Shown here: positions 1 through 64,000 of the stretch, in pieces
Layout: every line of letters starts with the position of its first letter
Numbering within the stretch: position 1 is the first letter of the stretch
From: a virus
UHGV virus genome: UHGV-0214148
Length of the DNA stretch: 64,000 nucleotides
Strand: one strand, 5' to 3'
Translations under genes and position numbers: made by a program
The notes under the pieces: generated by a model
Databases searched by the model: none
Told to the model about the DNA's origin: nothing
The model's input: the letters and a program-made list of their open reading frames with translations, nothing else

Positions 1-711
1 GTCTAACCCTGAACAGAGTGCCAGTTCAGAGATAATTGAACTACGCGGGCTACCACGCATAATGCTCGTTACGTTCATATATTCCTGAACATCAAAGTCT
101 GTCCACGGAATAACCAGGTCAGCACCCGATTCGACATAACGACCATCTGGAATTGCAACGGTACCATCGTCGTCGTAATCGTAGTCCGGCAATACCTTCG
201 GTACGGGGTTTAATTCCGTGTCTGTGTACACAAAGTCTTCGACGGTCTCAACACCGTTCTCACGCCTGATATCGTAATCGGTGGTTTTTACAGCGCGCAT
301 GTCGATGCGTTTTAAATAATACGCCCAGTATTCGCGTTTGTTAAACGTTTCCAAAGTACGAAAAGCGTAGTTCTTACGTTGTTCGTCAGACAGATCATTG
401 TCTTTTGTACGCAGGACAAACGGAACGCGGGAAAACATCCCGGAAGCAATAGGTTCTTTACCTACAGGCACAACGTCAGCCACCACATCAGAGGTGTCGA
501 CCATATGGCCACGGTTGCCAATTGCCATGTACTGCAAATGAGGACGCGCTTTACCGTCCGGCACTGGTGTTTGCATGAGTTTATAGAACTCATTCAGTGT
601 GGATTTTTGCGGGTATTGCACGTCAGCACCGGTAATTAATGCGGTAGCCAAACGCATCGCATTAAGCGTTACCGTCGAGAGTTTACCGTCGTAAACTTTG
701 ACATTAGACAT
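1..711 (-). CDS. hypothetical protein, 3'-truncated by window edge (N-terminal 237 codons present)
   Basis: ATG at 709-711, then open minus-strand frame to position 1 with no stop (hand translation MSNVKVYDGKLSTVTLNAMRLATALITGADVQ...). Start overlaps stop of upstream gene (ATGTCTAA). Absent from ORF track because no stop lies inside window. Confidence 0.6.
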   Translation of the reverse strand, partial: MSNVKVYDGKLSTVTLNAMRLATALITGADVQYPQKSTLNEFYKLMQTPVPDGKARPHLQYMAIGNRGHMVDTSDVVADVVPVGKEPIASGMFSRVPFVLRTKDNDLSDEQRKNYAFRTLETFNKREYWAYYLKRIDMRAVKTTDYDIRRENGVETVEDFVYTDTELNPVPKVLPDYDYDDDGTVAIPDGRYVESGADLVIPWTDFDVQEYMNVTSIMRGSPRSSIISELALCSGLD

Positions 712-1231
712 TGATTAATTCTCCTGGGCGGAACCCATCCAACGCTAATTTCGTCACAAGAGACGCCAATTTGCGTGGGGTGGAATCAGTAAATACGACC
801 GGAATCGTTCCTTTAAAAGACAAATGATTCGGGACGAGACGAACATCATAAGAATCCAGCTCCTCTGAAATCGGCTCAATCATAATGTCGTCAGCACGCA
901 GGTCAATCCCTGTTTGTGCAACGATATAATCAGCCAACTCCTCGCTGGACGTTACTGCGCCTTTCGGTACACTCACCGGTTCATCGGCCAGGAACGTTGC
1001 CAAATCAACGCGAGTTAAAATGAATTCCTGGTTACCGACAACGCCGTTACGGAAGACGGCAGCAACCTTTGATTCTAGTCCGTAACGTTGACGTTCTGCT
1101 AAAGTTAGTGGTTGAACGCCGTTTGCGTTAAACTCGATGTTATCAGCAGTATAGGATAGACTAAATACGTAGTTAATCCGGTCTACTAAAATTTGTTTAG
1201 GTGCTTTCGTTAAATCGACACGATATGCCAT
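704..1231 (-). CDS. hypothetical protein (175 aa)
   Basis: ORF track; ATG at 1229-1231; co-oriented and coupled to downstream partial gene. Confidence 0.7.
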   Translation of the reverse strand: MAYRVDLTKAPKQILVDRINYVFSLSYTADNIEFNANGVQPLTLAERQRYGLESKVAAVFRNGVVGNQEFILTRVDLATFLADEPVSVPKGAVTSSEELADYIVAQTGIDLRADDIMIEPISEELDSYDVRLVPNHLSFKGTIPVVFTDSTPRKLASLVTKLALDGFRPGELINV

Positions 1232-1238
1232 GATTCTC

Positions 1239-3422
1239 TCACTTAGGTAGCTGGTCTAACGTAAACCCTTCGAGATCGTTAATTTTCACCTGTTCGTTTA
1301 ACGCCCAGTCGTCAAGTGAAGACTTGACCTTAACAATCCCGGTGGTCGGTTCATTAATATCCACCACGACTTGCTGATTCACTCTCACACGGATACCCAT
1401 GTAAATGTTCATCCGTAGTTTGATGTGTTGCGGCATGGACAGTTCTTTAATCACCGGCGCTGCGGGAAGCACTTTGTCCGTCGTCATGTATTGGTGTCGC
1501 GTAACTGACTGTACGCCTAAGAGAGGTTCAATAATGGTAACTGTACCCTCCCCACTCATAGGGATATCCCCTAAGATTGGACAAAGCGGGTCCATAACGT
1601 CGTAAGAATCTGACCCCATCCGCGCAGCAAAATGTACGGTATACGACGAAAGCGTGGTCATTAATCGGACCATCGCGCGCTGTATTTCAGATTGCGAAAT
1701 TGTTGCACGCGTTTCAAGGTTTGTTGCGGTGTTCAATGCATCGACTGCAATATCTTGCCACGTCTCTGCAGAGACCAACGTATAGTCTAGCCCAAAGGTC
1801 TTAAAGAACTCGTCGTAGTTACGATACTTTAACTTTAAATCACAGCGATAATCACGATAATGGTAATCGAACAACATTAAGCCCGCAGCACGATCGGGAA
1901 TCTTACGGCGGTTTTGGCTGTAACGCCAACGGCGTCGCTTCTGTAAGATAATTTCATTAACCGTATCGTAAAGTTCGTCGGCACTGAGAATGGTCCCGAC
2001 TACCTCGGTGTGGGTGTCGGTATAGTAGTTAATCAGCGCATCGAAACGATGTTCCCAACTCGGGATAAGATGTTGTTCCATTTCATCGAAGGGCACCCAA
2101 CGTTTAATCAACACATCAAAAACGTTAAATACGGGGATTTCTTCAAGGGCAACATCGGAGTAACCTTTATACGCCGCGTACAGAAACAGTGCCAACAGTT
2201 CTTTCGAACTTAACTTTAATGTATCGCCGTTCGTTGGGTTAAGAATCTCATGGTAGATGCTGTATTTTCCCTTCGCTACCAAATGTACCCATTCATTAAA
2301 GAGGTTATGTGTGTATTCAAAACGCTCAATAGCTTCTGGGTCAACGGCGGTTACTTCTACGAGTTTCGTCGTTAAGTTGGGGTATTGTGTCAGACTCAGT
2401 CGTGTGTCTAAGTCTTCTTGGTACTCTGGTTCGTACGCCGGGTTGTTATACGCTAACCCCACCTCTTTTTGGATTATGTCCGTAGTGGTAACAATATCCA
2501 AATCGCGTCCAGAGTCTTTCTCTGTGTAGTTTAAAGATTGCTGATAACCGATAGGCAACGGTGTTAAGGTTGAATCGTCATCATCTTTCGGCTCGTGAAT
2601 CTGCTGCGCAACATTATACCCAACCGCAGGCATTCCCCAGCCTGTCAGTAGCGCATCGATTTGCCAGTCGAAGATCTCCTCTTTCCCTGAGTTACGTTCC
2701 CAGTATCGAATATTTCGATAAAGAATGAATTTTTGTTTCTGAGTCAGGTACGGCATAAACTCATGCAGTTCCTGGTGCGAAGCTAAAAATTCGGTAACGA
2801 AGAAAGAGTGTGTTTCTGTCGTATGCTGTAAAGAAGAACGAATATAACCAATTATGCCCGGTAGCTGCGGAAACAACATGCAGTAGAAAGCTAACACAAA
2901 CGCATCGTTGTGGACCTTCCAACCCTCAGCCATGTAACGGACGTGGGCTGCACGAATTCTCGCTTCCAGTCGGCTAATCAATGACGTCTCTTGTGATTCT
3001 ACTAACGAACTGTCGTAGTACAAAATAGAACAATCGTCTACACGTAACGCGTAATTTAAATCGATTGGCGTAAAGACGCCGCGAATATAAACCGCGTATT
3101 CGGGATAAGTTGCGATCAACGCCTCGATATACTCGACATTCGAACGAAAAACGTTAGAGGTCTTTTTATGACGGGACAGGTTGGCTGTCGTTAATTCTAT
3201 CTGCTCTTGCGTGTCGAGCGACGTGATGTAAATGGGTTTATCCATTTCGTGACGTTGTCCTGCTAAATGCAGGTAGTATCGCCACGTACTACGGTTATCG
3301 GAAACGAAACCGCCGTTCTCGGTTATTGCCAGATTCATCTGTTGTGCGATTGATTCTGATTTAATAATCAGCGATTTCGCCAACGCGATGTTCTGATCAC
3401 GAAATATGTTAAATCTCTGCAT
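1239..3422 (-). CDS. hypothetical protein (~727 aa)
   Basis: ORF track lists 1239..3434 from a TTG; first ATG (MQRFNIF...) is at 3420-3422. Start is uncertain. Confidence 0.75.
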   Translation of the reverse strand: MQRFNIFRDQNIALAKSLIIKSESIAQQMNLAITENGGFVSDNRSTWRYYLHLAGQRHEMDKPIYITSLDTQEQIELTTANLSRHKKTSNVFRSNVEYIEALIATYPEYAVYIRGVFTPIDLNYALRVDDCSILYYDSSLVESQETSLISRLEARIRAAHVRYMAEGWKVHNDAFVLAFYCMLFPQLPGIIGYIRSSLQHTTETHSFFVTEFLASHQELHEFMPYLTQKQKFILYRNIRYWERNSGKEEIFDWQIDALLTGWGMPAVGYNVAQQIHEPKDDDDSTLTPLPIGYQQSLNYTEKDSGRDLDIVTTTDIIQKEVGLAYNNPAYEPEYQEDLDTRLSLTQYPNLTTKLVEVTAVDPEAIERFEYTHNLFNEWVHLVAKGKYSIYHEILNPTNGDTLKLSSKELLALFLYAAYKGYSDVALEEIPVFNVFDVLIKRWVPFDEMEQHLIPSWEHRFDALINYYTDTHTEVVGTILSADELYDTVNEIILQKRRRWRYSQNRRKIPDRAAGLMLFDYHYRDYRCDLKLKYRNYDEFFKTFGLDYTLVSAETWQDIAVDALNTATNLETRATISQSEIQRAMVRLMTTLSSYTVHFAARMGSDSYDVMDPLCPILGDIPMSGEGTVTIIEPLLGVQSVTRHQYMTTDKVLPAAPVIKELSMPQHIKLRMNIYMGIRVRVNQQVVVDINEPTTGIVKVKSSLDDWALNEQVKINDLEGFTLDQLPK

Positions 3423-3433
3423 CGGAGACCCCA

Positions 3434-6151
3434 ATGGACGATATTAGTAAATTAACGGGCGACCCCGCCGTAGCTGCAATTCTTCGTAAAACTACGGGCC
3501 CAGCACCCCAGCAACAACGCGGTACGCGTAGCGAGGGTGGTTCTACGCCAACACGTCAGGAACTTGCAGGAATTGTAAGTTCGCGTATTCGTACTATCAA
3601 AAATGCGGAACGTATCTTTGATGCGTTACCTGAACTCGAAACGATTGTTACCATTGCAACTTCGAGCTTGCTGTCGACAAAAGACTTAATCAACACCACG
3701 TTGATTTACGACAACATCGCAGACATTCCAATTGACTTACGTAATGACCTACTGACACCAACGCGTGATTATCATGATAACGTACGTCAATTACCTAAGA
3801 AATTATATCAGTGGATTTACGACGCGTTAAAAACAAAAGGCGCAAGTCCAGTGATGATAATCTCGGACAACGGTTTTGACCAGTTGTTCGGTTTAGACGC
3901 CAAAGTCGCTACCGAATCCGTACGTCGTTCTCAAGCTGCCTATTTCGAAGAACAGCTCGGTATTCTCGGTCCAATCAACGGGCAAGATGACGGGCAACGG
4001 GTGGGTGTGGAATCTATTCTGAGTCGTGTCCGTGGGCCTGTTAAAGGACCACAATCACTGAAAATCAATTTCAGTAACCATGATAAGATGTTCTCAGATA
4101 AGTTCGAAATGGACATCTCGATCACCGACAACCCACGTATCACGTTACTACCCCATGCTTATCGTCGAATCGCTCATGAGAACGCACGTACTGGTCTCTA
4201 CGGCCAATTAGAGCAAGCCGCATATGAAAAGCCTGCCACACCGACAGGTGCTACGCCGTATGAAGTTAATCAACAGTTTAACGACCGTCAGCGTGACGCG
4301 GCTGAAAAAGGCTTCATTAACTTAGGCGATCTGAACGAAGCGTACAAAGGTACACCAAAAACTCAGACTTATGGCGATATTCCGATTATTTCGATGAATG
4401 AAAACAACCAAATCGAATATTTCGAATGCCTATTGCCTGCTGAGTCTACCGCACCGTTGGTTATCGGCGACGACGTTCGTAACCCTATTGGGTTTCTGAC
4501 CATTATTGACGATATGGGTAACTTCATCAACTCACGTTCTTCACTTTACGGGGACGCGAACTTTATGAACTACCTTAATAACGACGGCATGACGGACAGT
4601 ATTATCAACCGCTCTAATTTGGGTTTGGGTAATACCTCTCGTATAACGCCAGAGATCGCCAACCGTTTAAGTGCCCGTTGTAGCGAGATTGCTGAGAACG
4701 AATTTACCCGTGCGTTAAGCCAGGCATTGGGTGGAGCTGAAATCAGCATGAAAATTACCGAAACTTTCGGTCGTATTCTGCTGGCACGTCACCTCGCAAA
4801 ACGTCACACACAGGTTGTCTATATCCCGGTTAATAACTTGTGCTACTTTGCAACGGACTTTAACGAAGATGGTATTGGGGTGTCTATCACTGAACGTTCC
4901 TTTATCATTTCTACGGTCAGGATGGCGCTGTTGTTCGCAACGATGAACTCTTCAGTGTTGAACTCAGCACGTCACATGCAATACGACATCGAGTTATCGC
5001 CGGACGATATGAACGGTCAGAAAACGGTTGACCAGGTTAAATCAGATATCCTTAACTCCTATAACCGTCGTTTACCGATGTGGGGTGATATCAATGACGC
5101 TTGGTCGATGGGGGCTAATGCCGGGATTGCATTTAACGTGACGGGTAATGAATACTACGCCAGTCATAAAGTGTCCGTTTCGGACACAACGCCTGAGTAT
5201 AAAGTGCCCGATCAACAAATCGATGAAAACTTACTCCGTCGTACTTGTCACATCGCGTGTGTAGACCCGGATCTTGTTTTGACGCCGGAAAACCTGGAAT
5301 TTGCTTCGCAGATTTATTCCAAGTCACTGCTGGTCACTCAGCAAATCGTGAAGAAACAAGAAATTCTGTCTACGCCGTTAACACGCTACGTGACAAACAG
5401 TTTGCAAGCCTCTCCTAAATTACAAGCAGAGTTGGTTCGTATTATTGTTGAATATATTCGCAATCAAAATCCTAATGTAACAGGTGAAGACTTGACCAAA
5501 CAAACGTCGGAGTATCTGGCGAAGTTCATCAACGGTATGAAGGTCACTTTACCACCACCAGACACATCAGCTTCTTCTTCACAAGCGGATCTGTTTGATA
5601 AACGCTATGAGTTCATTGAGAAACTGGCGGATCTGGTTGTTACCGACGATATTTCGAATATGCTTCAGAATGAAGGTATCGAAATGCAGCCTGATGATCT
5701 CAAGACGATGATTAAATCGTTCTATACGCGTAACTGGCTGCGTAATCAAGGCATCGAAACCGATCTGTTTGATTTGATCTACGACGAAGATAAACGTGGT
5801 GAAAACGTCAAGATGATTTCTGATGAAATCGCAGCAGCATCGAAGACGCTGATTCAGTTAGCTAAACGCACAACAGGTAAAGTTGAAACCTTAGCAAAAG
5901 CGGCTGATTTGAATCCTGAGGACGCCAATAACTTCGGCGGGGGTAGCGACTTCGGTGGCGGCTCTGAAGACGACGGTGGCTTAGGGGGCGATGAGGACTT
6001 AGGTGGTGACGATATGGGCGGTGATGAAGACTTGGACATGTCTGATGATGAAACGACGGAAACCGATACGACAACGGAAGAAGACGTTTCTGCTGAAGAC
6101 ACAGACGAGACGGATACCGGTACAGACGACAACGCCGATGAAACTCTCTAA
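3434..6151 (+). CDS. hypothetical large protein (905 aa) with acidic Gly/Asp/Glu/Thr-rich C-terminal tail
   Basis: ORF track; GGAGA Shine-Dalgarno 5 nt upstream of ATG 3434; followed by intrinsic terminator at 6157-6221. C-terminal ~70 aa low complexity (GGGSDFGGGSEDDGG...TDETDTGTDDNADETL). Confidence 0.85.
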   Translation: MDDISKLTGDPAVAAILRKTTGPAPQQQRGTRSEGGSTPTRQELAGIVSSRIRTIKNAERIFDALPELETIVTIATSSLLSTKDLINTTLIYDNIADIPIDLRNDLLTPTRDYHDNVRQLPKKLYQWIYDALKTKGASPVMIISDNGFDQLFGLDAKVATESVRRSQAAYFEEQLGILGPINGQDDGQRVGVESILSRVRGPVKGPQSLKINFSNHDKMFSDKFEMDISITDNPRITLLPHAYRRIAHENARTGLYGQLEQAAYEKPATPTGATPYEVNQQFNDRQRDAAEKGFINLGDLNEAYKGTPKTQTYGDIPIISMNENNQIEYFECLLPAESTAPLVIGDDVRNPIGFLTIIDDMGNFINSRSSLYGDANFMNYLNNDGMTDSIINRSNLGLGNTSRITPEIANRLSARCSEIAENEFTRALSQALGGAEISMKITETFGRILLARHLAKRHTQVVYIPVNNLCYFATDFNEDGIGVSITERSFIISTVRMALLFATMNSSVLNSARHMQYDIELSPDDMNGQKTVDQVKSDILNSYNRRLPMWGDINDAWSMGANAGIAFNVTGNEYYASHKVSVSDTTPEYKVPDQQIDENLLRRTCHIACVDPDLVLTPENLEFASQIYSKSLLVTQQIVKKQEILSTPLTRYVTNSLQASPKLQAELVRIIVEYIRNQNPNVTGEDLTKQTSEYLAKFINGMKVTLPPPDTSASSSQADLFDKRYEFIEKLADLVVTDDISNMLQNEGIEMQPDDLKTMIKSFYTRNWLRNQGIETDLFDLIYDEDKRGENVKMISDEIAAASKTLIQLAKRTTGKVETLAKAADLNPEDANNFGGGSDFGGGSEDDGGLGGDEDLGGDDMGGDEDLDMSDDETTETDTTTEEDVSAEDTDETDTGTDDNADETL

Positions 6152-6156
6152 ATAGC

Positions 6157-6221
6157 AAAAAAAAAATAATTCGAGCTTACTCCGACCCTTCTGGGGTCGG
6201 AGTGGCTTTTCTTTTTTTTTT
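6157..6221. terminator. bidirectional intrinsic terminator
   Basis: A-run 6157-6166, stem ctccgaccc (6180-6188) / gggtcggag (6194-6202) with TTCT loop, T-run 6207-6220; sits between converging genes. Confidence 0.75.
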
Positions 6222-6520
6222 CACCACGCTATCTCGTCTTTCTTAATAGCAAGGTCCAGCATCACTCCTATTGCTAAGGGATCGTTATCGTACGCCGTCA
6301 GTTTCGCTAACAGTTCCGACTGACCTGATTTCTTGACGGCTTTCAGTAACTCATTACGTGCATTATAGTAGATAAGCCAGTATCTACCGTGATTGATTTT
6401 GGTGTTTGAATGCTCTAATAAGTAGCGATTAAACTCCATGGTTGCTTTGGTTTCAGGTAACTCAAAACGAAAACGTGGGCTACGTTCGTAGTCTACATTA
6501 ATAACGACATATTTAATCAT
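6221..6520 (-). CDS. hypothetical protein (99 aa)
   Basis: ORF track; ATG 6518-6520 preceded by GAGGGAATGAGGAA; flanked by terminators on both sides. Confidence 0.65.
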   Translation of the reverse strand: MIKYVVINVDYERSPRFRFELPETKATMEFNRYLLEHSNTKINHGRYWLIYYNARNELLKAVKKSGQSELLAKLTAYDNDPLAIGVMLDLAIKKDEIAW

Positions 6521-6561
6521 TTCCTCATTCCCTCACTATAGTGGGCGGCTATAATAAATTG

Positions 6562-6597
6562 GGGAATAAAAATAAAGGAGGAGAGCCGAAGCTCTCC
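6562..6597 (-). terminator. intrinsic terminator (minus strand)
   Basis: Stem ggagagc (6580-6586) / gctctcc (6591-6597), 4-nt loop; on minus strand followed by TCCTTTATTTTTATT. Confidence 0.6.
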
Positions 6598-6607
6598 TGT
6601 GGGGCGA

Positions 6608-6856
6608 TTAGACAATAGCGGCAATACGTTCTTCTAACAACAACTTCTCTGCGGCCATTACCTCCAGTTCCGCAGTGATCAGTTTCACTTGGCGATCGTC
6701 AATGAAAATTGGGCGTTTTTCAATGAACTGTTCGCGTTCGTGCATCCGAACTTGGAGTTGGTATAACTCCAGATTAAGCTGTTGCTTTAAACGAGCGGCG
6801 GTATCAATCTCCTTTAACTCAATTTTTGTATTACTGTAATCAACATAGGCTGCCAT
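6608..6856 (-). CDS. hypothetical small coiled-coil-like protein (82 aa)
   Basis: ORF track; ATG 6854-6856; heptad-like charged/Leu-rich sequence. Confidence 0.6.
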   Translation of the reverse strand: MAAYVDYSNTKIELKEIDTAARLKQQLNLELYQLQVRMHEREQFIEKRPIFIDDRQVKLITAELEVMAAEKLLLEERIAAIV

Positions 6857-6900
6857 GATACTGTCCTGTGGTGTCTATAGATTAGGGGGCACGAAGCCCC

Positions 6901-8541
6901 TTAGTAACGCACCGGTGCGGTAATTTCACCATTGCTAAGCAGTGTATAGGATGCCGACGGGGTAGCCAGCTTCACAATAGCTTCAGGTGCGCGTTGGTTA
7001 ATTGCTTCATAGATACCGACAATAGGTTCAAACGCATTACCGAAGGAGGAAATCTCTACGATATTGCGACCTTTTGCAGACGGGTAATCCGCAGGCAGCT
7101 GAATGGTGTAAGTTACACGGCAAATTTCAATAGCACGATCGTTAGATTTCAGACGGAAGTGCAGCTTACGAACAGAACGTGCAACCAGCAAGCACAGTTC
7201 GCGGAAGAAATCCGCAGCCGTGGTTACGCCATTTTCACCGATAGTGCGCGGGAACAGCGTGTCACGGAAGTATTCGAGATCGCTTAAGTTACAATCGAAT
7301 TGTACAAATTTCGTACCTGGAATTCCTTTACCGTAGTTTGTCGCAACAGCAATCGCGTTATGAACCAAAACAGTGAGCGTTGCGTTAAACTGCTGACAGA
7401 ACTCCACACAGCTTTGTTTCAGTGTATCCGGCTCCTCTGCCTGAGTATTGAAATATTGCAGTAGGCGCTCAGACATTTTACGGATGCGGAACACCTCATC
7501 GATCGTACGCTTCAGCATTTCTTCAGGATCGTCAATATCGCGAATATCTTCGATACCATCGATTGCCTGGCGGGTGGCAGTATAAAATTCTTGAAGGTAA
7601 GTTTTGCTCGAATCCGTACTCACCATCGGGAACAATTTATACTCGCTTTCGGTTTTCACCATCACATCCGCTTCATCATAAACGCAATAATCGACGTCTT
7701 CATTATCGATGATTTCGTCAACCTTTTCTGACCAATTGTGATGGCTAGAATACGGTGAATTTTTGATGCGTTCATTGAGTTCTTTCGGCGTAAGAATATT
7801 TTTCTTAATCTGTTCTCTAAGTTCGTGATCTAAATAGTCTTCCACAATTTCCACCCGGAAATGATCGATGATAGGTTTATTGTAACGTTCGACAAGTTCT
7901 TCGATAGTTTTCTCGTCGAGCTCACGCGGCTTGTTAGCTTCCACCATAGACTGCGAAACAGTCGGTTTAGGCTGTGCCTGTTGCACGGGTTGCTGTGCAG
8001 GCTGGCCGAAGTTACCTTGCGGTTGCGCTGTTTGCTTCTGTGCCGCTGTGCGCGGATCGTAAGTTGACATTGGGATAGAACCCCCTTGTACCGCTGGTGC
8101 TGGTTGTGGACTACCATAGCCGCTGCCTGGGAAGCTAGACGCTGGCATCGCTAAGCTCGGAGACCCACCCATTGCTGGGCCACCAAAAGTGCTCGATTGC
8201 GCCATAAGCTGTTTAGCTTGTACCGCATACTGATTTGCCGTACGGAATTCCTGTTCCAGCTGGCTGTGAATACGCGGGTCCAGTGGCTGCATACCACGCC
8301 CCAGTAAGTCACTATACAGCGTCGATTTAAAAGTTGCCAGAATCGCCGATGCAGTTTCGTTATCTGGACGACGGTTGTATACAAACCACGTGGCGACGGT
8401 AACGGCATTATCCATGTATTTGTCGTCATTCAATCCAGCAGCACGTGCTTGATTACAAAGATACGATAAAAGTTCATCACGACCACTGGAGATCGTGCTA
8501 TAGATGTGGTTACGAATTACGTCTTTATTGACAGTTGCCAT
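6901..8541 (-). CDS. hypothetical protein (546 aa) with internal Gln/Pro/Gly-rich linker
   Basis: ORF track; AGGAG Shine-Dalgarno upstream of ATG 8541; low-complexity segment GGPAMGGSPSL...QPAQQPVQQAQPKP. Confidence 0.85.
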   Translation of the reverse strand: MATVNKDVIRNHIYSTISSGRDELLSYLCNQARAAGLNDDKYMDNAVTVATWFVYNRRPDNETASAILATFKSTLYSDLLGRGMQPLDPRIHSQLEQEFRTANQYAVQAKQLMAQSSTFGGPAMGGSPSLAMPASSFPGSGYGSPQPAPAVQGGSIPMSTYDPRTAAQKQTAQPQGNFGQPAQQPVQQAQPKPTVSQSMVEANKPRELDEKTIEELVERYNKPIIDHFRVEIVEDYLDHELREQIKKNILTPKELNERIKNSPYSSHHNWSEKVDEIIDNEDVDYCVYDEADVMVKTESEYKLFPMVSTDSSKTYLQEFYTATRQAIDGIEDIRDIDDPEEMLKRTIDEVFRIRKMSERLLQYFNTQAEEPDTLKQSCVEFCQQFNATLTVLVHNAIAVATNYGKGIPGTKFVQFDCNLSDLEYFRDTLFPRTIGENGVTTAADFFRELCLLVARSVRKLHFRLKSNDRAIEICRVTYTIQLPADYPSAKGRNIVEISSFGNAFEPIVGIYEAINQRAPEAIVKLATPSASYTLLSNGEITAPVRY

Positions 8542-8580
8542 TATTATACTCCTGTTACGTCTTTTCTATAATTTAATTCG

Positions 8581-10356
8581 TTAACGGCCAATCTTCGCAA
8601 TGTCTTCTTCGGTTGCTTGGATCAACTCGTTGAGTTTTGGATTACGTACCATCACCAGTTGGGTGTTCGTCTTCATATACGGATTGAGAATACCCGATTT
8701 AAACGGTGATGATTTCGGAATGTAATACACGTTACCACATTCCAGATGAGATGCAGAGGCATGTTTTGTCCGGTCATTAAGGTTAACCGTCTTACCGCCC
8801 TTGCTGTTACGTTTGGATTCTGTTTCTGTCTGGCTGATAGCATGGGTTGAAACCCCCAGCACCATAGACTCGGTAGAAGCGTTGAAATAACTTACACCGC
8901 CATTGCCGGTAATGTTGCGTAATACCAGGCTAGTTACAATGTCTTTATTCAACGCGCTGCGTATCATGTTCGCACAAGACTCCGGTGTTCGATTTTCCGT
9001 TTGTCCCAAGTGGAAACGAATCGCTGCGATGGTAGGCGTAAAGCCACGCTCACCCAATAACAGGTAATCTGTTACGGTCAGACGTTTTCCATACATTGAC
9101 GGAATATCACCTTGTTTCGTAAGGCGCGTTCTCACCATCAACTTCGTCGCGTACCAGAAGAAATCAAACATATCCATATCGTCCGGGATATCGGGATCTG
9201 ACATCATTAACTCACCACGGAATGTTGAGTTAACGTAGCGTTCGCACTCCGTATAGTGTTTCGTCATGCTGTGTGCCAGTTCAATATCGGACGGTTTAAG
9301 TCCAACAATACTTCTCCCCAAAATCTCCCGCCAAATTGCGGAGGAATTCAGGTTTACAACATCGTCCTCCATTGCAAGTTCGTTAATCGCGGTAAACAAC
9401 GGCGGTAAAGGAACAACGTTGCCGTTTTTAATCGCTTGCTTTCCGCAATAATAGTGCGCTGCTTTAAAGAATGCAGAAATCGCCACGAGTAATAAGTGCT
9501 CGTTTTGATCCCATCCCGCTTTATCGAGATTTGGTAAAGCCTCTGCAGGAACCGTCACTACGTACATAATCGACCGATTATGTTTAGGCTCACCTGAACT
9601 GATTACTACTTTTTTATCGAGATCGATTTCAGGTACTTTGAATGCAGGATATATCTCCACATCCACGCCAGTATAACGTTTGATGGCTTCCTTAAATCCA
9701 TAACGCCCGAATAGCCAGTACATTAACGGCTTTTCGTCCGTGTCAGGATGTGTGGCGTTTTTGGCTTTAAACAAATTGTTTGTTCCGGGCAAGAACAACT
9801 CTTCTTTCTTCCCATTCACTAAAATCCGTACCGGGTGCTTACAGAATTTTAATGACGCTTTACGTTTAAAGTCAAAATTAACAAACACCCCGCCGTGCTC
9901 ACGACAGATACCCGGCTGATGAATAACAGGTGCAACATGATACGTTGTTCCGTAATAGTTCATCAACCCACCACGACGAATGAAAGGCAAGTTAATCGGT
10001 CTTGAGATTGGTCTTGAGTCTCCAGGAATACGGAACGACGACATGACCATATACGCATCGGTATTAGCGATTGACATCACACCACGACGCTTATCCATCC
10101 TGCTGCTCTCTGAACGAGACAGCTTATAGATAAAAGTTTCGAACGGCGACATTAAACGAACACCCAACACGGCCAAGCCTTCAGGAACACGAGGGTTCTC
10201 TACAGGATGGTAATCTAGCTCACGTTTCAAGATACGATGTACACGATCGTGAATACCATCTTTGGCTTGTGTATAACCGACTCCTTCCGCAATCGCACGG
10301 TTAAAGGGTACTATTTTACCACTCTCTTTAAGCTTTTTGATTGCATCTTTAAACAC
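8581..10356 (-). CDS. hypothetical protein (591 aa)
   Basis: ORF track; co-oriented block. Confidence 0.85.
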   Translation of the reverse strand: MFKDAIKKLKESGKIVPFNRAIAEGVGYTQAKDGIHDRVHRILKRELDYHPVENPRVPEGLAVLGVRLMSPFETFIYKLSRSESSRMDKRRGVMSIANTDAYMVMSSFRIPGDSRPISRPINLPFIRRGGLMNYYGTTYHVAPVIHQPGICREHGGVFVNFDFKRKASLKFCKHPVRILVNGKKEELFLPGTNNLFKAKNATHPDTDEKPLMYWLFGRYGFKEAIKRYTGVDVEIYPAFKVPEIDLDKKVVISSGEPKHNRSIMYVVTVPAEALPNLDKAGWDQNEHLLLVAISAFFKAAHYYCGKQAIKNGNVVPLPPLFTAINELAMEDDVVNLNSSAIWREILGRSIVGLKPSDIELAHSMTKHYTECERYVNSTFRGELMMSDPDIPDDMDMFDFFWYATKLMVRTRLTKQGDIPSMYGKRLTVTDYLLLGERGFTPTIAAIRFHLGQTENRTPESCANMIRSALNKDIVTSLVLRNITGNGGVSYFNASTESMVLGVSTHAISQTETESKRNSKGGKTVNLNDRTKHASASHLECGNVYYIPKSSPFKSGILNPYMKTNTQLVMVRNPKLNELIQATEEDIAKIGR

Positions 10357-10366
10357 GCCATGCTCC

Positions 10367-11377
10367 TTACGTTAGCATCCCTATAAATGCGACACCCGCC
10401 GCCAAATACGCAGGGACAGATTTAAATAGGTCTGAGCCGTCCTTACGAATGTAAGAACGCGTCTCGTAGAATTCTTTACGCGCCTCAGCCCGTGACTTCG
10501 CTTCCAATTCCTGTTGCTTGAATGCTAAAGTCAATCGCTCCTTTTCTAAAGCCATGCTCTGTAGTTGTTTCTTGTGTTCCAATTCTAACTTGTCTTTTGC
10601 CGAATCCAAGCTTTCTAATTTTTCTTTGTACTGCTCCTCTAAACGTTGCTTAATCTCAAAGAGGCCGGGAACTGCTTCTTGCCATCGAAACGCGTCTGCC
10701 GCTGCCTCATCCTTAAATAATCTAAACGGTGAAGTAATGTCGTCAAATTCAAAATGAATCATTCGACTGCCTTCCACCCTCGTTCCACCTCCTATTATCA
10801 TGTAAACGCCCGGTTCATAATAGCGTGACGTTATTGGTTCGATTTTCATTTTCGTACCGTAGAAACGTAGCCACCGATAATTGTCAGGCTCGTCGTAGCG
10901 CTGCACAACAACAACACCCAATGTAAATTCAGTGCGCTCACCTCCAGGGCGCATAGTTGGGGGTTTACTATCTAAGCGTATCGGTGTTGTTGAGAAAGCA
11001 AAGCCTAACTGCTTTAGTACAACCAAATCTCCTCGCAGCAACGCACCAACGTCGTTTACTGCATACTCTAACGTTACCTCCCCTTTTTCTTTCAATTGGT
11101 CGCAAAAGCGAGAAAACTGTTTTCCCGGCATCAGTTCAGCAAACCCATTGAGATTCGCGCATCTTCCGTATGATTGATACGTCACGTAAACGATAACCCC
11201 ATGCTCATCAGCGGGGTTTTTCGAAGCATTTAAAATAAAGCTACCGCCACTGGTTTCAGTGACGTGGATAGGCACGCCAGTGTTATTTTCAAACGTAACA
11301 AGTTTCCTCAATCCAGACGTTTGACATAACGAGCGTTCAGAGATACTGGGCACCACATCAATATCAAGACGTTTCAT
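10367..11377 (-). CDS. hypothetical protein (336 aa) with central coiled coil and C-terminal hydrophobic anchor
   Basis: ORF track; Lys/Glu-rich heptad region (EIKQRLEEQYKEKLESLDSAKDKLELEHKK...) and C-terminal VPAYLAAGVAFIGMLT. Confidence 0.8.
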   Translation of the reverse strand: MKRLDIDVVPSISERSLCQTSGLRKLVTFENNTGVPIHVTETSGGSFILNASKNPADEHGVIVYVTYQSYGRCANLNGFAELMPGKQFSRFCDQLKEKGEVTLEYAVNDVGALLRGDLVVLKQLGFAFSTTPIRLDSKPPTMRPGGERTEFTLGVVVVQRYDEPDNYRWLRFYGTKMKIEPITSRYYEPGVYMIIGGGTRVEGSRMIHFEFDDITSPFRLFKDEAAADAFRWQEAVPGLFEIKQRLEEQYKEKLESLDSAKDKLELEHKKQLQSMALEKERLTLAFKQQELEAKSRAEARKEFYETRSYIRKDGSDLFKSVPAYLAAGVAFIGMLT

Positions 11378-11467
11378 GGGAACCCAAGCTAAATTTTAAT
11401 GATGACACATATCTTTAGTTTAAACTGTATTTTTTCCATACATACTCCTTTAAAACCAACTGGCCGT

Positions 11468-11490
11468 CTCCCTTTAATAATATCTATCCA
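11468..11490 (-). promoter_or_regulatory. promoter-like conserved motif, copy 5 (weakest)
   Basis: Minus-sense TGGATAGATATTATTAAAGGGAG, ~90 nt upstream of ATG 11377, immediately after the MCP terminator. Confidence 0.35.
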
Positions 11491-11491
11491 A

Positions 11492-11544
11492 AAAATAATA
11501 GAAAGAAAAAAAAATAAAAGGTCTAAGCCCCGAAGGGCTTAGAC
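11492..11544 (-). terminator. intrinsic terminator after putative capsid gene
   Basis: Stem gtctaagccc / gggcttagac (11521-11544) with 4-nt loop; on minus strand followed by CTTTTATTTTTTTTTCTTTC. Confidence 0.8.
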
Positions 11545-11559
11545 TCTTTTTAAGCAAGA

Positions 11560-13854
11560 TTACTTACCAGCAGCAGCTTTGCCTTCGCCAGCAACGTTAC
11601 CTGCTACACCACCTTCGGTTTGTTTCTGACCGTTCTGTTCAACAGAAACATTGTAAGCCAGTTTTTCTTCAACCAGTTTGGTGATGCCTTTAACCCAGAT
11701 CAGACCAGTGATCGGGCAGTGGCAGATGTGCGCGTTACGCGGCTGTACGGCCAGCTCTTTAGAGGTAGAACCGTTACGCTGAATGTTGATGTTGGTAACC
11801 ATGATCGGAGACCAGAAGTGGTTACCCCAGTTCAGCACGTTGTAGGAACCATCGTCCGCAGTCGGAACTTTCAGGAACCATTGCAGACGACGAGTCCAGG
11901 AACCGTCAGCTGCGTTGTAGATACGCCAGCGGTCATCGTTGGTGGTGATCACTTCGTATTCGTAGCGATCGCCCAGCAGACGTTGGTCGCCCTGTACCAG
12001 CAGCAGCATAGATGCAGTCGGTTCGTCAGTTGCAATAACAACTTTCGGCAGAATGTCCGGATCGGCAGTGTACAGACGCAGCGCAGGAATGAAGCGAGAT
12101 TCCTGGATAGCCTGAGTTACCTGATTACCGATACGCTGTACCAGGCCCTGACGAGCGTTGATCAGTGCATCTTTGGTATCCAGGGACTGTACAACTTCAT
12201 CAACGTTGTAGTCAGACTCTTTGAACCACGGAGCAACCCAGTGACGGCCCAGACCACGAATGGCCGGTTTGTCCCACGGAGTGATCATGCTTGCAGCAGC
12301 GTTACGTACCGCTTCGGTGTAAGACAGCGTCTGAGTGATAGCCAGCTGTTCGTTACGGATGTTAACTGCGGAAATCAGGTCGTCCAGACGTTCGGTATCG
12401 TCGTATTCAACGCCAACCGGAGACTTGGTCAGGATCGGAGAACCGTATTGCAGTTTGTAGTTTTCTTGTTCCCAGATTGGGTCAAGCAGCAGACCCTGGG
12501 TACGACGGTTTTCGTTGGTACGAGTACCATCGAAGCGCCAGCCCATCAGTTCAAGTTTCAGACCGTCCAGGATAACTTTGCCGGTACCAGATTTGGTATC
12601 AACTTTGTTACCGGTAGCGTCGTACAGACCTTCGATTTCCAGTTTGTGACCAGCGATGTCAACTTTACCACCGAACTGACCGGTAGTGAACAGAGACATG
12701 TTGATGGTGATCACATAACGCAGGGTGTAGGAGTTCTGTTCCAGTGATTTCAGTGCCGGAATAGCTTCGCCTTTCCAGTCGGTGGTTTTCGCATTCAGAG
12801 AGAACGCAGTACGACGGAATTGCAGTACCAGCTCACGGCCATCACCTTCAGCAGGACGCTGGAAGGTTGCGAACTGCATGTCACGAACGTGCAGTTTGAT
12901 GAATTTACCTGCTTTCGCTTCTTCGGTCGGTTTACGTACGGAAATCAGCAGGCTGCCCAGAGCACAACCCGGTGCGATTTCATCAGTTTCGTCGTAACCT
13001 TCCTGAACGATACCCGGATGCGCAGACAGCTGGAACAGGTTCAGAGTGTCTTTAGCAAAGCTCAGGTAGTTAGTCGGGTACGGAGGTACACGACCCAGGC
13101 GAACAGATTCGTTCGGTACCAGTTCTTCGCTTACGAAGTATTCAGCGTTTTCACCGGTTTCCATTACGTAAGGAACGATGTTGATCGCTTCGTCCTGAAG
13201 AACGGTGTGGTCAGTCAGCGCTTCGTGCAGGTTACGACGATGATCTTCAACAACGTCTTTGGTCAGTAACGCGTGCATGACACCACGAGAAACGGTGGTC
13301 ACTTTGGTACGTACGGTAATACCAACATCGTTGGTGTCAACGGTGATGGTCGGGAACAGAGTCTCAGCAAAACGAGACTGAGTTTCCAGAGCACGTACGT
13401 TCAGCGTCCAGGTCAGACCCAGGTTTTTGTCGTAATCTTTGTTGGTGTAGTATTCCTGAGCAACAACCATACGCTCTTTGCCCCAGTCGCCGTTACCAGC
13501 TTGGGAACCAGGAATCGCAACGTCCAGGTTAAAACGGCTATGGAATTCTGGCTTAGCGTATTCTTGCGCTACTTTTTCTTGCAGGTCCATACCGTGACCA
13601 GCAGCACCCAGAATCATTGCAGAAGCAACTTCCGCAGCGTGGGACATTTTCTTACCGCCAGCAAACGCGTTTGCGTAGTGCTGTGCAGCATCGTCACGCA
13701 GGGTACCAAAAACTTTCGTGTTGCTACGTACAGACTCACCAGCAACGATGGTGTTCCACATTTCGCCAGCACTGTTGTTACTAATGACGCTTTGTACCAG
13801 CGAGTTACCAGCTTGTACGAGTTTCTCCAGATTAGAGATTCGGGTATCTTTCAT
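11560..13854 (-). CDS. putative major capsid protein (764 aa)
   Basis: ORF track; strongly biased highly-expressed-type codon usage (produces a 375-aa antisense ORF artefact); strong terminator downstream; size matches phiKZ-like jumbo-phage capsid proteins. Function is inference. Confidence 0.55.
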   Translation of the reverse strand: MKDTRISNLEKLVQAGNSLVQSVISNNSAGEMWNTIVAGESVRSNTKVFGTLRDDAAQHYANAFAGGKKMSHAAEVASAMILGAAGHGMDLQEKVAQEYAKPEFHSRFNLDVAIPGSQAGNGDWGKERMVVAQEYYTNKDYDKNLGLTWTLNVRALETQSRFAETLFPTITVDTNDVGITVRTKVTTVSRGVMHALLTKDVVEDHRRNLHEALTDHTVLQDEAINIVPYVMETGENAEYFVSEELVPNESVRLGRVPPYPTNYLSFAKDTLNLFQLSAHPGIVQEGYDETDEIAPGCALGSLLISVRKPTEEAKAGKFIKLHVRDMQFATFQRPAEGDGRELVLQFRRTAFSLNAKTTDWKGEAIPALKSLEQNSYTLRYVITINMSLFTTGQFGGKVDIAGHKLEIEGLYDATGNKVDTKSGTGKVILDGLKLELMGWRFDGTRTNENRRTQGLLLDPIWEQENYKLQYGSPILTKSPVGVEYDDTERLDDLISAVNIRNEQLAITQTLSYTEAVRNAAASMITPWDKPAIRGLGRHWVAPWFKESDYNVDEVVQSLDTKDALINARQGLVQRIGNQVTQAIQESRFIPALRLYTADPDILPKVVIATDEPTASMLLLVQGDQRLLGDRYEYEVITTNDDRWRIYNAADGSWTRRLQWFLKVPTADDGSYNVLNWGNHFWSPIMVTNINIQRNGSTSKELAVQPRNAHICHCPITGLIWVKGITKLVEEKLAYNVSVEQNGQKQTEGGVAGNVAGEGKAAAGK

Positions 13855-13866
13855 TTGTTTAATACC

Positions 13867-14391
13867 TTAATGAGATAAATGACATGCGTATAATTGCGTC
13901 AGCACTTCGTTAGCGGCAAACTGCGTTGAGGTACTGAAGCAGTCATCCACGACGCGAGTCTTGGTACGCATATATTTAAAAAGTTCTGCGCAGAACATCT
14001 TTTTCGCAGCGTGGTCTTCACCCGAAGAAAAACCCGAACCGGACTTCGCTTCTGCAAATGACGCCACAATCGTATCACCACGTTGAGTAAACACCCAACG
14101 TACGCGACAAGGAATTGTTTCCCCATATAAATCGTCAAGGGAAACCTTTTCGCCTGATTCGACCAGACGTAACACCTGATCATAATATTTACCTGGAAGC
14201 ACAGGCGGAGCCATCAGTGCTTTATAAATAGCAGAACGACTTACTTCAGGTAAGATAATAGAACTGAAACCATTCGGACAGTCATATAACCAGTTAAAGA
14301 ACCCTGCCTGGAGCAATTCTATACTTTTAACGGCAGCGCCTTTATCTATGTTAGGTTGAACTTCCCACGGTGGACTAAAACGAATTTGCAT
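13867..14391 (-). CDS. hypothetical protein (174 aa), upstream of putative capsid gene
   Basis: ORF track; only 12 nt before capsid ATG, so co-transcribed; start lies 14 nt from a divergent plus-strand start. Confidence 0.75.
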   Translation of the reverse strand: MQIRFSPPWEVQPNIDKGAAVKSIELLQAGFFNWLYDCPNGFSSIILPEVSRSAIYKALMAPPVLPGKYYDQVLRLVESGEKVSLDDLYGETIPCRVRWVFTQRGDTIVASFAEAKSGSGFSSGEDHAAKKMFCAELFKYMRTKTRVVDDCFSTSTQFAANEVLTQLYACHLSH

Positions 14392-14404
14392 TTAAGGATG
14401 CTCC

Positions 14405-15967
14405 ATGAATAACAAAATGATGTTGATAACCGCCTTAGCCACATTATACGCTGAAAGTCTTCTGACCGATCCTGAAAAGGACCACGACATCATAAGAAAA
14501 GTGCTGTTAGAGGCTAAGCTTCCTGATTACGCAGAAGAAGGTGACGAACGTGCCGCCCTCGTCGAAATCAAGGATATCATCACATCCATCATAGACGGCG
14601 GTATGCCTTACGACCACACAAACGTCATGAAACGTTTGAAACTGGCCACTACGCAAATACGTCCTCTATACGATACGATTACCAAATTCCTGGAAGATGA
14701 TATTCCAGAAGAACCAGAAGCACGCATCGAGCATCTTAATCGCCAAGTAGCACAATACTACTTTCAGTTACGTCAAGCTATTCAAGGCGTACAACTGAAA
14801 CAAAAATTGGGTCGTACGTTAGGCGCACTGAACGGCACTGAAACGCGTGTTGATTTACAAACGGCGCTCAACGACCTTAAGGATACCTTATCCACGTTCA
14901 GTGAACGCTCTCATAATAAGATTCCTTCTCTGGTAGGGGAATTGATTACTGACAATAAAGCACCCTTCGTACATGTATTCGACTCTATCAGTAAGAAAGC
15001 GGCAGGGAACGGGTTGCGTACGGGGTGGAAAGCAATTAACCAAATGCTTGGCTGTAACAAAGGGATCACTGAAGAACTCTGGCTGATGCCTGCTCTCCCC
15101 TTTAACTGTAAGTCATTATTCAGTTTATTGCTCTCTATTAGCATTCCTGTATTCAACACCCCAGAAAAGGTGATGGCAAATGTTAAAGGTGACTTACAAC
15201 CGGTTATTCTGGATTTAAGTTTAGAAAACGAATTAGATGTTAACTTGGCTTACGCGTATCAAGCACTTTACGGACACTTTGAAGGTACAGCTCCGGTAAT
15301 GGTTGCACCTGAAACGGCAACTGACGAAGAAAAAGCGCTACACAATGCACAAATGTCAGATTACCTCTGTAGTAAAATGCGGGCAAACGGTTGGGAGTAT
15401 ATTTTCCAAAAACACACAAACTCCGATTTTAAAATTCACTATTTGAATGATTTGATTTTAGATTTAAAACGTCGAGGTTATCATGTAGCTGGAATACGCG
15501 GAGACTATTTCGGTACTATCAGCAAAGCAGGACACGGTAACGGTATTGCGGGTAGTGACATTAAAGAAATTTATCGTATCGCGCGAAACATCCAAGTGGT
15601 ACGTAATCGTGGTTTCCTCTTAGCACCACACCAAATCTCACCAGAAGGCAAAAAATTAAAAGCACTCGACCCAGCAAGTTTCTGTAAGAGCTTACCTGGT
15701 CGTGGTCTTTACGACAACTGCTCTAGCTTAGACAACGAAGCTGACGGTGAGATGTATTTTAACAAACGTGTCGTCAGCGGACACAGCTATTTAGAAGTAC
15801 AACGCGGTAAACACCGTACCATTATTGACACCAAAGAAGCTTATCATTATACTGTAATACCTTTCCGCGATGTTGGCATTTTGCCATGGGATTGTGATAA
15901 AGAAGAAACTGTAACAGCCTCGTCGATTAACGTATTTACCGGCGGCATGGGTGACGAACTCTTTTGA
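14405..15967 (+). CDS. hypothetical protein (520 aa)
   Basis: ORF track; AAGGA Shine-Dalgarno 6 nt upstream; followed by hairpin 15972-15989. Confidence 0.85.
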   Translation: MNNKMMLITALATLYAESLLTDPEKDHDIIRKVLLEAKLPDYAEEGDERAALVEIKDIITSIIDGGMPYDHTNVMKRLKLATTQIRPLYDTITKFLEDDIPEEPEARIEHLNRQVAQYYFQLRQAIQGVQLKQKLGRTLGALNGTETRVDLQTALNDLKDTLSTFSERSHNKIPSLVGELITDNKAPFVHVFDSISKKAAGNGLRTGWKAINQMLGCNKGITEELWLMPALPFNCKSLFSLLLSISIPVFNTPEKVMANVKGDLQPVILDLSLENELDVNLAYAYQALYGHFEGTAPVMVAPETATDEEKALHNAQMSDYLCSKMRANGWEYIFQKHTNSDFKIHYLNDLILDLKRRGYHVAGIRGDYFGTISKAGHGNGIAGSDIKEIYRIARNIQVVRNRGFLLAPHQISPEGKKLKALDPASFCKSLPGRGLYDNCSSLDNEADGEMYFNKRVVSGHSYLEVQRGKHRTIIDTKEAYHYTVIPFRDVGILPWDCDKEETVTASSINVFTGGMGDELF

Positions 15968-15971
15968 GTCT

Positions 15972-15989
15972 GGGGAGCTTCGGCTCCCC
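15972..15989. terminator. stem-loop with UUCG-type tetraloop after plus-strand gene
   Basis: ggggagc TTCG gctcccc; no T-run on plus strand, A9 run at 16018-16026. Confidence 0.45.
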
Positions 15990-16109
15990 CTATAACCCCT
16001 TATGCGTCTCGGAAAGCAAAAAAAAACAGAAGACTATTAATTATGAATGGAAAACAACTACCGAACTAAGCAGGGGGTGGTAGCAACACCCCCTTTATTA
16101 GTTAGTAAC

Positions 16110-16271
16110 TTATCTCCTTACAGGTGGTTGGTGAACATTGTGGTTGTTAACCGTTTTCGGTGCCGCAACGAGGCCGAGACGAACATATTCGTCCATGCGT
16201 TGGTTAAACTGAATTTGTTTCTCACGATTTCGCATCGCGGTATTGAACATCTGTATTTGATATTCGTTCAT
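16110..16271 (-). CDS. small basic protein, paralog family member A (53 aa)
   Basis: Hand translation MNEYQIQMFNTAMRNREKQIQFNQRMDEYVRLGLVAAPKTVNNHNVHQPPVRR; lies downstream of repeat copy 1; not in ORF track (under 60 aa). Confidence 0.45.
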   Translation of the reverse strand: MNEYQIQMFNTAMRNREKQIQFNQRMDEYVRLGLVAAPKTVNNHNVHQPPVRR

Positions 16272-16330
16272 TTTTCATTACCTTTCGTAATGTTGTAAAA
16301 ACGTCAACAACTTTATGTGTTGACACCGTA

Positions 16331-16420
16331 CAGTAGAGACTGTTCCACCAGTCTCTACTGCTTTAACTTCTCTTTGGAAAAGTTAAAGCTAAGAAAAGGG
16401 GTGGTGAAGCACCCTTTTTT
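16331..16420. repeat. structured repeat unit, copy 1
   Basis: Variable hairpin (cagtagagactg/cagtctctactg) + conserved core CTGCTTTAACTTCTCTTTGGAAAAGTTAAAGC (16358-16389) + hairpin with T-run (16394-16420). Confidence 0.7.
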
Positions 16421-16492
16421 ATACCTACGACCACCATCTCGGCAGGTTACTGTACGAGGAGGAGGGGCGCTGACACGCCCCTCCTTTATTTG

Positions 16493-16666
16493 TTAGTAGT
16501 GTTCACTCCTCTTTTCAGTGAATATCTGCGTGAAACGGTTGGTAGACGGTTTTAACCGTTTATCCATGCCGAGCTGACTATACTTGTAGATACGTTGCTG
16601 TAAATTGGTCTTTGCTGCACTCTGTTCTGCAAGCATTTTGTCAGTAAAGTAGTAACCATTGTTCAT
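16493..16666 (-). CDS. small basic protein, paralog family member B1 (57 aa)
   Basis: Hand translation MNNGYYFTDKMLAEQSAAKTNLQQRIYKYSQLGMDKRLKPSTNRFTQIFTEKRSEHY; clear protein-level paralog of B2 with many synonymous codon differences. Confidence 0.6.
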   Translation of the reverse strand: MNNGYYFTDKMLAEQSAAKTNLQQRIYKYSQLGMDKRLKPSTNRFTQIFTEKRSEHY

Positions 16667-16727
16667 GGTAAGCCCTCTTTGTAGGGTGATTAAAGAAATC
16701 CACTACGGAAACGTGGTGGTGCTGTAA

Positions 16728-16820
16728 AGGGTACGCTGGTGCTACAGCGTACCCTGCTTTAACTTCTCTTTCGAAAAGTTAAAGCTATGTAAAGGGGTGT
16801 GACAGCACCCCTTTATTTTA
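16728..16820. repeat. structured repeat unit, copy 2
   Basis: Variable hairpin (agggtacgctg/cagcgtaccct) + core CTGCTTTAACTTCTCTTTCGAAAAGTTAAAGC (16754-16785) + hairpin with T-rich tail (16791-16820). Confidence 0.7.
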
Positions 16821-16821
16821 T

Positions 16822-16992
16822 TTAGTAGTTACTTCTCCTTTCGGTGAAGATCTGTACTCGAGGATTGTTAGAGGCTTTAAGCCTTTTATTTAATCCGAGT
16901 TGTTGAACCTCTCTTAGTCGTTCATTAAACCTCGCTTGTTCTGCATAGCTGTTTGAGATAGAAGTAAAGATACGTGTATTGTTGTTAGTCAT
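16822..16992 (-). CDS. small basic protein, paralog family member B2 (56 aa)
   Basis: Hand translation MTNNNTRIFTSISNSYAEQARFNERLREVQQLGLNKRLKASNNPRVQIFTERRSNY; shares QLG(M/L)xKRLK...QIFTE(K/R)RS..Y with B1. Confidence 0.6.
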   Translation of the reverse strand: MTNNNTRIFTSISNSYAEQARFNERLREVQQLGLNKRLKASNNPRVQIFTERRSNY

Positions 16993-17048
16993 GTTAAAAC
17001 CTCACACGAGTTGGGGATTAAGCTATTACGTACCGGTAATAGCGACAA

Positions 17049-17135
17049 GTAGGGACTGTATAGGCAGTCCCTACTGCTTTAACTTCTCTTTCGAAAAGAT
17101 AAAGCGCCTATGGGGAGTGTTGGCGCATTCCCCCT
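17049..17135. repeat. structured repeat unit, copy 3
   Basis: Variable hairpin (gtagggactg/cagtccctac) + core CTGCTTTAACTTCTCTTTCGAAAAGATAAAGC (17074-17105) + G/C-rich structure. Confidence 0.65.
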
Positions 17136-17153
17136 TTAGGTTGTTACCCCCTC

Positions 17154-17282
17154 TCAACTACCGACTGGGTGTTTCTTGGGTTGTGTTAACGTTGGTTGCG
17201 CTATTTCACTAACCCTTCGTTGAAATTCGAGCTGTTTTACGGACAACTCGTTTAACCGTCGAAACAACAGTTCATGTTTCAT
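17154..17282 (-). CDS. small basic ORF C (42 aa)
   Basis: ATG 17280-17282 preceded by AGGAG 8 nt upstream; hand translation MKHELLFRRLNELSVKQLEFQRRVSEIAQPTLTQPKKHPVGS. Confidence 0.35.
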   Translation of the reverse strand: MKHELLFRRLNELSVKQLEFQRRVSEIAQPTLTQPKKHPVGS

Positions 17283-17309
17283 GAACTTATCTCCTATGTT
17301 GAATTTGCG

Positions 17310-17365
17310 AAAATAAATAAAGTGTACCCCTAATCCCGAAAAGGATTAGGGGTTGCTTTTATTTA
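17310..17365. terminator. bidirectional intrinsic terminator
   Basis: Stem cccctaatcc (17327-17336) / ggattagggg (17343-17352), 6-nt loop, A/T-rich runs on both sides. Confidence 0.6.
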
Positions 17366-18174
17366 GTCGCTACGTATTGAACATGACCACATTCCTTACA
17401 TTGCACGTTGGCTTTCGGGATTGTCAGGCCGGTTAAAGGAACACGTATTTGGTACTGTGCTCCACATTCTTCACAAACAAAATCGTATTCTGGATAGACA
17501 CGACCTTTTAATTTCTCTTCTTTCCTTAGTGTGCCTGCTAAGAACAGCATCGCACCTAACGCTTCATTAATCTGCTGTTCCCATTCTCCGTCTAACGGGT
17601 AAGCGAACGCACGAGTCAACGTTTCCACCATCTCTGGAGCATTACTTACATAAACGTGTTTCAGTTCAAACTCAACACGCTGTAAGCCAAACAATACGCG
17701 CGCTGTTACTGTAACGTTATCTAATGTTTGTGCAAACACAACAGGATTATCGTCACCGTACATTGCGAATAACGCAGCACGTTCGTATTCGATATCACTC
17801 CACTCGATTAGTTCTACAGATTTAATCTCTTCCGCAATCGCTGCATTACCGAACGTTTCATGTTCCAATAATCCGACGATAACTTCATTCAACGATTTCA
17901 ATTGCTGTAAACGAATCACAGGATCGGTGTTCACGATAAGCAAACGATGCATTCTGGATTTCAACCAGTTAATCGTTCCTTCTACACCACCCCCAAACGA
18001 GCAGATGCTTATCACTTCAGGTTCGCGAAGGATAAGAGTGGATTTTCCTGCTGCCGTACTCAAGTAGAGTTTAAAAGACTTATCGCTGGACTCTACAACG
18101 ATGGCAATGTCTTCAGTTGGAACGAAGTTTTCATTGCTCAGTCCACGCGGAAAATAATCTTTAATGGTAATCAT
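17359..18174 (-). CDS. hypothetical protein (271 aa) with C-terminal C4 zinc-ribbon-like motif
   Basis: ORF track; GGAG Shine-Dalgarno upstream of ATG 18174; C-terminal CEECG...(17 aa)...CKECG. Confidence 0.8.
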   Translation of the reverse strand: MITIKDYFPRGLSNENFVPTEDIAIVVESSDKSFKLYLSTAAGKSTLILREPEVISICSFGGGVEGTINWLKSRMHRLLIVNTDPVIRLQQLKSLNEVIVGLLEHETFGNAAIAEEIKSVELIEWSDIEYERAALFAMYGDDNPVVFAQTLDNVTVTARVLFGLQRVEFELKHVYVSNAPEMVETLTRAFAYPLDGEWEQQINEALGAMLFLAGTLRKEEKLKGRVYPEYDFVCEECGAQYQIRVPLTGLTIPKANVQCKECGHVQYVATK

Positions 18175-18190
18175 CTTTTATGCTCCAATT

Positions 18191-18222
18191 AATAAAAAAA
18201 TTAAGGGCACCCGAAGGTGCCT
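18191..18222 (-). terminator. intrinsic terminator after small lipoprotein-like gene
   Basis: Stem aagggcacc / ggtgcctt (18203-18222) with 4-nt loop; on minus strand followed by AATTTTTTTATT. Confidence 0.75.
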
Positions 18223-18228
18223 TATACA

Positions 18229-18372
18229 TTAACCACGACCAGTGCACTGTGCAACGGAATTACCGTTGTCGATGCAAGTGTCGTAGCCTTTGTCGATGTC
18301 CAGATACAGGCAACCCAGAACAACAGCGATAACAACAGCGAAGATAGCTTTTTTGTGTTTTACAGAAATCAT
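18229..18372 (-). CDS. small membrane/lipoprotein-like protein (47 aa)
   Basis: ATG 18370-18372 with AGGAG 8 nt upstream; hand translation MISVKHKKAIFAVVIAVVLGCLYLDIDKGYDTCIDNGNSVAQCTGRG; lipobox-like VVLGC; optimal codons; terminator directly downstream; promoter-like motif upstream. Not in ORF track. Confidence 0.55.
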   Translation of the reverse strand: MISVKHKKAIFAVVIAVVLGCLYLDIDKGYDTCIDNGNSVAQCTGRG

Positions 18373-18419
18373 GATATAACTCCTAATTAAGTATTCGATA
18401 AATGAGTATTACGTAAACT

Positions 18420-18443
18420 CTCACCTAGGTAATATATATCTGA
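18420..18443 (-). promoter_or_regulatory. promoter-like conserved motif, copy 1
   Basis: Minus-sense TCAGATATATATTACCTAGGTGAG, ~48 nt upstream of ATG 18372. Confidence 0.5.
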
Positions 18444-18607
18444 AATCTTTTTGAATCCATATACCCTCTAGAACGCTCTAAAACGCATTCTGACGCAATT
18501 TTCTTTTTAAAGGGTAATTAGTCGTCTTAGCGGTTAAATGACTTCTGCGTGTCGTTTAGGAATAAATAAAAGGTATTCCCGTTACCCATAGAGGTAACGG
18601 GAAGTTT

Positions 18608-19408
18608 TTACAGACCTTGCATCTTATCCATTACAGCGATTTCAGGATCGTTAATGCCCGTCTTCGAAGAAATCATAAAGCGCTTATCGCTAATAGCTTC
18701 TACAGATTCGCGAATAAACAATGACTTTTCTTCCGCAACAGGGAGAATAGAATCGTTATCCTGCGGACCCACAAGCTGACAACTGAATGGCACATAGCTG
18801 TTGAAAGTCACATAAGGACCTAACTGCAAGACCGGATACACTTCATTAAAGTTATTTGATGTACCGCTGTCTGTAGAAATCACAGAATAGCGCACCACCG
18901 CACGAACCGCTGTTGTGTATTCAGGATCGCGGGCTTCACCCACCACGGTAAAACGAAACGCATTGAAGTCGTAGTCTTCCGACTCACTAAAGTGTGAAGG
19001 GAGAATACGTTCAATATACTGAGGATAGGTTTCTTGTTGCCCTGGAACAACCGCTGCAGCTAATTTCTGAGCATAGAAGTAACAATAAGCAAAGCCGTAT
19101 TGCGCTTCTAAAGCACCAGACACCACGGCGGTTGTGATCGCGTGCAGGAACAACAAATGGCCTAACGTCCCTTTTTCTTCGATTGGTAATAAGCGACAAT
19201 TCTGTACACCGTCTACGGTATAAATAACAGAAATCGTTTTGTCAGCACTGGACGCCATGATGTAGTCCAACTGGCGTTGTTCGCCACCAGGAATAACATT
19301 AAGGCAACGTTCTAACAACTTCGACGGTTTCGAAAAATTCTCTTCTTCGAACTTGTCGATTTGAATTAACGTTTGGCCAGACATTCTGAAAGTAAGTAGA
19401 TTACTCAT
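18608..19408 (-). CDS. hypothetical protein (~266 aa)
   Basis: ORF track lists a TTG at 19414; ATG at 19406-19408 has AAAGGA Shine-Dalgarno 8 nt upstream. Confidence 0.8.
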   Translation of the reverse strand: MSNLLTFRMSGQTLIQIDKFEEENFSKPSKLLERCLNVIPGGEQRQLDYIMASSADKTISVIYTVDGVQNCRLLPIEEKGTLGHLLFLHAITTAVVSGALEAQYGFAYCYFYAQKLAAAVVPGQQETYPQYIERILPSHFSESEDYDFNAFRFTVVGEARDPEYTTAVRAVVRYSVISTDSGTSNNFNEVYPVLQLGPYVTFNSYVPFSCQLVGPQDNDSILPVAEEKSLFIRESVEAISDKRFMISSKTGINDPEIAVMDKMQGL

Positions 19409-19440
19409 TAACAAATCCTTTAGGTTACGGACGACATAAT

Positions 19441-20760
19441 TTACGTAGCGGTTGTAAATTTTTCATTAGTCAACCACAACGTCAATTGACTAATGGTATT
19501 AAATTGTGGGGACGCCATCGAACCACCGTCAACGGCAGCTTGGAAAACTTCACCAACCAACGTCCCATAACGAGTGTATACACCGTAATTATTCGCATAC
19601 AGATATTTTACTGCCATACCCGGCTGCAATAAACCGTACGCTGAACGGTTCCAGGTCGTTGCGGTCAGTGTCCCTCTGGCGGCAGCCAACTTAGAACGAC
19701 GAGGCTTATCCGTGTCGCTGAAGTGCTCGTTTGGATCAATAGGTGCATTAACAACACCGCCGGGGTACTGTGTAGGGTCTGCTGCCGAAACAAACGAATC
19801 TGACGTCGTTGCTGAAACGTCGCCTGGAGAGAAAGAACTTGCACGTCCATCTAAGGCACGGATTGAACCCACACGGTAACCTGTTCCCTGATTTAACGCG
19901 AGGGCGTCTTTGTCTTCGAAGGTGTGAACATCGCCACCGCAAATCAGATAAATGACGTCACCTGCAATGTGACACGTTTTATCTAAATAGGCAACTTTCT
20001 CTCTTGGAAGGTTAATTACCACCAGTTTCTTTTTTGCCGAAGAGAATTTCTTAGAATCCCACGGTTGAAAGATATGCCAACGGTGTTTATACAAGAAGAC
20101 ACCTAATCCTTGACTATACACACCGTAGCGGTTCTGAATGAAATCGAAAACCGAAAGAAAACTTTGCGAATCGGGAATCAAAATGTCACGATAAGGCTGT
20201 TGTTCTTCTTCCTCGTATTCCACACCAACCAACTGACCTTCTGGTGCATCCCCGGTAGGTAACGTATCGGCAAGTAATGCACGAACGACACTTAATCCAT
20301 CGGTTTCGTGGTAAATCCCTCCTACCTGACGACAACGAAGGAACCACATCGATTCGTCCATCAGTTCCAACGTTACCACGCCCAACCCTTTTTGGTCAGA
20401 TTCACCCAAAAACATTGTAGGTGATTCCATATCAGGATCGTGGTTGTTAACCACAATTCCTCGGTAGTTCAGTTGCGCAATGGTTTTCTTGTTCATTGTC
20501 CGCATCAGGATTTTAACTGATAAATCCCCTTCTGCCGATGACGTAAGAATACGTTGCTGGCTCAGTGGAATCACCACACTGAGGTGCGTGATGGTCGTTA
20601 AATCCTGAGCGAAATTACTGGCATGGATTATCGACATGGTTTTGTAAACGTCAATCGTCACCCCACGGACCGTGATAAGGGGTACGTAGTCGATGGCCGG
20701 TAATCCCGCCGCTTGTGCAATGTGCACGTTTGCTATGTTCTGTAACCGACCAAACGACAT
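19441..20760 (-). CDS. hypothetical protein (439 aa)
   Basis: ORF track; start overlaps upstream stop (TAATG). Confidence 0.85.
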   Translation of the reverse strand: MSFGRLQNIANVHIAQAAGLPAIDYVPLITVRGVTIDVYKTMSIIHASNFAQDLTTITHLSVVIPLSQQRILTSSAEGDLSVKILMRTMNKKTIAQLNYRGIVVNNHDPDMESPTMFLGESDQKGLGVVTLELMDESMWFLRCRQVGGIYHETDGLSVVRALLADTLPTGDAPEGQLVGVEYEEEEQQPYRDILIPDSQSFLSVFDFIQNRYGVYSQGLGVFLYKHRWHIFQPWDSKKFSSAKKKLVVINLPREKVAYLDKTCHIAGDVIYLICGGDVHTFEDKDALALNQGTGYRVGSIRALDGRASSFSPGDVSATTSDSFVSAADPTQYPGGVVNAPIDPNEHFSDTDKPRRSKLAAARGTLTATTWNRSAYGLLQPGMAVKYLYANNYGVYTRYGTLVGEVFQAAVDGGSMASPQFNTISQLTLWLTNEKFTTAT

Positions 20761-21299
20761 TACAGAATTCCTCCACGTCTACGGTATATCTGTTCAATAC
20801 GGTGCATAATCGTATCGTTGAACTGATGCCGCTCTGTTTCCAATCGGACTTCGCCAAATAACGCTTGTACGGAAACCGCCATTGTTACTTCGGGTTTCTT
20901 AAAGTAACCGTAACGGTTCGCTACCGGGAACAGTTTACGCGCTAACGCATTAAACTGACGCAAGCCCTCCATAGGGACTTTACGTGTTGTCAGGTGTGGG
21001 GTCTGCATGTAATTTAGCCAATCAGCTAAGTGTTCCATGATATACCCGTACACGATGATCCCGTCATGTGGGTCGTGGACGTCTAACGCCGCGCCAGATT
21101 CTGCATAAACCGCAACTTCGAAAGGTCGCATGTATACAGTCTTTTTATTGAGCAGTATCGCGCGTGCTTTTTTCTCGTCTTCCGGTAAGAACAACCCATG
21201 TTCCTGAGACATGTACGTTGAAATCGTCGTCCATTCAGGGACACGCCATCCCACCCACTTGTGAAACAGCATAAATGCTGCGCTACGTTTTTCAGCCAC
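20760..21299 (-). CDS. hypothetical protein (~179 aa; start uncertain)
   Basis: Track ORF 20760..21401 overlaps upstream gene by 100 nt; a GTG at 21297-21299 has GAGGGA Shine-Dalgarno 5 nt upstream. ATG alternatives at 21314 and 21272. Confidence 0.55.
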   Translation of the reverse strand: MAEKRSAAFMLFHKWVGWRVPEWTTISTYMSQEHGLFLPEDEKKARAILLNKKTVYMRPFEVAVYAESGAALDVHDPHDGIIVYGYIMEHLADWLNYMQTPHLTTRKVPMEGLRQFNALARKLFPVANRYGYFKKPEVTMAVSVQALFGEVRLETERHQFNDTIMHRIEQIYRRRGGIL

Positions 21300-21300
21300 G

Positions 21301-22671
21301 TTAATCCCTCGCATACCGTAACAACAAATACACCATCGGAATGTAATAGAATTGCGCATCCTTCGGCAAACGGTAAACTTCTTCAAACAACCGTAATGCA
21401 ATTACCGTTGACAGTGGGCGTTTATTCAGATAGAGATATAAACCGTATTCTAATAACGAACTGTACGAGCCCTCGTAGAACGTTGGGCTTAACAAATACG
21501 GTTCGTAAGTCAGTGGTAGAAATGCAGGGATTGATTCGCCTTCATTACCCCGATAGTTCTCCACTTCAACCGGTTCAAACTCCGTCCACTTCGGCCACTG
21601 TCCAGGGAAACGTTGCGCCATCCCATAGCCCGGTTTTAATTCATCGGTAAAGAATCGGGTATCCGAAATTAATGACCAGGTCACAGAATTCCGATGCTGC
21701 ATCGTACGGAAGGTTTTTACCTGCCAGACACTGGAATCACGTTTATAATCCGCTAAGAACGTTGGCGATTGATTTAACAACGCTGTCCAGACCGTTTCAA
21801 TATCTTCCACACGCATTGGTGGGTGCGGATAGATTTGAATATCTTTACCGACAGTCCGTAAACCTACAGAACGTACAAACTGTGCTAAGAACACGTCGTA
21901 GTACGCGCGACTACGCAGCCCATCGCTGTGCCGATCGTGCGGGAAAAGCAACGTTGCCGTTTCCCCATCGTAAAACCGTTTTACGTAAGTCTGTTCAATA
22001 TCCGCAATCGCATCAACAACCTTCAAAAACGCACGGTATTCTTTCGGTGTCAGTAACGTATCACCGCCCGTCCAGGCACGTTCAGAAACGTAATAATACT
22101 CACGGACCGTACAACGGCGAATGGTTTCTGCAACTTCTGGATCAACTTCAAACAGCAGCGTATATTCAATGTTATACGTTGCAATTTTGTTATTGGACAT
22201 CCGCACGACGTTCGTGACATTGAACAACGCGAACCGTCCGTCTCCAATCGGGGCAACAAAAAAACACCCTTCGTTGGGAATCACCGAGTTCGCCATTGTT
22301 GCGGCACCGGACATGGTGAACGTTTTGTTTGTCGTGTCCTGAGAACGATCTAACGGTGTAGTAACCCGCAATTCTAACCCGATGATTTTCTCTACTTGCT
22401 GGTCAGGCGTAAGTACCTTCGAATCGAAGAATTTCTTCGCGTCGTTACGCCCTTTCAGGAAATTAAAGAAATCCACTGTCCAGGAAGACCCTTCCAGGTA
22501 CTTCATCAGGTACTGTTTCGGTATACGCTCTAAATCCGTCACCGTTGTACGTGTCGGTTGTGTCACCACGTTCGTGGTTTCTTTCACACCGTCTTGTGGT
22601 TTATTCAACTCAGGGATCGGGCGTTCCACCGGTTCGAAAGAAGACGGTTTATCACGCTTCGCTTTGAGCAT
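21301..22671 (-). CDS. hypothetical protein (456 aa)
   Basis: ORF track; GAGGAA Shine-Dalgarno 7 nt upstream of ATG 22671; 20-nt overlap with upstream gene. Confidence 0.85.
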   Translation of the reverse strand: MLKAKRDKPSSFEPVERPIPELNKPQDGVKETTNVVTQPTRTTVTDLERIPKQYLMKYLEGSSWTVDFFNFLKGRNDAKKFFDSKVLTPDQQVEKIIGLELRVTTPLDRSQDTTNKTFTMSGAATMANSVIPNEGCFFVAPIGDGRFALFNVTNVVRMSNNKIATYNIEYTLLFEVDPEVAETIRRCTVREYYYVSERAWTGGDTLLTPKEYRAFLKVVDAIADIEQTYVKRFYDGETATLLFPHDRHSDGLRSRAYYDVFLAQFVRSVGLRTVGKDIQIYPHPPMRVEDIETVWTALLNQSPTFLADYKRDSSVWQVKTFRTMQHRNSVTWSLISDTRFFTDELKPGYGMAQRFPGQWPKWTEFEPVEVENYRGNEGESIPAFLPLTYEPYLLSPTFYEGSYSSLLEYGLYLYLNKRPLSTVIALRLFEEVYRLPKDAQFYYIPMVYLLLRYARD

Positions 22672-24160
22672 TCTCTGTTCCTCGCATGGTAATAATGGTC
22701 GAGTTCAGCACCGTCAATAACACACGGGCTTCTACGTTCGGAATCAGTTTATTAATGTCATCGATAACACTCGGCGGTAACACCGGCTTATCCCACCACC
22801 AATCAGGAACGTCCCATTTCGGGAACAACCACTCAATTAATACTTTCGCTGCCTGTGGATATAACTGTAATGGCCAGAGGTTCATTCCACGCCAGTCAAA
22901 CATGACCGATTCGGTTAAGTAATAACCCTTATTTACTTTCAGGTCACGACCTTTAAGCGAAAACGTATTTCCTTCCCAATGGTAGAAACGCGGTTCGATA
23001 ATCTGTCCCTCTTCGAACAACTCGATACGGAAAACACCCGTCTGTCCTGTCGGGTCGATCGCACGACAATGTTCGATATACGGTAGCAACGCTTCGTTCC
23101 ATTCGTAAGGTAAATCTTCCGTAGACATCACCTTCGGCGATAACATGTTGTCCGGTTCAAAAACAACATCTGTACCGAAAATCGGTAAGAGTTTATCTTT
23201 AAGCGGGGAGTGCGTACGATGGAACTGTTCCGTGGGAGATAACAAATACGGGAGACGAATATACTGACGAGTTTCGTTAATCCACCAGGTTGAATCGAGA
23301 TTCTTCTGTTGTGGATGGCGGTAAACTAACTCCTCGTTAGATACCCACGGAGGATCTATCTCCGGCCAATATTCATCGGGCAGTGGTGTCTGATTGATGA
23401 TATACGGATACGATACCACAATCTCTTCAGGGCGCTGATAAGAGAAACGGATAACGAACGTTGCTTCCCAGTGGTTTTCATCTTTATCCCAAGCCGGTGT
23501 TTGAACGTCATATACCGTTTCTAAACGCGTAGGTGCGTAACGTACCGCAATGGTTTCCTGCCCCCCGGCAACATTGGCTGCACGAAATACGTCGGGCGTA
23601 AAATACGCTTTCAAATAAGCTTTAAAATCGTCAAACGTCGGTACTCGTGTTCCTGCAGCAACGTAGCAGGCATTCAACAACTTTAACGCGGGTTTAGGGA
23701 TATAATAGAACGCTTCTGACTCTGTCATGGTCGAATAACGGCCCATGTCCACTAATGAGTCTAAACGGTTCGTCCAGCGCAATAACTCATCACGTGAGGC
23801 ACTGGTACGTCGTAACGTTACTGTTACGTTATACATCGTTCTAACGGGCCAGGCGCGTACCTGATCGACACGGTTCTCAAAGAAGTACGGTTCAGCCTGC
23901 TGACCAACCTGACGATTGATTCTGGCCCACTCATCGCGTTCTTCTTCTACTTCAACGTAAACCTTTTCAGGTGAACTGTACTCTACTTCAGTACCGTCAC
24001 CTAAAGTAGAATCCGGTTGATGGGCGCTATTGAATTCATCGAGGAAAACAACCGCTGCTGTATCAATACCAGACTCATTAAGTACACGTTGTATAACGCC
24101 ATCGATTATTGGTTTGCGAATGGTCGCGTCTAACGACGGAATTTCAAAATACTGTTGCAT
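22652..24160 (-). CDS. hypothetical protein (502 aa)
   Basis: ORF track; AAGGAA Shine-Dalgarno 8 nt upstream of ATG 24160. Confidence 0.85.
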   Translation of the reverse strand: MQQYFEIPSLDATIRKPIIDGVIQRVLNESGIDTAAVVFLDEFNSAHQPDSTLGDGTEVEYSSPEKVYVEVEEERDEWARINRQVGQQAEPYFFENRVDQVRAWPVRTMYNVTVTLRRTSASRDELLRWTNRLDSLVDMGRYSTMTESEAFYYIPKPALKLLNACYVAAGTRVPTFDDFKAYLKAYFTPDVFRAANVAGGQETIAVRYAPTRLETVYDVQTPAWDKDENHWEATFVIRFSYQRPEEIVVSYPYIINQTPLPDEYWPEIDPPWVSNEELVYRHPQQKNLDSTWWINETRQYIRLPYLLSPTEQFHRTHSPLKDKLLPIFGTDVVFEPDNMLSPKVMSTEDLPYEWNEALLPYIEHCRAIDPTGQTGVFRIELFEEGQIIEPRFYHWEGNTFSLKGRDLKVNKGYYLTESVMFDWRGMNLWPLQLYPQAAKVLIEWLFPKWDVPDWWWDKPVLPPSVIDDINKLIPNVEARVLLTVLNSTIITMRGTENAQSEA

Positions 24161-24250
24161 TGGCTTGTTCCTTCGTTATAGTCATATCACAGGCGCGAAA
24201 TGAAAAAAAAAATAAAAGGGAACCGAAGCCCCCTTTTACGTTTAACCTGC

Positions 24251-24547
24251 CTATAACAGATAAGGTATACCTTCAAAGATAATCTCATCGTTAGCGAAGC
24301 CAACAGACGCTTCCTCACCCCCAGAGGTGGTTGCCCAAATCTCTGCCGCAAAACGCTGGTTGTTAATCAACAGCCCACGGTTGTTTTCGAACAACACTAT
24401 CAAGATCAACCTGACGCTTTTCTCTTGATGTAAACGGCGTATAAACGCGTGCTTTACAGGAGAAGGATACCAGGTGAAGCGCGCTATTTTCCCTTTCGCA
24501 ACTCTACCTAAAAAGAGCTTTTCTAAGGTTACAAACTCAGTGCCCAT
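24251..24547 (-). CDS. hypothetical protein (~98 aa; start uncertain)
   Basis: Track ORF 24251..24583 overlaps the DHFR 3' end; in-frame ATG at 24545-24547 reduces overlap to 11 nt. Confidence 0.45.
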   Translation of the reverse strand: MGTEFVTLEKLFLGRVAKGKIARFTWYPSPVKHAFIRRLHQEKSVRLILIVLFENNRGLLINNQRFAAEIWATTSGGEEASVGFANDEIIFEGIPYLL

Positions 24548-25073
24548 CTCTTTTCCAAATCTGATAATGCCAACGCGGAACATCGCTATCCGGTTTGGAA
24601 GCGTGCGTTAAGTTATAAACCAGTCTAAACGTGTTACGATCGATTTCAGGAAAGAACGCATCCGCACCATCGACTTTAACTTCTACGCGTGACAAGTAAA
24701 TCTTATCCACGTAAGGTAACGCCTGATGGTAAATTTCTGCACCACCGATAATAAAGATTTCTTTAGGATAACCCTTTTTCTCAACCTCAGTTTTGAGGAA
24801 CTCAATAATCGAACCCATTTCACCCTTAAGGTTAAGCACCCCATCGATTTCGGGCACACCACCAGGTCTTCTCGTCAACACGACATGGTGACGATTAGGC
24901 AGGGGTTTATGCCCTAACGATTCCCATGTCTTGCTTCCCATCACGATAACCTTACCTGATGTAAGTGCCTTAAAATTCTTTAAGTCATCGGGAATACGCC
25001 ACGGTAATTTATTGTCTTTCCCAATTTCGTTATTCAACCCAGCAGCAGCTATCATCGAAACTGTAATTGTCAT
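24537..25073 (-). CDS. folA: dihydrofolate reductase
   Basis: Track ORF trimmed to ATG 25071-25073 (MTITVSMIAAAGLNNEIG...). Classical DHFR motifs: LPW, VIMGSKTWES, PLPNR, IIGGAEIY, FFP. GGAG Shine-Dalgarno upstream; ATGA overlap with upstream gene. Confidence 0.9.
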   Translation of the reverse strand: MTITVSMIAAAGLNNEIGKDNKLPWRIPDDLKNFKALTSGKVIVMGSKTWESLGHKPLPNRHHVVLTRRPGGVPEIDGVLNLKGEMGSIIEFLKTEVEKKGYPKEIFIIGGAEIYHQALPYVDKIYLSRVEVKVDGADAFFPEIDRNTFRLVYNLTHASKPDSDVPRWHYQIWKRDGH

Positions 25074-25375
25074 TTCTTTATCTCCAGTGAGCCTCTTAAA
25101 TGGCGTATAAAATCTTTTCGGGTATACCGACTCGTTTTGTACTGATCGGCTAAATGGTAAACGGTAACGTACCGCCCTTTGGCTTCCATATGCAAATGCG
25201 TTATATTGCCATCGTTCGTAGGGAGTGGTCTGATCAGAGGAATCATCAAATCCCCATTCCAACCAGGTTCATTAAGTCTCGGTATCAGTAATCGAATGTC
25301 TAGCCGTTTTACGCAGTACACCACATTACTTTCCGGCAACTTAACAACACATATCGCATCGGCTTTGAGTTTCAT
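25070..25375 (-). CDS. hypothetical protein (101 aa)
   Basis: ORF track; coupled to DHFR start. Confidence 0.6.
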   Translation of the reverse strand: MKLKADAICVVKLPESNVVYCVKRLDIRLLIPRLNEPGWNGDLMIPLIRPLPTNDGNITHLHMEAKGRYVTVYHLADQYKTSRYTRKDFIRHLRGSLEIKK

Positions 25376-25377
25376 TT

Positions 25378-25929
25378 TTAACCTTCCTGGTATTGTCTAA
25401 TTCCGTAATCAGGTAGAATGTTTTCTACTGTGTTTTTCGGTACAACTGAAAGCTGGTTGTATAAATTCAACAAATCTTCACGCAGTAACTTCTGCTCGAT
25501 ATCAAGTTTATAACAAGCCAGTTCTTTTTCTAGCGGTTTAAGTAACACAACGCGTGTTTGAAAACCGTCAATAGGCTCAGGAACACGATAACCACGACGA
25601 CGGTAAAAGGTTTCCAGCTTCGAATAATCGCGAATGTATGTTTTCGTCAGTGTGGAATAACCTGCGTCTAACATAAACTTGTAGAACGGACGTAAAGCAA
25701 TGAAACGATCGTATTCCAGGTGTTCTGGAATATAGAATTCGTAATTGTTGTAAGTGAGCGTGGAGAGTTGAGAACCATTACAATGCGCACAGTTAATAAA
25801 AATAGCCAGTCCAATCATTACCGGACGTGGGACGATAAGGGTTTTATCGCCAAACCGAATACGAAAGATTTCCTGCTGTAAACTGGTTTCAGATACAACT
25901 TCAGCGTCTAAAATATTAAATTTGTTCAT
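25378..25929 (-). CDS. hypothetical protein (~183 aa)
   Basis: Track ORF 25378..25977; ATG at 25927-25929 (MNKFNILDAEVV...) has AGGAG Shine-Dalgarno 8 nt upstream and lies just after the upstream stop. Confidence 0.7.
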   Translation of the reverse strand: MNKFNILDAEVVSETSLQQEIFRIRFGDKTLIVPRPVMIGLAIFINCAHCNGSQLSTLTYNNYEFYIPEHLEYDRFIALRPFYKFMLDAGYSTLTKTYIRDYSKLETFYRRRGYRVPEPIDGFQTRVVLLKPLEKELACYKLDIEQKLLREDLLNLYNQLSVVPKNTVENILPDYGIRQYQEG

Positions 25930-25982
25930 TTCTATTCTCCTAAAGGTCGAAAAAATAAAGCCCTCCGTAGAGGGCATTCTGA

Positions 25983-26624
25983 TTATAGAGCTTCGAAGAA
26001 ACGATCTACCGCCTGCGCAGCGGTAAGGTTAATCTGAATGAAAGTGCTTTCCTGTTCTGTTTCTTCGCTTGCTACCAGCGGGAGCAGCTTAAAGCCATCA
26101 CCTACTTCCAATACGCGCTCCACGATACGCGGTATGTCATTTAATCCAGATAGTGAACTGGTGACATCATCCATACGCATCTCGGCCGCATCATTCGCAA
26201 TACTGCAAACCAACTCTTCATTCGTAGGTTCAACAATACGAAAGTAGATAACGGTCGTAAAGAACTTATTCTCGCCTTCACAGATAGCAACATGCGAATC
26301 TTCAAAAGAGTAATATTTCACACCATCAAAAGTTCTGGTAACAACCGGGGTGTTGACATCTTTAAGCAAGCTGTTTAAAAGGGTCTGTGGCAAACGGCTC
26401 TGAATTTCTGTTTTATACACAAATTCACGTCGACCAACCTTCAGCACCTCTTCATCAAGACCCTTACAGCCAGCGTCTATAGCCCTTGCTAACCAAATCG
26501 AAATTGCAATAACTTCGGCTTGATACAACGATAAGACTCTTGCGTTTGGTGCCGCCATTACGAGTTTGTCGCCTTCAACAGAAAAGGCACATTCACAGAA
26601 GTCAGCTAAATTGTAACGTGTCAT
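25983..26624 (-). CDS. hypothetical protein (213 aa), first gene of the DHFR-containing block
   Basis: ORF track; AGGAG Shine-Dalgarno upstream; promoter-like motif ~50 nt upstream. Confidence 0.75.
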   Translation of the reverse strand: MTRYNLADFCECAFSVEGDKLVMAAPNARVLSLYQAEVIAISIWLARAIDAGCKGLDEEVLKVGRREFVYKTEIQSRLPQTLLNSLLKDVNTPVVTRTFDGVKYYSFEDSHVAICEGENKFFTTVIYFRIVEPTNEELVCSIANDAAEMRMDDVTSSLSGLNDIPRIVERVLEVGDGFKLLPLVASEETEQESTFIQINLTAAQAVDRFFEAL

Positions 26625-26675
26625 GATAATTCTCCTAAACGTAATAAACAGGTCGTTAAAAGATTACATTGTAAT

Positions 26676-26699
26676 CTCACTAAGGTAATATCTATCTGA
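26676..26699 (-). promoter_or_regulatory. promoter-like conserved motif, copy 2
   Basis: Minus-sense TCAGATAGATATTACCTTAGTGAG, between paralog-1 terminator and ATG 26624. Confidence 0.5.
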
Positions 26700-26715
26700 G
26701 ATTATTTTTAATGCG

Positions 26716-26761
26716 AAAAAAAAAAGAAAGGGGAGAACCACCCCATTACAGGGTGGTTCTC
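26716..26761 (-). terminator. intrinsic terminator after paralog 1
   Basis: Stem gagaaccaccc (26733-26743) / gggtggttctc (26751-26761); on minus strand followed by CCTTTCTTTTTTTTTT. Confidence 0.75.
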
Positions 26762-26779
26762 TTACTAAACAATCAGGGA

Positions 26780-28042
26780 TTATTTAGATTTTTCGTAAGC
26801 AGCGATACCTGCGGAGATATAGCCGTTCAGACCGCCAGCCAGATGTTTCTGAGTAGAGGCAATAACTTTCTCGCCCAGAGACACTGCCTGGTTAATGCTG
26901 TTGATGTAACGACGTGCGGTACGTACAGATTCGGTCAGTTCCGGTTTTTCGTCGATCTTCACGCTGTCGATTTCTTTCAGCAGCTTCTCAATCTGCTGAC
27001 TGAATTTCTCGCGAGCCTGTTCGGTCTTACGATATTCCAGAACGTTCTTCTCAATCTGTTTACCCACTTCGTTGAAGAAGGCATTGGTCTTAGCCAGTTC
27101 GCTAACAGACGGAGTTTTAACGTTGGTTTCAGCACGGTTTTCAGCTTCCACGTAGCTGGAGCTAAAGCCGCCTTCTTCGTCATATTCCATCTTCAGCGCC
27201 ATGTTACCAAGTTTGAACTTGTTAACGTCTTCTTTGGCCAGAGCAGCGAAGTCTGCTTTCAGTTTATCAACTTTAGCGCCATCGCCTTTAACAACGTTAC
27301 CAACCAAATCCGTACCGTTGTTCAGGAAGCTCTGAACGTTACCACTGTAGTAGGTGGAAACGTGGTTCAGGATATTCTTCAGGCGCACCAGATCGTCACC
27401 AACGAATTTACCGTCGACGGACAGAGACTTGATGAAGCCACCAGAGATTTCATCTTTCTTCTGTTTGCCCAGCTTACGAATAGCTTCGTCGTATTTCTTA
27501 GAACGGGCCTGGATGGATTTACCCTGGTTGGAGAATTTCAGCCAACGATCTTTGATCTTACGGCCTTGTTCTTTCAGCCATTCCCAAATACGTTTCAGGA
27601 AGGCTTTAATGTCTTCCCACAGGGATTCACGAGCAACCTGACGACGGTTACGAGAACCGTAGGATTCGTGAGCAACAGAAGAACGGTGTTCGAAGTTCCA
27701 ACGAGAACGGATAGATTCCTGAGCAACGTCCAGCGCAGTCGCAGCGTCGTCCGGCATATCTTCTTCGGCGTCCATCGGTTCTTCACCGTCTTCGCCAGCA
27801 CCTTCACCGTCAGCAGCAGCCTGAGCTTCATCCAGAACTTCCAGCTGAGCATCAGTTTCGTCACCGTCTTCTGCCAGCAGTTCAGCGTCAGCGTCCAGGG
27901 CTTCGATCGGTTTGGTATCATGCTCGATATCGGCCAGAGTACCTTCAACAGATTCTGCTGGCAGTTCGATGCCGTCTGGAACTACAGTGGCAGTAGCTTC
28001 CATCGATTCACGAGCGGCGCGAGTTTTTGCGAAATTTGCCAT
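26780..28042 (-). CDS. acidic paralog 1 of tandem pair (~420 aa); possible abundant virion/head protein
   Basis: Track ORF 26780..28069 starts at GTG; ATG at 28040-28042 gives MANFAKTRAARESMEA, identical to the paralog 2 N-terminus; shared C-terminus GLNGY..AGI.AY.KSK; optimal codon usage. Confidence 0.85.
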   Translation of the reverse strand: MANFAKTRAARESMEATATVVPDGIELPAESVEGTLADIEHDTKPIEALDADAELLAEDGDETDAQLEVLDEAQAAADGEGAGEDGEEPMDAEEDMPDDAATALDVAQESIRSRWNFEHRSSVAHESYGSRNRRQVARESLWEDIKAFLKRIWEWLKEQGRKIKDRWLKFSNQGKSIQARSKKYDEAIRKLGKQKKDEISGGFIKSLSVDGKFVGDDLVRLKNILNHVSTYYSGNVQSFLNNGTDLVGNVVKGDGAKVDKLKADFAALAKEDVNKFKLGNMALKMEYDEEGGFSSSYVEAENRAETNVKTPSVSELAKTNAFFNEVGKQIEKNVLEYRKTEQAREKFSQQIEKLLKEIDSVKIDEKPELTESVRTARRYINSINQAVSLGEKVIASTQKHLAGGLNGYISAGIAAYEKSK

Positions 28043-28118
28043 TTTAAGCTTTTCCTCTAAGGGGAACACGTCGTTCCCCTATTGATTTATTTCAAGAACT
28101 GTACGAGCGTAAGTCTAA

Positions 28119-29390
28119 TTATTTAGACTTTTTGTACGCGCCGATACCAGCACCCAGGTAACCGTTCAGACCGCTAATGACGGTGTTAGCTACGTAGCTA
28201 ACGGCACGGTTCAGGGTCTGGTAGTTCTTCACAGACTGATCAGCAGCTTGACGTGCATTACGCAGTCCTTCCCACTTACTCTCGTCTTTTTCGTTGTTCA
28301 GCGCGTTGGACGCTTTTTCAGCAGCCTGTTGCAGTTTCACGATTTCAGAATCGTAAGCACGGAAATCTTTCAGTACGGCTTCGAAGCCTTTACCGATTGC
28401 TTCCAGAGCAGATGCTGCGCCAGCCATTTCAGAAACAGACGGAGTAGCCACTTCTTTATCGTCAGAAGCGTCACCGGTGCTCATGAAAGCAATTGCGGTG
28501 AACTTGTGGCCGCCAGCCAGTTCTTTAGTACCAGCCTGAACGTAAGCGTTGCCCGGCAGTGCCAGCAGTTTAGACGCATCACCATTTTCAAAGTTCGGCA
28601 GAGAATGCAGTTTAGACGCTGCTTTACCAAACAGTTCTACCGGCTGATCGCCACGCATTGCTTTGAATGCGTCATCGTCACCTTTGGTAACAGCGGTCAC
28701 AGCTTCACCGGCTTGTTTTTCCAGTGCACCGATAGCACCTTTCGCTTTACCTGCGGTAACTTCTTTAGCGATGGCAATAGAGCCAGCAGCATCGAATTTA
28801 CCTTCGATGGACAGTTTGGTGATAAAGCCACCAGAAATGTTGTCTTTATCTTGTTTGCCCAGCTTGCGGATCATTTCCTGATATTTCTTCGCACGTTTCT
28901 GCGCGGTCTTACCGACGTTGAAATATTTCAGTTTCAGGTCTTTGATCTTCGCGATCACTTCTTTACAGAACTGAATGAAGCGCTCGTAAAGACCCTTCAG
29001 GGTTTCTTTCCAACCTTCCTGGGCAGCAGCAGTCATGCCACGACCACGGCGATAGGATTCGCGAGCCAGTTTAGTGCGCTCCAGGTTCCAACGACGTGCG
29101 ATGGATTCCTGTGCCACTTCGTGCAGGGCAACCGCTTCTTCCGGCATTTCTTCACCGTTAGCAACGGCTTCTTCCGCCTGTTCGATAGCGTCTTCAGTAC
29201 GCTCGGTATCGGCAGCCAGGGTTTCACCGTCGGTTTCCAGCTGATCGAGCTGACCGTCGATAGATGCTACGTCCGCAAGTTGGACGTCCAGGTTCTCTTC
29301 TGCCGGTTCAACGTTGCTGATACCGTCGATTACTTCATCGGCCGCTTCCATCGATTCACGAGCGGCGCGAGTTTTTGCGAAATTTGCCAT
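28119..29390 (-). CDS. acidic paralog 2 of tandem pair (423 aa); possible abundant virion/head protein
   Basis: ORF track; ATG 29388-29390 with AAGGA Shine-Dalgarno; N-terminal 16 aa identical to paralog 1 (47 nt identical at DNA level). Confidence 0.85.
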   Translation of the reverse strand: MANFAKTRAARESMEAADEVIDGISNVEPAEENLDVQLADVASIDGQLDQLETDGETLAADTERTEDAIEQAEEAVANGEEMPEEAVALHEVAQESIARRWNLERTKLARESYRRGRGMTAAAQEGWKETLKGLYERFIQFCKEVIAKIKDLKLKYFNVGKTAQKRAKKYQEMIRKLGKQDKDNISGGFITKLSIEGKFDAAGSIAIAKEVTAGKAKGAIGALEKQAGEAVTAVTKGDDDAFKAMRGDQPVELFGKAASKLHSLPNFENGDASKLLALPGNAYVQAGTKELAGGHKFTAIAFMSTGDASDDKEVATPSVSEMAGAASALEAIGKGFEAVLKDFRAYDSEIVKLQQAAEKASNALNNEKDESKWEGLRNARQAADQSVKNYQTLNRAVSYVANTVISGLNGYLGAGIGAYKKSK

Positions 29391-29449
29391 TTCGTTTATT
29401 TCCTTTGGTTATATAACCCAATTACACGCCCCTAGAATGAGGGGCCCCC

Positions 29450-30010
29450 TTAGGGACGTGCGATTTTCAAAAACACTGCTAACGACGAGATCATGTCGGA
29501 CAACCCGTTCGGGCGCGTCATCCAGCGTGCCAGCAGTTCATGGTCTGCATAAGATAAAAGACGTTTGCTACACTCAACAGATTGGTGAGCGGAGCCCATA
29601 TTACGTACAGTACCTCGGCGACCAAACGCAGCAGCTAACAGACGCGAGCCTAATGCACCCGTCTGTTCAACATTCTTCGTGTTACGAACATCGTTCATAT
29701 ACGACGACAGCAAAGTCGACCACTGCCCTAACGTCACATTACGTCGCTTACCATCCAGCAGGAAGGCTACGCTTTCGTTATAAAACGTATTAAAGGTAAA
29801 TCCGACCTGCGGATATTCGTCATATAATACCTGCTGCAATGAGTCAGCAGCCATCAGACGAAAGTACGGTAAAATAACGGCGGCGGCTTCCAGTGTTTTG
29901 TGAATAACCTCGTCATCGTGTGTGTCGATTGGGTTTTTCGATAAAATCGACATGTAGGATTTAATGCGCTCTACAGCAACATTAAATTCTGGACTATCGT
30001 GCTCAAACAT
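29450..30010 (-). CDS. hypothetical protein (186 aa)
   Basis: ORF track; co-oriented block. Confidence 0.75.
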   Translation of the reverse strand: MFEHDSPEFNVAVERIKSYMSILSKNPIDTHDDEVIHKTLEAAAVILPYFRLMAADSLQQVLYDEYPQVGFTFNTFYNESVAFLLDGKRRNVTLGQWSTLLSSYMNDVRNTKNVEQTGALGSRLLAAAFGRRGTVRNMGSAHQSVECSKRLLSYADHELLARWMTRPNGLSDMISSLAVFLKIARP

Positions 30011-30027
30011 TCGCCTCTCCTAACGGT

Positions 30028-30963
30028 TTACGCTAAACCGTATTTCTTTTCAAGACGCTCACGCTTGTGCTTGAGTTCCATCAGATGCTTTTCACTGATT
30101 TCAATCAGTTTCTCAATGTGGGCATCACCCTTACCTTCTGCGACTTGCTTTTTGTAAAGTAAGATACGCAGTTCCGCCGCTTTCGCCGCTTCTACACACT
30201 CGTCGTACTTATCCATCTGCCGTTCAGCGATATTCAAACGTACGCGCAATATCAGCGAGATTGGGAACGGTACACTGCTCATTCCCAGTGGGTCAACGGA
30301 GCTCGAACCGAACTGTTGCGCCAACTCACCGTAAGTTTCGTCGTTAAAGATCGCTTCAGGAATTTCCGCATAATCCGCTTTCAGTTTATTCAGCGGCGTT
30401 GCCAGCACACGGACAGCAATGCAGTAAGAAATAGAACGAGTATTGAGGTATTGAAGGTCATTCGGACCGACGCCTTTTACTTCAATATTCGAGCCTTCTA
30501 CGGCGGCTATTTCTTCTGCGGTTACGTAGTTAAGTAAGGTGGCACTGTAACCTGTAAAGAAGTCAATCAGGTCAAGCAGTCTGAGCACCGTTAATTTATT
30601 AAACGTCATTGAAGACGTGACTAACGCTTTACCAATGTCACGCGTAATACATTGGTCTAAGAAAGAACGCAATTGTAGCGTGTTTTCCATCGAGGCAACG
30701 ATGTATTCCAGCATCGAAGGATTACGGAGACCTTTGGCTTCCAGACCGGAATTCCGCAGGTATTTAACCAAATCATCCGACATGTCCTGCACCGTTTTCG
30801 ATTTAAACGGCTTGCCTTCTTTCGACGCTACCAGCTCTTGCAGAGACTGGAAACGCGGTAAAAGTTGTTCACCAATCGCATCACAGTTTGATGAGAGTTG
30901 GTTTTTCAAGTTTGTTGCTTCAAAGCTCGGCAACAACATAGCGAGCATATTCGGGATTGCCAT
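30028..30963 (-). CDS. hypothetical protein (311 aa)
   Basis: ORF track. Confidence 0.8.
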   Translation of the reverse strand: MAIPNMLAMLLPSFEATNLKNQLSSNCDAIGEQLLPRFQSLQELVASKEGKPFKSKTVQDMSDDLVKYLRNSGLEAKGLRNPSMLEYIVASMENTLQLRSFLDQCITRDIGKALVTSSMTFNKLTVLRLLDLIDFFTGYSATLLNYVTAEEIAAVEGSNIEVKGVGPNDLQYLNTRSISYCIAVRVLATPLNKLKADYAEIPEAIFNDETYGELAQQFGSSSVDPLGMSSVPFPISLILRVRLNIAERQMDKYDECVEAAKAAELRILLYKKQVAEGKGDAHIEKLIEISEKHLMELKHKRERLEKKYGLA

Positions 30964-30973
30964 GCCTTACCCC

Positions 30974-32080
30974 TTAAAGAACTGGCTGAGCGCCAGAGCG
31001 ATACGCTTCGATGATTTTATTTACATCGGCGCTACCAGACTTCGATTTACTAAAGTCAGATTTATCGAGTTCCTGAGAGCCGTTCTGACCACGGGTATAA
31101 ATAGTGACACGATTCCAGGTGGTGTCCACAACAACATAGTAGACGGTCAAGGTGTCTTTGAATACACGTTGACGGATATTGAAATCGTCGAATTCGCCAC
31201 CTAGCTGTGCGGTCAAACCGTCGATGGTGTCTTGAGAAACCACCATGACGGAAGATGCGTTATTGATAGACGGTGCCAGAGACAGCAAACCAGACAACCA
31301 GTTACCGTTCTTCTTCTCCATCATCTTACGGTAATAACCGGACTTATCGCGATAACGGTTCTTACGATATTCTTCTACCAGGTCGTTACAGAACGCGATG
31401 TCTTTTACGTAACTCAACGCACCAACACGTGCACGCAGCCAACGTTCCCAGAATGTTTTCGTCTGGTCACTGAACGCAATCAGCGTTTCAATTTGTTCGG
31501 TCGGTAAGGATTTCACATCCAAACGTAGGCGCATTGGGAGTTCGACTTTATTACCGTCACGTTCGAATGTTACTGAGAACATTTTCCCGTTGGACAACCC
31601 TTCTTGATCGAAAAGCAGTTTAATCGGTTCACCTTTCCCGCCACTGACCGAACCTTTTGATTCCTGGGCGACCCGTCGGGCAGATTCGCCGACTGCAATG
31701 CCGATTTTATCGTATGATGGTAAACCATAACGGGCAGATTCGCCGACTGCAAGCGCTGCTAAGCGGGAACCGCTGCGGACTGCGTTATCAAGTGCACTAC
31801 GACGTGTGCTGACCTGATCCAGGGTACCGATAATGTCAACATCCGGTACACCGGTTAACAGTGAGATAGCCGTTAATTGGTTTCCTGCCAGCAAAATTTG
31901 GATTTTCTCCAGAATTCCCGGAAGGTAATCTAAACCCAGCAGGCTTTGTTCGACTAAGGTAATGTGCTCGTTATAGAGCACTGAGTTAAATTCCTCCATC
32001 GACTCCGCACGCGAACGAAACAGCATGGGAAGTCTGGAGAGGAAAGAGACAACGCTTGTCTCAAACGTTTTTTCTAACAT
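30974..32080 (-). CDS. hypothetical protein (368 aa)
   Basis: ORF track; divergent from plus-strand gene at 32107. Confidence 0.8.
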   Translation of the reverse strand: MLEKTFETSVVSFLSRLPMLFRSRAESMEEFNSVLYNEHITLVEQSLLGLDYLPGILEKIQILLAGNQLTAISLLTGVPDVDIIGTLDQVSTRRSALDNAVRSGSRLAALAVGESARYGLPSYDKIGIAVGESARRVAQESKGSVSGGKGEPIKLLFDQEGLSNGKMFSVTFERDGNKVELPMRLRLDVKSLPTEQIETLIAFSDQTKTFWERWLRARVGALSYVKDIAFCNDLVEEYRKNRYRDKSGYYRKMMEKKNGNWLSGLLSLAPSINNASSVMVVSQDTIDGLTAQLGGEFDDFNIRQRVFKDTLTVYYVVVDTTWNRVTIYTRGQNGSQELDKSDFSKSKSGSADVNKIIEAYRSGAQPVL

Positions 32081-32106
32081 TTTCCTAATGAACTCCGGAG
32101 TTAAAG

Positions 32107-33405
32107 ATGAGTGACGAGACAGATAAGAACGATCCGGGGTATGACCCGAATACTGACTACGACGATTCTCTCCACAATCCGAATAACGCGGACGCGGTGC
32201 CTTCGGTCGCAGGATATTTCGACGGACGGATTAGTAATGCTAACCCCCCGACGCCTTACGACGCTAATACTGAACTTACGGCATGGAACGATCGTATCCG
32301 TCTTACTGTAGGTTTGGGTCTTGCTGCGCAGCGTTTGACCAACCCCTACATGGGGTTCAACCATATGATGGCGTCTAACCCCACGCCAATCAACCGAGAA
32401 TACGGTGGACTAACTTTTATTACCCGGCCCGATTTTAACCTGTGCTACGACAACATTGCTAAGTCACGTAAAATGTCGAACATGGCAATGCAGCCAAAGG
32501 ACTCCATAGATTATTCGATTTTAGCTGCGCTTGACCCCGATTTTGAACTCGGATTTACGGACGCACCTATGGAAAACGGTAGGCGGAAAAATCGCTTAGG
32601 TACGCCGTTTATGCCTCAAGTAAAATTCGATAATCTACAAGCGTTCATACCAATACTCAGTACGCAGCTGATTAGCCTTAGTGGTGCACCCGATCAATCT
32701 ATTGATAACTGGATGGCAAGTGAAGGTTTAATGCGTGAACAGTGGGGGATGGTTGACTCTACCCATGAAGTTAACAACAGCTTTTCCATCAGCATGTCAT
32801 TAAACAACCCCTATGGCGACCCATTAATGAAAATGATGGGCGTGTGGCTAGAGTATATGTCTGGTGTGAAGATGGGTAAGTTCCGTCCGAAAATGCGTAA
32901 CTCCATTCAACGTAGAATCGATTATCAATCGCGAATCTACGGGATGCGTTACGATGCCTTAGGGAACATCACCCGTTTCTGGACGATTTGTGTCGCATGG
33001 CCGATGAACGATAACGCGGGACAAATGGCGAACGTTGATAACTCCAAACCGCAGTTAAACGACGATGTTACGATTACTATTAACTGGCAAGCTATCGGTG
33101 CGCGGTTTAACGATCCATTATACATGGAAATGTTTAACCGCACCGTTTCCATTTTTAATCCCGATATGCTCCCGCAGCCAGGCTCTATTCAATCGGGCAA
33201 CTTCATCCCGATTGCTAGTGATCAATTAGTCCCCATCGCACCACAATTGCTGCCGTTGTTTAACTATTACGGTTATCCGCATATCGATTCCGTACGACGC
33301 AAACTTACCTGGTATGTTTACCAGGCAGACTACCAACATATTCTCAAGAAAGCGGGATTACTGGATAACGCTAATGCCGCTTCACTACCGACAGGTAATA
33401 ACTGA
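32107..33405 (+). CDS. hypothetical protein (432 aa)
   Basis: ORF track; GGAG Shine-Dalgarno 8 nt upstream; stop overlaps next start (TGATG). Confidence 0.8.
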   Translation: MSDETDKNDPGYDPNTDYDDSLHNPNNADAVPSVAGYFDGRISNANPPTPYDANTELTAWNDRIRLTVGLGLAAQRLTNPYMGFNHMMASNPTPINREYGGLTFITRPDFNLCYDNIAKSRKMSNMAMQPKDSIDYSILAALDPDFELGFTDAPMENGRRKNRLGTPFMPQVKFDNLQAFIPILSTQLISLSGAPDQSIDNWMASEGLMREQWGMVDSTHEVNNSFSISMSLNNPYGDPLMKMMGVWLEYMSGVKMGKFRPKMRNSIQRRIDYQSRIYGMRYDALGNITRFWTICVAWPMNDNAGQMANVDNSKPQLNDDVTITINWQAIGARFNDPLYMEMFNRTVSIFNPDMLPQPGSIQSGNFIPIASDQLVPIAPQLLPLFNYYGYPHIDSVRRKLTWYVYQADYQHILKKAGLLDNANAASLPTGNN

Positions 33406-36359
33406 TGAGTTCTACGACTTACGATACTTTGGCAAAGAACATATTGTTGTTTGCCCACCATCCGGCAGCGATGCAAACACTGCTCTTGAATCAGCTTCTG
33501 GATGTAGAAGACGCCGAAGGCCAAATAGTGTTACGTGACCCAACAGACCCTGTTGTTTATTTGGCGGAAATGGGGACAATGTTGGGCCATGCAACGCTTA
33601 TGGGGTTGCAAGAATCAGTGCCAAAGACATTTCCATCAATGGCGCAAACGTACGACGACCTGTTCCGACATATGTCCGATGTGGACTACGTTGATGTGTT
33701 CGCCCAACCTTCAACCACCGAGCTGTTGTTATTAATCGATGTTGATAGCTTAATCTCCAAGGCGTACCCTTTACAGATTGCGGGTGTGCGTAAGGTTGTT
33801 ATCCCACGTGACACAGTTTTCACGGTGTCAGGTTACACCTTTGCCATCCAGTACCCGATTGAAATCAGGGTACTTCCTTACGGCACCAATGAAAACCCAG
33901 CGTTTCAAGTTCTTTGGATTACCGAAACACAGTCGCCTATTTCTCCTGTGTCGACGAATGCGCTGGATTGGGAATTGACATCGTCTAACACCACGGCCTC
34001 GCAACTACTGGCAATCCATATCCCGGTTATGCAGTATGCGGTGAAGAACGAAAGCGACACCGTTGCGGGGAAAAATACCTTTGTCATGACCCGCCATTAC
34101 ACTAACAAATTTTTCTACGTAAGGGTGTGGATGAAATCAACCAACGATAACAAGTGGGTTGAAATTCAGCATACGCACAGTCGTGACGTTTACGACCCCA
34201 ACACCCCAACCGCGTTAATCCAGGTCGGTGACGGTGTTATACGGTGTACTATCCCCTCGATCTACATGGCGAAGAATTTGGTCAGTGGTGAAATTCGTAT
34301 GGATATCTACACGACCTTAGGGCCTTTAAGTGTCGATATCTCGGCTTATCCGTCTGACGAATACACGTTCACGTTGCGTGATTTAAACGGCGAATACGAC
34401 GAAAACTACGTTAACCCGATTAAGAGTTTTTCCATCAAACAGATGGCTGCAAAAGCAGGTAAAATGTTGTCAGGTGGTCGTAGCCAGCTCACGTTCGAAG
34501 ATTTGCGTACACGTGTAGTCAACAACGCTGTAGGTGCACGAAAACTCCCTGTAACGGAGAAACAATTAGAAGCAACGGTTTCTGACTACGGTCTAACGTT
34601 GTCGAAACCAAACGACTATGTTACTAGCCGTACATACTTCTTAACGGCACCGATGCTCGAATCGACAATTCCTAATGTCAGTTCTCCCATCGGGACGATC
34701 ACGGCACCGTTCTATTTCTCCTGGAATGAATTGGTTAATCTACCGACGGTAAAGGTTAACGGTAATCGCCTGACGATTCTTCCTGACACACTTTATCGGT
34801 TCACCGACACCAGCCTGACGGTTGATGCGGAGATGACGGTCTTGGCAAAAACCATGCGAAAAGAAGATTTGATTAACGCGGCCAACGCTAATCGTTATCT
34901 CTTTACACCATTCCATTACGTTGTGGATATCAACAATAAAGCCATTGACGTTCGTATTTATCAATTAGATAAACCGACGTTAAACTCCAAACGCTTTATT
35001 GCTACTAACGTAAGCACGGAACTCAGTGTGGTAACGGCCGACTACACTATCGAAAAGACCGAAGCAGGTTATGTTTTGCGTACCGTAACGAAGTCGGAGG
35101 CACCTTATCAAGCACTGACTGACGACCAAGTTTTTGCGCAGCTATCGTTCCGTCCGCGTAACGCAGACAACACTTTAGCGTACATCAACGGTACGTTAGT
35201 CGGTAAGCAGGGTAGCGAACGTGTATGGGAGTTCCTACTGGAAACCAACCTGGACGTTGACCGTAATGACGAATTGGTACTAACGAATACGCGTATTAGT
35301 AGTAGCACGCCAACGGAAACGCCTGTACCGCTGACAACAGACTTCAACCTGTTCTACGGCTGCACGGGTTACTACCCTGGCAATTACGAACGTGCGGAAA
35401 TGGATGCGTTAATCACTGCCCCATCACGTGATGCGATAGGTATTACCCATGAAATTTTCAAAATCGAATTGGGTAAGGCAATGACGTACTACTGGCGTAA
35501 AGCGCGTGCTGTTACTGACAGCATTAACTACCAGTATTACGAACAAGACGTGATGGCAACGTGGGAGATCGATGTTGTTAAACGCGATGAGAATGGTGTA
35601 CCAATCTATACTTACGATGCAGGCCGCACACCACCACTTCAGATCACGTACGAACATCGTAAAGGCGATCCTAAACTCGACGAAGCTGGGGAACAGATCG
35701 TCCTACATCGTGAAGGCGACTTAGTTAAAGACGAGTTTGGTAATCCGAAAATTGCGAAATCACGTTCTATCAAATTCCGGAGTGAGATGGCAGTGTTCGA
35801 TGCGCGATATAAATTCGCGACGACGTCTTCTGCAAAATCGTATCTGAATGAAGTTATCGAAAACATCGTTAACTACGTCACGGTAATACTCCCGACTTTG
35901 AAGCCTATGTTGTTAGAACGCACCGAAGGTTACTTTGTGCCGATTACAACAATGGGGTATATCGACGCTCGTACAGAGGACGGGGTAGTAACACCTGTCC
36001 CTGCGGAAAACCAGTTCACAGTACGCTATTACCTAACGGCTGCTAACCGTAATAACACCGAGCTCTTAACGCAGATTCGTAAGAAAACTTCTCAGGTTAT
36101 CAACGATTACTTGGGTAGCCATCTAACAATCTCTGCAACAGAAATCGGTAATGCGTTGAGTGAAACCCTCGATGCGTCTATTATCGGTGTTGAACTCGAT
36201 GCTATGGGGCCAGATAAAGACATGCGTCTCTTTACCGTTGTCTCAGAAGCATCAAGAGCAACTATAGGTAAAAAGCTGGACATTGAGGCCAGCGGCGACA
36301 TCGGGCTTAAAGACGATATCGTTATTGTTTATAACCGCCACGATACTACCGCCGATTAA
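33405..36359 (+). CDS. hypothetical large protein (984 aa), possibly structural
   Basis: ORF track; coupled to upstream gene; strong terminator downstream. Confidence 0.85.
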   Translation: MSSTTYDTLAKNILLFAHHPAAMQTLLLNQLLDVEDAEGQIVLRDPTDPVVYLAEMGTMLGHATLMGLQESVPKTFPSMAQTYDDLFRHMSDVDYVDVFAQPSTTELLLLIDVDSLISKAYPLQIAGVRKVVIPRDTVFTVSGYTFAIQYPIEIRVLPYGTNENPAFQVLWITETQSPISPVSTNALDWELTSSNTTASQLLAIHIPVMQYAVKNESDTVAGKNTFVMTRHYTNKFFYVRVWMKSTNDNKWVEIQHTHSRDVYDPNTPTALIQVGDGVIRCTIPSIYMAKNLVSGEIRMDIYTTLGPLSVDISAYPSDEYTFTLRDLNGEYDENYVNPIKSFSIKQMAAKAGKMLSGGRSQLTFEDLRTRVVNNAVGARKLPVTEKQLEATVSDYGLTLSKPNDYVTSRTYFLTAPMLESTIPNVSSPIGTITAPFYFSWNELVNLPTVKVNGNRLTILPDTLYRFTDTSLTVDAEMTVLAKTMRKEDLINAANANRYLFTPFHYVVDINNKAIDVRIYQLDKPTLNSKRFIATNVSTELSVVTADYTIEKTEAGYVLRTVTKSEAPYQALTDDQVFAQLSFRPRNADNTLAYINGTLVGKQGSERVWEFLLETNLDVDRNDELVLTNTRISSSTPTETPVPLTTDFNLFYGCTGYYPGNYERAEMDALITAPSRDAIGITHEIFKIELGKAMTYYWRKARAVTDSINYQYYEQDVMATWEIDVVKRDENGVPIYTYDAGRTPPLQITYEHRKGDPKLDEAGEQIVLHREGDLVKDEFGNPKIAKSRSIKFRSEMAVFDARYKFATTSSAKSYLNEVIENIVNYVTVILPTLKPMLLERTEGYFVPITTMGYIDARTEDGVVTPVPAENQFTVRYYLTAANRNNTELLTQIRKKTSQVINDYLGSHLTISATEIGNALSETLDASIIGVELDAMGPDKDMRLFTVVSEASRATIGKKLDIEASGDIGLKDDIVIVYNRHDTTAD

Positions 36360-36360
36360 G

Positions 36361-36412
36361 AAAAAATAATAAAAGTTACCCTACTCCCGGAGGAGTAGGG
36401 TAATCTTTTTTT
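36361..36412. terminator. bidirectional intrinsic terminator (stem shared with 41721-41770)
   Basis: A-run, stem ttaccctactcc (36376-36387) / ggagtagggtaa (36392-36403), T-run 36404-36412. Confidence 0.8.
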
Positions 36413-38081
36413 AATCAACTAATTTATTGAACTTCCCGCCTTTTACAAGTGGGTTGGACTTGGCGCGTTTCAACACCGTTGCCATAGACCCTGCAGCCTT
36501 GCACCACATGTTAATCATGTTTGCACTGTGCGCAACAGAATCCCAGACATTACGGTCAGGGTTTAACACCATCATCGTGGTCAATTCACGGCCGTGAATG
36601 TTAAAATTTTCCCTTCGCGTCACCTGGTCTTTAAACGCCTGTTCCATCGCCTGCCATTTCTCAGTGTCAACACCAGAACGTGACTGACGCGCCATCTCTT
36701 TCAGCGTTTTTACAACCTGATCGACACGTTTTTCCAACACCTTATACTTGTCCAGCGCAGTATTCGCCACACCGTCCGAGATACCACTACGTGCCAGCGT
36801 AATCAGACATGCTAACAGCTCACGATAGTCGCCGTTACTTAAGCTCAACTCCTGGCGCATCATCTCCAGGTTTGTTGTGGAGCCAAAGAAAGAGTTAACA
36901 CCGACTGATGCAATCATCCAACCGTTGTCTAATTCACGTGTGGTATAGCCGAGAAGCTCAACCTTGTCTTTTACACGCAAAATTGGGCCCGGGCTACCTT
37001 TCTGTCGACCGAACTCCGTGGCAGTAAATTCAATTCGGCCGTTGATCTCACCTAACGCACGGACCAGATGCACCGCAGCAACTTGGTTCTCTTGCGACGT
37101 GCCTACCTTCGGGTTATTTGACAGGTAGTAAGTTTTGATATCTTTCAGCGACTGGTCTAAGTCCTGAAGCGCACGAGCAAAACTGTCAAGAATCATGCTC
37201 ATTAGGTTGAACTGGGTATCTGACGGAATGTTCACACCAGCACGTTTCACATCAGGCGGCAAACCGTTATAGACTTCCTCAGCAACCCCGAAATCAAATA
37301 CACCGTAACCGATGTTCGTCCGTAGCAGCGTATCTAGCAGATCCTGAATAACCTGCAGCTCATTCTGACGTCGTTTAAGGTGGTTCTTAAACGTATCGAT
37401 AAACGGCGATTTCCCTAACGCGGCGGCGAGTTTATTTAGAAACTCTTCAGCTTCCATGTTCACGAAAACATCGTCGGCCAGTGAAAGAGATAACTCCAGG
37501 TTGCTTAACTCGCTGTCTTTCAAACCTTTTGACAGTACCAGATAAACTTCTTTCAGTACAGTAGTTTTCAAGCGCTCTGTGAAAGGAAGATCGGCCAACT
37601 TCTCTTCCAGTTTCTCGCGATAGTCGTTCCCGTCAATGTTCGCAGCGCCCGCAAAAGGAACAGCGTTGCTGATAATCCAACTGAGGATTTTCATTATCCC
37701 CATCATCACCATCACGATAAGGCTAATCTTACCGAAATTAGCGTAAGACTCTAATGCCACCACCGTTTCTTTCTGGTGTGTTTTGGAATAATTCGACGTC
37801 AGTACACTTTGTACAGCCTTCGGGATCGTGCCAGGACGCAAAGATTCAGTCGCTACAGCAACATCACGGTTCAATCCTGCTTTACGGATTTCACGCAGAA
37901 TCGCTTCAATCTGTGCGATAAGACGAGAACCGTAGATCAGGTCTGCTTCATTACGCTGCATGTAGAGATTGAGTTGGCTAACAGAATCGATTCGTTCTTC
38001 CATACGTTGTTCTAATAACGCAGGAAGTTCATCGAGTTTCCACTGCGGTTGCGCAATGTTTGCCATCATCTCCATGCTCAT
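36411..38081 (-). CDS. hypothetical protein (556 aa) with a hydrophobic segment
   Basis: ORF track; ISLIVMVMMGIMKILSWIISNAV hydrophobic stretch; ATGA overlap with upstream gene. Confidence 0.8.
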   Translation of the reverse strand: MSMEMMANIAQPQWKLDELPALLEQRMEERIDSVSQLNLYMQRNEADLIYGSRLIAQIEAILREIRKAGLNRDVAVATESLRPGTIPKAVQSVLTSNYSKTHQKETVVALESYANFGKISLIVMVMMGIMKILSWIISNAVPFAGAANIDGNDYREKLEEKLADLPFTERLKTTVLKEVYLVLSKGLKDSELSNLELSLSLADDVFVNMEAEEFLNKLAAALGKSPFIDTFKNHLKRRQNELQVIQDLLDTLLRTNIGYGVFDFGVAEEVYNGLPPDVKRAGVNIPSDTQFNLMSMILDSFARALQDLDQSLKDIKTYYLSNNPKVGTSQENQVAAVHLVRALGEINGRIEFTATEFGRQKGSPGPILRVKDKVELLGYTTRELDNGWMIASVGVNSFFGSTTNLEMMRQELSLSNGDYRELLACLITLARSGISDGVANTALDKYKVLEKRVDQVVKTLKEMARQSRSGVDTEKWQAMEQAFKDQVTRRENFNIHGRELTTMMVLNPDRNVWDSVAHSANMINMWCKAAGSMATVLKRAKSNPLVKGGKFNKLVD

Positions 38082-38521
38082 ACCAGTTTGCCTCGCGTTT
38101 CATCCATATAGAATTTCACCGTTTCCATGAAGCGTTCCAGCCACAGGTTAACGGTATCCCATACATCATCGCCCAGCGCTTCATTGAAAATCTCACGAAC
38201 AGAGAAATTCTCAATAGCGCGACGACCGCCCCAAGCACTGTCGTAACGGTTGCAGAATAGCCCAACGGTCAAATCTTCGATGCTGCCCAGGTCGACACAA
38301 TAGAGTTCGTTCACATCGGACACAACATTTTTCATCAACGGACGAAGTTTAAGTTGTGCTACCTCATTCGCTCCCAGCGGTCCATTATCGGGCATATCGG
38401 CGTTATACGCCAGTGTGAATGCAACCAGGCCAGTCAGAGCACGTTGTGCCTGTACTCCCTTACCCTCGTTCGTACGTTTAAAGTCCAGAACTAAGGAGTT
38501 TAAAGAAACTTTATGCGTCAT
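38078..38521 (-). CDS. hypothetical protein (147 aa)
   Basis: ORF track. Confidence 0.7.
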   Translation of the reverse strand: MTHKVSLNSLVLDFKRTNEGKGVQAQRALTGLVAFTLAYNADMPDNGPLGANEVAQLKLRPLMKNVVSDVNELYCVDLGSIEDLTVGLFCNRYDSAWGGRRAIENFSVREIFNEALGDDVWDTVNLWLERFMETVKFYMDETRGKLV

Positions 38522-38535
38522 GATTTTACCTTTAC

Positions 38536-39903
38536 TTATTCGACATTAAACATGGCTGAAGCAATACGAAGGTCATTCGACATGTACTTCCCGATTGCAC
38601 GCTGATAGTCCACAGCAGCACGTGAACGACGACCCTTCGGCGTCAAGGTATTCCAGATAAACTGATACAGATTATCTTTGTCTTTTACCGTTTCTAACAG
38701 CTTGTCGATAACCGCAATACCATCCAGAATACGTTTACGTTGTTCGTTAGCAGCTTTCGTATTCTTGTCTTTAATCGTATTGAGTTCTTCAACGAGTGTA
38801 CGACGCATCGCCTCAAAACGCTGCTGCGGCGGATCGTAAATGGTGTTATCCGGGTCATTTAAGATCATTCCGAACGTCACAGAGATCACCGGAATAATTG
38901 GAATCGTAGAAGAAACTATCAGCGCAGTCACGCGGAAAAGCTCCAGTGTCAAATGGACACCCATGTTCATATACGCTGAGTTCCGCAGCAAATAGAACGG
39001 ACTGGTTTCCATTTTATACAGTGCCGAGGCCAGATAAGGAGCGCCACCAAAGCGGGAAGCAAAATCATCCGCAGCACGTTCCCATGTCCTGTTAGCAAAA
39101 CCTTGACTGCCGCTAATGTACGGACGATCTAATAACAGCTGTGTGACTAAGTGCATATAGACGTTTTCTTTTTTGTACTCAGTACAAATCGTTTCCGGCT
39201 GATTCACTTTCGTGTTCAGCATCTTTTCCACGTCTTTAACGATACGCAGGCGGACAGTTTGGTCTTCCGTTTCCATAATGCGGTTAGCCGCAGCATCTGC
39301 CAGCAAATCAGTCACTACAGTGCGCATCAGCGTACGGAAATAATAGTAGATGTGGCCCACCTCGTGAAGAATCACCGAAGCGATCTCCAGATCGGTCAAG
39401 TTTAGTTTTTCCAGCAGCACCGGGGTAAGGTAAAGCGGAGAACCTACTTTGCTTAGGTCACCACTGATTTTTGCACTGCTGTCATCGATTGTTGTGTTTA
39501 ACTCGTTTTCTTTGATGAACTTACTGTACATATCCAGGTCTTTGTTACCTGCGTACAGTGCGCGAGTCATCGATGCGATGATTGGGCTGTTTGCATCCAA
39601 TTTCGGTGGTTCTACACCTGCAAAAGCAACGTCAGCAAGACCCAGTTCGCCACCGTTCTTAAAGTGAATCGTAATGCCGATATTCTTAAATACCCAATCC
39701 GAAACCCCGGCACTTTCGTAGCCCGCAGGACTGAAATCGCCTGCCCCACGAAACTTAGCAATAACATCAGCCAATTCTGCCAGCTTCTTTTTGTCTTGGA
39801 ATTTAATCGATTCTGCGGCTACAACCTTTGCATCCGCAACTGATGCAATGTGATTTTGCCAATATCCCATTTGTGTTTCCTTTTGAGAAATTACATTACC
39901 CAC
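38536..39903 (-). CDS. putative zinc metalloprotease (HExxH; M48/M56-like)
   Basis: ORF track; ILHEVGHIYYY (HExxH) followed ~75 aa later by WERAADDFA (ExxADxxA-like third-ligand motif). Confidence 0.6.
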   Translation of the reverse strand: MGNVISQKETQMGYWQNHIASVADAKVVAAESIKFQDKKKLAELADVIAKFRGAGDFSPAGYESAGVSDWVFKNIGITIHFKNGGELGLADVAFAGVEPPKLDANSPIIASMTRALYAGNKDLDMYSKFIKENELNTTIDDSSAKISGDLSKVGSPLYLTPVLLEKLNLTDLEIASVILHEVGHIYYYFRTLMRTVVTDLLADAAANRIMETEDQTVRLRIVKDVEKMLNTKVNQPETICTEYKKENVYMHLVTQLLLDRPYISGSQGFANRTWERAADDFASRFGGAPYLASALYKMETSPFYLLRNSAYMNMGVHLTLELFRVTALIVSSTIPIIPVISVTFGMILNDPDNTIYDPPQQRFEAMRRTLVEELNTIKDKNTKAANEQRKRILDGIAVIDKLLETVKDKDNLYQFIWNTLTPKGRRSRAAVDYQRAIGKYMSNDLRIASAMFNVE

Positions 39904-39941
39904 AAATCAGTATAGCAGCCGCTAGATTTGAGAGTGAAATC

Positions 39942-41723
39942 ATGAATAACTATTACGCACCGGAAGACGTTATTGCCAAGGAGTGCAAGTTTGTTTCTTA
40001 CGCAACCGATCAGCAGAAAGAAAACGACTTCGTGCTCATAAAGGAGGTCGTCCATACTAAAGATGGCAGATATATCCCACGAATTGTCATGCGTGAAAAT
40101 CTGAAACGTCCCATCTACATTACATTACCACAACATCGTAACCACAAGGAAAAGAAGGAATACGAGGAACGTAGTAAGTGTCAGGAGTATTTAACAACGG
40201 ATGTAATGATGTCCTCAACCATACAGATGGGTTTGGGGATTCGTTTTCCCGACAAAAAGAAACCACTCCGCCAAGTTTGCACTTCACCGTTTGTTTACTG
40301 GGCCGATTTGCCCATTACGAGCTGGATTAAAGAAAAGTACATGCGTAAATGGCCTAATGCTGTTTCACCCAACCGCATCTGTGTATACGACGTGGAAACT
40401 CGAGAAGAAGACAAATCTCGAGACCCCTGGATTATGAGTTTTGTTTTAGACGACGAAATTCATTTCTTTGCTACGAAAGACTATGTCACACGCTGCGGAC
40501 GTGAAAACTTTGAAGCGCGACTCGTCAATCGTGCTCAGGAATTGCTTTCTAAAATCGCTTTTCGTGGGAAAGACGAGAACGACAATCCTATCGTTAAATA
40601 CAAAAACGTTATCGACGGTTACAAAATCTTCGTTTACGAATGTCTCAATTCGGGCTGTTGTATTCAACGGATGTTTGAGGAAATTCACCCTCGTCTCCCT
40701 GACTTACTCGTCGCATGGAACCACGAGTTCGATATTTCACGTATGTTAGAAGCTTTAGAAGCAGCGGGCATTCCACCGGAAGACGTCTTCTGTCATCCAG
40801 ACGTGCCGAAACAGTACCGTCGTGTCTACTTTAAGAAAGACGAAGCATCGAAGAAAACGGAATCAAAGTCACTAACAAAAGCACCTTCACAGCAGTGGCA
40901 CATTCTTTATTGTACGGCGTCATTCTACTGTGTAGATGCGATGTGTCTATTCCGTTCATTGCGTGTACACGAAGGGCAACGTCCTTCTTACAAACTTAAC
41001 GCGATACTGGAAACCGAGTTGGGTTTAAACAAGTTAGACTTACCGGATTTACCCTACGAGGAAAAATTGGAATGGCACTTAAAGGCACAGAAAGATTTCC
41101 CGTTAGAATACTGCGTTTATAACATCTTCGATAACCTGATGATTGTTCTGCTTGATAAAAAGACGAACGATCTGTCTTCTGCTATTTCAGTGTTGGCAGG
41201 TTATTCGATGTACGATATCTTCCCTTCACTGCCGAAGCGAATCTGTATTGCGTACACGTACTACCTCTACGAACAAGGTCTGGTTATCGGCTGTGTTGGT
41301 AGCGCGATGCGTAACGATTTTGACAATGAAGTCATTGGGACAGACGGTTGGATTGTTACATTGACCGCGTGTATGAACGCAGAGAATGGCCTACGAAACA
41401 TCATCAAGGAGGTTGATGATTTCTACACGGCTTTCCGTGGACAAACCGCAGATGCTGACTTAACCCAGGCATACCCATCCGCAACAAACATGATGAACCA
41501 GTCTCGTGAGACGACGTTAATCGAGTTATTAAGCATTCACGGTGTTCCTGAAGAAGTACGGCGTCGCGTCGGTATTAACCTTACTGCAGGTCGCGTTAAC
41601 GCAATGGAGATCGCGACAGATTTCTTCCTATTACCCGATAAAAACGACGTCTTAGAAGCTTTTCTACGTCGACAAGGAGAAGCAATTACCGATCCTTTTG
41701 AATACATCAAAGCCGCAAAGTAA
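39942..41723 (+). CDS. putative 3'-5' exonuclease (DnaQ / family-B polymerase exonuclease-domain-like)
   Basis: Track ORF 39828..41723 trimmed to ATG 39942 (MNNYYAPEDV) to avoid overlapping the divergent gene; motifs VYDVETRE (Exo I DxE), WNHEFD (Exo II), YNIFDNL (Exo III YxxxD). No polymerase motifs A/C seen. Confidence 0.55.
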   Translation: MNNYYAPEDVIAKECKFVSYATDQQKENDFVLIKEVVHTKDGRYIPRIVMRENLKRPIYITLPQHRNHKEKKEYEERSKCQEYLTTDVMMSSTIQMGLGIRFPDKKKPLRQVCTSPFVYWADLPITSWIKEKYMRKWPNAVSPNRICVYDVETREEDKSRDPWIMSFVLDDEIHFFATKDYVTRCGRENFEARLVNRAQELLSKIAFRGKDENDNPIVKYKNVIDGYKIFVYECLNSGCCIQRMFEEIHPRLPDLLVAWNHEFDISRMLEALEAAGIPPEDVFCHPDVPKQYRRVYFKKDEASKKTESKSLTKAPSQQWHILYCTASFYCVDAMCLFRSLRVHEGQRPSYKLNAILETELGLNKLDLPDLPYEEKLEWHLKAQKDFPLEYCVYNIFDNLMIVLLDKKTNDLSSAISVLAGYSMYDIFPSLPKRICIAYTYYLYEQGLVIGCVGSAMRNDFDNEVIGTDGWIVTLTACMNAENGLRNIIKEVDDFYTAFRGQTADADLTQAYPSATNMMNQSRETTLIELLSIHGVPEEVRRRVGINLTAGRVNAMEIATDFFLLPDKNDVLEAFLRRQGEAITDPFEYIKAAK

Positions 41724-41770
41724 AAAAAAATAAACGTTACCCTACTCCCATCGGGAGTAGGGTAATACTT
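41721..41770. terminator. bidirectional intrinsic terminator (stem shared with 36361-36412)
   Basis: A-run 41721-41733, stem ttaccctactccc (41737-41749) / gggagtagggtaa (41753-41765), T-rich tail. Confidence 0.8.
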
Positions 41771-42280
41771 TTATGCCGCGTTGAAGCAGTAAGCCAGTAA
41801 GTGTTGCAGCTCTGGATCGGTCACACGTTGTACCAAACGACCAACGTTGTCACGCTGAGCGAAGTTTGCTTTATCCTGGGAATTTGCGAAACGTACTAAC
41901 ATATTGATGAACACGACGTATGTTTCACGTTCGGCGGAATCGTAAAACCAATCTAAATGGTAGTTTACATTCGGATAGTAGAAGATACCGCGCTTGTGTT
42001 TAATTGCAGCTTCAACGAACACGTTGAAAGCATCAATGAACGCCTGACCGCGTAATTCAAATAACGAACGGAACGATTGATGCAGCTTACGGAAAGCGTC
42101 GTCAGCTTCTGGGGTATCTTTCGGTTTATTTTGGCTAATTGCCCCGCCAGCCTCATCGAGCTGAGTAGCAATAAGTCGCACCTGGTACGCATCATCCTGA
42201 CTGTAAGTTACCGCATTTTCCTCAGCGCGTCTTACCGCTGATGGGCGTTCATCTTGTGTCGAAATATCTTTAGTTGCCAT
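41771..42280 (-). CDS. hypothetical protein (169 aa)
   Basis: ORF track. Confidence 0.7.
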   Translation of the reverse strand: MATKDISTQDERPSAVRRAEENAVTYSQDDAYQVRLIATQLDEAGGAISQNKPKDTPEADDAFRKLHQSFRSLFELRGQAFIDAFNVFVEAAIKHKRGIFYYPNVNYHLDWFYDSAERETYVVFINMLVRFANSQDKANFAQRDNVGRLVQRVTDPELQHLLAYCFNAA

Positions 42281-42293
42281 TGGCTAATAATCC

Positions 42294-43595
42294 TTACGTA
42301 ATGTGGATCGATGGATTAAATTCGTGTACCACTGTCTCTTTACCGTGCATCGCGGCCATTGCCACGGACATAACGTTAGAGAACGCCGAGGATATATCCG
42401 CAGCGATTGCGCGAGGTTCTTCCCCTTTATTCGCAGACGAACACGCTGTGCAGGTGTCGATGTGGCCATACTGACATAAGATGGGTCGGCGTAACCGCAC
42501 CACTTTACCTAACTGCTGTTTTAAATATTCCTCAGTCAGTGGTGTCAGTTTACCATTAACCATCGCGTTCATCCCAACGTAACGTTTTACGTTATCATCG
42601 GTAATCACAACTGGATACGTTAATTTCGTTCCACAGTCACCAGGGACGATTCGGTGGTTCTGGAAAATCATCTGGATAATACGTACCTGCTCACCCCCTT
42701 TCGCTGTTTCCGCACCACGAGAGAACGAACCTTCGCGGATAGAGTTGAATTTCGCGACCAGGTTTTCCATCCCCGCCTTATCAACTTCAACTAATGCGTT
42801 CGGAATGAGCGTATAATGCCCCCCTTCCTGAAAAGACGATTCAATACCGTACATCAGCATTAATTTACGTCGACGCATCCGCGATTTCGGCGAGTTATAA
42901 AACTCAATAGATTGGTCACCCGACAACCACTCTTTATCTAACTCATCCAGCGCTTTTTCAATCTTAACGATAACGGCAGGATCGTCTAACTCGTCCTTAT
43001 GCTTTAATAGCAACGCATCACGTATTTTATACGCATCAGGATGCACCGTGAGACTTCGTAACGTACCGGTTGGTGCAATACCTGACGTGAGCGGTGCGAG
43101 CTCGTGTAAGCCGCTTACAAAGCGCTCAATCATACTCGGTCGAATTGCACCTTCGTTTTCTGGCTCATCGGTTTCATGGTCTAAACAACGACGATGCATC
43201 TCTTTGCGATATTCCAACGGGTTTTGTGAAATCGCCAGATAGGGTAAGCGTGTACCAAATGCATACCAGATAACAATCCAGTTAAAAACGTATCGTCCTA
43301 CTGTCGTGGGAATAGGACCGTCTAAACCGGGATAATCGTCAGGGCGTAGCTCGAACTGTTCTTCAGGGATAAACAGCTCCTGGTCCTTTACACCGTCAGT
43401 AATCGGTTCCCAACTGCCCTTACCGTCTTCTACAGCGTAATAATGCGGTAAGCCGTCGATATACGTTATATCAAACGCTTCGGGTTCTTCGCGTCCTGTT
43501 GGAAACACCGACATGTTAAAAATAGCAATACGCCAAACCAGACGTCGCCAAGCTTCTGCTTTACATGCCGCTACTAAGAACTCAAACCTCGTCAT
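42294..43595 (-). CDS. hypothetical protein (~433 aa)
   Basis: Track ORF starts at TTG 43613; ATG at 43593-43595 has GAGGAGG Shine-Dalgarno ~10 nt upstream. Confidence 0.8.
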   Translation of the reverse strand: MTRFEFLVAACKAEAWRRLVWRIAIFNMSVFPTGREEPEAFDITYIDGLPHYYAVEDGKGSWEPITDGVKDQELFIPEEQFELRPDDYPGLDGPIPTTVGRYVFNWIVIWYAFGTRLPYLAISQNPLEYRKEMHRRCLDHETDEPENEGAIRPSMIERFVSGLHELAPLTSGIAPTGTLRSLTVHPDAYKIRDALLLKHKDELDDPAVIVKIEKALDELDKEWLSGDQSIEFYNSPKSRMRRRKLMLMYGIESSFQEGGHYTLIPNALVEVDKAGMENLVAKFNSIREGSFSRGAETAKGGEQVRIIQMIFQNHRIVPGDCGTKLTYPVVITDDNVKRYVGMNAMVNGKLTPLTEEYLKQQLGKVVRLRRPILCQYGHIDTCTACSSANKGEEPRAIAADISSAFSNVMSVAMAAMHGKETVVHEFNPSIHIT

Positions 43596-44448
43596 CGTGC
43601 TCTGCCTCCTCAACCTGATAAATCAGCCGTAGGCTTTTTAATGCAGGTTGTAAAACAGTAATGGGTTGTAACCCATCATTATTAAGTTTCTCTAAGTTCG
43701 TCGAAAGATCGGCATACGCGTCATCGAAGTCATCGTTATCGATAATCGAAAGTCCTACCGTATACATCTCGAGTAACTCTGTTTCGCTGTAATCTTCGAC
43801 GTCAAACACTAACGATTGTTGGACAACCGTCAAATCAGGATCTTCAGGTAAGTTTAGGAATACGAACGCAGAAGGGTTTTGCGGATAAAGACGCAAGTAT
43901 TCTGCAATACGTGTCAGACGCGCATCGTTACCTACTGCGAGTTGTTCATCCACAACCATAGCTGAGAGATAGTTACGCATCACTGTCATTACACGGGGTG
44001 AAACACGAATGACTAAATCTTCAAAATGGATATTGTCATCGCCGTATACGTAACGGCAGATACTTTCCAGGATAAACTCTGGCGTTTCTCCAGACATCAC
44101 GAGGCCGTATAGCGTATCGGTGTCTTCGAACTCTTCGAATTTAGACGTAATACCATCCAGAATACGTACGGTCTCTTTCGGTTTACGGAAAACTTCTTGT
44201 GGGTTTAAAGCAACGCCTAAACGGTTACCTAACGCCACGGCACATTTTACAATAATCCCTTCCAGTCTTACGGTTTCGTCGGCAGGATCAGACGACGGTT
44301 GCCAATACACATCGCTTAACGCAACATCGTAACCGTAATCCATACACAGCGTTACTAAGTCCAGGAAAGGCGCAGCACGTTCTTCCGCACGATTGACGGT
44401 AAGAACGGCGGCGTAATCGGTATAAATGTCAATCATAGCCTTTTCCAA
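43582..44448 (-). CDS. hypothetical protein (288 aa)
   Basis: ORF track. Confidence 0.8.
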   Translation of the reverse strand: MEKAMIDIYTDYAAVLTVNRAEERAAPFLDLVTLCMDYGYDVALSDVYWQPSSDPADETVRLEGIIVKCAVALGNRLGVALNPQEVFRKPKETVRILDGITSKFEEFEDTDTLYGLVMSGETPEFILESICRYVYGDDNIHFEDLVIRVSPRVMTVMRNYLSAMVVDEQLAVGNDARLTRIAEYLRLYPQNPSAFVFLNLPEDPDLTVVQQSLVFDVEDYSETELLEMYTVGLSIIDNDDFDDAYADLSTNLEKLNNDGLQPITVLQPALKSLRLIYQVEEAEHDDEV

Positions 44449-44470
44449 TACAAGGGGTTCATACCAAAGC

Positions 44471-44513
44471 GAAAAAAAAAAGAAAAAGCTAAGGGAGTCG
44501 TAAAGACTCCCTT
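44471..44513 (-). terminator. intrinsic terminator
   Basis: Stem aagggagtc (44491-44499) / gactccctt (44505-44513), loop GTAAA; on minus strand followed by AGCTTTTTCTTTTTTTTTT. Confidence 0.75.
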
Positions 44514-44517
44514 ATAC

Positions 44518-44823
44518 TTAATTTTTCAGCTTAAGTTCTTTCTCCAAACCTTGTAGCTCTGGATCACCGGCAGTAACGTCACTCATGACTTTCTTAATCG
44601 CAGCTTTACGACGATTAAGCACACGGAGCATCATCATAATCTCCCACCGTGGCCGATCTAACCACTCGTCGAAGGTCATTCTGAAATGCTCGCCTATCTG
44701 CTCGCGCAGATACACTTCCATCCAGATTTCATACAGACTTCCATATTCGGCGTTTTCGAAATCTGATAACCCAACATGTCTCGTCCCGGTGTCTAGTCCG
44801 ACCGATAAATCGTACGCACCCAA
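44518..44823 (-). CDS. hypothetical protein (101 aa; start uncertain)
   Basis: ORF track begins at TTG; first in-frame ATG would give 67 aa. Confidence 0.45.
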   Translation of the reverse strand: MGAYDLSVGLDTGTRHVGLSDFENAEYGSLYEIWMEVYLREQIGEHFRMTFDEWLDRPRWEIMMMLRVLNRRKAAIKKVMSDVTAGDPELQGLEKELKLKN

Positions 44824-44939
44824 AAGCTCGTCGTGGGCTTCCTGATAAGTTATCGGGCGCGTGCTACGTTGTTTGAACAGAGAGGTGGTATCAAGCTTAA
44901 GCGTATTAATGACGTGATCCGAAGGAATCTCGTTCGGGT

Positions 44940-46898
44940 CTAGCCAATAACGGCGTATTGATCCCTCAGATACCGCTGAATCTCGGACACCACTCGAGAT
45001 AGCTCGAAAAAAACGCGGTCCGGTGAGATCGTCACGATACCACGGTAAGTGCCTTCTTTCTCGCCTTCATGCGTTTTGCCGCAAGACGGACATTTCTGTC
45101 CCATATATCCGAACACCGCCAAACGACTACGTTCGTTATAGTTCGCTGCAGCCGCCTCAAACTCATACACATAGCGACGATCGGAGGACAGCTCCTCCAG
45201 AATCTGGATAATCTTATCAGTATCCGTTTCTGTGGTGCTTACCTCACGAATCTCATCGTCCTGCACAACTTCTTCACTTACTGTAATGGATTCCACCATG
45301 TACGCGTAACGTGTTAGGCGACGTGCTTCGGTAATGAGCCGGAGATGATTTTCACGCTCACGTTCGGTACCTTTCTCAGCCAACGCAGATGTAGACGCGG
45401 TGTTGTTCTCTTCCACCCAACGTTCTGTATTGTCAAAGAACTTACCTAACGTCGAACGGCCGAATTTAACGGTAATACCATCGCTTACGAATGTCGCAGA
45501 CGGATCTTTCAGATGTTCTTCAACAAACTTACGTTGCTCCAAACGACTGATCGTAACGTCTTCTTTACCGCGCTGCTGGGCCCACAGGCTACGCTGCATA
45601 TCGGTGTAAAGTGACGTACCCATACGGATACAACGAGCCAAGTTCAGACGAATGTCTTCCTGATAGCCACAACCCTCATGGCCACAGATTAACGTCCACG
45701 GTAAACCACCCGGATATTTCGCTTGCATCACACCAATCAGCAACAGCCAATAATCCGCAAGATCGATAGTATCCAGCAGCACGGTCTTCATGTCGTTCCC
45801 TTCGCAATCCAACGTGCAGTCGGTGACGAAGCGTAACGCAAATTCAACCATATGGCTTAAATAGATACCTGAAGACGCAGATAACATCAGACCGTAAGTC
45901 TGCATACCGATTTTTGCAGTTTCCAGGGTCAGCTGAATATCAAAATCACAGATTTCGCGTTCTAACGGTGCGCGGAAACCTACGAAGATGCCCGTTGCGG
46001 GTAGCCATACCCAGTTAGGGATACCTGACTTACGGCGACGACGAAGTGCCGCAATAGCACCAGTGTGTTGACTGTTACGTGGTGTAATGAAGCCGACCGG
46101 CTTAGACATTCCCGGCAACTGCACACGCTGTTCCCAGGCGGTATCTTCACGAGACAATGCACCATCGAACGCTTGCTGTTGGTTTTGTAAACGCGGCGGC
46201 ATCATGTTCAATGCACGATACAAACGCTCGTACAGGTCACGCTGTTCTTCCGATTTAAACAGGAGCCGACCATCATTACCACGCGGAACGCTGGAAAAGA
46301 ATTTCTTCAGTTCTCTACCGATGAGATTAGGATCTTCACGTAAACCAATCAGTGTATTAAACTCCGTCAGAATTTGACCCGGGTCGTCTTCAGGCAATTC
46401 ACTGAACTCTTCGTGCGGTGCTTGCGTACCGAAATTCACATGGTGTTCACCAGGTTGTTCTTTCACTGCCGGTGACGCTTCAGGTTCGTGATCAGCGGCA
46501 ATCTTCGAACCTTCAATCGCTTGAGGAACGTAAGGTTCTTCGGCTTTCTTTTCTACCACAGGCTCAGACTTGTGTGTGGCAGGGGCAGCATCAGTTTGCT
46601 GAATAACCGGCTCAACGACGACGGGTTCTGGCTCGGTAATTGTCACTACCGGAGCAGGTTCTTCTTCATAAACCGGTTTAGGTAGAACGGGTTCTTCAGC
46701 AGGTTTCGCTTTTACGAGATTGTGATACATCTCTTCTGCTTGAGCAAATGAAAATTGGGGATTACTGCGCTTGATTGCCATAATCCCATCATCGGCGGAC
46801 ATCGTAGACAAGTCAACCTCAGGCACGACGACGTGAGGTGCGTCTTCCTGAGCCCGCCGACGCCCATTGCCCGGGCGTTGGTCTAAAGTATCTGACAT
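44940..46898 (-). CDS. hypothetical protein (652 aa) with Pro/Glu/Val-rich N-terminal region
   Basis: ORF track; N-terminal ~150 aa low complexity (PEPVVVEPV...EPVVEKKAEEPYVPQ). Confidence 0.85.
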   Translation of the reverse strand: MSDTLDQRPGNGRRRAQEDAPHVVVPEVDLSTMSADDGIMAIKRSNPQFSFAQAEEMYHNLVKAKPAEEPVLPKPVYEEEPAPVVTITEPEPVVVEPVIQQTDAAPATHKSEPVVEKKAEEPYVPQAIEGSKIAADHEPEASPAVKEQPGEHHVNFGTQAPHEEFSELPEDDPGQILTEFNTLIGLREDPNLIGRELKKFFSSVPRGNDGRLLFKSEEQRDLYERLYRALNMMPPRLQNQQQAFDGALSREDTAWEQRVQLPGMSKPVGFITPRNSQHTGAIAALRRRRKSGIPNWVWLPATGIFVGFRAPLEREICDFDIQLTLETAKIGMQTYGLMLSASSGIYLSHMVEFALRFVTDCTLDCEGNDMKTVLLDTIDLADYWLLLIGVMQAKYPGGLPWTLICGHEGCGYQEDIRLNLARCIRMGTSLYTDMQRSLWAQQRGKEDVTISRLEQRKFVEEHLKDPSATFVSDGITVKFGRSTLGKFFDNTERWVEENNTASTSALAEKGTERERENHLRLITEARRLTRYAYMVESITVSEEVVQDDEIREVSTTETDTDKIIQILEELSSDRRYVYEFEAAAANYNERSRLAVFGYMGQKCPSCGKTHEGEKEGTYRGIVTISPDRVFFELSRVVSEIQRYLRDQYAVIG

Positions 46899-46901
46899 TA
46901 A

Positions 46902-47474
46902 TTAACCCTCTGCTTCAACGACGGTGTCTGGTTGTTTTACAGCCTGCTCGGCTTGCTGTAGAAGTTCGTACGCTTCGGCGAACGTGCTACCTTGCTGCAT
47001 TGCACGTTTTACGAAATCGGCGCGACTATTGTACAGTGACAAGATTTCAATCGCGGCACCCTGAATATCTTTGCCCAGGAAGATCGCATCGGTTTCCAGG
47101 TTAGTCACCAGAAGGGTATCCAGCTCGTATTGCTCTTTGACATTGGCCCAATTTGTGCTTTCCAACATCGTTTTGGTTTTGGTTGCCACTTCATCGATCG
47201 CAATCAATTTAGCACCCAGCTTTTCTTTCCCCTCTGCCATCAGACCCACGAAAGCCGCTTTCGCTTCGTCTAACGCGTTAATGGCAAATTCTTTATATTC
47301 TGGTTCTTGCAGCGCGTCCAGAATCTCGCGTTCTTTGTCGATACGCTCAGCCAAAATCTTCATTTGGTCTTCGAACAGAATGACCAGTTTATACACGTTC
47401 TTCACGCTATCACGAAGGGTTTTCTTCGCCAGAGCACGTGGGTTATAAGCGGGTTTCTTTTTACGACGTGACAT
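46902..47474 (-). CDS. hypothetical protein (190 aa)
   Basis: ORF track; AAAGGAA Shine-Dalgarno upstream. Confidence 0.75.
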   Translation of the reverse strand: MSRRKKKPAYNPRALAKKTLRDSVKNVYKLVILFEDQMKILAERIDKEREILDALQEPEYKEFAINALDEAKAAFVGLMAEGKEKLGAKLIAIDEVATKTKTMLESTNWANVKEQYELDTLLVTNLETDAIFLGKDIQGAAIEILSLYNSRADFVKRAMQQGSTFAEAYELLQQAEQAVKQPDTVVEAEG

Positions 47475-47491
47475 TTTTATATTCCTTTAGC

Positions 47492-47523
47492 AAAAAAAGA
47501 AAGGGTGTACACAATATACACCC
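47492..47523 (-). terminator. intrinsic terminator
   Basis: Stem gggtgta (47503-47509) / tacaccc (47517-47523); on minus strand followed by TTTCTTTTTTTG. Confidence 0.65.
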
Positions 47524-47535
47524 GTTCTGTTCTTT

Positions 47536-47784
47536 TTAACCGTTATCATGAGGAACGGTTACCCAACTGTGCCATTTCTCGGAGTATAACCGATAGGCCA
47601 CTTTCGGGTTTTGGTCTACATTACCTGCTGGGTTTTCAGACCACAGAACCCAACTGTACAATTCATAAGACGAAGTATTACGAATACTGGAGTTACGTGT
47701 GATATAATAGCATTTACCACGTTGGAAAATCTGCATTCCTGCATAGTGTTCATTCACCATGTAATAGTGAAATGCAACGCCCAT
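47536..47784 (-). CDS. hypothetical small protein (~82 aa; start uncertain)
   Basis: Track ORF 47536..47919 overlaps the upstream helicase gene by 116 nt; first ATG after the helicase stop is at 47782-47784; no clear Shine-Dalgarno. Confidence 0.4.
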   Translation of the reverse strand: MGVAFHYYMVNEHYAGMQIFQRGKCYYITRNSSIRNTSSYELYSWVLWSENPAGNVDQNPKVAYRLYSEKWHSWVTVPHDNG

Positions 47785-47803
47785 CACAGGATCGGTACAG
47801 AGT

Positions 47804-49513
47804 TTATTTACGACGTCTAAAACGTCGGGATACGCCTTTAAAACTTTTTCGAGAAAACTTGCTAAGTTCAGACCGGCATACGGCGCGGTTGGCTCTGTTG
47901 GCTGCGGCGGTAGTAACATCAGCTTTCCTTACAATATACGGTGAGGTGGCTATCTTAAACGACAACACAGAATCACTCAGTGATTTTTGACGCGCATTCA
48001 AATAATTACAATGCTTCGGTATCGAATAAGAATGGAATAACCACACAACGGGATCGAGTTCACCCCAGTCGTTGTGGAGAATCTTACGAGGGCGTCCGGC
48101 CATCTGGCGGTTTAACTGCTGGTCTTCCACAGGGGTAGTGATGTACATGTGTACCAACCCCGGTTTGTCGACCGCAGTACCTGCTTTCCCTGGTGTTGAA
48201 ATAGAGAAATCCGCTTGAATAAAGTCGTCATACGAATCCCCTGCGTTATATTTCGCAACCATCAAAGCGTGGAACTTATCAGATTGTGCGAGCTTCTCTC
48301 GCACGTAATCCGTAAAGAACTCACACATTGCGACGGTTGCAAACAACACCAACACTTTCTGACCAGGTTGATAACCTGCCAGATACGTCCGTTCTATTAC
48401 ATCCCAGACCATATCCGCGTACGACTGATGAAGGTTTTCGCTAATCAGCTTCCCTTCAAACAGTTTGTGGTTATACGGGGTCATCTTCGTTGCCCACCAC
48501 GCAAACCGTTTATTCTCAATTCGGTAATACAACGCTTTCACGTGCACCGCAGGAATAATCGGAATGGTGATACGTGCCTCTTGTGGGAAACGTTCTTTAT
48601 ACCGTTCTGCCAAGAACGCTTTCGATTCACCCGGTTGGAGTGTGGCTGACATCTCAACAGAGGGCGGCGGATTCAACATAATTCCAGCCATGTACACCAA
48701 GTGGAAATGTTCGTGCACTTCATCCATCGATAAAAACCCAACACCTAGCGTGTTATAGAAATCATCGATGTTCGCTGGGTTAGTCGCAGCGGTATTGATA
48801 TATTCTTTCAAAAACCGCTGTAACGTCACTGTAGAGACGATAATAACTTTGATGCCACGTTTATCCAACTCACCACTTTCACCCATTTCTAGCGCTTCGT
48901 AGACCGCTTGTACGCCCTGTATAACCAAGACGTCCTCTTTCGATTCACGAAGTCCAGTAGGATCTTCCGTTAAGTCGAATAACCATTTAGAGATGTACGT
49001 GGGTCGATGAATCAATAACGTTCTTACCCCTTTACGAACCATCACTTTCATGTTCGTCTTCGACTTACCCATCCCTGTACCAATCTCAAAGATGGTTTGT
49101 AAGCGGTTAGGCTGGCACGCCGTTTCTACAACGCCATTCTGATAAAAGAAACGTGACGACTCATCTTCTTCTATCATGTTAAAGCCGTAGTTTTCAAACG
49201 TACAGCGGTAAGGTGTTCCCTGGGTTAAGTGGTGCTCGTAGAGTTTAAAGTCAATAGCAAACTCAGCGGCCGTTCGGTTAATAATGATTCGTAAACGTTC
49301 GGAAAAATTCCGGTGGAATATAAAGGTACGGATAGAAGGTATATGCGCGTAATACGGATCGCCACGTTCGGTGATGATTCTTCCGTATTGTTTACCCATT
49401 TTCGGGGCGTGCATATTCTCTTCTGCCCACTTTAGGATTGCCGACTCTATAGGTCGACAAGGGACTTCGACCCTCACGCCCATGCTCGTAAAGGTCATGT
49501 GGAATTCGTACAT
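47804..49513 (-). CDS. SF2 DExH-box helicase
   Basis: ORF track; Walker A GTGMGKSKT, Walker B DEVHE, motif III SAT, motif VI QMAGRPRK. Confidence 0.8.
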   Translation of the reverse strand: MYEFHMTFTSMGVRVEVPCRPIESAILKWAEENMHAPKMGKQYGRIITERGDPYYAHIPSIRTFIFHRNFSERLRIIINRTAAEFAIDFKLYEHHLTQGTPYRCTFENYGFNMIEEDESSRFFYQNGVVETACQPNRLQTIFEIGTGMGKSKTNMKVMVRKGVRTLLIHRPTYISKWLFDLTEDPTGLRESKEDVLVIQGVQAVYEALEMGESGELDKRGIKVIIVSTVTLQRFLKEYINTAATNPANIDDFYNTLGVGFLSMDEVHEHFHLVYMAGIMLNPPPSVEMSATLQPGESKAFLAERYKERFPQEARITIPIIPAVHVKALYYRIENKRFAWWATKMTPYNHKLFEGKLISENLHQSYADMVWDVIERTYLAGYQPGQKVLVLFATVAMCEFFTDYVREKLAQSDKFHALMVAKYNAGDSYDDFIQADFSISTPGKAGTAVDKPGLVHMYITTPVEDQQLNRQMAGRPRKILHNDWGELDPVVWLFHSYSIPKHCNYLNARQKSLSDSVLSFKIATSPYIVRKADVTTAAANRANRAVCRSELSKFSRKSFKGVSRRFRRRK

Positions 49514-49523
49514 GCTCCCCTCT

Positions 49524-49551
49524 TACAAAAAAAGAGGGGCGCAGGCCCCTC
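49524..49551 (-). terminator. intrinsic terminator between beta-prime-like gene and helicase gene
   Basis: Stem gaggggc (49534-49540) / gcccctc (49545-49551); on minus strand followed by TTTTTTTGT. Confidence 0.6.
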
Positions 49552-49555
49552 TCGT

Positions 49556-51655
49556 TTACTCAATGATAGTCGCGGCCACCGTATTGTCGTATAACGACGC
49601 CGGACGTTTACGCGACGTGTAGAAACGCACGTTGTCCAGGTTTTTCTGTTGGCCTTCGAATAACAACATCGGTACAGCTGAACGCATCGCAATCAACGTA
49701 TTGTGATCCTCGAAACGTTTGCCATCCATCACATCAGCATCTTCACTATCAAACCCAACCGCCGGGAAAGGATTGGTCGGTGATTCAACGCGTGATATCG
49801 CCAGCATAATCGCGATGTGTGTCATCGGAATACCACCGAGCTTACGTTGGATATATTTAAACACATCAAATAACGCGTGCGTACATTGCTTTTCTGTAGC
49901 ACCGCGCATCTGAACCAGTGTCGTTGGTTTTACCTTACCCGACTTCTTGCTCAAGCGCATTGAGTCATCAGAGAACTGTTCGAAAGTATCCGATTTATCA
50001 GATGCAACCGAACGAAGTTTCAATTCTAACCCTGCTACAAACTCCGCCATAGATTCAGACCGATTCGTATAAATTAGTATCGGCCAACTCGGCTTCCAAC
50101 CTTTCAGAGGAATCCGTACCAGTTTCTTCGACGGAAACGTAATGTTATCACGCTGCTTCAGGAAGAAATGCAAGAAGGCTTTCGAGAAGTTACCACAAAC
50201 CCCCATACGGACGTCAATGGGATCTTCAGCCAACACATTCCCAGCTTCATCCAACCGCAAAAAGGTCAGTTCGTTAATCTCCGGCAATGCCGTTTCGTCA
50301 ATCACTTCCAAATCGTCGTGATACGCGATTTGGCTGATTTCAGAATAGACTTCATCAGAAATAACGAGTTGGTATTCATCCCAATTACCGTACTGTGGTT
50401 TCTCCCGTAAACTCAACCCTTTTACGGAGTTGTGTTTATACTCCCCAAGATAATCCCGCATTCTTGGGGTCAGCACCAGATTCAGCAGATAACGTAAGAA
50501 GTCCAAGTGCTTCGTTGAGAGAATCCCCTGCGTACCCTTTACAGATATCGAGGTTGAGGCCAAGTGACCTGGGGATGTTCCCGGCGAAAGGTTATAAATC
50601 AAATCACCCATGCATGTTGCACAAATGCTTTGACGTGCCATCCCCTTACAACACATCGCGGTACGAAACTCAATAGGTTTGCCTAAGACTTTCTCAAACT
50701 CCCCTTTCTCGAATCGTAGCCACGGGCCACCCACACCTTCAAAACGATAACGCATCCCTACCATCGCATCGTACTTCTTACGCTCCAGTTTACTTTCTGT
50801 AAACGTGTGGCGATGAACATGATGCGTACCACAATCGTCGTATTCGAAATACATTAACACGTTGGCTGCTAACTGTAGCTTACGTGACGCATATTCCGCA
50901 TCGGCGATTTTATCGGTATTATACAGGTGAGAACGTGACGTTGCTCCCGCTTCTTTCAGACGACTAATTACAGAATGTAGACCCGTAAAGAAACCTTCCC
51001 ATACCTGGTTAGAATAAACACGAGAATCAATCTCTGATGTTTTCCCGCGTATATACGCCTGAAGAACCTGGTTCATTTTGATGGTCTTATCCAAGACCGA
51101 CATCACCACAGGGTTTAAACGAAGTTGTGGGTCTTTGAAGATATCTTCGATAAGAAGATACGCTTCCTCAACCATATCCCGACCTTCTTCGTCGTACCCA
51201 GTAGGATACATTTGTGCCCACTGATGAATCTGCGTAAAGTTTCGGTGTTGGTAAATTTCCATCATCGTATCGTAGTCAATCGTGACGCAATACGATAACA
51301 AATTTTTCACCGATAAATTAAACGCATCCGCATAAACGTGCTGCTGTAATAAATAACGGGTGTCTGCTAAATCCACACCCGCTTTACGAGCCGCTACAGC
51401 TGCCAATGACATAAACTTCAGATGTGCGTCGTCTGTAGCAGTATCGCCATGTTTATACGCCATTTGCGAACTGATTGGGATCTGCGGATAAAATCGTGTT
51501 AGCCCCCAATAAGGCCAACTGATTTTAATGTGACGTCCTGACATGTTTAAGGTTACCCCGTCATCAAACGTCACTTCATATCTGCCGCGCAATAGCCACA
51601 CCTGATCCGAGTTCAGTTTACACAGATCACGCACGTGAACTGGAGTGCCCTTCAT
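49556..51655 (-). CDS. possible RNA polymerase beta-prime-like subunit (bridge-helix region)
   Basis: ORF track; coupled to beta gene (TAATG). Segment KGTQGILSTKHLDFLRYLLNLV resembles the beta-prime bridge helix (G.RKGLADTALKTA.SGYLTRRLV). No NADFDGD motif present. Confidence 0.4.
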   Translation of the reverse strand: MKGTPVHVRDLCKLNSDQVWLLRGRYEVTFDDGVTLNMSGRHIKISWPYWGLTRFYPQIPISSQMAYKHGDTATDDAHLKFMSLAAVAARKAGVDLADTRYLLQQHVYADAFNLSVKNLLSYCVTIDYDTMMEIYQHRNFTQIHQWAQMYPTGYDEEGRDMVEEAYLLIEDIFKDPQLRLNPVVMSVLDKTIKMNQVLQAYIRGKTSEIDSRVYSNQVWEGFFTGLHSVISRLKEAGATSRSHLYNTDKIADAEYASRKLQLAANVLMYFEYDDCGTHHVHRHTFTESKLERKKYDAMVGMRYRFEGVGGPWLRFEKGEFEKVLGKPIEFRTAMCCKGMARQSICATCMGDLIYNLSPGTSPGHLASTSISVKGTQGILSTKHLDFLRYLLNLVLTPRMRDYLGEYKHNSVKGLSLREKPQYGNWDEYQLVISDEVYSEISQIAYHDDLEVIDETALPEINELTFLRLDEAGNVLAEDPIDVRMGVCGNFSKAFLHFFLKQRDNITFPSKKLVRIPLKGWKPSWPILIYTNRSESMAEFVAGLELKLRSVASDKSDTFEQFSDDSMRLSKKSGKVKPTTLVQMRGATEKQCTHALFDVFKYIQRKLGGIPMTHIAIMLAISRVESPTNPFPAVGFDSEDADVMDGKRFEDHNTLIAMRSAVPMLLFEGQQKNLDNVRFYTSRKRPASLYDNTVAATIIE

Positions 51656-53892
51656 TATTCATCGCCCCTTTTCATTTTCACCAATTCAAACCCTTCACAG
51701 TTGTGGATGTTTTTCATCATCCTGTCAATCTGCGAATCCCCTAACGGGAATTTATTCCGGTCTACTAATGGACCCGGATTAGATGGGGTTTGAGATCGAT
51801 AAAGCCCTACTAAAATCTCACGATGTACCGCAGGGTTATTTGCCCTGTCGTGAACTTCTTCGTAGTTACCTGGACCATAACCCGCTAACAGTCGTTCTTC
51901 CGAAGGACCAGCCCATTTTAGCGTTTTATAGTTTATCGGATACGAGCCACGACCTTGGTTAGACGCGTCTATCGTACCCAGATAATTCAGATACATTGAC
52001 GAGATACTGGAAAACTCACGACCTGTTTTATCCAGACGTAATGTCTCCACACCACCTACGTAAAACTCATTTTTTGTCCATTCCTGTTTACCATCGAAAT
52101 TAGTAATCAGGAGTTTGGATTTACGCGGTTTAAATTCACCCAACCGTTCACTAATATCGACTGGTGTGTCGTCAAGTTCATGTGGTAAGTAAATACGGAT
52201 TGTAAAATCGTAAATCTCTTTGAAAAGTTCGCGTTGTAAATCCTCCGTAGGATGTGTTACCTGTAGTGTGTTGGCCCATTCAGGATTAAAGCGTGACAGA
52301 TAATCCATCAGAATTTCCCAACACTCACTGATACGACCTTCGTCCAGCATCGGTTTAAGACGCATCTTCAACTGCTCAGACGCAGCTGACCAATACATGT
52401 GGAATAATGCTGCATAAGTCGAGCGACGAATTACAGCGTTCATCGAACGTAAAACGTGAACACGTTCACCGAATTCGTTAATCGGCATCTGTTCAACGGG
52501 TAATACACGACCAACAATCCCTTTCGTGCCCGAGCGGTCGGTAATCTTAGACGACACCGTTACCGGGATCGGATAACGAACAGCAATACGAATGGTATAC
52601 GTGTTGATGGGATCGCTGAGTCCACGTTGTACTGGTGAGGTCAACTTAGAAAGAATCTGCTGACTGACATTTTCTTTACCGTATTCACCACGACGAATTG
52701 CTTCATCAATCACCACGCGTATCTCTTCACGAAACTCGTGATAGACCTCGTACGTTTCAGAAGCGAACGCTTTTTCCAACAACACACACGCTTTCGGCGA
52801 CCAGATAATATTTTTGTCACGGGACATCGAGAAATAGAATCGTACGATGGCATTGTAATAGTCTTTCAATGCTAATGCGTATTTATCCAGTTCTCGTTTG
52901 TTCTCTTCGGTACAAGAAATATTGTTAGCACCATTCGCGCAAGACGTTTCATCACGCCACACCTGGATATCGACGATACGTGTACCGCTACGTTCCATCA
53001 GTTCTTTGTCGCCTGCAAGGCGTGCTTTATAGTGAACGGGATCGGCATCCACATATTCGCAGCTATCGAAGAACGGAGAGACGTGTTGGGTTTCCCCAAG
53101 CGACGCATCAATTGCACCGTAAAGCTCATCGAAACGACGCGATGCAATGACCAACCCATCGTCACGAATAGCCTCCCCCACATCCGGGAAATACCGTGGG
53201 ACGCGATTACCGTTCGGATCGATATAACCGTAAGTATCCAGTAAAAACTCGTCTTCACGTAGCGTCTTTTCAACGATTTTCAAACCATAACCGTGGAGTT
53301 TTTGGGCGGCGTACTCAGAGATGGTGTAGGAATCCTCGATGATATCAGGATGCGAAATCGTAACGGTTGGTAACACGACGCTATCGGCGTACTCGCCTTC
53401 CACCATACACGACATCGTTGTAAGGATTTCATCCTTTTCCAACTGATCGGTTTCGCCACGTAAAATACTACGCAGTTTCATCGACTCACGTTTCTCAGAT
53501 GAGAAGATGTTGTCGTGGTTAGTATAGAAATTAATCTCCAGCACATCTATCATGGTTTTACCGCCCTTCATTTCTGCACGGCGGAAGAAGATAGCATGTT
53601 CCAACGCTTTAGAATCCCCACGACGTCCATAACGTGTAAACGTCGCGCGGCGCTGACGACCGTCTTTGGTCATATAGTGGCAGATGCTACCGGGATCTTC
53701 TACAACGTCATTGAACAGAAAATCGTGGTAGTTTATATCAGCCCCTGTAAAATGTGGCGATGGTTCAGGATTGTCGATAGGGACCGCAGACTTCATATGG
53801 TTGCCTACCATCGATGCCCTTGCACCTGATACTTCGGTGATATTAATCTCACGGTCAGCCACACTGCTCATTAGCTCTACTGGCGTTTTCAT
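51655..53892 (-). CDS. multisubunit RNA polymerase beta subunit, C-terminal half
   Basis: ORF track; GEYADSVVLP matches beta NGYNFEDS; RSGTKGIVGRVLPVEQMP...LRSMNAVI matches beta GNKGVISKINPIEDMP...SRMNIGQ. AAAGGAG Shine-Dalgarno; promoter-like motif ~22 nt upstream. Confidence 0.8.
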   Translation of the reverse strand: MKTPVELMSSVADREINITEVSGARASMVGNHMKSAVPIDNPEPSPHFTGADINYHDFLFNDVVEDPGSICHYMTKDGRQRRATFTRYGRRGDSKALEHAIFFRRAEMKGGKTMIDVLEINFYTNHDNIFSSEKRESMKLRSILRGETDQLEKDEILTTMSCMVEGEYADSVVLPTVTISHPDIIEDSYTISEYAAQKLHGYGLKIVEKTLREDEFLLDTYGYIDPNGNRVPRYFPDVGEAIRDDGLVIASRRFDELYGAIDASLGETQHVSPFFDSCEYVDADPVHYKARLAGDKELMERSGTRIVDIQVWRDETSCANGANNISCTEENKRELDKYALALKDYYNAIVRFYFSMSRDKNIIWSPKACVLLEKAFASETYEVYHEFREEIRVVIDEAIRRGEYGKENVSQQILSKLTSPVQRGLSDPINTYTIRIAVRYPIPVTVSSKITDRSGTKGIVGRVLPVEQMPINEFGERVHVLRSMNAVIRRSTYAALFHMYWSAASEQLKMRLKPMLDEGRISECWEILMDYLSRFNPEWANTLQVTHPTEDLQRELFKEIYDFTIRIYLPHELDDTPVDISERLGEFKPRKSKLLITNFDGKQEWTKNEFYVGGVETLRLDKTGREFSSISSMYLNYLGTIDASNQGRGSYPINYKTLKWAGPSEERLLAGYGPGNYEEVHDRANNPAVHREILVGLYRSQTPSNPGPLVDRNKFPLGDSQIDRMMKNIHNCEGFELVKMKRGDE

Positions 53893-53913
53893 TTTAATGC
53901 TCCTTTAGGTTGA

Positions 53914-53937
53914 TTCAGTAGGATAATATCTATCTCA
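53914..53937 (-). promoter_or_regulatory. promoter-like conserved motif, copy 3
   Basis: Minus-sense TGAGATAGATATTATCCTACTGAA, ~22 nt upstream of beta gene ATG 53892; sits in the divergent region with plus gene 53956. Confidence 0.5.
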
Positions 53938-53955
53938 CTTATTTTAGGAACGATT

Positions 53956-54279
53956 ATGTTAGACAATTTTATTACCCTAGAAGAATTCATACCTGCGCCT
54001 TACACCACGACATGGAAAGTGATGCACGATTACACAGACTATCTGCGTAAACACCCGAAAACTAAAATAGAAAATGTTGACCCACGCTACAGTTGGCCTG
54101 AGGTCCACAATTTCTACGCCTACTGTAAACTCAAAGGTTACGCCGATATCATTATCTATCCGATGATGCTATTAAACGGGCTAGAAGACCCCATGAATTT
54201 CACCCCTGAAATCACGCAACTAATCGTACCCGACGTCGGAACGGTTAGTGAGATTATTAGCACCATCGGTAATGATTAA
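53956..54279 (+). CDS. hypothetical protein (107 aa)
   Basis: ORF track; AGGAA Shine-Dalgarno upstream; bidirectional terminator downstream. Confidence 0.65.
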   Translation: MLDNFITLEEFIPAPYTTTWKVMHDYTDYLRKHPKTKIENVDPRYSWPEVHNFYAYCKLKGYADIIIYPMMLLNGLEDPMNFTPEITQLIVPDVGTVSEIISTIGND

Positions 54280-54310
54280 AAAAAGAAGGGACCGAGTCCC
54301 TTCTTTTATA
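54277..54310. terminator. bidirectional intrinsic terminator
   Basis: A-run, stem aagaagggac (54283-54292) / gtcccttctt (54296-54305), 3-nt loop, T-rich tail. Confidence 0.75.
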
Positions 54311-54316
54311 CTTCAC

Positions 54317-55672
54317 TTAACGCGTAAATGCCGAAGTTGCAAATCCACCGAAACTGCTGTTCGTTGCAAATGCTGAACTCGTGCTAAACGCGCTAGTCCC
54401 ACCGACATCCCCGCTGAAAGAATTATTCCCTCCACCAAAGGTACTTGCCAAAGAGCCTCCGGTATTCCCTACACCAAAAATACTCTGACCACCGAAAGGT
54501 GACACCTTGCGCTCACCACCAAACGCATCCACAACAGAAATTCGACTTACCATACCGTTGGCAGGGCTAGTTGTTCCGTGTTGCTCAGCGTAACGTTGCA
54601 TCGCTGGCGTCAAATTCCCATAAGGACTTCGCGCGGCCATGTTACGTTCACGAGCACGGAAGAATTCCATCGGATCTGACTTATCCGCTTTATCCGCATC
54701 CGATGCACGTTTTTGTGGAATCTGCTGCGGAGCCTGCGCACGATCGATACGGAAATCATGCGCCGTGGTATCACGTTCAGGGCTGTCAGAACGTGGGCCG
54801 GTGTTATACGGTAAAGTCTGAATAACGTTATCGTAAATATCCATATTGTCCAGCTGAGAAATCCATTCATCTTCCAACGGACGTAAAGATGTGTGGTCGC
54901 GCAATCCCTTAACGACATTATTGTAATTCACAACGTACTGCGCCCAGCCACGTGCTAAGCAACCGAAATACGGACGCGAATCATTAGACCCCGTTACGCT
55001 CGGATACCAACCGAACACGGTGGTCAGTAAACGGTGGATAATGATTTTGTCTTGTTTACGTTGAAGCTTCGCAGAGAAGTACATTGCAGTACCATCTAAC
55101 GATTCTTCTTCGAACATATTCCGATAATTAGCTACGCGGTTAAACTTCACGCCGTCGATAACTAAATCAGATGCAATAAAAAGCTGGGTGATCTTGTGCT
55201 TTTTATCTTTTTCCAATTGTCCATAGACGAACGCTTTCACCGCTTCCCAGGATTTCACCAAACGTTCGTCGAACGTCGGATCTTTCATCCCTTCGCAAAT
55301 CTGTTCTGTTAAGAACTTCTTGTAGGATGCAGAACGTACTGCTTTACCACTTGCCCCCGTTTCCAGAATCGCGTCGATTAATGCAAAGGAACGAATGAAC
55401 AGGTTCGCATTAATGGATTTCTTCAGGAAACGAATTGTCCCTGATTCACCTGCCAGTACCGATTCACACAGTGGATGAAATGCCTGACATTCACGACCAT
55501 CATCGTCTTCCATACCACGCTTAATCATCGCTGGGGTGGGAAGCGCCAAACGGCGCTTCACTTTGTTATACGTAAACTCTGCCGGTTCACCACCGTCACG
55601 AGTGAGTAAATCGTTTTCAAAATCGAATCCTTGTGATTTAAGAAACGATTTGTAGAATTCAATAATTTTCAT
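54317..55672 (-). CDS. hypothetical protein (451 aa) with Gly/Ser/Phe-rich C-terminal tail
   Basis: ORF track; AAGGA Shine-Dalgarno; C-terminal ~60 aa FGGQSIFGVGNTGGSLASTFGGGNNSFSG...FGGFATSAF. Confidence 0.8.
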   Translation of the reverse strand: MKIIEFYKSFLKSQGFDFENDLLTRDGGEPAEFTYNKVKRRLALPTPAMIKRGMEDDDGRECQAFHPLCESVLAGESGTIRFLKKSINANLFIRSFALIDAILETGASGKAVRSASYKKFLTEQICEGMKDPTFDERLVKSWEAVKAFVYGQLEKDKKHKITQLFIASDLVIDGVKFNRVANYRNMFEEESLDGTAMYFSAKLQRKQDKIIIHRLLTTVFGWYPSVTGSNDSRPYFGCLARGWAQYVVNYNNVVKGLRDHTSLRPLEDEWISQLDNMDIYDNVIQTLPYNTGPRSDSPERDTTAHDFRIDRAQAPQQIPQKRASDADKADKSDPMEFFRARERNMAARSPYGNLTPAMQRYAEQHGTTSPANGMVSRISVVDAFGGERKVSPFGGQSIFGVGNTGGSLASTFGGGNNSFSGDVGGTSAFSTSSAFATNSSFGGFATSAFTR

Positions 55673-55694
55673 TTAAGAGTCCTTGATTAATCTT

Positions 55695-57401
55695 TTACTC
55701 GCCGAATGCACCAAAGCCAGACACTGGCGCAGAGGTTGACATATCGCCACCACCAAAGCTACCGAAGCTACCCAGGCTCGTAGGTGCAGACACAGGGGCA
55801 GTTGGGATATTCGACAGGATATTCGAACGGTTCTGACCACGGTTGAATTCTTGGTACCCTTCTTCCACTTTGTTCATCAGCTGCGCTGTTTCTGCAGCTA
55901 ACTGGTTCGTGTACTGAAGGTCAGTCGTTGTACCACAATGCAGACGTGCTTTCATGAACGACGCATGAGTATAATACTCAGGTAGCTCACCATCGATTTC
56001 GATTTCAATACGTGAAACCACCCCAACGATACACGTTACGGTCATCTTACAACGAATACGGTTGTGTTTAGTCACTTGCAAGAACACGCCTTGTAAGTCA
56101 CTTAAGAAGCGACGTGCTAACACATCCGGTAATCCGTCTTCAGTTAATGCCCCAACGTTGTGTTTTGACACTTGCAGCAGAGGAGGTGTTGCAATATCCG
56201 CCATACGGTTATCGTAGAAGAAAGTCACTTCGCCGATAAGGTTACGAGTGACCACAGGCCCCAGTAACATGGCTAAATCAAATGCCACCAACGAACCCTG
56301 AGTAGAATAGTTGTTACGTCCTACCCAATCATCGGTGCGTTCAATTTCACCAAAACCACGACGGGCTGCGACAGCCAGCGAGTGCGCAATTGCAGCATCC
56401 ACATCTTCGGGATTAATCACCGCGTTACGCAGGTCGCACAGTTTGAATGCTGCACGGTTCGCAACGTTCCAACCGCTAGTCATATCGGACGTGGCGTTGG
56501 ATATGGCGGTTCTAAAAGCCTTCACCAACTCGTAACTGTTGAAATTACGCATCACACCAATCTGGCTAAGTTCAGATTCTACCCCAAGAGAATGATCTCC
56601 TGCGAAGAAGCTGTCTACTGCGCTCAACTCCGTTTCAATCCCCATGGTGTTAATAAAGGAATTGGAGATCGCCGTCACGAAAGATTCTGGTCTGGTTAAT
56701 TGACTAGACATCAACTGTGGCGCACGCTGGCAATTAGCGGAGATAACGGTGTTGTTATCCAGCTCAATCTGCTCACCTGCTTTCACCACTTTACGCACCA
56801 TATCAGCTGCTTTCGCGGTAGAAATAACGTCAATGGTGTGCTCTACATAGCTGTCTGCGGTTAATGTCTTGGACAACACATAGTTGTCTATCAAACGGAA
56901 GGAATCCGGGTTGATACGACGTCCACCAAACGCATCGGTGATATACGTACATTGTAACCCGTATATTTCGTTGATATACAGAACCATGTCATCCGGCAGG
57001 TGATTAAACATGGATCGCTCTGCCTGGGACGTATACCCGGAAACAACATAACGTGTTTCTTGAGTCCGTGTGTCATTTAACGAGTTCGAAACAATAATCG
57101 CCACGAAGTTATACACACCAGTATCGCGAGAATTATACGCAAAATGGATTGGTTGCGATTCGTTATCACTCACGTTAATGAATGGACGTTCAATGCCAGT
57201 TGGGGTATTGTCGAAACCCACAATCTGCCCCAAGGCTTCTTGATAAGCCCGAGAACCTGTTGCTTTATCACCATGTTCTGCAACCACATCCACTAACTCA
57301 TCCAAAGCGTGCTGCGATTCAAAGAACCCAATGCGACGACGAATCTGCTCTGGGATTTCGTACACTGGATACATTTGTAGTTTCAAAAGTTTCATTGCCA
57401 T
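55695..57401 (-). CDS. hypothetical protein (568 aa) with Gly/Ser/Phe-rich C-terminal tail
   Basis: ORF track; AAAGGAG Shine-Dalgarno; C-terminus SLGSFGSFGGGDMSTSAPVSGFGAFGE. Confidence 0.8.
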   Translation of the reverse strand: MAMKLLKLQMYPVYEIPEQIRRRIGFFESQHALDELVDVVAEHGDKATGSRAYQEALGQIVGFDNTPTGIERPFINVSDNESQPIHFAYNSRDTGVYNFVAIIVSNSLNDTRTQETRYVVSGYTSQAERSMFNHLPDDMVLYINEIYGLQCTYITDAFGGRRINPDSFRLIDNYVLSKTLTADSYVEHTIDVISTAKAADMVRKVVKAGEQIELDNNTVISANCQRAPQLMSSQLTRPESFVTAISNSFINTMGIETELSAVDSFFAGDHSLGVESELSQIGVMRNFNSYELVKAFRTAISNATSDMTSGWNVANRAAFKLCDLRNAVINPEDVDAAIAHSLAVAARRGFGEIERTDDWVGRNNYSTQGSLVAFDLAMLLGPVVTRNLIGEVTFFYDNRMADIATPPLLQVSKHNVGALTEDGLPDVLARRFLSDLQGVFLQVTKHNRIRCKMTVTCIVGVVSRIEIEIDGELPEYYTHASFMKARLHCGTTTDLQYTNQLAAETAQLMNKVEEGYQEFNRGQNRSNILSNIPTAPVSAPTSLGSFGSFGGGDMSTSAPVSGFGAFGE

Positions 57402-57431
57402 TGTAAATGCTCCTTTAGGTCAAGCCGAAAA

Positions 57432-59060
57432 TTATTGATTAAACCATGCTACTTCTTCGCATTTCTTTCTGTTTTGAATTAACAGAAATTCTGCTAACAT
57501 GTTCTGAAGTCGCGGATGAGGTGAATAGTCCAACATCACTGTCCCACACCGTAACATTCTGGCTGCTTCCGGTGTTGCCCTGAGATTGAAGTTGAACGGC
57601 GCAATATGTTCACGAACCAACAAGCTGAGAGAATCCTTCAATGTTGATTGTTCGTAAGTATTACGATGTTTACGGTATGCTTGTGGATAATATCTATCCG
57701 TTTTTATTTTAATCTCATTATCGATAGGCTCGATGGGATACCCGCCATTTAGTGGTGCCCGGATCATTTCACAACTTAACAACTGTGCAATCTCAGGCAT
57801 TCCGTAATAGATGTAAACGGCTTGGGATATACCCATCGCGTTCTTAAACGCTTCTGAGTCGATTTCCTTGTATGTACGACGATCTGCAAATCGGTGCATC
57901 ACTGCCGCCACCAACCATTCGTAGAGTTCGTAGAACGGATATTGATGATTAATGTTGATGGAATCTATCAACACTTTCACATCAGCGGGAGCAATATCGA
58001 GATTCAAAGCACGTACCGCACGACGATAGTCATTAAAGAATTCTTGGGTACGAACGAATTCCTTCATTGGTGCTTTAGTCCGAGCTTGAACCAGGTCAAT
58101 CGACGAAGTTTTCCCCTTCTCGCCATTGAACATGATTTTCTCAGGATTCGCTTTTAACATCACGTTTTGGCCGGAAATTTTTCCCGCGAAGCCCGTTTCG
58201 ATTTCTTGTCGAATATTGAAATACATCCCCGCCACGATGTTGTTTTCAACCATCGTACCTGGCGGTAGTTCGGCACCGATTAACTTCATTGCAATTAAAC
58301 GGATAACGGCGAACGCTATGATGTATTCCTCTACCATATCCGTACCGTAGCCACAGATAGATGCCAGGACGGTAAGGTTTGCAGTATTGGGTCCTTTACT
58401 CCCTCCGTCCTGAACTTTCGAAATCACCGACACTAAAAACTCACGCAACTTTGTAATGGCTGGCAGTGTAGCAATCTCGGTATCAGACAACAACTCCATG
58501 CAGTAGGTCAGGTTATAAACACTTTTGCGCTTCGACTCAACAGAAGCGCGTGTTGCAGGAAAAGCGTCCAAAATCAAGAATACGGGAATAAACGGTTTTG
58601 TCATCAAAGACAAAATCACCAATTCGTAATAATCTTGTACGATATACGTCATCTCTTTTGGATAATTCGACGACATCTCTTCGTACGTTTCGTGGACGTT
58701 TTGAGGAATCCACACCGAACCGTGTGGATAAAGCTGGCGGAATCTATCTGCGTGATGAAATTTAGCAATTCTCGCGACGAGCGTGGGGACGTGTTCACGA
58801 ATAACTTCTGGGGGTTCATTAGCTAACAACTCTAATTCTTCGTAAACTGAAAACAGTTCGCTTTTCTCTTCAGGCGTTAAAGTTGACCAATAACGCTCGA
58901 TTTCCATGAACATGATTTTATCGTGCGTTACGATCTGTCCGAAACTATCGCGTACGTCTGGCACATTCACGTCTTTACGTCCATTTCGGAAACCATTAAA
59001 CGCGACCTCTTTTTCGCCGTACTTTATCACTAAACGGTCACGATTCTTTTCAATGCGCAT
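57432..59060 (-). CDS. hypothetical protein (~542 aa)
   Basis: Track ORF starts upstream at a non-ATG codon (59144); ATG at 59058-59060 (MRIEKNRDRL) has GGAG Shine-Dalgarno 9 nt upstream and lies ~30 nt downstream of promoter-like motif copy 4. Confidence 0.75.
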   Translation of the reverse strand: MRIEKNRDRLVIKYGEKEVAFNGFRNGRKDVNVPDVRDSFGQIVTHDKIMFMEIERYWSTLTPEEKSELFSVYEELELLANEPPEVIREHVPTLVARIAKFHHADRFRQLYPHGSVWIPQNVHETYEEMSSNYPKEMTYIVQDYYELVILSLMTKPFIPVFLILDAFPATRASVESKRKSVYNLTYCMELLSDTEIATLPAITKLREFLVSVISKVQDGGSKGPNTANLTVLASICGYGTDMVEEYIIAFAVIRLIAMKLIGAELPPGTMVENNIVAGMYFNIRQEIETGFAGKISGQNVMLKANPEKIMFNGEKGKTSSIDLVQARTKAPMKEFVRTQEFFNDYRRAVRALNLDIAPADVKVLIDSININHQYPFYELYEWLVAAVMHRFADRRTYKEIDSEAFKNAMGISQAVYIYYGMPEIAQLLSCEMIRAPLNGGYPIEPIDNEIKIKTDRYYPQAYRKHRNTYEQSTLKDSLSLLVREHIAPFNFNLRATPEAARMLRCGTVMLDYSPHPRLQNMLAEFLLIQNRKKCEEVAWFNQ

Positions 59061-59088
59061 TTTAAAATCTCCAGGAATAACATAGTCG

Positions 59089-59112
59089 TCCACTAAGATA
59101 AAATCTATCTCA
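59089..59112 (-). promoter_or_regulatory. promoter-like conserved motif, copy 4
   Basis: Minus-sense TGAGATAGATTTTATCTTAGTGGA, ~29 nt upstream of ATG 59060. Confidence 0.45.
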
Positions 59113-59193
59113 GATAACTTCGACTGTATTCTACACACATACACGATAAAGAGCCCCAGGATATCCTGGGGCTATGTTATAGTTTTACATTAT

Positions 59194-59838
59194 TTAGATA
59201 ATATCGTCAAAATCGTTAGTTGGTGTTGGGGCTTTTGCACCGGATTGGTTGTTATAACCGCCGCCATTGCCGCCGTTATTGTAACCACCACGACCGTAAC
59301 TACCACCACCCGCATTATTAAACTCACGCGGTTTGTAGTTGTCACGGAAATCTTCCAGGAATACATCCGCATTTTTCAGGAACGCGCGTAGCTGACGCTC
59401 TGCCAGTTCCAGATCGGAGACCAGTTGTCCATTACGGAAAACACGATAACCTTTCGGATAAGTGAAATAGAATTTCTTCTGACGCGCACCAACCCCTGGG
59501 ATCTCGCCGCTCAGTGCAAAGAACGGTGTCAGGTTTTCATCACGACCTACGTGTAAGCTAACCGGTGCCTTCTTACCTTTTGCATCTTCCCATTTGAAAA
59601 CAACTTTTTCGGGTTTCTGCATCACCGTACGTAGGGTTTCAAAGATATCAACGCAAACGGTATAGCCTGCGGTGAAATAAAGACCTTCGCCTTTACCAAA
59701 GGAGTAGTGGAATTTCATCAGTTCCACATCACCATTGAACTCGTTCAGTTCAATGCCCAGTTTACGCGTACGGCCCTGTTGATCCGGCTCAGTCTGCGGG
59801 TAAAGCCATTTCTCTTTAAGGAAGTTTTTATTGACCAT
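59194..59838 (-). CDS. putative single-stranded DNA-binding protein (SSB-like)
   Basis: ORF track; C-terminal Gly/Asn/Tyr-rich linker ending in acidic tip NDFDDII, like the SSB C-terminal tail (DFDDDIPF); AGGA Shine-Dalgarno. Confidence 0.5.
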   Translation of the reverse strand: MVNKNFLKEKWLYPQTEPDQQGRTRKLGIELNEFNGDVELMKFHYSFGKGEGLYFTAGYTVCVDIFETLRTVMQKPEKVVFKWEDAKGKKAPVSLHVGRDENLTPFFALSGEIPGVGARQKKFYFTYPKGYRVFRNGQLVSDLELAERQLRAFLKNADVFLEDFRDNYKPREFNNAGGGSYGRGGYNNGGNGGGYNNQSGAKAPTPTNDFDDII

Positions 59839-59896
59839 TTACTTATCCTATTTTTACATTTTCGGAGTGCTCAAACTAACAAAACGATCTGTAAAA

Positions 59897-60733
59897 TTAG
59901 CGAGACAATCTACGAAGGAACTCAATGACAAAGGGTTCGTTAACCAACTTCAAACAACTGTAAATACGATCCATAGTCGTATCTTGTCGCCAGTGGTATT
60001 TCTCGGCAGTCTTCAAAACCACCTTACGCACCTTTCTGTCAAGTGGGGAGAACATATACCCATCGCCAAATAGCGTTAGAAACGCTTTGTTAAACGGGAT
60101 CTGTTCGGGTTTACCGTAAAGCTTCGTGTACCATTCTAACCGACCTTTAATCTTACCCGTGTGTGATTCTAGCAGATTCAACAGCGGGAAATCTTTGTAG
60201 GCCAGTAGATCGGCAGGGTAATGGGTTAAAATCAATGTGTCATGCTGCCCTTTCGGAAACACATCAAAGCTTTTGAATTGTTCAGGGTATTTTTCACCGT
60301 ATAACTTTAACGTATCGTGTTCTAGCGCATTAAAGTGATGCTGGTTAGGTGTCATCTTTTCCTGCCCTCCTGCAATCGTACGGAACGCTGCTTCGGGGAA
60401 GATTCTGTTCGCACTTTTATACGTACAGATATAGGGGACACATAGCACCGAAGGCGCTACCGCTTTCGCGGTAGCGTTAATAGAAGCAATATCTTCTTCA
60501 ATCGATGCCAGCAACACTTCAGGTGTTAATCGTTCACGATTCGTTTCAAACGCGTAAAACGCGTTACGGAACAACGTCCGTAGATTCAGGTAAATATCCT
60601 GATACTTGTGGATAGGGACAGGACCCTTCCAATCGGCATATTCTCCTTCATGGAGAAGCCCTTCAAAAGCCAACGATGTAGCAATTGACATTTGATAAAA
60701 CCCAAACGTGCGATCAACACTGATTGGGGTCAT
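59897..60733 (-). CDS. hypothetical protein (278 aa)
   Basis: ORF track; ATGA overlap with upstream gene. Confidence 0.75.
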   Translation of the reverse strand: MTPISVDRTFGFYQMSIATSLAFEGLLHEGEYADWKGPVPIHKYQDIYLNLRTLFRNAFYAFETNRERLTPEVLLASIEEDIASINATAKAVAPSVLCVPYICTYKSANRIFPEAAFRTIAGGQEKMTPNQHHFNALEHDTLKLYGEKYPEQFKSFDVFPKGQHDTLILTHYPADLLAYKDFPLLNLLESHTGKIKGRLEWYTKLYGKPEQIPFNKAFLTLFGDGYMFSPLDRKVRKVVLKTAEKYHWRQDTTMDRIYSCLKLVNEPFVIEFLRRLSR

Positions 60734-61878
60734 TTGATGCTCCTGATAATGTCAGTGACAATTTGTGCATCGTATTTAAACGGCACTAATGCTTCTAACA
60801 AAATCGCTTCCACATTCTCTTCAGAGATGGTTTCCTCGACCTCTGCGTCGATAGCAAAACCGGCTGCGAGAATTTGCTCCTCTTCAGGCGTACGTATACG
60901 CGTACCTGAAATATGGAAAGAATATTGTGATTTCCAACGAGTGATGGCTTCCGCCAATGGAGAATCAGGGTAATATTCAATTTCCAATCGTCCAATCACT
61001 GAGGACGGATGAGTATCAATGTACTCAAGCGCAGAGAGACATTTCGCGTACTGCGATTCATAGTCCTCCTCCGCAGCAATCTTAATCTGCGGGCAAGCGC
61101 GTTCATTAACCAAGAAATAATCTCTGGCTAAATCAGGAGTGAAATCGACAATAGCAAAGCCTTTGTCCTCTTCTTCACCCATTGCCAGGCGATCAGGGCT
61201 GCCTGGTACACGAATCTTACCCAATTGTTTCCTACGATGATCGTGATGGATGATAATCAAATGCTTGACTAACGGTTCCCAAAAATCCGTATGGAAAAAG
61301 CGGGTAGACTCAACGGGAACTTGGAACTGAAAGCAGCCATGCATAAAGCAGAAATCCATCTGCTGTATACCACGCGTGGCTAATAATTCAGCCATTTCCT
61401 GTTCTGTTGCGGCAGCATCAATGGATTCGGAACCCAGGGCTTTATACTCGTCCTGGACCCAACCGACTGTCGCTTCTAACGCCTCGTCGTAAAACACGCC
61501 AATCTTATCCAGATACAAACAATCTGCACCCACCGCCTGATTTAACTCTTCGACGATTTTCGATTGTTTGTGATCGTGGGAGGGTGTTCCTTCCAAGACA
61601 CGAATAGCGGTATTCGTCTGTTTGGCCCAGAGCAATAACCAAGTTAAAAACCCTATGGCTTCCTGAGAATCTTCTTGCCGCAAATGCCGGGAATCATCAA
61701 ATAAATCACCAGCTATATAAATAGCGTCAATCGTATTATCGAACCGTTCTAAGGTTTCCTTGAGCACGTTAACAATATGCCACGTCGGTACACGACGGTG
61801 CAATAAGTGTACATCGCCCGTTGAGAAAATGCGCTTAACGCCAACTGGTTTCGGTGGCGGATTAGTAATCCTCTTCAT
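60730..61878 (-). CDS. calcineurin-like metallophosphoesterase, Mre11/SbcD-like nuclease
   Basis: ORF track; phosphoesterase motifs GDVHL (I), AGDLFDD (II), GTPSHDH (III), MHG (IV), IIHHDH (V). Confidence 0.65.
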   Translation of the reverse strand: MKRITNPPPKPVGVKRIFSTGDVHLLHRRVPTWHIVNVLKETLERFDNTIDAIYIAGDLFDDSRHLRQEDSQEAIGFLTWLLLWAKQTNTAIRVLEGTPSHDHKQSKIVEELNQAVGADCLYLDKIGVFYDEALEATVGWVQDEYKALGSESIDAAATEQEMAELLATRGIQQMDFCFMHGCFQFQVPVESTRFFHTDFWEPLVKHLIIIHHDHRRKQLGKIRVPGSPDRLAMGEEEDKGFAIVDFTPDLARDYFLVNERACPQIKIAAEEDYESQYAKCLSALEYIDTHPSSVIGRLEIEYYPDSPLAEAITRWKSQYSFHISGTRIRTPEEEQILAAGFAIDAEVEETISEENVEAILLEALVPFKYDAQIVTDIIRSIK

Positions 61879-62530
61879 CGATGATTCTTCTTCCCTTAGC
61901 AGGGGAGGACTGTTCAGGCTGTGCCGCCGTTACAGGTTTCTTTTGTCCCTGGATACGATTGCACAATTCTTCAAGTCCTTCAGGATAAGGTAATTGTCCT
62001 GACACGTTATAACGACGGAAGATCCAGTTTAACAGATCGATAGTCTGTTTCGCACGAAGTGCATTTTCTTCGTACGACAACTTTTCGATGCCGTCCAACG
62101 TATAGTCGATCATCTGATACATCTGCCGTTCACCGACCTCGGAAATGATATCGGCTTGTTGGCGAATCATCTCTGTTTCTTCAGTGAGCGACGGCTGACC
62201 ATCGACGTGTTGGAGCGACCGACCAGTATTAAGCAGGGGCGGGATCGTAAAGAGTAGTTTTGAATTATCCGAATCCGAAACAATCTGTAACGGAACGAAA
62301 GCACTACCTACATAATCCGTCCAGGTATCTTCGTTAAACGTACCGTCCAACATCCCCGACAACAGCGGTAAACCTTGTCGACGGAACATCGATTCAGTAA
62401 ACACGCTGCACACACCCTGGCCCTGTTTAAGCATCTCTTCCATTTCAAGAAGTTTCTCAAACTCAAACTTAGCACGGCCAGAAAGTTCTTCAATGGCCAC
62501 CCCATTAAATTTTCCCGGTTCTTGATCCAT
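61862..62530 (-). CDS. hypothetical protein (222 aa)
   Basis: ORF track. Confidence 0.7.
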   Translation of the reverse strand: MDQEPGKFNGVAIEELSGRAKFEFEKLLEMEEMLKQGQGVCSVFTESMFRRQGLPLLSGMLDGTFNEDTWTDYVGSAFVPLQIVSDSDNSKLLFTIPPLLNTGRSLQHVDGQPSLTEETEMIRQQADIISEVGERQMYQMIDYTLDGIEKLSYEENALRAKQTIDLLNWIFRRYNVSGQLPYPEGLEELCNRIQGQKKPVTAAQPEQSSPAKGRRIIDEEDY

Positions 62531-62532
62531 CC

Positions 62533-62916
62533 TTACTCATCCTCAATGACTGATGATTCAGTTTCAACGTAACGTTCCACATCATACCACACCCCACCCG
62601 ACATAACACGAGCTTGGATGATGATACGGTAGCGTACATCGGTATCCGGCAAATATTCCCAGGTTGTCTCTACTTCAACCCCCTCAGGGAAAATATGTTC
62701 GTAAAGCGTGGTTAAGTCTGTTTTCACCCGATTGGCTAAGCCGTCGGGATCTTGAGCAAACATTTGCTTTGCTTTCGCAAGTGACCGGACGTTGCCTTGA
62801 TAAATTTGCGATTGGCTATACCCCGCTTCCGTGTAATGATTCATCATCTCACGAATACGTTCACGGGGAGTTTTTGCCCAGCCGCGTGTAGAAACCGTGC
62901 CTACTGCAATCGCCAT
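62533..62916 (-). CDS. hypothetical protein (127 aa)
   Basis: ORF track; AGGAG Shine-Dalgarno upstream. Confidence 0.65.
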   Translation of the reverse strand: MAIAVGTVSTRGWAKTPRERIREMMNHYTEAGYSQSQIYQGNVRSLAKAKQMFAQDPDGLANRVKTDLTTLYEHIFPEGVEVETTWEYLPDTDVRYRIIIQARVMSGGVWYDVERYVETESSVIEDE

Positions 62917-62954
62917 TCTCTACTCCTATCACATTGATAGCTGCTGCTGTAAAT

Positions 62955-62990
62955 AAGAAAAAAGAAGGGGGTGCCCAATCCCCTTCTTTT
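62955..62990. terminator. bidirectional intrinsic terminator
   Basis: A-run, stem agaagggg (62963-62970) / ccccttct (62980-62987), T-run 62987-62990. Confidence 0.65.
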
Positions 62991-62993
62991 CGA

Positions 62994-63581
62994 TTAACAC
63001 GAAGCGCCGAGTTCAGAACACGGATCTTCGTCTTCCCAATCAAAACTCCGCATACGTGCCCAGTTGATTTGCATGTCAACTTGCTCCACACGCGTGAGTT
63101 TGTTGGATCGATCTTCGTTGGATACCCAGTTCCAAATACGATCTTCATCGTACTCGTTGGACATACCCGACGTTACTTCGCGGAAGTTATCGTCCGTATG
63201 CATATACGCCGAACCACGGAAGTTATCGATTTTCGAATACCCGTTCTCGTAACCGGTCGCCATGTTGTTATTGTACAATTGTCGATATTCAGGCAATGCC
63301 ATCAGCAACGGCTGTAAAGTTGCGTTTGCAAACTGGAATTGTCCTATCTTCTCCAATTGTCGTACAACGTCAGTCGCATCGCTGTGCTGTACTTTGCGTG
63401 CGGCTGCATACATCTCACGGAAACGCTCTAATGAAATTAACTCATTACATTTTCGTTTAACGCTTTCGATCATGTCAGGAGCAAAGGCGTTAATATCGAA
63501 ATTGTCTCTGAAATAGCGATACATCCCGCTATTTTCAGTTTGTCGCGTCCAGATGGTTCCGCCTAAGTTCCACATGCCCAT
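62994..63581 (-). CDS. hypothetical protein (195 aa)
   Basis: ORF track; separated from the upstream ORF by tandem in-frame stops TAA TGA. Confidence 0.65.
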   Translation of the reverse strand: MGMWNLGGTIWTRQTENSGMYRYFRDNFDINAFAPDMIESVKRKCNELISLERFREMYAAARKVQHSDATDVVRQLEKIGQFQFANATLQPLLMALPEYRQLYNNNMATGYENGYSKIDNFRGSAYMHTDDNFREVTSGMSNEYDEDRIWNWVSNEDRSNKLTRVEQVDMQINWARMRSFDWEDEDPCSELGASC

Positions 63582-63587
63582 GTTTCA

Positions 63588-63872
63588 TTACCCCGCCAAT
63601 TTTAATAATTCCGAGTCAAGCGCGATACCGGCTTCCAAGTCCTCTTCAGTATCCTGGAAGAAACTGTTTATGTTGCTGATATTCTCGTTATGGAGAATCA
63701 TGCAACTCGAAACCTCGTCCACATTCGTGCTTGACATAAACCCGTTGTCTGGGCGATAAGCCATGCCCAGTTCCATTTCAATCTGGTCGATTGCCAATCT
63801 GCATTGTAACTGGTCGCCATCGAAATCCTGTTTGTCCACTCCATTCCTTTTGGAGCAGGTGTGCAATGACAC
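63588..63872 (-). CDS. hypothetical small protein (94 aa) carrying a DFDGD motif
   Basis: ORF track; starts at GTG, in-frame stop 13 nt upstream; contains KQDFDGDQLQCRLAIDQIEMEL. Confidence 0.45.
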   Translation of the reverse strand: MSLHTCSKRNGVDKQDFDGDQLQCRLAIDQIEMELGMAYRPDNGFMSSTNVDEVSSCMILHNENISNINSFFQDTEEDLEAGIALDSELLKLAG

Positions 63873-64000
63873 CCTCCCATGCTTTCACATGGGCACAGAC
63901 TATATCATAACCGTAGGTATTGCTACCCGTAGGTCTCCCCCACTTCGCCGCTAAACTAAGCAGCTACTCTACTCGGTTTTACCCTTTCGATAGTCGTTGA

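Follow-up and report, generated by a model that had tools for sequence, protein, structure and literature searches.

Does the small open reading frame (ORF) at 18229-18372 of the DNA analysed here (a stretch of 64,000 nt, the window) encode a product, and is that product the small lipoprotein, active in superinfection exclusion or lysis control, that an initial annotation had proposed? The 47-codon ORF was present and lay on the minus strand, which the initial annotation had left unstated. The strong AGGAG Shine-Dalgarno claimed for it was also in place (Table 1). The proposal of a genuine small gene with its own promoter and terminator, encoding an exported or membrane-associated peptide, held. 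The proposed lipoprotein nature stood only in part, and the role in lysis control was not borne out.

Conservation of the gene

The encoded peptide matched the PHROG 8574 profile over its full length (E=3.4e-23; residues 1-47 against profile positions 1-47 of 47), and the gene is the ortholog of Salmonella phage SPN3US gp66. Identity between the window peptide and gp66 or other PHROG 8574 relatives was 43-60%. With tblastn, the gene was recovered in approximately 60 GenBank jumbo-phage records, from Seoulvirus of Salmonella, Escherichia and Proteus and from Erwinia phages of the genera Machinavirus, Erskinevirus and Wellingtonvirus; named orthologs were SPN3US gp66, SEGD1 gp067, ChrisDB gp82, Machina gp80, Asesino gp84 and Kwan gp81. 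Annotated GenBank orthologs were entered as "hypothetical protein" of 45-47 aa, and a few records had no feature under the match. The description of the gene as unannotated was thus right for the raw window and wrong for the orthologs, which are held in these GenBank records and in PHROG 8574. A profile built from the GenBank orthologs retrieved 31 clusters from 5.8 billion proteins, all of 45-50 aa (a single-sequence, word-indexed search had given only one near-identical cluster), and among 1.84 billion representatives searched exhaustively with hmmsearch there were only 11 matches, which shows that the PHROG 8574 family is narrow. It is restricted to SPN3US-, Machina-, Asesino- and Wellington-type jumbo phages. 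No Pfam family matched the peptide at E<=0.1, a search of the PDB by sequence returned noise only and one by structure (Foldseek) no match below E=4, and no mention of SPN3US gp66 was found in the literature. The window peptide is a new member of an already catalogued, functionally uncharacterised family.

The gene order was kept among relatives: a virion structural protein (phrog_3245), a protein of approximately 265 aa (phrog_8163), an intergenic region and the gp66-family gene. The 268-aa phrog_8163 protein upstream of the window gene was 56% identical to SPN3US gp65, and the window also encoded the major head protein, internal head proteins and the DnaB-like helicase of the SPN3US-type group. 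The window phage is an uncultivated relative with a genome of approximately 225 kb (IMG/VR). When four strain variants of this phage were compared, the ORF differed at 0, 1, 3 and 5 nt respectively, and all differences were synonymous (5 synonymous and 0 non-synonymous changes). In the 56 nt downstream of the ORF, 14-15 positions differed in two of the variants. The gene is conserved and under purifying selection.

The full-length HMM match, the conserved syntenic position and the synonymous-only changes place the ORF far beyond chance. A chance ORF, or a non-coding RNA locus holding no gene, has the small size in its favour and nothing else; this reading is effectively refuted by the same evidence together with the conserved length and motif, the Shine-Dalgarno and the extreme codon bias, overlapping alternative ORFs reaching a codon adaptation index (CAI) of only 0.17-0.24. 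An RNA locus was rejected because no Rfam family was found at this position.

Table 1. Features of the small gene and its surroundings in the window, in the direction of transcription
Feature	Position	Strand	Description and basis
Intrinsic terminator of the upstream 268-aa gene	18561-18603	minus	12-bp stem and T-run; terminator scan
Duplicated element	18464-18486	minus	GCGTTTTAGA/GCGTTCTAGA-GGG, just upstream of the promoter; 7-phage alignment
Putative phage-specific promoter	18418-18452	minus	AAAAAGATTTCAGATATATATTACCTAGGTGAGAG
AT-rich promoter core	18429-18439	minus	ATATATATTAC
Predicted transcription start	18422	minus	G 6 nt after the AT-rich core; rule from phiKZ-related vRNAP promoters; leader of ~50 nt
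Shine-Dalgarno	18380-18384	minus	AGGAG, 7-nt spacer before ATG
47-codon gene (stop included)	18229-18372	minus	Encodes MISVKHKKAIFAVVIAVVLGCLYLDIDKGYDTCIDNGNSVAQCTGRG; SPN3US gp66 ortholog, PHROG 8574 member
Hydrophobic segment, codons 9-24	18301-18348	minus	AIFAVVIAVVLGCLYL; signal-anchor or signal peptide, after basic K5, K7, K8
Disputed "lipobox" Cys21	18310-18312	minus	Within the hydrophobic segment
Conserved Cys-loop module, codons 29-47	18232-18288	minus	GYDTCIDNGNSVAQCTGRG; predicted periplasmic
Invariant Cys33	18274-18276	minus	32-sequence alignment
Invariant Cys43	18244-18246	minus	32-sequence alignment
Intrinsic terminator of the small gene	18194-18221	minus	GGCACC-TTCG-GGTGCC and CTTAATTTTTTT; starts 8 nt past the stop codon; terminator scan, RNA fold

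Transcription unit and promoter

The unit runs in the order terminator, AT-rich promoter, leader of approximately 50 nt, AGGAG, ORF and terminator. The small gene is shielded from upstream transcription because the 268-aa gene ends in an intrinsic terminator of its own; a hairpin equivalent to this terminator was kept in all seven aligned relatives, with compensatory changes in the arms. The textbook terminator reported directly downstream of the gene was independently recovered by a consensus scan and folded at -12.3 kcal/mol (51-nt context). Since this terminator directly follows the gene, the unit is monocistronic. By contrast, the gp66 operon of the relatives has 0-2 genes before gp66 and several small genes after it. 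The gp66-family gene of Asesino-type phages stands behind a gene for an 81-aa multi-TM protein whose C-terminus is basic. Of the two terminators flanking the window gene, the upstream one was the stronger.

When 2.2 kb around the gene was searched by megablast, similarity to known phages was confined to 40-90 nt of the upstream intergenic region. A more sensitive DNA search found this region conserved at the orthologous position in SPN3US (65336-65436), before gp66 at 65485. In 11 of 14 relatives, the core TTTCAGATATATATTACCTAGGTGAGAG (window 18418-18445) stood almost unchanged ahead of the gp66-family operon, and it kept this sequence across genera although the coding DNA had diverged past detection by megablast. 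A core of approximately 50 nt recurred 4-6 times per genome in blastn and was also present in jumbo phages of Klebsiella, Cronobacter, Pectobacterium and Ralstonia. When IMG/VR was searched for exact 19-nt matches, 35 copies were returned in 34 viral-contig stretches, with 2-4 exact copies per genome. Most of the 35 copies stood just after a terminator T-run, and 28 were followed by a Shine-Dalgarno and an ORF 27-87 nt downstream (typically ~54 nt), indicating that the element behaves like a promoter. The element had zero occurrences in shuffled sequence, and the promoter-like motif noted upstream of the gene was in this respect confirmed. Its designation as the first of several copies was not, as the core has a single occurrence in the 64 kb of the window; any further "copies" that had been seen are therefore not this element. 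Apart from the promoter core, the window holds mostly virion genes.

A sigma-70 scan found no promoter upstream of the gene, and the region had fewer such sites than shuffled sequence. The hairpin in the 5' leader of the window gene was not more stable than in shuffled sequence; clearer leader hairpins were seen at other copies of the promoter. A text search of the literature for the promoter core returned unrelated papers only, and no transcriptome of the SPN3US-type clade was found in the literature.

The early consensus of the AR9 virion RNA polymerase (vRNAP) is AAATATATATTAT-(6N)-G+1, with transcription starting 6 nt downstream of the consensus (PMC5312081), and phiKZ-related vRNAP promoters are built around an AT-rich extended conserved element centred near -10 (PMC7598289). 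In sequence architecture, ATATATATTAC-CTAGGT-G of the window matched AAATATATATTAT-6N-G of AR9, and the occurrence of several copies per genome, each aimed at a downstream operon, is a further feature of the vRNAP class. Because of the match to the AR9 early consensus, we infer that the virion RNA polymerase would read this promoter early in infection, starting at about 18422. Just upstream of the promoter, the duplicated element showed invariant columns (G-C-G-T...A-G-x-G-C-G-T-T) in the seven-phage alignment of orthologous upstream regions and was missing from non-orthologous promoter copies. It is possibly a locus-specific regulatory site.

Codon adaptation

The claim of optimal codons was upheld: the CAI of the ORF was 0.84 and ranked first among 45 genes in the window, where the E. 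coli weights of Sharp & Li (1987) were used; absolute values are approximate, and the ranking is robust given the gap. The major head protein reached 0.74 and two internal head proteins 0.69 and 0.67, and the 44 long ORFs of the window averaged 0.33 (sd 0.11). For the orthologs from other phages, values ranged from 0.47 to 0.69. Within the long ORFs, a CAI of 0.84 was reached by 165 of 16,882 stretches of 47 codons (~1%). The top CAI implies a very abundant product, and the peptide is probably made in large amounts.

Peptide architecture

The signal-peptide-like N-terminus ending in VVLGC that had been described for the peptide was found, as MISVKHKK followed by a hydrophobic run of 16 residues in which VVLGC lies. 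The maximal 17-residue Kyte-Doolittle hydropathy of the segment was 2.67. All 39 unique members of the family had two to four Lys/Arg at the N-terminus and then 15-22 hydrophobic residues (typically 18-19) without interruption. The statement that three more cysteines follow was a miscount; the peptide has three in total (C21, C33 and C43), of which C33 and C43 come after the putative lipobox Cys.

The C-terminal module [DG]-Y-x-x-C-x3-G-x-S-x3-C-T-G-R-[GS] was present in all members. In 32 aligned sequences, C33, G37, S39, C43, T44, G45 and R46 were invariant, all of them being found in the window peptide, and the x9 spacing of the cysteine pair and the CTGR C-terminus did not vary. AlphaFold2, run on the 32-sequence alignment, gave a pLDDT of 87.6 with a helix at residues 4-35, an N-G-N-S turn and a helix at residues 40-44. 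The C-terminal part is thus modelled as a helix-turn-helix hairpin in which Cys33 and Cys43 face each other beside the membrane. From the invariance of the two cysteines and this model, we infer a Cys33-Cys43 disulfide. The topology is probably N-in/C-out, which would put the C-terminal module at the periplasmic face.

The module also occurred in another setting. An unrelated protein of 381 aa (P0032) carried four tandem copies of it (A-Y-[ND]-x-C-I-G-[NS]-G-[NA]-[ST]-x-x-Q-C), and four distant relatives of 45-51 aa (P0033-P0036) kept the TM segment and the Cys-loop without a lipobox. The Cys-loop module seems to be an autonomous unit. The contigs that carry P0033 were below 2 kb and were uninformative on gene context.

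Membrane anchor, lipidation or cleavage

A classical lipobox reads [LVI][ASTVI][GAS]C, and a permissive rule of the PROSITE PS51257 style is also available. If the peptide were a true lipoprotein, Lgt and LspA would process the window variant at V-L-G|C21. Part of the sequence agrees with this: the basic K5, K7 and K8 are followed by the hydrophobic A9-G20 before C21 (h-region range 7-22), and V-L-G-C passes the permissive rule, as do 16 of the 39 members in all. Cys stands at exactly this column in 18 of the 39 members, in several sub-clades and nearly always with Ala or Gly at -1, and in the members that have it the cysteine count is odd, so that two would still be free for a disulfide. T5 Llp provides the example of an early, disulfide-containing lipoprotein of superinfection exclusion, and the Kwan ortholog is automatically named "Lipoprotein" in UniRef. 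However, the putative lipobox Cys is not conserved among orthologs. It is replaced by V, S, A, T, I or W in the remaining 21 members; it is present in the window phage, ChrisDB, Caitlin and Kwan and absent from SPN3US (where gp66 has Val), Machina and Asesino. The classical pattern was failed by V-L-G-C of the window and passed by none of the 39, because the -2 residue is Leu or Phe. Further, the residues at +2 to +4 are hydrophobic (L-Y-L), the run continues past the Cys, and the AlphaFold helix is uninterrupted through the Cys21 site. No member has Asp at +2, the signal for retention in the inner membrane; lipidated members would therefore go to the outer membrane, where Cys-less orthologs with the same locus and promoter could not follow, and the sites of action of the orthologs would differ. 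MgrB, which poses the same ambiguity, is not lipidated (PMC2789325). We conclude that lipidation is not what defines the family, and the rule-based "Lipoprotein" label on the Kwan ortholog, unjustified at the family level, calls for caution in annotation. The window variant itself is among the most lipoprotein-like members: its hydrophobic run (16 residues) is the shortest, its cysteine count is odd, and it has Asp at +5 and acidic residues from there on. We regard its lipidation as doubtful, with a real share of the probability.

The hydrophobic segment could also be a cleavable Sec signal peptide, cut by signal peptidase I after position 20 to release a soluble, disulfide-stapled periplasmic peptide of 27 residues. 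A small residue (A/G/S/T) stands at -1 in 35 of the 39 members, and several Cys-less members have an A-x-A site, such as A-F-A|V in SPN3US, 20 residues from the N-terminus. Against this, the hydrophobic run goes 3-7 residues past the site with neither a polar c-region nor a helix breaker, its total of 15-22 residues is a transmembrane length, the -1 residue of some members is Val, Ile or Leu, and the AlphaFold helix is continuous. Cleavage by signal peptidase I is accordingly unlikely, and in most members the hydrophobic segment is probably an uncleaved anchor.

Proposed function and alternatives

We propose an abundant, early, membrane-tethered peptide that is exposed to the periplasm and acts on the envelope, possibly lipidated in the window variant; we give this account about an even chance. 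The virion RNA polymerase, injected with the genome, would read the promoter, so that the peptide would be made in bulk as soon as the cell is infected. Its basic N-terminus and hydrophobic segment would insert it into the inner membrane in an N-in/C-out orientation, and the C-terminal module of 22 residues would fold at the periplasmic face as a hairpin stapled by the Cys33-Cys43 disulfide. In the window phage, with its V-L-G-C21, the peptide might instead be processed to a lipopeptide of 27 residues. The tethered hairpin would then bind an envelope component stoichiometrically. The likeliest outcome would be that the entry of further phages is blocked (superinfection exclusion), or that the envelope is conditioned early in some other way. 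A stoichiometric, envelope-directed early function is suggested by the early-type promoter, the very high predicted expression, the membrane tethering and the conserved hairpin, and also by the restriction to one enterobacterial phage clade and the variable operon partners. Superinfection exclusion, one of the two roles in the initial annotation, is the best-precedented role for phage proteins of this kind, with T5 Llp as the example, and fits the better because the promoter is of the early, virion-RNAP type; it is our leading hypothesis, held tentatively. No feature points specifically to superinfection exclusion over other envelope functions.

The other role, in lysis control, would make the peptide an o-spanin, holin or antiholin of a lysis cassette. 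It is a small membrane or lipoprotein-like peptide with a weak match to the Rz-like spanin phrog_4297 (E=0.042), and the gene has a multi-TM neighbour of 81 aa in Asesino-type phages. The phrog_4297 match was confined to the hydrophobic N-terminus, however. The neighbours are virion and unknown-function genes with no endolysin or other lysis gene nearby, and no i-spanin-like partner is among them, since the adjacent proteins of 268 and 271 aa have no N-terminal TM or hydrophobic segment. The peptide has no prolines, its lipobox is not conserved and its promoter is of the early type, all of which makes a part in lysis very improbable. The peptide could instead perturb membranes, as a Hok/Gef-like toxin or viroporin whose early accumulation depolarises or permeabilises the inner membrane and shuts down the host. 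In size and architecture it resembles type I toxins, which likewise have a basic N-terminus, a single TM segment and a short Cys-containing periplasmic tail. Its very high codon adaptation implies mass action and not catalysis, and there were weak, non-significant echoes to thionin and helical-hairpin toxins in Foldseek and Pfam. But the fold matches were all at E>4, and no Hok/Gef or other toxin family of Pfam matched at E<=0.1. The strictly invariant polar C-terminal motif suggests a specific partner and not generic damage, and a phage whose long cycle depends on energy would be harmed if the membrane were depolarised early; a membrane-perturbing peptide is hence unlikely. High abundance as such is equally compatible with a membrane-perturbing role.

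A further alternative starts from the inner membrane of the host. Early transcription in Chimalliviridae takes place inside the EPI vesicle, which is derived from this membrane (PMC13282480; PMC13434031). The peptide could be an MgrB-type mimic that modulates an inner-membrane protein of the host, or an early component of the vesicle, which encloses the injected genome. Produced in bulk after injection, its TM helix and hairpin would bind a host protein of the inner membrane or the vesicle membrane, and envelope-stress signalling would be silenced or the early compartment stabilised. We hold this to be rather unlikely. If true, the polymorphic Cys21 would mean that a single family of orthologs has switched repeatedly between anchoring by protein and anchoring by lipid.

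Under the account of a tethered early peptide that we prefer, the product may reach the cell envelope as one of the earliest and most plentiful phage products, and the identity of its partner could reveal how SPN3US-type phages secure the infected cell. Small genes of unknown function are a recognised blind spot of jumbo-phage biology, and a 2026 review counts what they do among the open questions (PMC13282480). This one is a good experimental target, being clade-wide and under purifying selection, with codon adaptation above that of the capsid gene and a promoter that looks like the type read by an injected polymerase. The family also lends itself to testing how easily a lipobox is gained or lost in an orthologous peptide.

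Comparison with known systems

The window promoter shares with the early promoters of AR9/phiKZ type the extended conserved AT-rich element, the G 6 nt downstream and the several copies that each precede an operon. It differs in its longer block (~30 nt, TTTCAGATATATATTACCTAGGTGAGA), near-identical across several genera, and in having only 2-4 exact copies per genome.

Among small membrane proteins of the host, MgrB carries two cysteines in its periplasmic tail. This inhibitor of PhoQ in E. coli and Salmonella had a candidate type I/II signal and was shown to be an uncleaved inner-membrane peptide with N-in/C-out topology (PMC2789325). Like the window peptide, MgrB has 47 aa, a basic N-terminus, one hydrophobic segment with a lipobox-like Cys and a short periplasmic tail (PMC2789325). 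It is encoded by the host and not by a phage early gene, and it acts on the PhoQ sensor kinase as a feedback regulator. Homology to MgrB was rejected: there was no Pfam match (E<=0.1), and hhalign with an MgrB sequence gave a probability of 19% over 14 TM columns only.

The mature chain of T5 Llp is approximately 60 residues long. Llp is an early, small phage lipoprotein of superinfection exclusion that acts on the periplasmic side and has a structural disulfide (PMC9586334; bioRxiv 10.64898/2026.03.26.714494), and from its Cys11-Cys58 numbering the mature chain should have 58 residues or more (PMC9586334). The window peptide would resemble it as a small, early phage protein on the periplasmic side with a disulfide, all of these being predicted for the window peptide. 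No homology to Llp was seen, as the PHROG and Pfam searches gave no match beyond PHROG 8574 and Foldseek against the PDB nothing below the limit given above. Llp is an established lipoprotein whose folded domain is larger; it binds FhuA, and its gene lies beside that of the receptor-binding protein. In the window family, by contrast, the lipobox is not conserved, the exposed part is approximately 22 residues and the neighbours are head/neck-region and unknown-function genes.

The SPN3US gp66 family agrees with the window peptide in the full-length HMM match, the length of 45-50 aa, the C-terminal Cys-loop, the synteny and the upstream promoter element. Compared with the family, the window peptide has fewer residues in its hydrophobic run and is more acidic in the juxtamembrane stretch (DIDKGYD). 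The gene stands out mainly for the extreme adaptation of its codons, the insulation of its early-type transcription unit and the polymorphism of its lipobox.

Elements flanking the promoter

Immediately 5' of the promoter of the small gene (the SPN3US gp66 ortholog), a 10-nt element occurs in duplicate (GCGTTTTAGA/GCGTTCTAGA). The element was kept in all seven of the aligned phages at the gp66-orthologous locus but was missing where this promoter occurs elsewhere. It is possibly a regulatory site specific to that locus. On the other side, leaders of this promoter class open with a short hairpin that begins at the predicted +1, as seen in the compared viral stretches L031, L042 and L050 and at other copies. 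The hairpin arms varied among promoter copies (e.g., GAGATTAC...GTAATCTC and GAGAGT...ACTCTC). The hairpin of the window copy was weak, with a stability no better than that of shuffled sequence.

Coordinates of the features described in this part
Feature	Location	Strand
Four small ORFs in tandem (53, 57, 56 and 42 aa)	window 16110-17358	minus
Terminator of the 271-aa gene	window 17326-17353	
271-aa protein gene, directly 3' of the small gene	window 17359-18174	minus
Leader hairpin, window copy	window 18403-18422	
Duplicated 10-nt element	window 18464-18486	minus
Internal head protein gene (phrog_2497)	window 26780-28069	minus
Internal head protein gene (phrog_2497), paralog	window 28119-29390	minus
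Repeat D5, copy 1	window 27996-28044	
Repeat D5, copy 2	window 29344-29392	
81-aa protein gene (Asesino gp83)	L012 875-1120	
81-aa protein gene	L010 889-1134	
81-aa protein gene	L029	

Downstream genes and repeated sequences

The 271-aa gene has its own Shine-Dalgarno sequence, directly past the terminator of the small gene, and its own terminator. Its product carries a zinc-ribbon-like CxxC...CxxC motif at the C-terminus and matched phrog_10180 weakly; Pfam returned sub-threshold matches only. Two of the four ORFs in the downstream array are paralogs (40% identity), and three of the four are each preceded by a repeated leader of about 100 nt. Its parts are a terminator hairpin, a hairpin that is invariant (TTTAACTTTTC-GAAA-GAGAAGTTAAA) and another hairpin in which the two arms covary from copy to copy (GTAGAGACTG/CAGTCTCTAC, GGGTACGCTG/CAGCGTACCC and GTAGGGACTG/CAGTCCCTAC). 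No Rfam family was matched by the leader repeats. Elsewhere in the window, both internal head protein genes had high codon adaptation (0.69 and 0.67), and their 5' ends shared a 49-nt stretch that was 100% identical (repeat D5).

Proteins from outside the window

The Cys-loop module of the small peptide occurs in four tandem copies in P0032, a 381-aa protein from the representative library, with the repeat pattern A-Y-[ND]-x-C-I-G-[NS]-G-[NA]-[ST]-x-x-Q-C. The sole Pfam match of P0032 was a sub-threshold one to thionin. Hydrophobic segments at its N-terminus precede the four repeats, and its C-terminus is also Cys-rich.

The window lacks a gene for the 81-aa protein (gp83 in Asesino). Such a gene is found in Asesino, phiEaH2 and pEa_SNUABM_29, where it comes first after the same promoter, immediately 5' of the gp66 homolog. 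The protein has two to three hydrophobic segments and a basic C-terminus (…KAKFKK), and it looks like a holin-like or another small membrane protein.

Follow-up and report, generated by a model that had tools for sequence, protein, structure and literature searches.

A short leader very probably copied between tandem internal head protein genes of an SPN3US-like jumbo phage

The window analyzed here, a stretch of 64,000 nt from the UHGV virus genome UHGV-0214148, contains two adjacent minus-strand genes whose products are 35% identical (E 1e-54) and have in common the N-terminal sequence MANFAKTRAARESMEA and the C-terminal pattern GLNGY..AGI.AY.KSK, the latter conserved at the protein level only. 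A sequence-only reading, made by a model without database searches, had already picked out two neighboring genes of ~420 aa that share both termini. The genes and the two copies of their leader are placed as follows.

28119-29390, minus strand: gene A, 423 aa; orthologue of SPN3US gp53, PF12699 internal head/ejection protein; putative leader donor
26780-28042, minus strand: gene B, 420 aa; orthologue of SPN3US gp54, assigned by PF12699, PHROG 2497 and synteny; putative leader recipient
29344-29390, minus strand: leader copy in A, codons 1-16, MANFAKTRAARESMEA, the putative unchanged donor; the same in the window, L003, L004 and L005, with one synonymous change in L006, L032 and L033
27996-28042, minus strand: leader copy in B, identical to that of A at 47/47 positions

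The start of gene B is an ATG preceded by GAGG and was fixed by alignment of orthologues, which gave no support to the upstream GTG at 28069 that a program-made list of open reading frames had used. Several putative RNA or DNA elements flank the pair.

29407-29460, minus strand: conserved element upstream of gene A, near-invariant across genera
29425-29460, minus strand: long hairpin within this element, overlapping the stop codon of the upstream gene
29407-29418, minus strand: palindrome GGTTATATAACC, preceding the ribosome-binding site of gene A and unique in the window
28061-28079, minus strand: hairpin GGGGAAC-GACGT-GTTCCCC between A and B, ending 3 nt before the Shine-Dalgarno sequence of B
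28054-28057, minus strand: Shine-Dalgarno sequence GAGG of gene B
26733-26761, minus strand: intrinsic-terminator-like hairpin (13 bp) followed by a T-run, directly after gene B

The intergenic hairpin is present in the minimum free energy fold, and its structure is kept across 14 phages, where 4 of its 7 pairs show compensatory changes. In pEa11 and Wellington, a TAA to TGA change of the upstream stop codon is compensated in the 3' arm of the long hairpin, as read by eye. A sigma-70 promoter scan of the region found 0 sites where 2.7 were expected, which is uninformative for a phage type that uses its own RNA polymerases.

Both products belong to a known family of internal head proteins. The Pfam profile PF12699 (phiKZ_IP; cut-off 27 bits) matched gene A with 248.7 bits (E 1.5e-73) and gene B with 200.2 bits (E 8e-59), over profile positions 2-387 of 387, and PHROG 2497, "internal head protein", was recovered with E-values of 4e-146 for A and 6e-119 for B. 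Gene A is syntenic with SPN3US gp53, to which it shows 69% amino acid identity, and gene B is syntenic with gp54. The tandem pair lies in a conserved head-gene neighborhood, in which genes for virion structural proteins precede it and DHFR follows, and this order is kept in SPN3US, phiEaH2 and 16 other genomes; upstream ORFs in the window match conserved PHROGs of this neighborhood, and a DHFR-like ORF lies downstream at 24537-25262. A search of PDB sequences with the A and B proteins yielded no relative at E<=1. With E. coli codon usage serving as the list of optimal codons, the frequency of optimal codons (Fop) reached 0.816 in gene A and 0.814 in gene B, as against a median of 0.523 for the 44 ORFs of the window, among which only the ORF of the major head protein exceeded them. 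The description of both genes as rich in optimal codons was thus borne out, and this very strong codon bias, the evidence adduced here for expression level, suggests that both genes are highly expressed. Because the PF12699 and PHROG matches, the synteny with SPN3US, the retention of all protease sites mapped in SPN3US and a codon bias second only to that of the major head protein agree, we regard A and B as very probably tandem paralogues encoding the major internal head ("ejection") proteins of an SPN3US-like (Seoul-like) jumbo phage. Genes of this kind are already known in this phage group, and the copying of the leader is a small new detail.

The precursor architecture of the two proteins can be predicted from their A-x-E sites.

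29016-29390, minus strand: predicted acidic propeptide of A, residues 1-125; A-x-E at E12 (ARE), E95 (AQE), E111 (ARE) and E125 (AQE); predicted mature N-terminus GWKETLK
27626-28042, minus strand: predicted acidic propeptide of B, residues 1-139; A-x-E at E12 (ARE), E109 (AQE), E126 (AHE) and E139 (ARE); predicted mature N-terminus SLWEDIK
29355-29363, minus strand: A-R-E, residues 10-12 of A; predicted first prohead-protease site, cut between ARE-12 and S; invariant in 19/19 orthologues
28007-28015, minus strand: A-R-E, residues 10-12 of B; predicted site, invariant in 19/19 orthologues

A capsid of SPN3US contains more than 600 copies each of gp53 and gp54, which the prohead protease gp245 cuts at A-x-E, namely at ARE-12, AQE-95 and AQE-125 of gp53 and at AQE-124 and ARE-137 of gp54 (PMC5694885, PMC10052503). 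Cleavage at ARE-12 was detected by mass spectrometry in gp53 (PMC10052503), whereas in gp54 it was inferred rather than measured (PMC5694885). At the sequence level, the A-x-E sites of the window proteins align with the sites mapped by mass spectrometry in SPN3US and are kept in 16-19 of 19 orthologues; those of A share the gp53 positions, and E126 and E139 of B align with AQE-124 and ARE-137 of gp54. Each precursor would accordingly consist of an N-terminal leader of 12-16 residues, M-A-N-F-x5-A-R-E/S-x-E (the slash marking the predicted cut), an acidic propeptide of about 110-125 residues with several A-x-E sites, and a basic mature domain of about 32 kDa. From the SPN3US orthologues we infer that the prohead protease cuts after A-x-E, so that leader and acidic propeptide would be lost and the basic domain would stay in the head with the DNA. 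The earlier guess that A and B are abundant head or inner-body proteins cut at A-x-E agrees, by this analogy, with the published experiments on gp53 and gp54. Two of its details hold in part. The proteins had been called very acidic internally; the acidity is real and resides in the predicted N-terminal propeptides (pI 4.23 and net charge -19 for residues 1-125 of A, pI 4.08 and -27 for residues 1-139 of B), but both predicted mature proteins carry a net positive charge (+10) and are basic, with a pI of about 9.3. Likewise, of the two N-terminal sites proposed, ARE-12 stands, but SME-15 is an S-x-E motif without experimental support.

The closest known counterpart is the SPN3US pair gp53/gp54 (paralog family A), an orthologous tandem pair with the same neighborhood, Pfam family and A-x-E site positions. 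Its identical N-terminal 15-residue leader was noted by Ali et al. in 2017 and likened to the capsid-targeting sequence (CTS) of T4 (PMC5694885). The leader reads MANFVKSKLARESVE in SPN3US and MANFAKTRAARESMEA here, and the SPN3US leaders are identical at the peptide level only (40/48 nt, with six synonymous differences), whereas here the DNA identity is perfect through codon 16; SPN3US has proteomics, whereas the window phage is known from its sequence. The inner-body or internal head proteins gp92-gp97 of phiKZ (PF12699 and neighbors) belong to the same family, comprise several tandem paralogues and carry leaders of about 11-13 residues that, like those of the window, end at a protease motif (LLE, SLE). 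The phiKZ motif is S/A/G-x-E, as against A-x-E here, and cleavage of gp93 at SLE-13 has been reported (cited in PMC5694885). Although this architecture is shared, the gp92-gp97 leaders are not identical to one another in peptide or DNA and gave no conversion signal, and an extension of leader conversion to phiKZ was therefore set aside; tblastn of the window proteins against phiKZ at E 1e-5 found the similarity too low. In T4, IPI, IPII, IPIII and Alt are diverse, abundant, basic, DNA-associated and ejected proteins that bear a short CTS, which the prohead protease removes after Glu (PMC7411985, PMC3012670). The T4 CTS, of about 10-20 residues, resembles the window leader in plan, and both window proteins share 12 residues that end at ARE, before S. 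The T4 CTS has been proven to bring foreign proteins into the head, whereas for the leader of the SPN3US pair a targeting role is a proposal by analogy (PMC5694885). A long removable acidic propeptide follows the leader here, and T4 IPs are without one. The likeness is thus a functional analogy, since by eye the IP/Alt leaders bear no resemblance in sequence to that of the window and are probably not homologous to it. The T4 leader reads MKTYQEFIAE. T-even IP genes were reportedly shuffled through conserved 5' ends, in work ascribed to Repoila et al. in 1994.

The identity of positions 27996-28042 and 29344-29390, as first described from the letters alone, was confirmed at 47/47 nt. This 47-mer, ATGGCAAATTTCGCAAAAACTCGCGCCGCTCGTGAATCGATGGAAGC, occurs exactly twice in the window; a search for a third copy there with <=3 mismatches found none (0 in 100 shuffles), and six-frame scans for AR[ED]S.[ED] and NF...A.E recovered only genes A and B. 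Beyond the first 16 codons, A and B are about 49% identical at the nucleotide level in aligned codons, and the next-longest identical run is 14 nt, so no further conversion was detected elsewhere in the pair by this measure. Permutation of codon columns never reached a 47-nt run (0/20,000; maximum 34). Outside the leader, identical amino acids used the same codon in 85 of 132 cases (0.64), as compared with 13 of 14 degenerate codons in the leader; even with the peptide assumed to be identical, 13 consecutive matching degenerate codons have a probability of about 0.003.

Comparison with related genomes points to the origin of this identity. In the closest relatives (L004-L006 and the E. coli and Enterobacter "plasmid" records), the leaders of A and B are just 31/48 nt identical. 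L004-L006, L032 and L033 carry the A leader of the window and, in gene B, MANFYKNKIARESMES instead. Between the B gene of the window and the L004-L006 B alleles there are 16 differences, all within +6 to +46, and the flanks diverge by about 0-5% (over 40 nt on the upstream side and roughly 570 nt thereafter). Relative to these alleles, which stand in for the pre-conversion B allele of the window lineage itself in setting both limits and direction, the converted tract would extend over at least 27997-28037 (+6 to +46) and at most 27996-28044 (-2 to +47), that is, 41-49 nt. It ends inside codon 16 of B, a chimeric GCT that combines GCG (A) with TCT (ancestral B). The unconverted B leader is regarded as native and probably ancestral because it occurs on two different C-terminal allele types, whereas the converted leader occurs on one only, and because it shares the clade-specific Met14 with gene A. 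The A leader peptide was the same in all 14 full-length members examined of a 185-member protein cluster, and the converted state of B was also found in L003, which is about 3% divergent from the window outside the tract, and in 12 full-length cluster members from independent assemblies, with a Salmonella isolate and ENA, MGnify and JGI/IMG records among the sources. Very probably, then, judging from these alignments, the 47-nt identity is a gene-conversion footprint rather than a nucleotide-level functional element: the leader of gene A would have been transferred to gene B, 1.35 kb downstream, in a recent, very short (41-49 nt) and non-reciprocal event in the lineage leading to the window and L003. 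Gene conversion was one of the two explanations that the sequence-only reading had offered, and its proposed check, for identity limited to the first ~50 nt among related genomes, came out accordingly.

Relative to the L004-L006 alleles, no stretch longer than about 8 nt was identical between the A and B leaders before the event, and the 3' junction lies on 1-2 shared bases. Because so little sequence was shared, classical homology-driven conversion is not obviously sufficient, and one has to turn to template switching or patchy heteroduplex repair as candidate mechanisms. Instead of the resident gene A, its counterpart in a related phage infecting the same cell could have supplied the leader. 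Non-reciprocal short-tract conversion is also known from bacterial rRNA operons, tuf genes and globins, likewise with an unchanged donor, a chimeric recipient and a within-genome likeness exceeding that between orthologues; unlike in those cases, the tract here is unusually short, has very little flanking homology and is confined to leader-coding sequence of otherwise strongly diverged genes. A literature search on conversion between phage paralogues gave nothing relevant.

Similar patterns recur across the family. In 15 related lineages, nucleotide identity over codons 5-9 was 0.77 between A and B of the same genome, compared with 0.53 (A-A) and 0.52 (B-B) between orthologues and 0.52 between genomes. 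Leader identity was 0.889 (amino acid) and 0.816 (nucleotide) within genomes versus 0.706 and 0.682 between them (P<5e-5 in permutations that treat genomes without regard to relatedness), whereas the same comparison for the rest of the gene gave 0.302 versus 0.295. Along the alignment, grouping by genome gives way to grouping by orthologue at about column 16. Loss of codon 2 is common to both paralogues in the Wellington and Derbicus clades. In pEa9, gene A bears B-type synonymous states, a new CTT codon and a 35-nt run identical to B that is missing from its 94-95%-identical relative pEa4, a sequence pattern that indicates a transfer from B to A. Codons 2-9 of both paralogues would thus evolve in concert in many SPN3US-like phages, with transfer in both directions, and the sequence from codon 17 onward would have formed separate orthologue groups since before the genera split. 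We estimate at least 4-5 independent conversion events; this count is not rigorous because, for SPN3US, pEa29 and pEa4, either the identity over codons 5-9 or GCA CAA CGT AAA ATC could be retained ancestry instead of a new conversion.

Other explanations of the 47-nt identity were weighed against conversion. The sequence-only reading had alternatively suggested a nucleotide-level constraint on translation initiation, and the 47 nt might indeed be held in both mRNAs by a translation-initiation or downstream-box element, a regulator or sRNA site, or an RNA structure. The very high expression suggested by the codon bias of both genes and the fact that the window, L004 and L005 do not differ in the first 300 nt of gene A would suit such a function, as would the weak folding of the 47-mer (-6.6 kcal/mol, z = +1.4), which is less structured than its shuffles, as an open initiation region would be. 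Yet sister genomes with the same A leader have a B leader that matches it at only 31 of 48 positions, SPN3US, pEa29, Caitlin and pEa4 show 4-6 synonymous differences under identical leader peptides, and A and B differ at -8 to -3 upstream of the ATG. In addition, there is no third copy in the window, an Rfam search of the whole window found no family, the 115-nt initiation regions fold without significance (z = -1.9 and -0.95), and the 47-mer is equaled or surpassed in folding by 192 of 200 shuffles, so that the folding check proposed earlier went against an RNA element, which we rejected. Nucleotide-level constraint is thus already largely refuted, and we consider it very improbable. An artefact of assembly, through a collapsed or mis-joined repeat, or the import of the B leader from another phage might be suspected, given that the relatives come from metagenomes and draft assemblies and that mosaicism is visible, in that relationships among the five close genomes change from the upstream gene to the 3' half of B and on to the downstream region. 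The recurrence of the converted state in L003 and the 12 independently assembled proteins speaks against an artefact, as does the length of the repeat, which is shorter than a read and would not be expected to yield a mis-join preserving both flanks; import from outside would require a donor that matched the resident gene A exactly. Either origin appears scarcely credible.

It is also conceivable that selection makes both leader peptides track a common partner, either the protease or a prohead-core receptor, so that they come to match by parallel amino acid substitution without any transfer of DNA. The motif NF...ARES.E is invariant in 38/38 sequences, the variable positions 5-9 and 14 co-vary by genome, the two Caitlin paralogues both have Val9 encoded by GTG and GTC, respectively, and the SPN3US peptide is identical despite its synonymous differences, all of which fits such tracking. 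It fails, however, to account for the 13 of 14 identical degenerate codons and the chimeric codon 16, for 16 clustered nucleotide changes arising at once, and for the B-type synonymous states in gene A of pEa9. Nor is matching obligatory, as Asesino, phiEaH2, Wellington and the L004-type genomes have only 9-11 of 16 identical residues. We therefore judge parallel substitution improbable as the source of the identity; selection on the leader peptides may, however, help to fix converted copies, as a complement rather than an alternative to gene conversion.

As for why conversion would recur at the leader, the most likely reason is that purifying selection on ATG GCA AAY TTY ... GCN CGN GAR TCN would preserve patches of homology or microhomology at the starts of genes that have otherwise diverged. 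Converted copies would be tolerated or favored, as both leaders would serve the same machinery, for protease recognition and possibly for T4-CTS-like targeting to the prohead core. More tentatively, and with less than an even chance of being right, we propose that the leader is a maintained short-tract conversion hotspot, selected to keep both cargos matched to a single co-evolving partner, with residues 5-9 as the specificity determinant of a capsid-targeting signal. The partner might then be a prohead-core receptor, a gp243-like factor or the protease, a proposal that is just as tentative.

Conversion would explain the identical N-termini of the diverged SPN3US paralogues, with a leader homogenized by DNA transfer and conserved by selection, and the window provides a dated and delimited example. 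Residues 1-16 would represent a separately evolving module in which NF and ARES.E are fixed and positions 5-9 are variable but matched within a genome. Such a pattern is expected of a targeting or cleavage tag, and it offers a concrete design for a capsid-targeting test in jumbo phages. For annotation and phylogeny, caution is advisable, as the opening ~50 nt of A and B depart from the gene tree. The 47-nt direct repeat could, in addition, promote deletion or fusion between A and B. If the two leaders are indeed kept matched to a common partner, they would provide a sequence-defined tag of 12-16 residues with which hundreds of copies of a foreign protein could be packed into a Seoul-like phage head.

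Genes A and B are adjacent on the minus strand, separated by 76 nt, and begin with the same sequence:

28119-29390, minus strand: gene A, 423 aa
26780-28042, minus strand: gene B, 420 aa
29344-29390 (gene A) and 27996-28042 (gene B), minus strand: identical 47-nt 5' ends

ORF calling stretches gene B upstream to a GTG at 28069; a GAGG at the right distance before the ATG at 28042, together with the equivalent Met that begins every orthologue, identifies this ATG as the true start. Even with 3 mismatches permitted, the 47-mer matches only these two places within the window. The two proteins are 35% identical overall, and past codon 16 the codon alignment of the genes shows 49% nucleotide identity, with a next-longest identical run of 14 nt. 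A 47-nt run never arose in 20,000 permutations of the codon columns. Elsewhere in A/B the same codon is used at 64% of identical residues and, even granting an identical peptide, 13 consecutive identical degenerate codons have a probability of ~0.003. The 5' identity pointed out in the sequence-only reading is thus real and not due to chance.

Both proteins are full-length matches to Pfam PF12699 (phiKZ_IP) and match PHROG 2497 'internal head protein'. The DNA of the region is ~75% identical to that of SPN3US-like jumbo phages of Salmonella and Erwinia, and the pair is syntenic with SPN3US gp53/gp54 and phiEaH2 gp237/gp238. In SPN3US, the internal 'ejection' proteins of greatest abundance are gp53 and gp54, with >600 copies each per capsid (PMC5694885). 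Both are cleaved after A-x-E by the prohead protease gp245; mass spectrometry located the sites at ARE-12, AQE-95 and AQE-125 in gp53 and at AQE-124 and ARE-137 in gp54, leaving the mature N-termini GWKETLK... and SLWDDIK... (PMC10052503). At aligned positions, A-x-E occurs at E12, E95, E111 and E125 of the gene A protein, followed by GWKETLK, and at E12, E109, E126 and E139 of the gene B protein, followed by SLWEDIK, and these sites are kept in 16-19 of 19 orthologues. With all the defining features of the gp53/gp54 family at the sequence level, the window pair is assigned to it as a new member. Codon bias is extreme (fraction of optimal codons 0.816 for A and 0.814 for B, against a median of 0.523 for the window ORFs), bearing out the earlier remark on optimal codons, and the sole window ORF with a higher value is that of the major head protein (11560-13854). 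Family, synteny, the aligned A-x-E sites of the characterised pair and codon bias support the initial proposal of abundant head or inner-body proteins processed by a prohead protease, by homology to the experimentally characterised gp53/gp54. The description of both proteins as very acidic internally applies to the propeptides (pI 4.1-4.2, net charge -19 and -27 for A and B), whereas the predicted mature domains, which would be retained, are basic (pI 9.3, net +10).

Gene conversion and nucleotide-level constraint on the translation-initiation region had both been offered as sources of the 47-nt identity, and the comparison with related genomes decides between them. The gene pair was taken from 18 GenBank phages and 6 IMG/VR contigs, 24 related genomes in all, and two 'plasmid' records were added subsequently. 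The same 47-nt A/B identity is present in L003, a relative whose gene A is 99% identical to that of the window in protein and 97% in DNA. In three further relatives, L004-L006, gene A is 93-96% identical in amino acids, and the gene A leader is unchanged in these genomes, in E. coli 98232 p-contig_4 and in the Enterobacter ludwigii 'plasmid'. Gene B of L004-L006 and of both 'plasmids' begins MANFYKNKIARESMES, which is identical to gene A at 31 of 48 positions. Against those alleles, window gene B shows 16 differences, every one of them within +6 to +46; the 40 nt 5' of gene B are essentially identical, and the ~570 nt 3' of the tract carry ~1.5 differing sites per 30 nt. Codon 16 is GCG in gene A, TCT in unconverted gene B and GCT in window gene B, a chimera. 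The spread of the differences and the chimeric codon delimit a converted tract of 41-49 nt (-2/+6 to +46/+47) in the aligned alleles. Gene A reads as the donor and gene B as the recipient, because all these genomes share one gene A sequence, the clade-specific Met14 is common to gene A and the unconverted B leader, and the unconverted leader is found with two C-terminal types of gene B allele, the converted leader with a single type. An assembly artefact is ruled out by 12 full-length converted proteins from independent assemblies. Constraint on the 47 nt is rejected, since sister genomes lack the A/B identity, the identical 15-residue leaders of the SPN3US pair are encoded with six synonymous differences, and the 47-mer folds less well than its shuffles and has no Rfam match.

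Concerted evolution of the leader extends beyond the window's clade. A 38-sequence alignment separates sharply into A and B orthologue groups from column ~17 on, whereas the variation in columns 1-15 follows the genome. Under independent divergence since duplication, A and B of one genome should be as similar as A and B of different genomes.

Similarity of A and B within and between genomes (permutation tests treat genomes without correction for relatedness)
Leader, aa: A-B within genome 0.889, between genomes 0.706; P <5e-5
Leader, nt: A-B within genome 0.816, between genomes 0.682; P <5e-5
Rest of gene, aa: A-B within genome 0.302, between genomes 0.295; P 0.00045
Codons 5-9, nt: A-B within 0.77, between 0.52; A-A 0.53, B-B 0.52; P <5e-5
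Codons 10-15, third positions: A-B within 0.46, between 0.40; A-A 0.41, B-B 0.49; P 0.12

Codons 2-9 thus show, in these alignments, recurrent concerted evolution across the family. Derived V5/S7/L9 are common to both SPN3US paralogues, codon 2 is lost from both paralogues in the Wellington and Derbicus clades, and L7 (CTT) occurs in both pEa9 paralogues. The B-type synonymous states of pEa9 gene A and a 35-nt A/B identical run, missing from the 94-95%-identical relative pEa4, indicate a B-to-A transfer in pEa9. Some of the matching states may reflect shared ancestry, an example being GCA CAA CGT AAA ATC in pEa29 and pEa4. We informally estimate at least 4-5 independent events across the family. 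At codons 10-15 (A-R-E-S-x-E), no concerted signal was found at third positions, and E12/E15 carry a synonymous signature per paralogue across genera (mostly GAG in A, GAA in B), which argues that peptide selection, not conversion, keeps these codons in most lineages. The window tract, extending through codons 10-15, is therefore unusually long. In SPN3US, pEa29, phiEaH2, ChrisDB and others, five of the six third positions of A-R-E-S-x-E differ between A and B, a match below the 64% same-codon background; this difference is probably an old paralogue-specific signature, and may limit homology between the direct repeats.

The allele comparison thus demonstrates, for the window lineage, a non-reciprocal and very short templated replacement. 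Prior to this replacement, no run common to the two leaders exceeded ~8 nt, and just 1-2 shared bases underlie the 3' junction. With so little homology, a more plausible route than classical homologous conversion is template switching mediated by microhomology, or else the patchy repair of a poor heteroduplex. Short identity islands at the 5' ends of two diverged genes 1.35 kb apart would be kept by selection on the leader motif; such islands would permit occasional patch transfer, which would be tolerated if both leaders do the same job. That job may be T4-CTS-like assembly or targeting, by analogy. T4 leaders guide internal proteins into the prohead core before being cleaved off (PMC7411985, PMC3012670), a T4-CTS-like assembly role was proposed by Ali et al. 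for the identical N-termini of SPN3US gp53/gp54 (PMC5694885), and the protease does cut gp53 at ARE-12 (PMC10052503). The A/B and T4 capsid-targeting leaders are alike on paper but not homologous. The phiKZ paralogues gp92-gp97 resemble A/B in architecture, with an 11-13-residue leader ending LLE or SLE, but their leader sequences are not identical. Leader identity is not required, as several phages match at 9-11 of 16 residues between A and B.

The surroundings of the pair have features of their own. A GC-rich A-B intergenic hairpin (28061-28079, minus) ends 3 nt 5' of the gene B Shine-Dalgarno with no U-run after it; across 14 related phages the structure is kept but the sequence is not, 4 of its 7 pairs showing compensatory changes, and the hairpin could act in RNA processing or stabilisation or as a non-canonical terminator. 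An element 5' of gene A (29407-29460, minus), almost invariant across genera, forms a ~10-bp hairpin, CACGTCCCTA...TAGGGGCGTG around GGGGGCCCC, overlapping the upstream gene's stop codon; in pEa11 and Wellington this codon is TGA and the 3' arm is altered to match. Just 5' of the gene A ribosome-binding site comes the palindrome GGTTATATAACC, which occurs nowhere else in the window, and the element may serve the most highly expressed head genes as a promoter, an operator or an RNA element. Sigma-70-like promoter matches in 26500-29700 numbered 0 against 2.7 expected, as anticipated for a phiKZ-like phage with its own RNA polymerases. Exactly opposite genes B and A lie ORFs of 449 aa (26711-28060, plus) and 395 aa (28248-29435, plus), with low-complexity, F/V/T/R-rich translations, which are most likely shadow ORFs from strong codon bias, not genes. 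In the whole window, 38 of 44 long ORFs are on the minus strand, and neither tRNA genes nor Rfam families at gathering score were found.

Both inside the A/B genes and around them the close relatives are mosaic, which shows frequent recombination in this population. The 3' half of gene B (26780-27410) has at least three allele types among otherwise close relatives (L004-L006 and P0031-P0047 compared); across these types the C-terminal half is 68-74% and 84-85% identical in amino acids, while residues 17-210 stay at 92-96%, and the mature domain has the look of a fast-evolving module shuffled by recombination. In gene A, the window, L004 and L005 agree throughout the first 300 nt and differ by ~10% in the remainder. 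Among close relatives, divergence across the locus peaks directly 3' of gene B, in 25100-26620 (minus-strand ORFs 25378-25977 and 25983-26624, the latter without a match in a PHROG search), where it reaches 45 of 45 differences in a comparison window against L006; this is a hypervariable slot adjoining the head-protein genes. Many isolate assemblies of Salmonella, Shigella and E. coli contain the lineage on ~220-227 kb contigs, and it is also present as circular ~222 kb 'plasmids' in complete E. coli (urine, Egypt) and Enterobacter ludwigii (gull) genomes (records NZ_CP173450.1 and NZ_CP134650.1), an occurrence consistent with the reported 'persistent virulent Seoul-like jumbo phages' (bioRxiv 10.1101/2024.12.31.630880).

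The identical N-termini of the SPN3US pair were already described in 2017 (PMC5694885), and the addition made here is modest and of specialist interest. It consists of DNA-level evidence that the leaders are homogenised by gene conversion, of one delimited, polarised and recent example of such conversion, and of the confinement of this behaviour to approximately the first 9-16 codons.

Follow-up and report, generated by a model that had tools for sequence, protein, structure and literature searches.

Hairpins on either side of the DNA polymerase gene of an SPN3US-like jumbo phage share their stem with a clade-wide family of putative bidirectional terminators

In the giant phage phiKZ, 61 mapped intrinsic terminators share the motif 5'-BCCYCCCCHWWDGGGRRGGBYTTATKYYGT-3', which runs from a C/Y-rich arm through a loop of 4 nt into a G/R-rich arm and ends in a tail with TTAT (Putzeys et al. 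2024, PMC10914365). A comparable motif (motif A) is found in phage 201phi2-1, whose terminators were validated in vivo (PMC11512511). Promoter-terminator cassettes, referred to as PeSLs, have been described in T4-like phages (Arbiol et al. 2010, PMC2839356; Comeau et al. 2014, PMC4122927). Furthermore, quasipalindrome template switching is an established mechanism that was first seen in T4 (Ripley 1982, rIIB; Lovett lab, PMC7202029). We found no paper on terminators or transcript 3' ends of the SPN3US clade, and since we found no 3'-end data for SPN3US-like phages or the phage analyzed here, we infer termination from anatomy and from the phiKZ-group precedent. Here we analyzed two hairpins (A and B) within a 64,000-nucleotide stretch of viral DNA, referred to here as the window. 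We consider it probable (roughly 70%) that A and B are bidirectional intrinsic terminators and paralogous members of a family that owes its spread and its uniformity to ectopic copying and to template switching at hairpins. They would share a stem because both are paralogous members of the clade-wide terminator family ACCCTACTCC/GGAGTAGGGT.

The window belongs to an uncultured SPN3US/Machinavirus-like jumbo phage, related to Salmonella phage SPN3US and equipped with multisubunit RNA polymerases of its own. IMG/VR contig 3300045988_113438 is 97% identical to it, and its PHROG matches and gene order in the neighbourhood of the hairpins agree with those of SPN3US and ChrisDB, the RNA polymerase beta subunit gene included, as in a phiKZ-type host phage. 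The order site A, DNA polymerase gene, site B is kept in 12 genomes. As the earlier note had claimed, the two sites carry the same 12-13 bp stem, perfectly paired and with different loops, and each hairpin has an A-run before it and a T-rich tract after it and lies between a plus-strand gene and a convergent minus-strand gene (Table 1).

Table 1. Hairpins A and B and their flanking genes (window coordinates).
Feature	Position	Strand	Description
Virion structural protein gene, 984 aa	33405..36359	+	PHROG 3248; ortholog of SPN3US gp218; transcript enters hairpin A
A-run 5' of hairpin A	36361..36375		Minus-strand reading CTTTTATTATTTTTT, a U-tract with TTAT for the minus-strand transcript
Hairpin A	36376..36403		TTACCCTACTCC cgga GGAGTAGGGTAA; perfect 12-bp stem, 4-nt loop
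T-run 3' of hairpin A	36404..36412	+	TCTTTTTTT, plus-strand U-tract; overlaps stop codon of the minus-strand gene
556-aa gene	36411..38081	-	PHROG 8131; ortholog of SPN3US gp219; converges with 33405-36359 on hairpin A
147-aa and 455-aa genes	38078..39903	-	PHROG 8529 and 2767; SPN3US gp220 and gp221 (virion structural); in one unit with the 556-aa gene, ending at hairpin A
Family B DNA polymerase gene	39942..41723	+	PHROG 3011; ortholog of SPN3US gp222; likely ATG at 39942, inside ORF 39828-41723; transcript enters hairpin B
A-run 5' of hairpin B	41722..41736		Minus-strand reading CGTTTATTTTTTTTT, a U-tract with TTAT
Hairpin B	41737..41765		TTACCCTACTCCC atc GGGAGTAGGGTAA; perfect 13-bp stem, 3-nt loop
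Tail 3' of hairpin B	41766..41775	+	TACTTTTATG, short U-tract with TTAT for the DNA polymerase transcript
169-aa gene and phage RNA polymerase beta-like subunit gene	41771..43613	-	PHROG 7825 (ORF 41771-42280) and PHROG 2962 (42294-43613); unit converges with the DNA polymerase ORF on hairpin B

Both hairpin cores lie outside coding sequence, 8-19 nt from the flanking ORF ends, and each was called as a hairpin on both strands. The 5' arms, TTACCCTACTCC(C), contain no G and the 3' arms contain no C. RNA folding gave -24.0 kcal/mol (+) and -25.5 kcal/mol (-) for hairpin A and -24.8 kcal/mol (+) and -23.7 kcal/mol (-) for hairpin B, with z-scores of -5.5 to -7.2 across all four hairpin strands. 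U-tracts follow the hairpins as UCUUUUUUU at A(+), CUUUUAUUAUUUUUU at A(-), and CGUUUAUUUUUUUUU at B(-), and three of the four tails contain TTAT. The plus-strand tail of hairpin B (TACTTTTAT) is weaker than that of hairpin A (TCTTTTTTT); its U-tract is only UACUUUUAU, which counts against a termination role on that strand, and the same tail type is kept at this site in SPN3US and ChrisDB. Stable folding on both strands, the U-tracts, and the proximity to convergent stop codons all support the earlier note's reading of A and B as terminators, as does every sequence criterion available. Transcripts from either strand would form a hairpin of 12-13 bp with a U-rich tail behind it and would thereby undergo factor-independent termination. 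Because such a structure forms on either strand, hairpin A may insulate the virion-protein unit from the gp219-221-like unit, and hairpin B may do likewise between the DNA polymerase gene and the unit with the RNA polymerase subunit.

The same anatomy bears on whether the repeated stem is instead a duplex-DNA operator, bound by a dimeric phage regulator that co-controls both loci. The dyad symmetry is perfect and the two copies bracket a 5.3-kb block that holds the DNA polymerase gene, as an operator pair might. However, the spacing between half-sites is 4 nt at A and 3 nt at B and varies from 3 to 8 nt across the family, which makes a protein-binding site in duplex DNA unlikely, and both sites lie at the 3' ends of convergent genes, away from promoters. 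No promoter-like site adjoins hairpin A or B, and both flanking genes point inward. We therefore regard an operator as extremely improbable, and the protein-binding site proposed earlier is retained solely in the form of a factor that reads the folded stem (considered below). Some family copies in Machina and SPN3US adjoin a promoter-like motif.

We found that the exact 12-mer occurs in the window only as the four arms of hairpins A and B. Other matches to it, 7 where 3.3 are expected, each carry two mismatches and are at chance level, and no half-site of the window stands alone outside a hairpin. The window has 14 terminator-like hairpins, of which A and B are the sole pair to share at least 8 bases; they share 12. 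Across 300 shuffles in which every arm kept its composition, shared runs extended to 9 at most, and a run of at least 9 appeared in only 2 shuffles; the sharing of the A and B stem exceeds chance. In SPN3US, five stem pairs share a 9-mer or longer where 0.31 are expected, and none of 300 composition-matched shuffles reached five. Of the tails, 11 of 17 in the window and 30 of 54 in SPN3US contain TTAT (raw counts, no shuffled control). The loop is UUCG in 18 of the 54 oriented SPN3US terminator tails. The earlier note's remark that many other terminators use 4-nt TTCG/CGAA loops is partly true: the window has the loops cgaa at 6579 and 11521, cgaaaa at 17326, and cga at 54281.

The search for the stem sequence was extended to other genomes, where the core hairpin, a 10-bp stem of the form ACCCTACTCC-loop-GGAGTAGGGT, was found in 34 IMG/VR stretches from approximately 18 viral contigs, mostly jumbo-phage genomes of 220-248 kb or large fragments. 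Genomes contain 2-5 copies: five each in contig 113438, the closest genome, and in 3300029126_1, four in 078609, three in phiEaH2, and two each in SPN3US (at 113,924 and 160,009) and Huxley. The duplicated module that had been suggested is thus supported in a broader form, as a dispersed multi-copy family. Nearly all copies lie within approximately 25 nt of at least one flanking ORF end and most are between convergent genes, while copies between tandem genes have a T-tract on the sense side. The sites occupied by the core are non-orthologous between genera; in Machina and Huxley it sits 3' of the major capsid gene, and the terminator that follows the capsid gene differs in stem between the window and SPN3US. 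Three one-step variants of the core stem were found (ACCCACTCC, ACCTACTCC, and ACCCTCTCC), of which ACCCACTCC and ACCTACTCC replace each other at orthologous sites between unchanged flanks. Variants have expanded by lineage, with four copies of ACCCACTCC in ChrisDB and three of ACCTACTCC in Huxley, while window-clade contigs were matched in the scan for the canonical core and absent from the scans for ACCCACTCC and ACCTACTCC. In 596 Gb of bacterial genomes we found nine scattered core matches where we estimate approximately four by chance, and none of the nine was in Enterobacterales.

We asked whether such sharing could arise without copying, by convergence or chance within a narrow, composition-constrained space of terminator sequences with a G-poor 5' arm and a C-poor 3' arm. 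The space is indeed narrow: SPN3US 5' arms are 46% C and only 13% G, many stems are assembled from the same short words (TACCC, CTCC), and phiKZ terminators are similarly constrained. Nevertheless, the shuffles never matched the observed sharing in either the window or SPN3US, and the exact 20-base core is at chance level in bacteria yet concentrated, in its 34 stretches, within one phage clade. Furthermore, the identity of A and B extends slightly beyond the core, to G-TT...AA-T in the window subclade and to GC-T...A in that of 078609. Convergence is disfavoured by these data, and we consider it improbable.

We compared sites A and B in 12 genomes that were fetched via DNA polymerase homology, independent of the hairpins. 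All 12 have a hairpin at site A, without exception of the xTACCC(x)CTCC type. At site B, 11 of 12 have a hairpin, and the most distant genome contains no hairpin of at least 8 bp there. The stem at site B is CCTCxCTACC in SPN3US, ChrisDB, and Caitlin; in the window clade it equals the site A stem, as it does in phiEaH2 with another variant. Site B keeps its tail TACTTTTAT despite this change of stem. A swap in place is seen between phiEaH2 and 3300031418_5 (83% identical), in which the site A hairpin changes from CTACCCACTCC with loop ttttcg to CTACCTACTCC with loop ccag between identical flanks. Loops vary freely across the family and are often exactly inverted between close relatives: atc and cgga of the window correspond to gat and tccg, and elsewhere ttttcg corresponds to cgaaaa (twice) and cgaga to tctcg. 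Loop flips appear to be the commonest kind of change at these hairpins.

These comparisons speak to the suggestion that the module is mobile. A miniature mobile element (REP/RAYT-like or MITE-like) that inserts in intergenic regions and terminates incidentally would yield a dispersed, multi-copy palindrome whose sites vary between genera, as observed here, and the internal CTAC/GTAG presumably resembles the REP head motif. However, orthologous sites hold a hairpin in every case but site B of the most distant genome, we saw neither empty sites nor target-site duplications, and the differences are confined to stem and loop, with flanks unchanged. The unit is only approximately 24-29 bp, no transposase-like gene was present among 10 neighbouring proteins scanned, and bacterial genomes do not carry the element above chance level. 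Mobility in the transposon sense is not supported, and we regard this explanation as very improbable.

In the explanation that we favour, ectopic copying among terminators, family copies would overwrite one another by ectopic gene conversion or template switching, probably aided by the flanking A-tracts and T-tracts that all these terminators have in common. Template switching within a hairpin would keep the arms perfectly complementary and flip the loop. The site A stem type is probably ancestral at site A, and site B in the window lineage may have been overwritten with it while keeping its own tail. A small number of site comparisons suggest this mechanism. The 44 stem positions compared between the window and 078609 show 0 substitutions, at 79.6% overall identity. 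Since unrelated terminators are also strongly stem-conserved at orthologous sites (window 54281 compared with SPN3US 28594), stem conservation alone is no proof of copying.

Such conservation raises a further explanation, that the stem is a sequence-specific element that a conserved phage factor reads as a folded hairpin, in RNA or single-stranded DNA, with copies that also terminate and a sequence kept by selection for binding. Candidate roles for such a factor would be termination or antitermination, the protection or processing of 3' ends, or a step in how nucleus-forming phages handle RNA. An identical 10-bp core is found at differing sites in genera with only approximately 70% DNA identity, the stem is fixed while loops and flanks are free, and the lack of isolated half-sites and of stem substitutions relative to 078609 would also be expected. 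On the other hand, the exact core is present in only approximately 2-5 of the approximately 40-55 terminators per genome, and at the same sites it is replaced by several variants one step away (a deletion of 1 nt, a compensated change from C-G to T-A), a substitution that a strict sequence reader would not tolerate. The equal stem conservation of unrelated terminators also counts against a reader, and no candidate factor was identified. We consider a reader of the folded stem unlikely, and the specific proposal that the 10-bp stem ACCCUACUCC/GGAGUAGGGU is an RNA signal read by a conserved protein of SPN3US-like nucleus-forming jumbo phages a little more doubtful still. If true, such a signal would regulate termination or antitermination, or would mark the 3' ends of certain transcripts for protection, processing, or export, and would account for a stem that persists at shifting locations across genera amid drift of loops and flanks. 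Neutral paralogy with concerted evolution would predict lineage-specific consensus stems, and the identical core across genera appears to count against it. Judged from the sequences, the identical core agrees better with selection acting on the stem sequence as such, or with phages often exchanging it, than with simple duplication.

Our data extend the finding of sequence-constrained terminators in phiKZ-like phages with their own RNA polymerase to the SPN3US/Erwinia jumbo-phage clade. They suggest an evolutionary picture in which a small set of exact stem alleles is exchanged between sites and expands differently by lineage, with frequent loop flips. The family could help to annotate transcription units of giant phages, could supply compact, bidirectional parts for terminating transcription, and could serve as a natural setting in which to study how template switching and gene conversion act on hairpins. 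Were the stem read by a factor, these phages would have an unknown layer of RNA control.

Hairpins A and B are not a new kind of element. DNA uptake sequences in Neisseria and Haemophilus occur as inverted pairs inside terminators, and as in our data a 10-12-nt word is over-represented mostly as the two arms of terminator hairpins. Uptake sequences, however, also occur singly, unlike the stem within the window, and have a known DNA-level reader, whereas none is known for the A/B stem. PeSLs are similar in that they are short conserved stem-loops, act as terminators, recur in many copies within the genome of a large virulent phage, and have been proposed to recombine with one another. They differ in that a PeSL combines an early promoter with a stem-loop, while A and B stand without one, and in that PeSLs are located in hyperplastic regions, where they mark the insertion, deletion, and replacement of genes, while A and B lie between conserved core genes with unchanged synteny in the 12 genomes. 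Hairpin-loop inversions are known from organelle non-coding DNA. Our hairpins resemble the products of quasipalindrome template switching and loop inversion, since pairing between the arms remains perfect and the loop in one close relative is the exact reverse complement of that in another; template switching, though, is a mutational mechanism rather than an element, here acting on predicted terminators. The closest likeness is to phiKZ and 201phi2-1, giant phages with their own multisubunit RNA polymerases, whose terminators also have a pyrimidine-rich, G-poor 5' arm, a short loop, a purine-rich 3' arm, and a T-rich tail with TTAT, and are present in many copies per genome, some of them bidirectional. 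The phiKZ consensus CCYCCCCHWWDGGGRRGGBYTTAT had no matches in the window at up to three mismatches, and the phiKZ terminators are known from 3'-end mapping while the family described here is known from sequence. Stems in the window phage are longer (10-13 bp) and interspersed with A/T, and those of its clade comprise a few discrete, exactly repeated alleles in contrast to the one degenerate consensus of phiKZ.

Two hairpins of the window, here called A and B, between which a family B DNA polymerase gene lies, carry the same stem around different loops when read directly from the sequence (table below). Across the 64-kb window, every exact copy of the 12-mer is an arm of one of these hairpins, four in all. 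Both hairpins have the anatomy of bidirectional intrinsic terminators, with an A-run before, a T-rich tail after and convergent genes on either side. In a consensus scan, each was called terminator-like on either strand, and their stems are the longest of the region. As RNA, all four strands fold as expected, at -23.7 to -25.5 kcal/mol, compared with approximately -9 kcal/mol for shuffled controls (z-scores of -5.5 to -7.2). Sequence and ORFs therefore bear out the reused stem, differing loops, A- and T-runs and convergent genes described in an earlier note, and its reading of the pair as terminators is well founded on anatomy and precedent. A and B are the sole pair with at least 8 shared bases among the window's 14 terminator-like perfect hairpins, and the longest run shared in shuffles preserving each arm's composition was 9. 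The stem sharing is real, and chance is excluded. A further bidirectional terminator-like hairpin, of opposite arm polarity, has the word GGGAGT/ACTCCC in common with the 10-bp stem common to A and B (the canonical stem, or core).

Coordinates of the hairpins, repeats and motifs discussed in the text
Feature	Genome	Position	Sequence (loop in lower case)	Setting
Hairpin A	window	36376-36403	TTACCCTACTCC cgga GGAGTAGGGTAA	between convergent ORFs 33405-36359 (+) and 36411-38081 (-)
Hairpin B	window	41737-41765	TTACCCTACTCCC atc GGGAGTAGGGTAA	between ORF ending 41723 (+) and converging ORF 41771-42280 (-)
Hairpin of opposite polarity	window	44490-44514	TAAGGGAGTC gtaaa GACTCCCTTA	purine-rich 5' arm
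Kept terminator outside the family	window	54281	AAAAGAAGGGAC	
Its counterpart	SPN3US	28594	AAAGAAGGGAC	
Core copies	SPN3US	113,924; 160,009		adjoining genes without homolog in window
Second exact family	SPN3US (NC_027402.1)	67345; 94154; 180981	(T)CCCTCTTACC ttcg GGTAAGAGGG(A)	unrelated flanks
D1 region	window	16040-17400		three tandem cassettes at 16317, 16713 and 17033
Candidate promoter motif	window	18424-18441; 26680-26697; 53918-53935; 59093-59110	AGATAGATATTACCTTAG	minus strand only
Paralogous segments	window	26779-29392		tandem 163-nt and 57-nt repeats
49-nt repeat	window	27996-28044; 29344-29392		100% identity

NCBIfam returned zero matches among the 10 proteins neighbouring A and B, so PHROGs was required for phage identification. 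PHROGs and BLAST placed the window in the SPN3US/Machinavirus group of approximately 240-kb jumbo phages, with genes for virion structural proteins, the family B DNA polymerase and a phage RNA polymerase beta-like subunit, in an order colinear with SPN3US gp218-gp224 and ChrisDB gp58-gp64. The best match is IMG/VR contig 3300045988_113438 (97.3% nucleotide identity), followed by 3300029126_000001 (94.8%) and two contigs at approximately 79%. Among GenBank phages, megablast matched the region at only approximately 74% identity, over the polymerase gene, so a close cultured relative is absent. The nearest cultured phages (SPN3US, phiEaH2 and ChrisDB) are just approximately 68-70% identical in DNA over a 13.7-kb block, which makes the window part of an uncultured SPN3US-like jumbo-phage lineage known solely from IMG/VR contigs. 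Rfam at gathering thresholds gave 0 matches in the whole window, placing the hairpins outside described RNA families, and ARAGORN found 0 tRNAs there.

We scanned a viral collection with the 10-bp core as ACCCTACTCC-N2-8-GGAGTAGGGT and found 34 stretches in approximately 18 viral contigs, mostly 220-248 kb genomes or large fragments. Contig 113438 has five copies (two of these in the window), 3300029126_000001 five, 078609 four, phiEaH2 three, and SPN3US and Huxley two each. A and B are thus members of a dispersed family; the genome-wide stem search proposed earlier returns two hairpins in the window and a multi-copy family in the collection, and the duplicated module that the earlier note suspected exists in a wider sense than it saw. 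Bacterial and archaeal genomes (596 Gb) had only 9 scattered matches to the core pattern, none in Enterobacterales, with approximately 4 expected by chance on our estimate. This near-absence indicates that the hairpin belongs to the phage clade rather than to hosts, and host mimicry or host origin was rejected. A CRISPR-repeat mimic was considered on account of the 28-30 nt palindromic unit, whose sequence is not known to resemble enterobacterial type I-E/I-F CRISPR repeats.

Among the 43 core instances listed, whose stem is fixed by construction of the query, loops are 4 to 8 nt long with unrelated sequences, and the flanks have in common only an A-rich and a T-rich side. Copies lie within approximately 25 nt of a flanking ORF end, the majority between convergent genes; those between tandem genes have the T-tract on the sense side. 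The protein-binding site also proposed earlier could take two forms. An operator recognised as duplex DNA is disfavoured because the spacing of its half-sites varies, while a factor that reads the folded stem is improbable but keeps a small share of our belief. Core-hairpin sites are non-orthologous across genera: Machina and Huxley have one copy 3' of the major capsid gene, where the terminator is GTCTAAGCCC in the window and AGCTTACTCCC in SPN3US. We saw no empty sites, which speaks against movement as a transposon-like element, the mobile reading of the earlier note.

In Machina and SPN3US, canonical hairpins are directly followed by a motif resembling AGATAGATATTACCTTAG, which has 4 matches in the window at up to 3 mismatches against 0.03 expected; it is a candidate phage promoter that would form terminator-promoter junctions. 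Elsewhere in the window, each cassette of repeat family D1 combines a variable 11-12 bp hairpin, a conserved GCTTTAACTT...AAGTTAAAGC hairpin and a G-rich terminator-like hairpin, and adjoins small minus-strand ORFs; the cassettes could be paralogous small genes with a shared structured leader, or small RNAs. The tandem paralogous segments, at approximately 71-77% identity, and the 49-nt repeat suggest duplicated genes with one stretch recently homogenised.

We compared sites A and B across 12 genomes chosen by DNA polymerase homology, blind to hairpins. Site A has one stem type throughout: the window clade carries TTACCCTACTCC or TACCCTACTCC; phiEaH2, ChrisDB and 3300011862 carry CTACCCACTCC; 3300031418_5 carries CTACCTACTCC; and SPN3US carries CTACCCTCTCC. 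Site B is more variable. The canonical stem is found there in 4/4 window-clade genomes, whereas SPN3US, ChrisDB, Caitlin and 3300011862 have (A)CCTCxCTACC(C), Huxley has CTACCTACTCC, and phiEaH2 and 3300031418_5 have TACCCACTCC. The window, SPN3US and ChrisDB share the tail TACTTTTAT... at site B. Given the constant type at site A and this shared tail, the A-type stem is probably old at site A, and the stem of the window lineage was overwritten at site B with local flanks kept. A second in-place swap occurred at site A, where CTACCCACTCC ttttcg of phiEaH2 is replaced by CTACCTACTCC ccag in 3300031418_5 between identical flanks, a compensated stem change with a new loop. Overall identity between these two genomes is 83%; in the intergenic region of site B it is 100%, loop included.

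The two variants exchanged in this second swap are also multi-copy and unevenly distributed among lineages. In the collection scan, ACCCACTCC has four copies each in ChrisDB and phiEaH2 and three in SPN3US, and TACCTACTCC three each in Huxley and 3300031418_5; window-clade contigs were absent from both scans. The ACCCACTCC core was also seen within longer stems (AGCCCTACCCACTCC...) followed by GGGTTAT in IMGVR_UViG_638276680_000001 (211,215 bp), and likewise in longer stems of several 160-280 kb contigs outside the SPN3US group, a hint that other phiKZ-like phages also have members of this word family. The stems of SPN3US and ChrisDB look block-permuted between the sites, being CTACCC-x-CTCC at A and CCTC-x-CTACCC at B, and x covaries (T/T, A/A). 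Derivation of site B from site A by block permutation was set aside, since the lineages are effectively only two and the arms are of low complexity, which makes it inseparable from shared word usage. Nor does stem distribution support a dedicated coupling of A and B around the DNA polymerase block: the two stems are equal in the window clade and phiEaH2 and unequal in 3300031418_5, Huxley and SPN3US, which indicates family membership rather than a dedicated pair.

The commonest difference between close relatives is an exact reverse-complement of the loop. At site B, atc in the window is gat in 113438; at site A, cgga and tccg distinguish 113438 from 3300029126. Between 095954 and 078609 (97% identical), both sites differ in this way (ttttcg/cgaaaa at A, cgaga/tctcg at B). 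A fourth site has ttttcg versus cgaaaa, and three more possible flips each carry one or two substitutions. Of all changes at these terminators, loop inversion seems the most frequent. Template switching inside an inverted repeat, by which arms are made perfectly complementary, was first described in phage T4 (PMC7202029). The flips match the signature expected of strand switching within an inverted repeat and indicate that, in vivo, the palindromes interact at the DNA level. From pairing in an A/T tract, a nascent strand could then go on to copy a paralogous hairpin.

Stem reuse is not confined to the canonical stem, since SPN3US has a second exact family in three copies with identical loops. 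Its whole genome contains 42 terminator-like perfect hairpins, approximately 9 of which differ from the canonical stem by no more than one or two edits, and 5 pairs share a 9-mer or longer versus 0.31 in shuffles (5 reached in 0/300 shuffles). Between the window and 078609, we found 0 changes in 44 A/B stem positions at an overall identity of 79.6%, for which we calculated a binomial probability of approximately 4e-5 under average-rate evolution. Stems of unrelated terminators are also kept between the window and SPN3US, as in the pair at 54281 and 28594, beside proteins 64-70% identical. Strong pairing constraint is general to terminators and not peculiar to the canonical family.

We propose that phage RNA polymerases, arriving from either side, terminate at the hairpins. 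Transcription of the virion-protein unit would thereby be insulated by hairpin A from that of the gp219-221-like unit, and hairpin B would do likewise between the DNA polymerase gene and the unit with the RNA polymerase subunit. Identical stems would arise by ectopic copying among terminators, followed by strong pairing constraint on both strands. Under concerted evolution alone, a separate consensus would be expected for every lineage, yet several genera keep one and the same 10-bp core, at differing locations. This constancy may reflect either frequent DNA exchange between phages or selection on the sequence itself.

SPN3US-like phages have their own multisubunit RNA polymerases, as in phiKZ, for which 133 termination sites were mapped by Putzeys et al. 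(PMC10914365). In phage 201phi2-1, a similar motif occurs in 59 terminators, with 15 bidirectional sites, and eight terminators were validated in vivo (PMC11512511). A and B share this architecture: the 5' arm lacks G and the 3' arm lacks C, the loop is short, and the tail contains TTAT (3/4 tails of A and B, 11/17 in the window and 30/54 in SPN3US). The literal phiKZ motif was not found in the window; by sequence, A and B would not be members of that motif itself, and we treat them as the SPN3US-clade counterpart of a known class. The nearest analogue of repeated, recombining terminators is the PeSL cassettes of T4-like phages (PMC2839356, PMC4122927), unlike which A and B neither carry a fused promoter nor mark gene-content changes. 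The kind of element is itself already known; the evolutionary interest of these hairpins lies in their allele switching and loop flip-flop.
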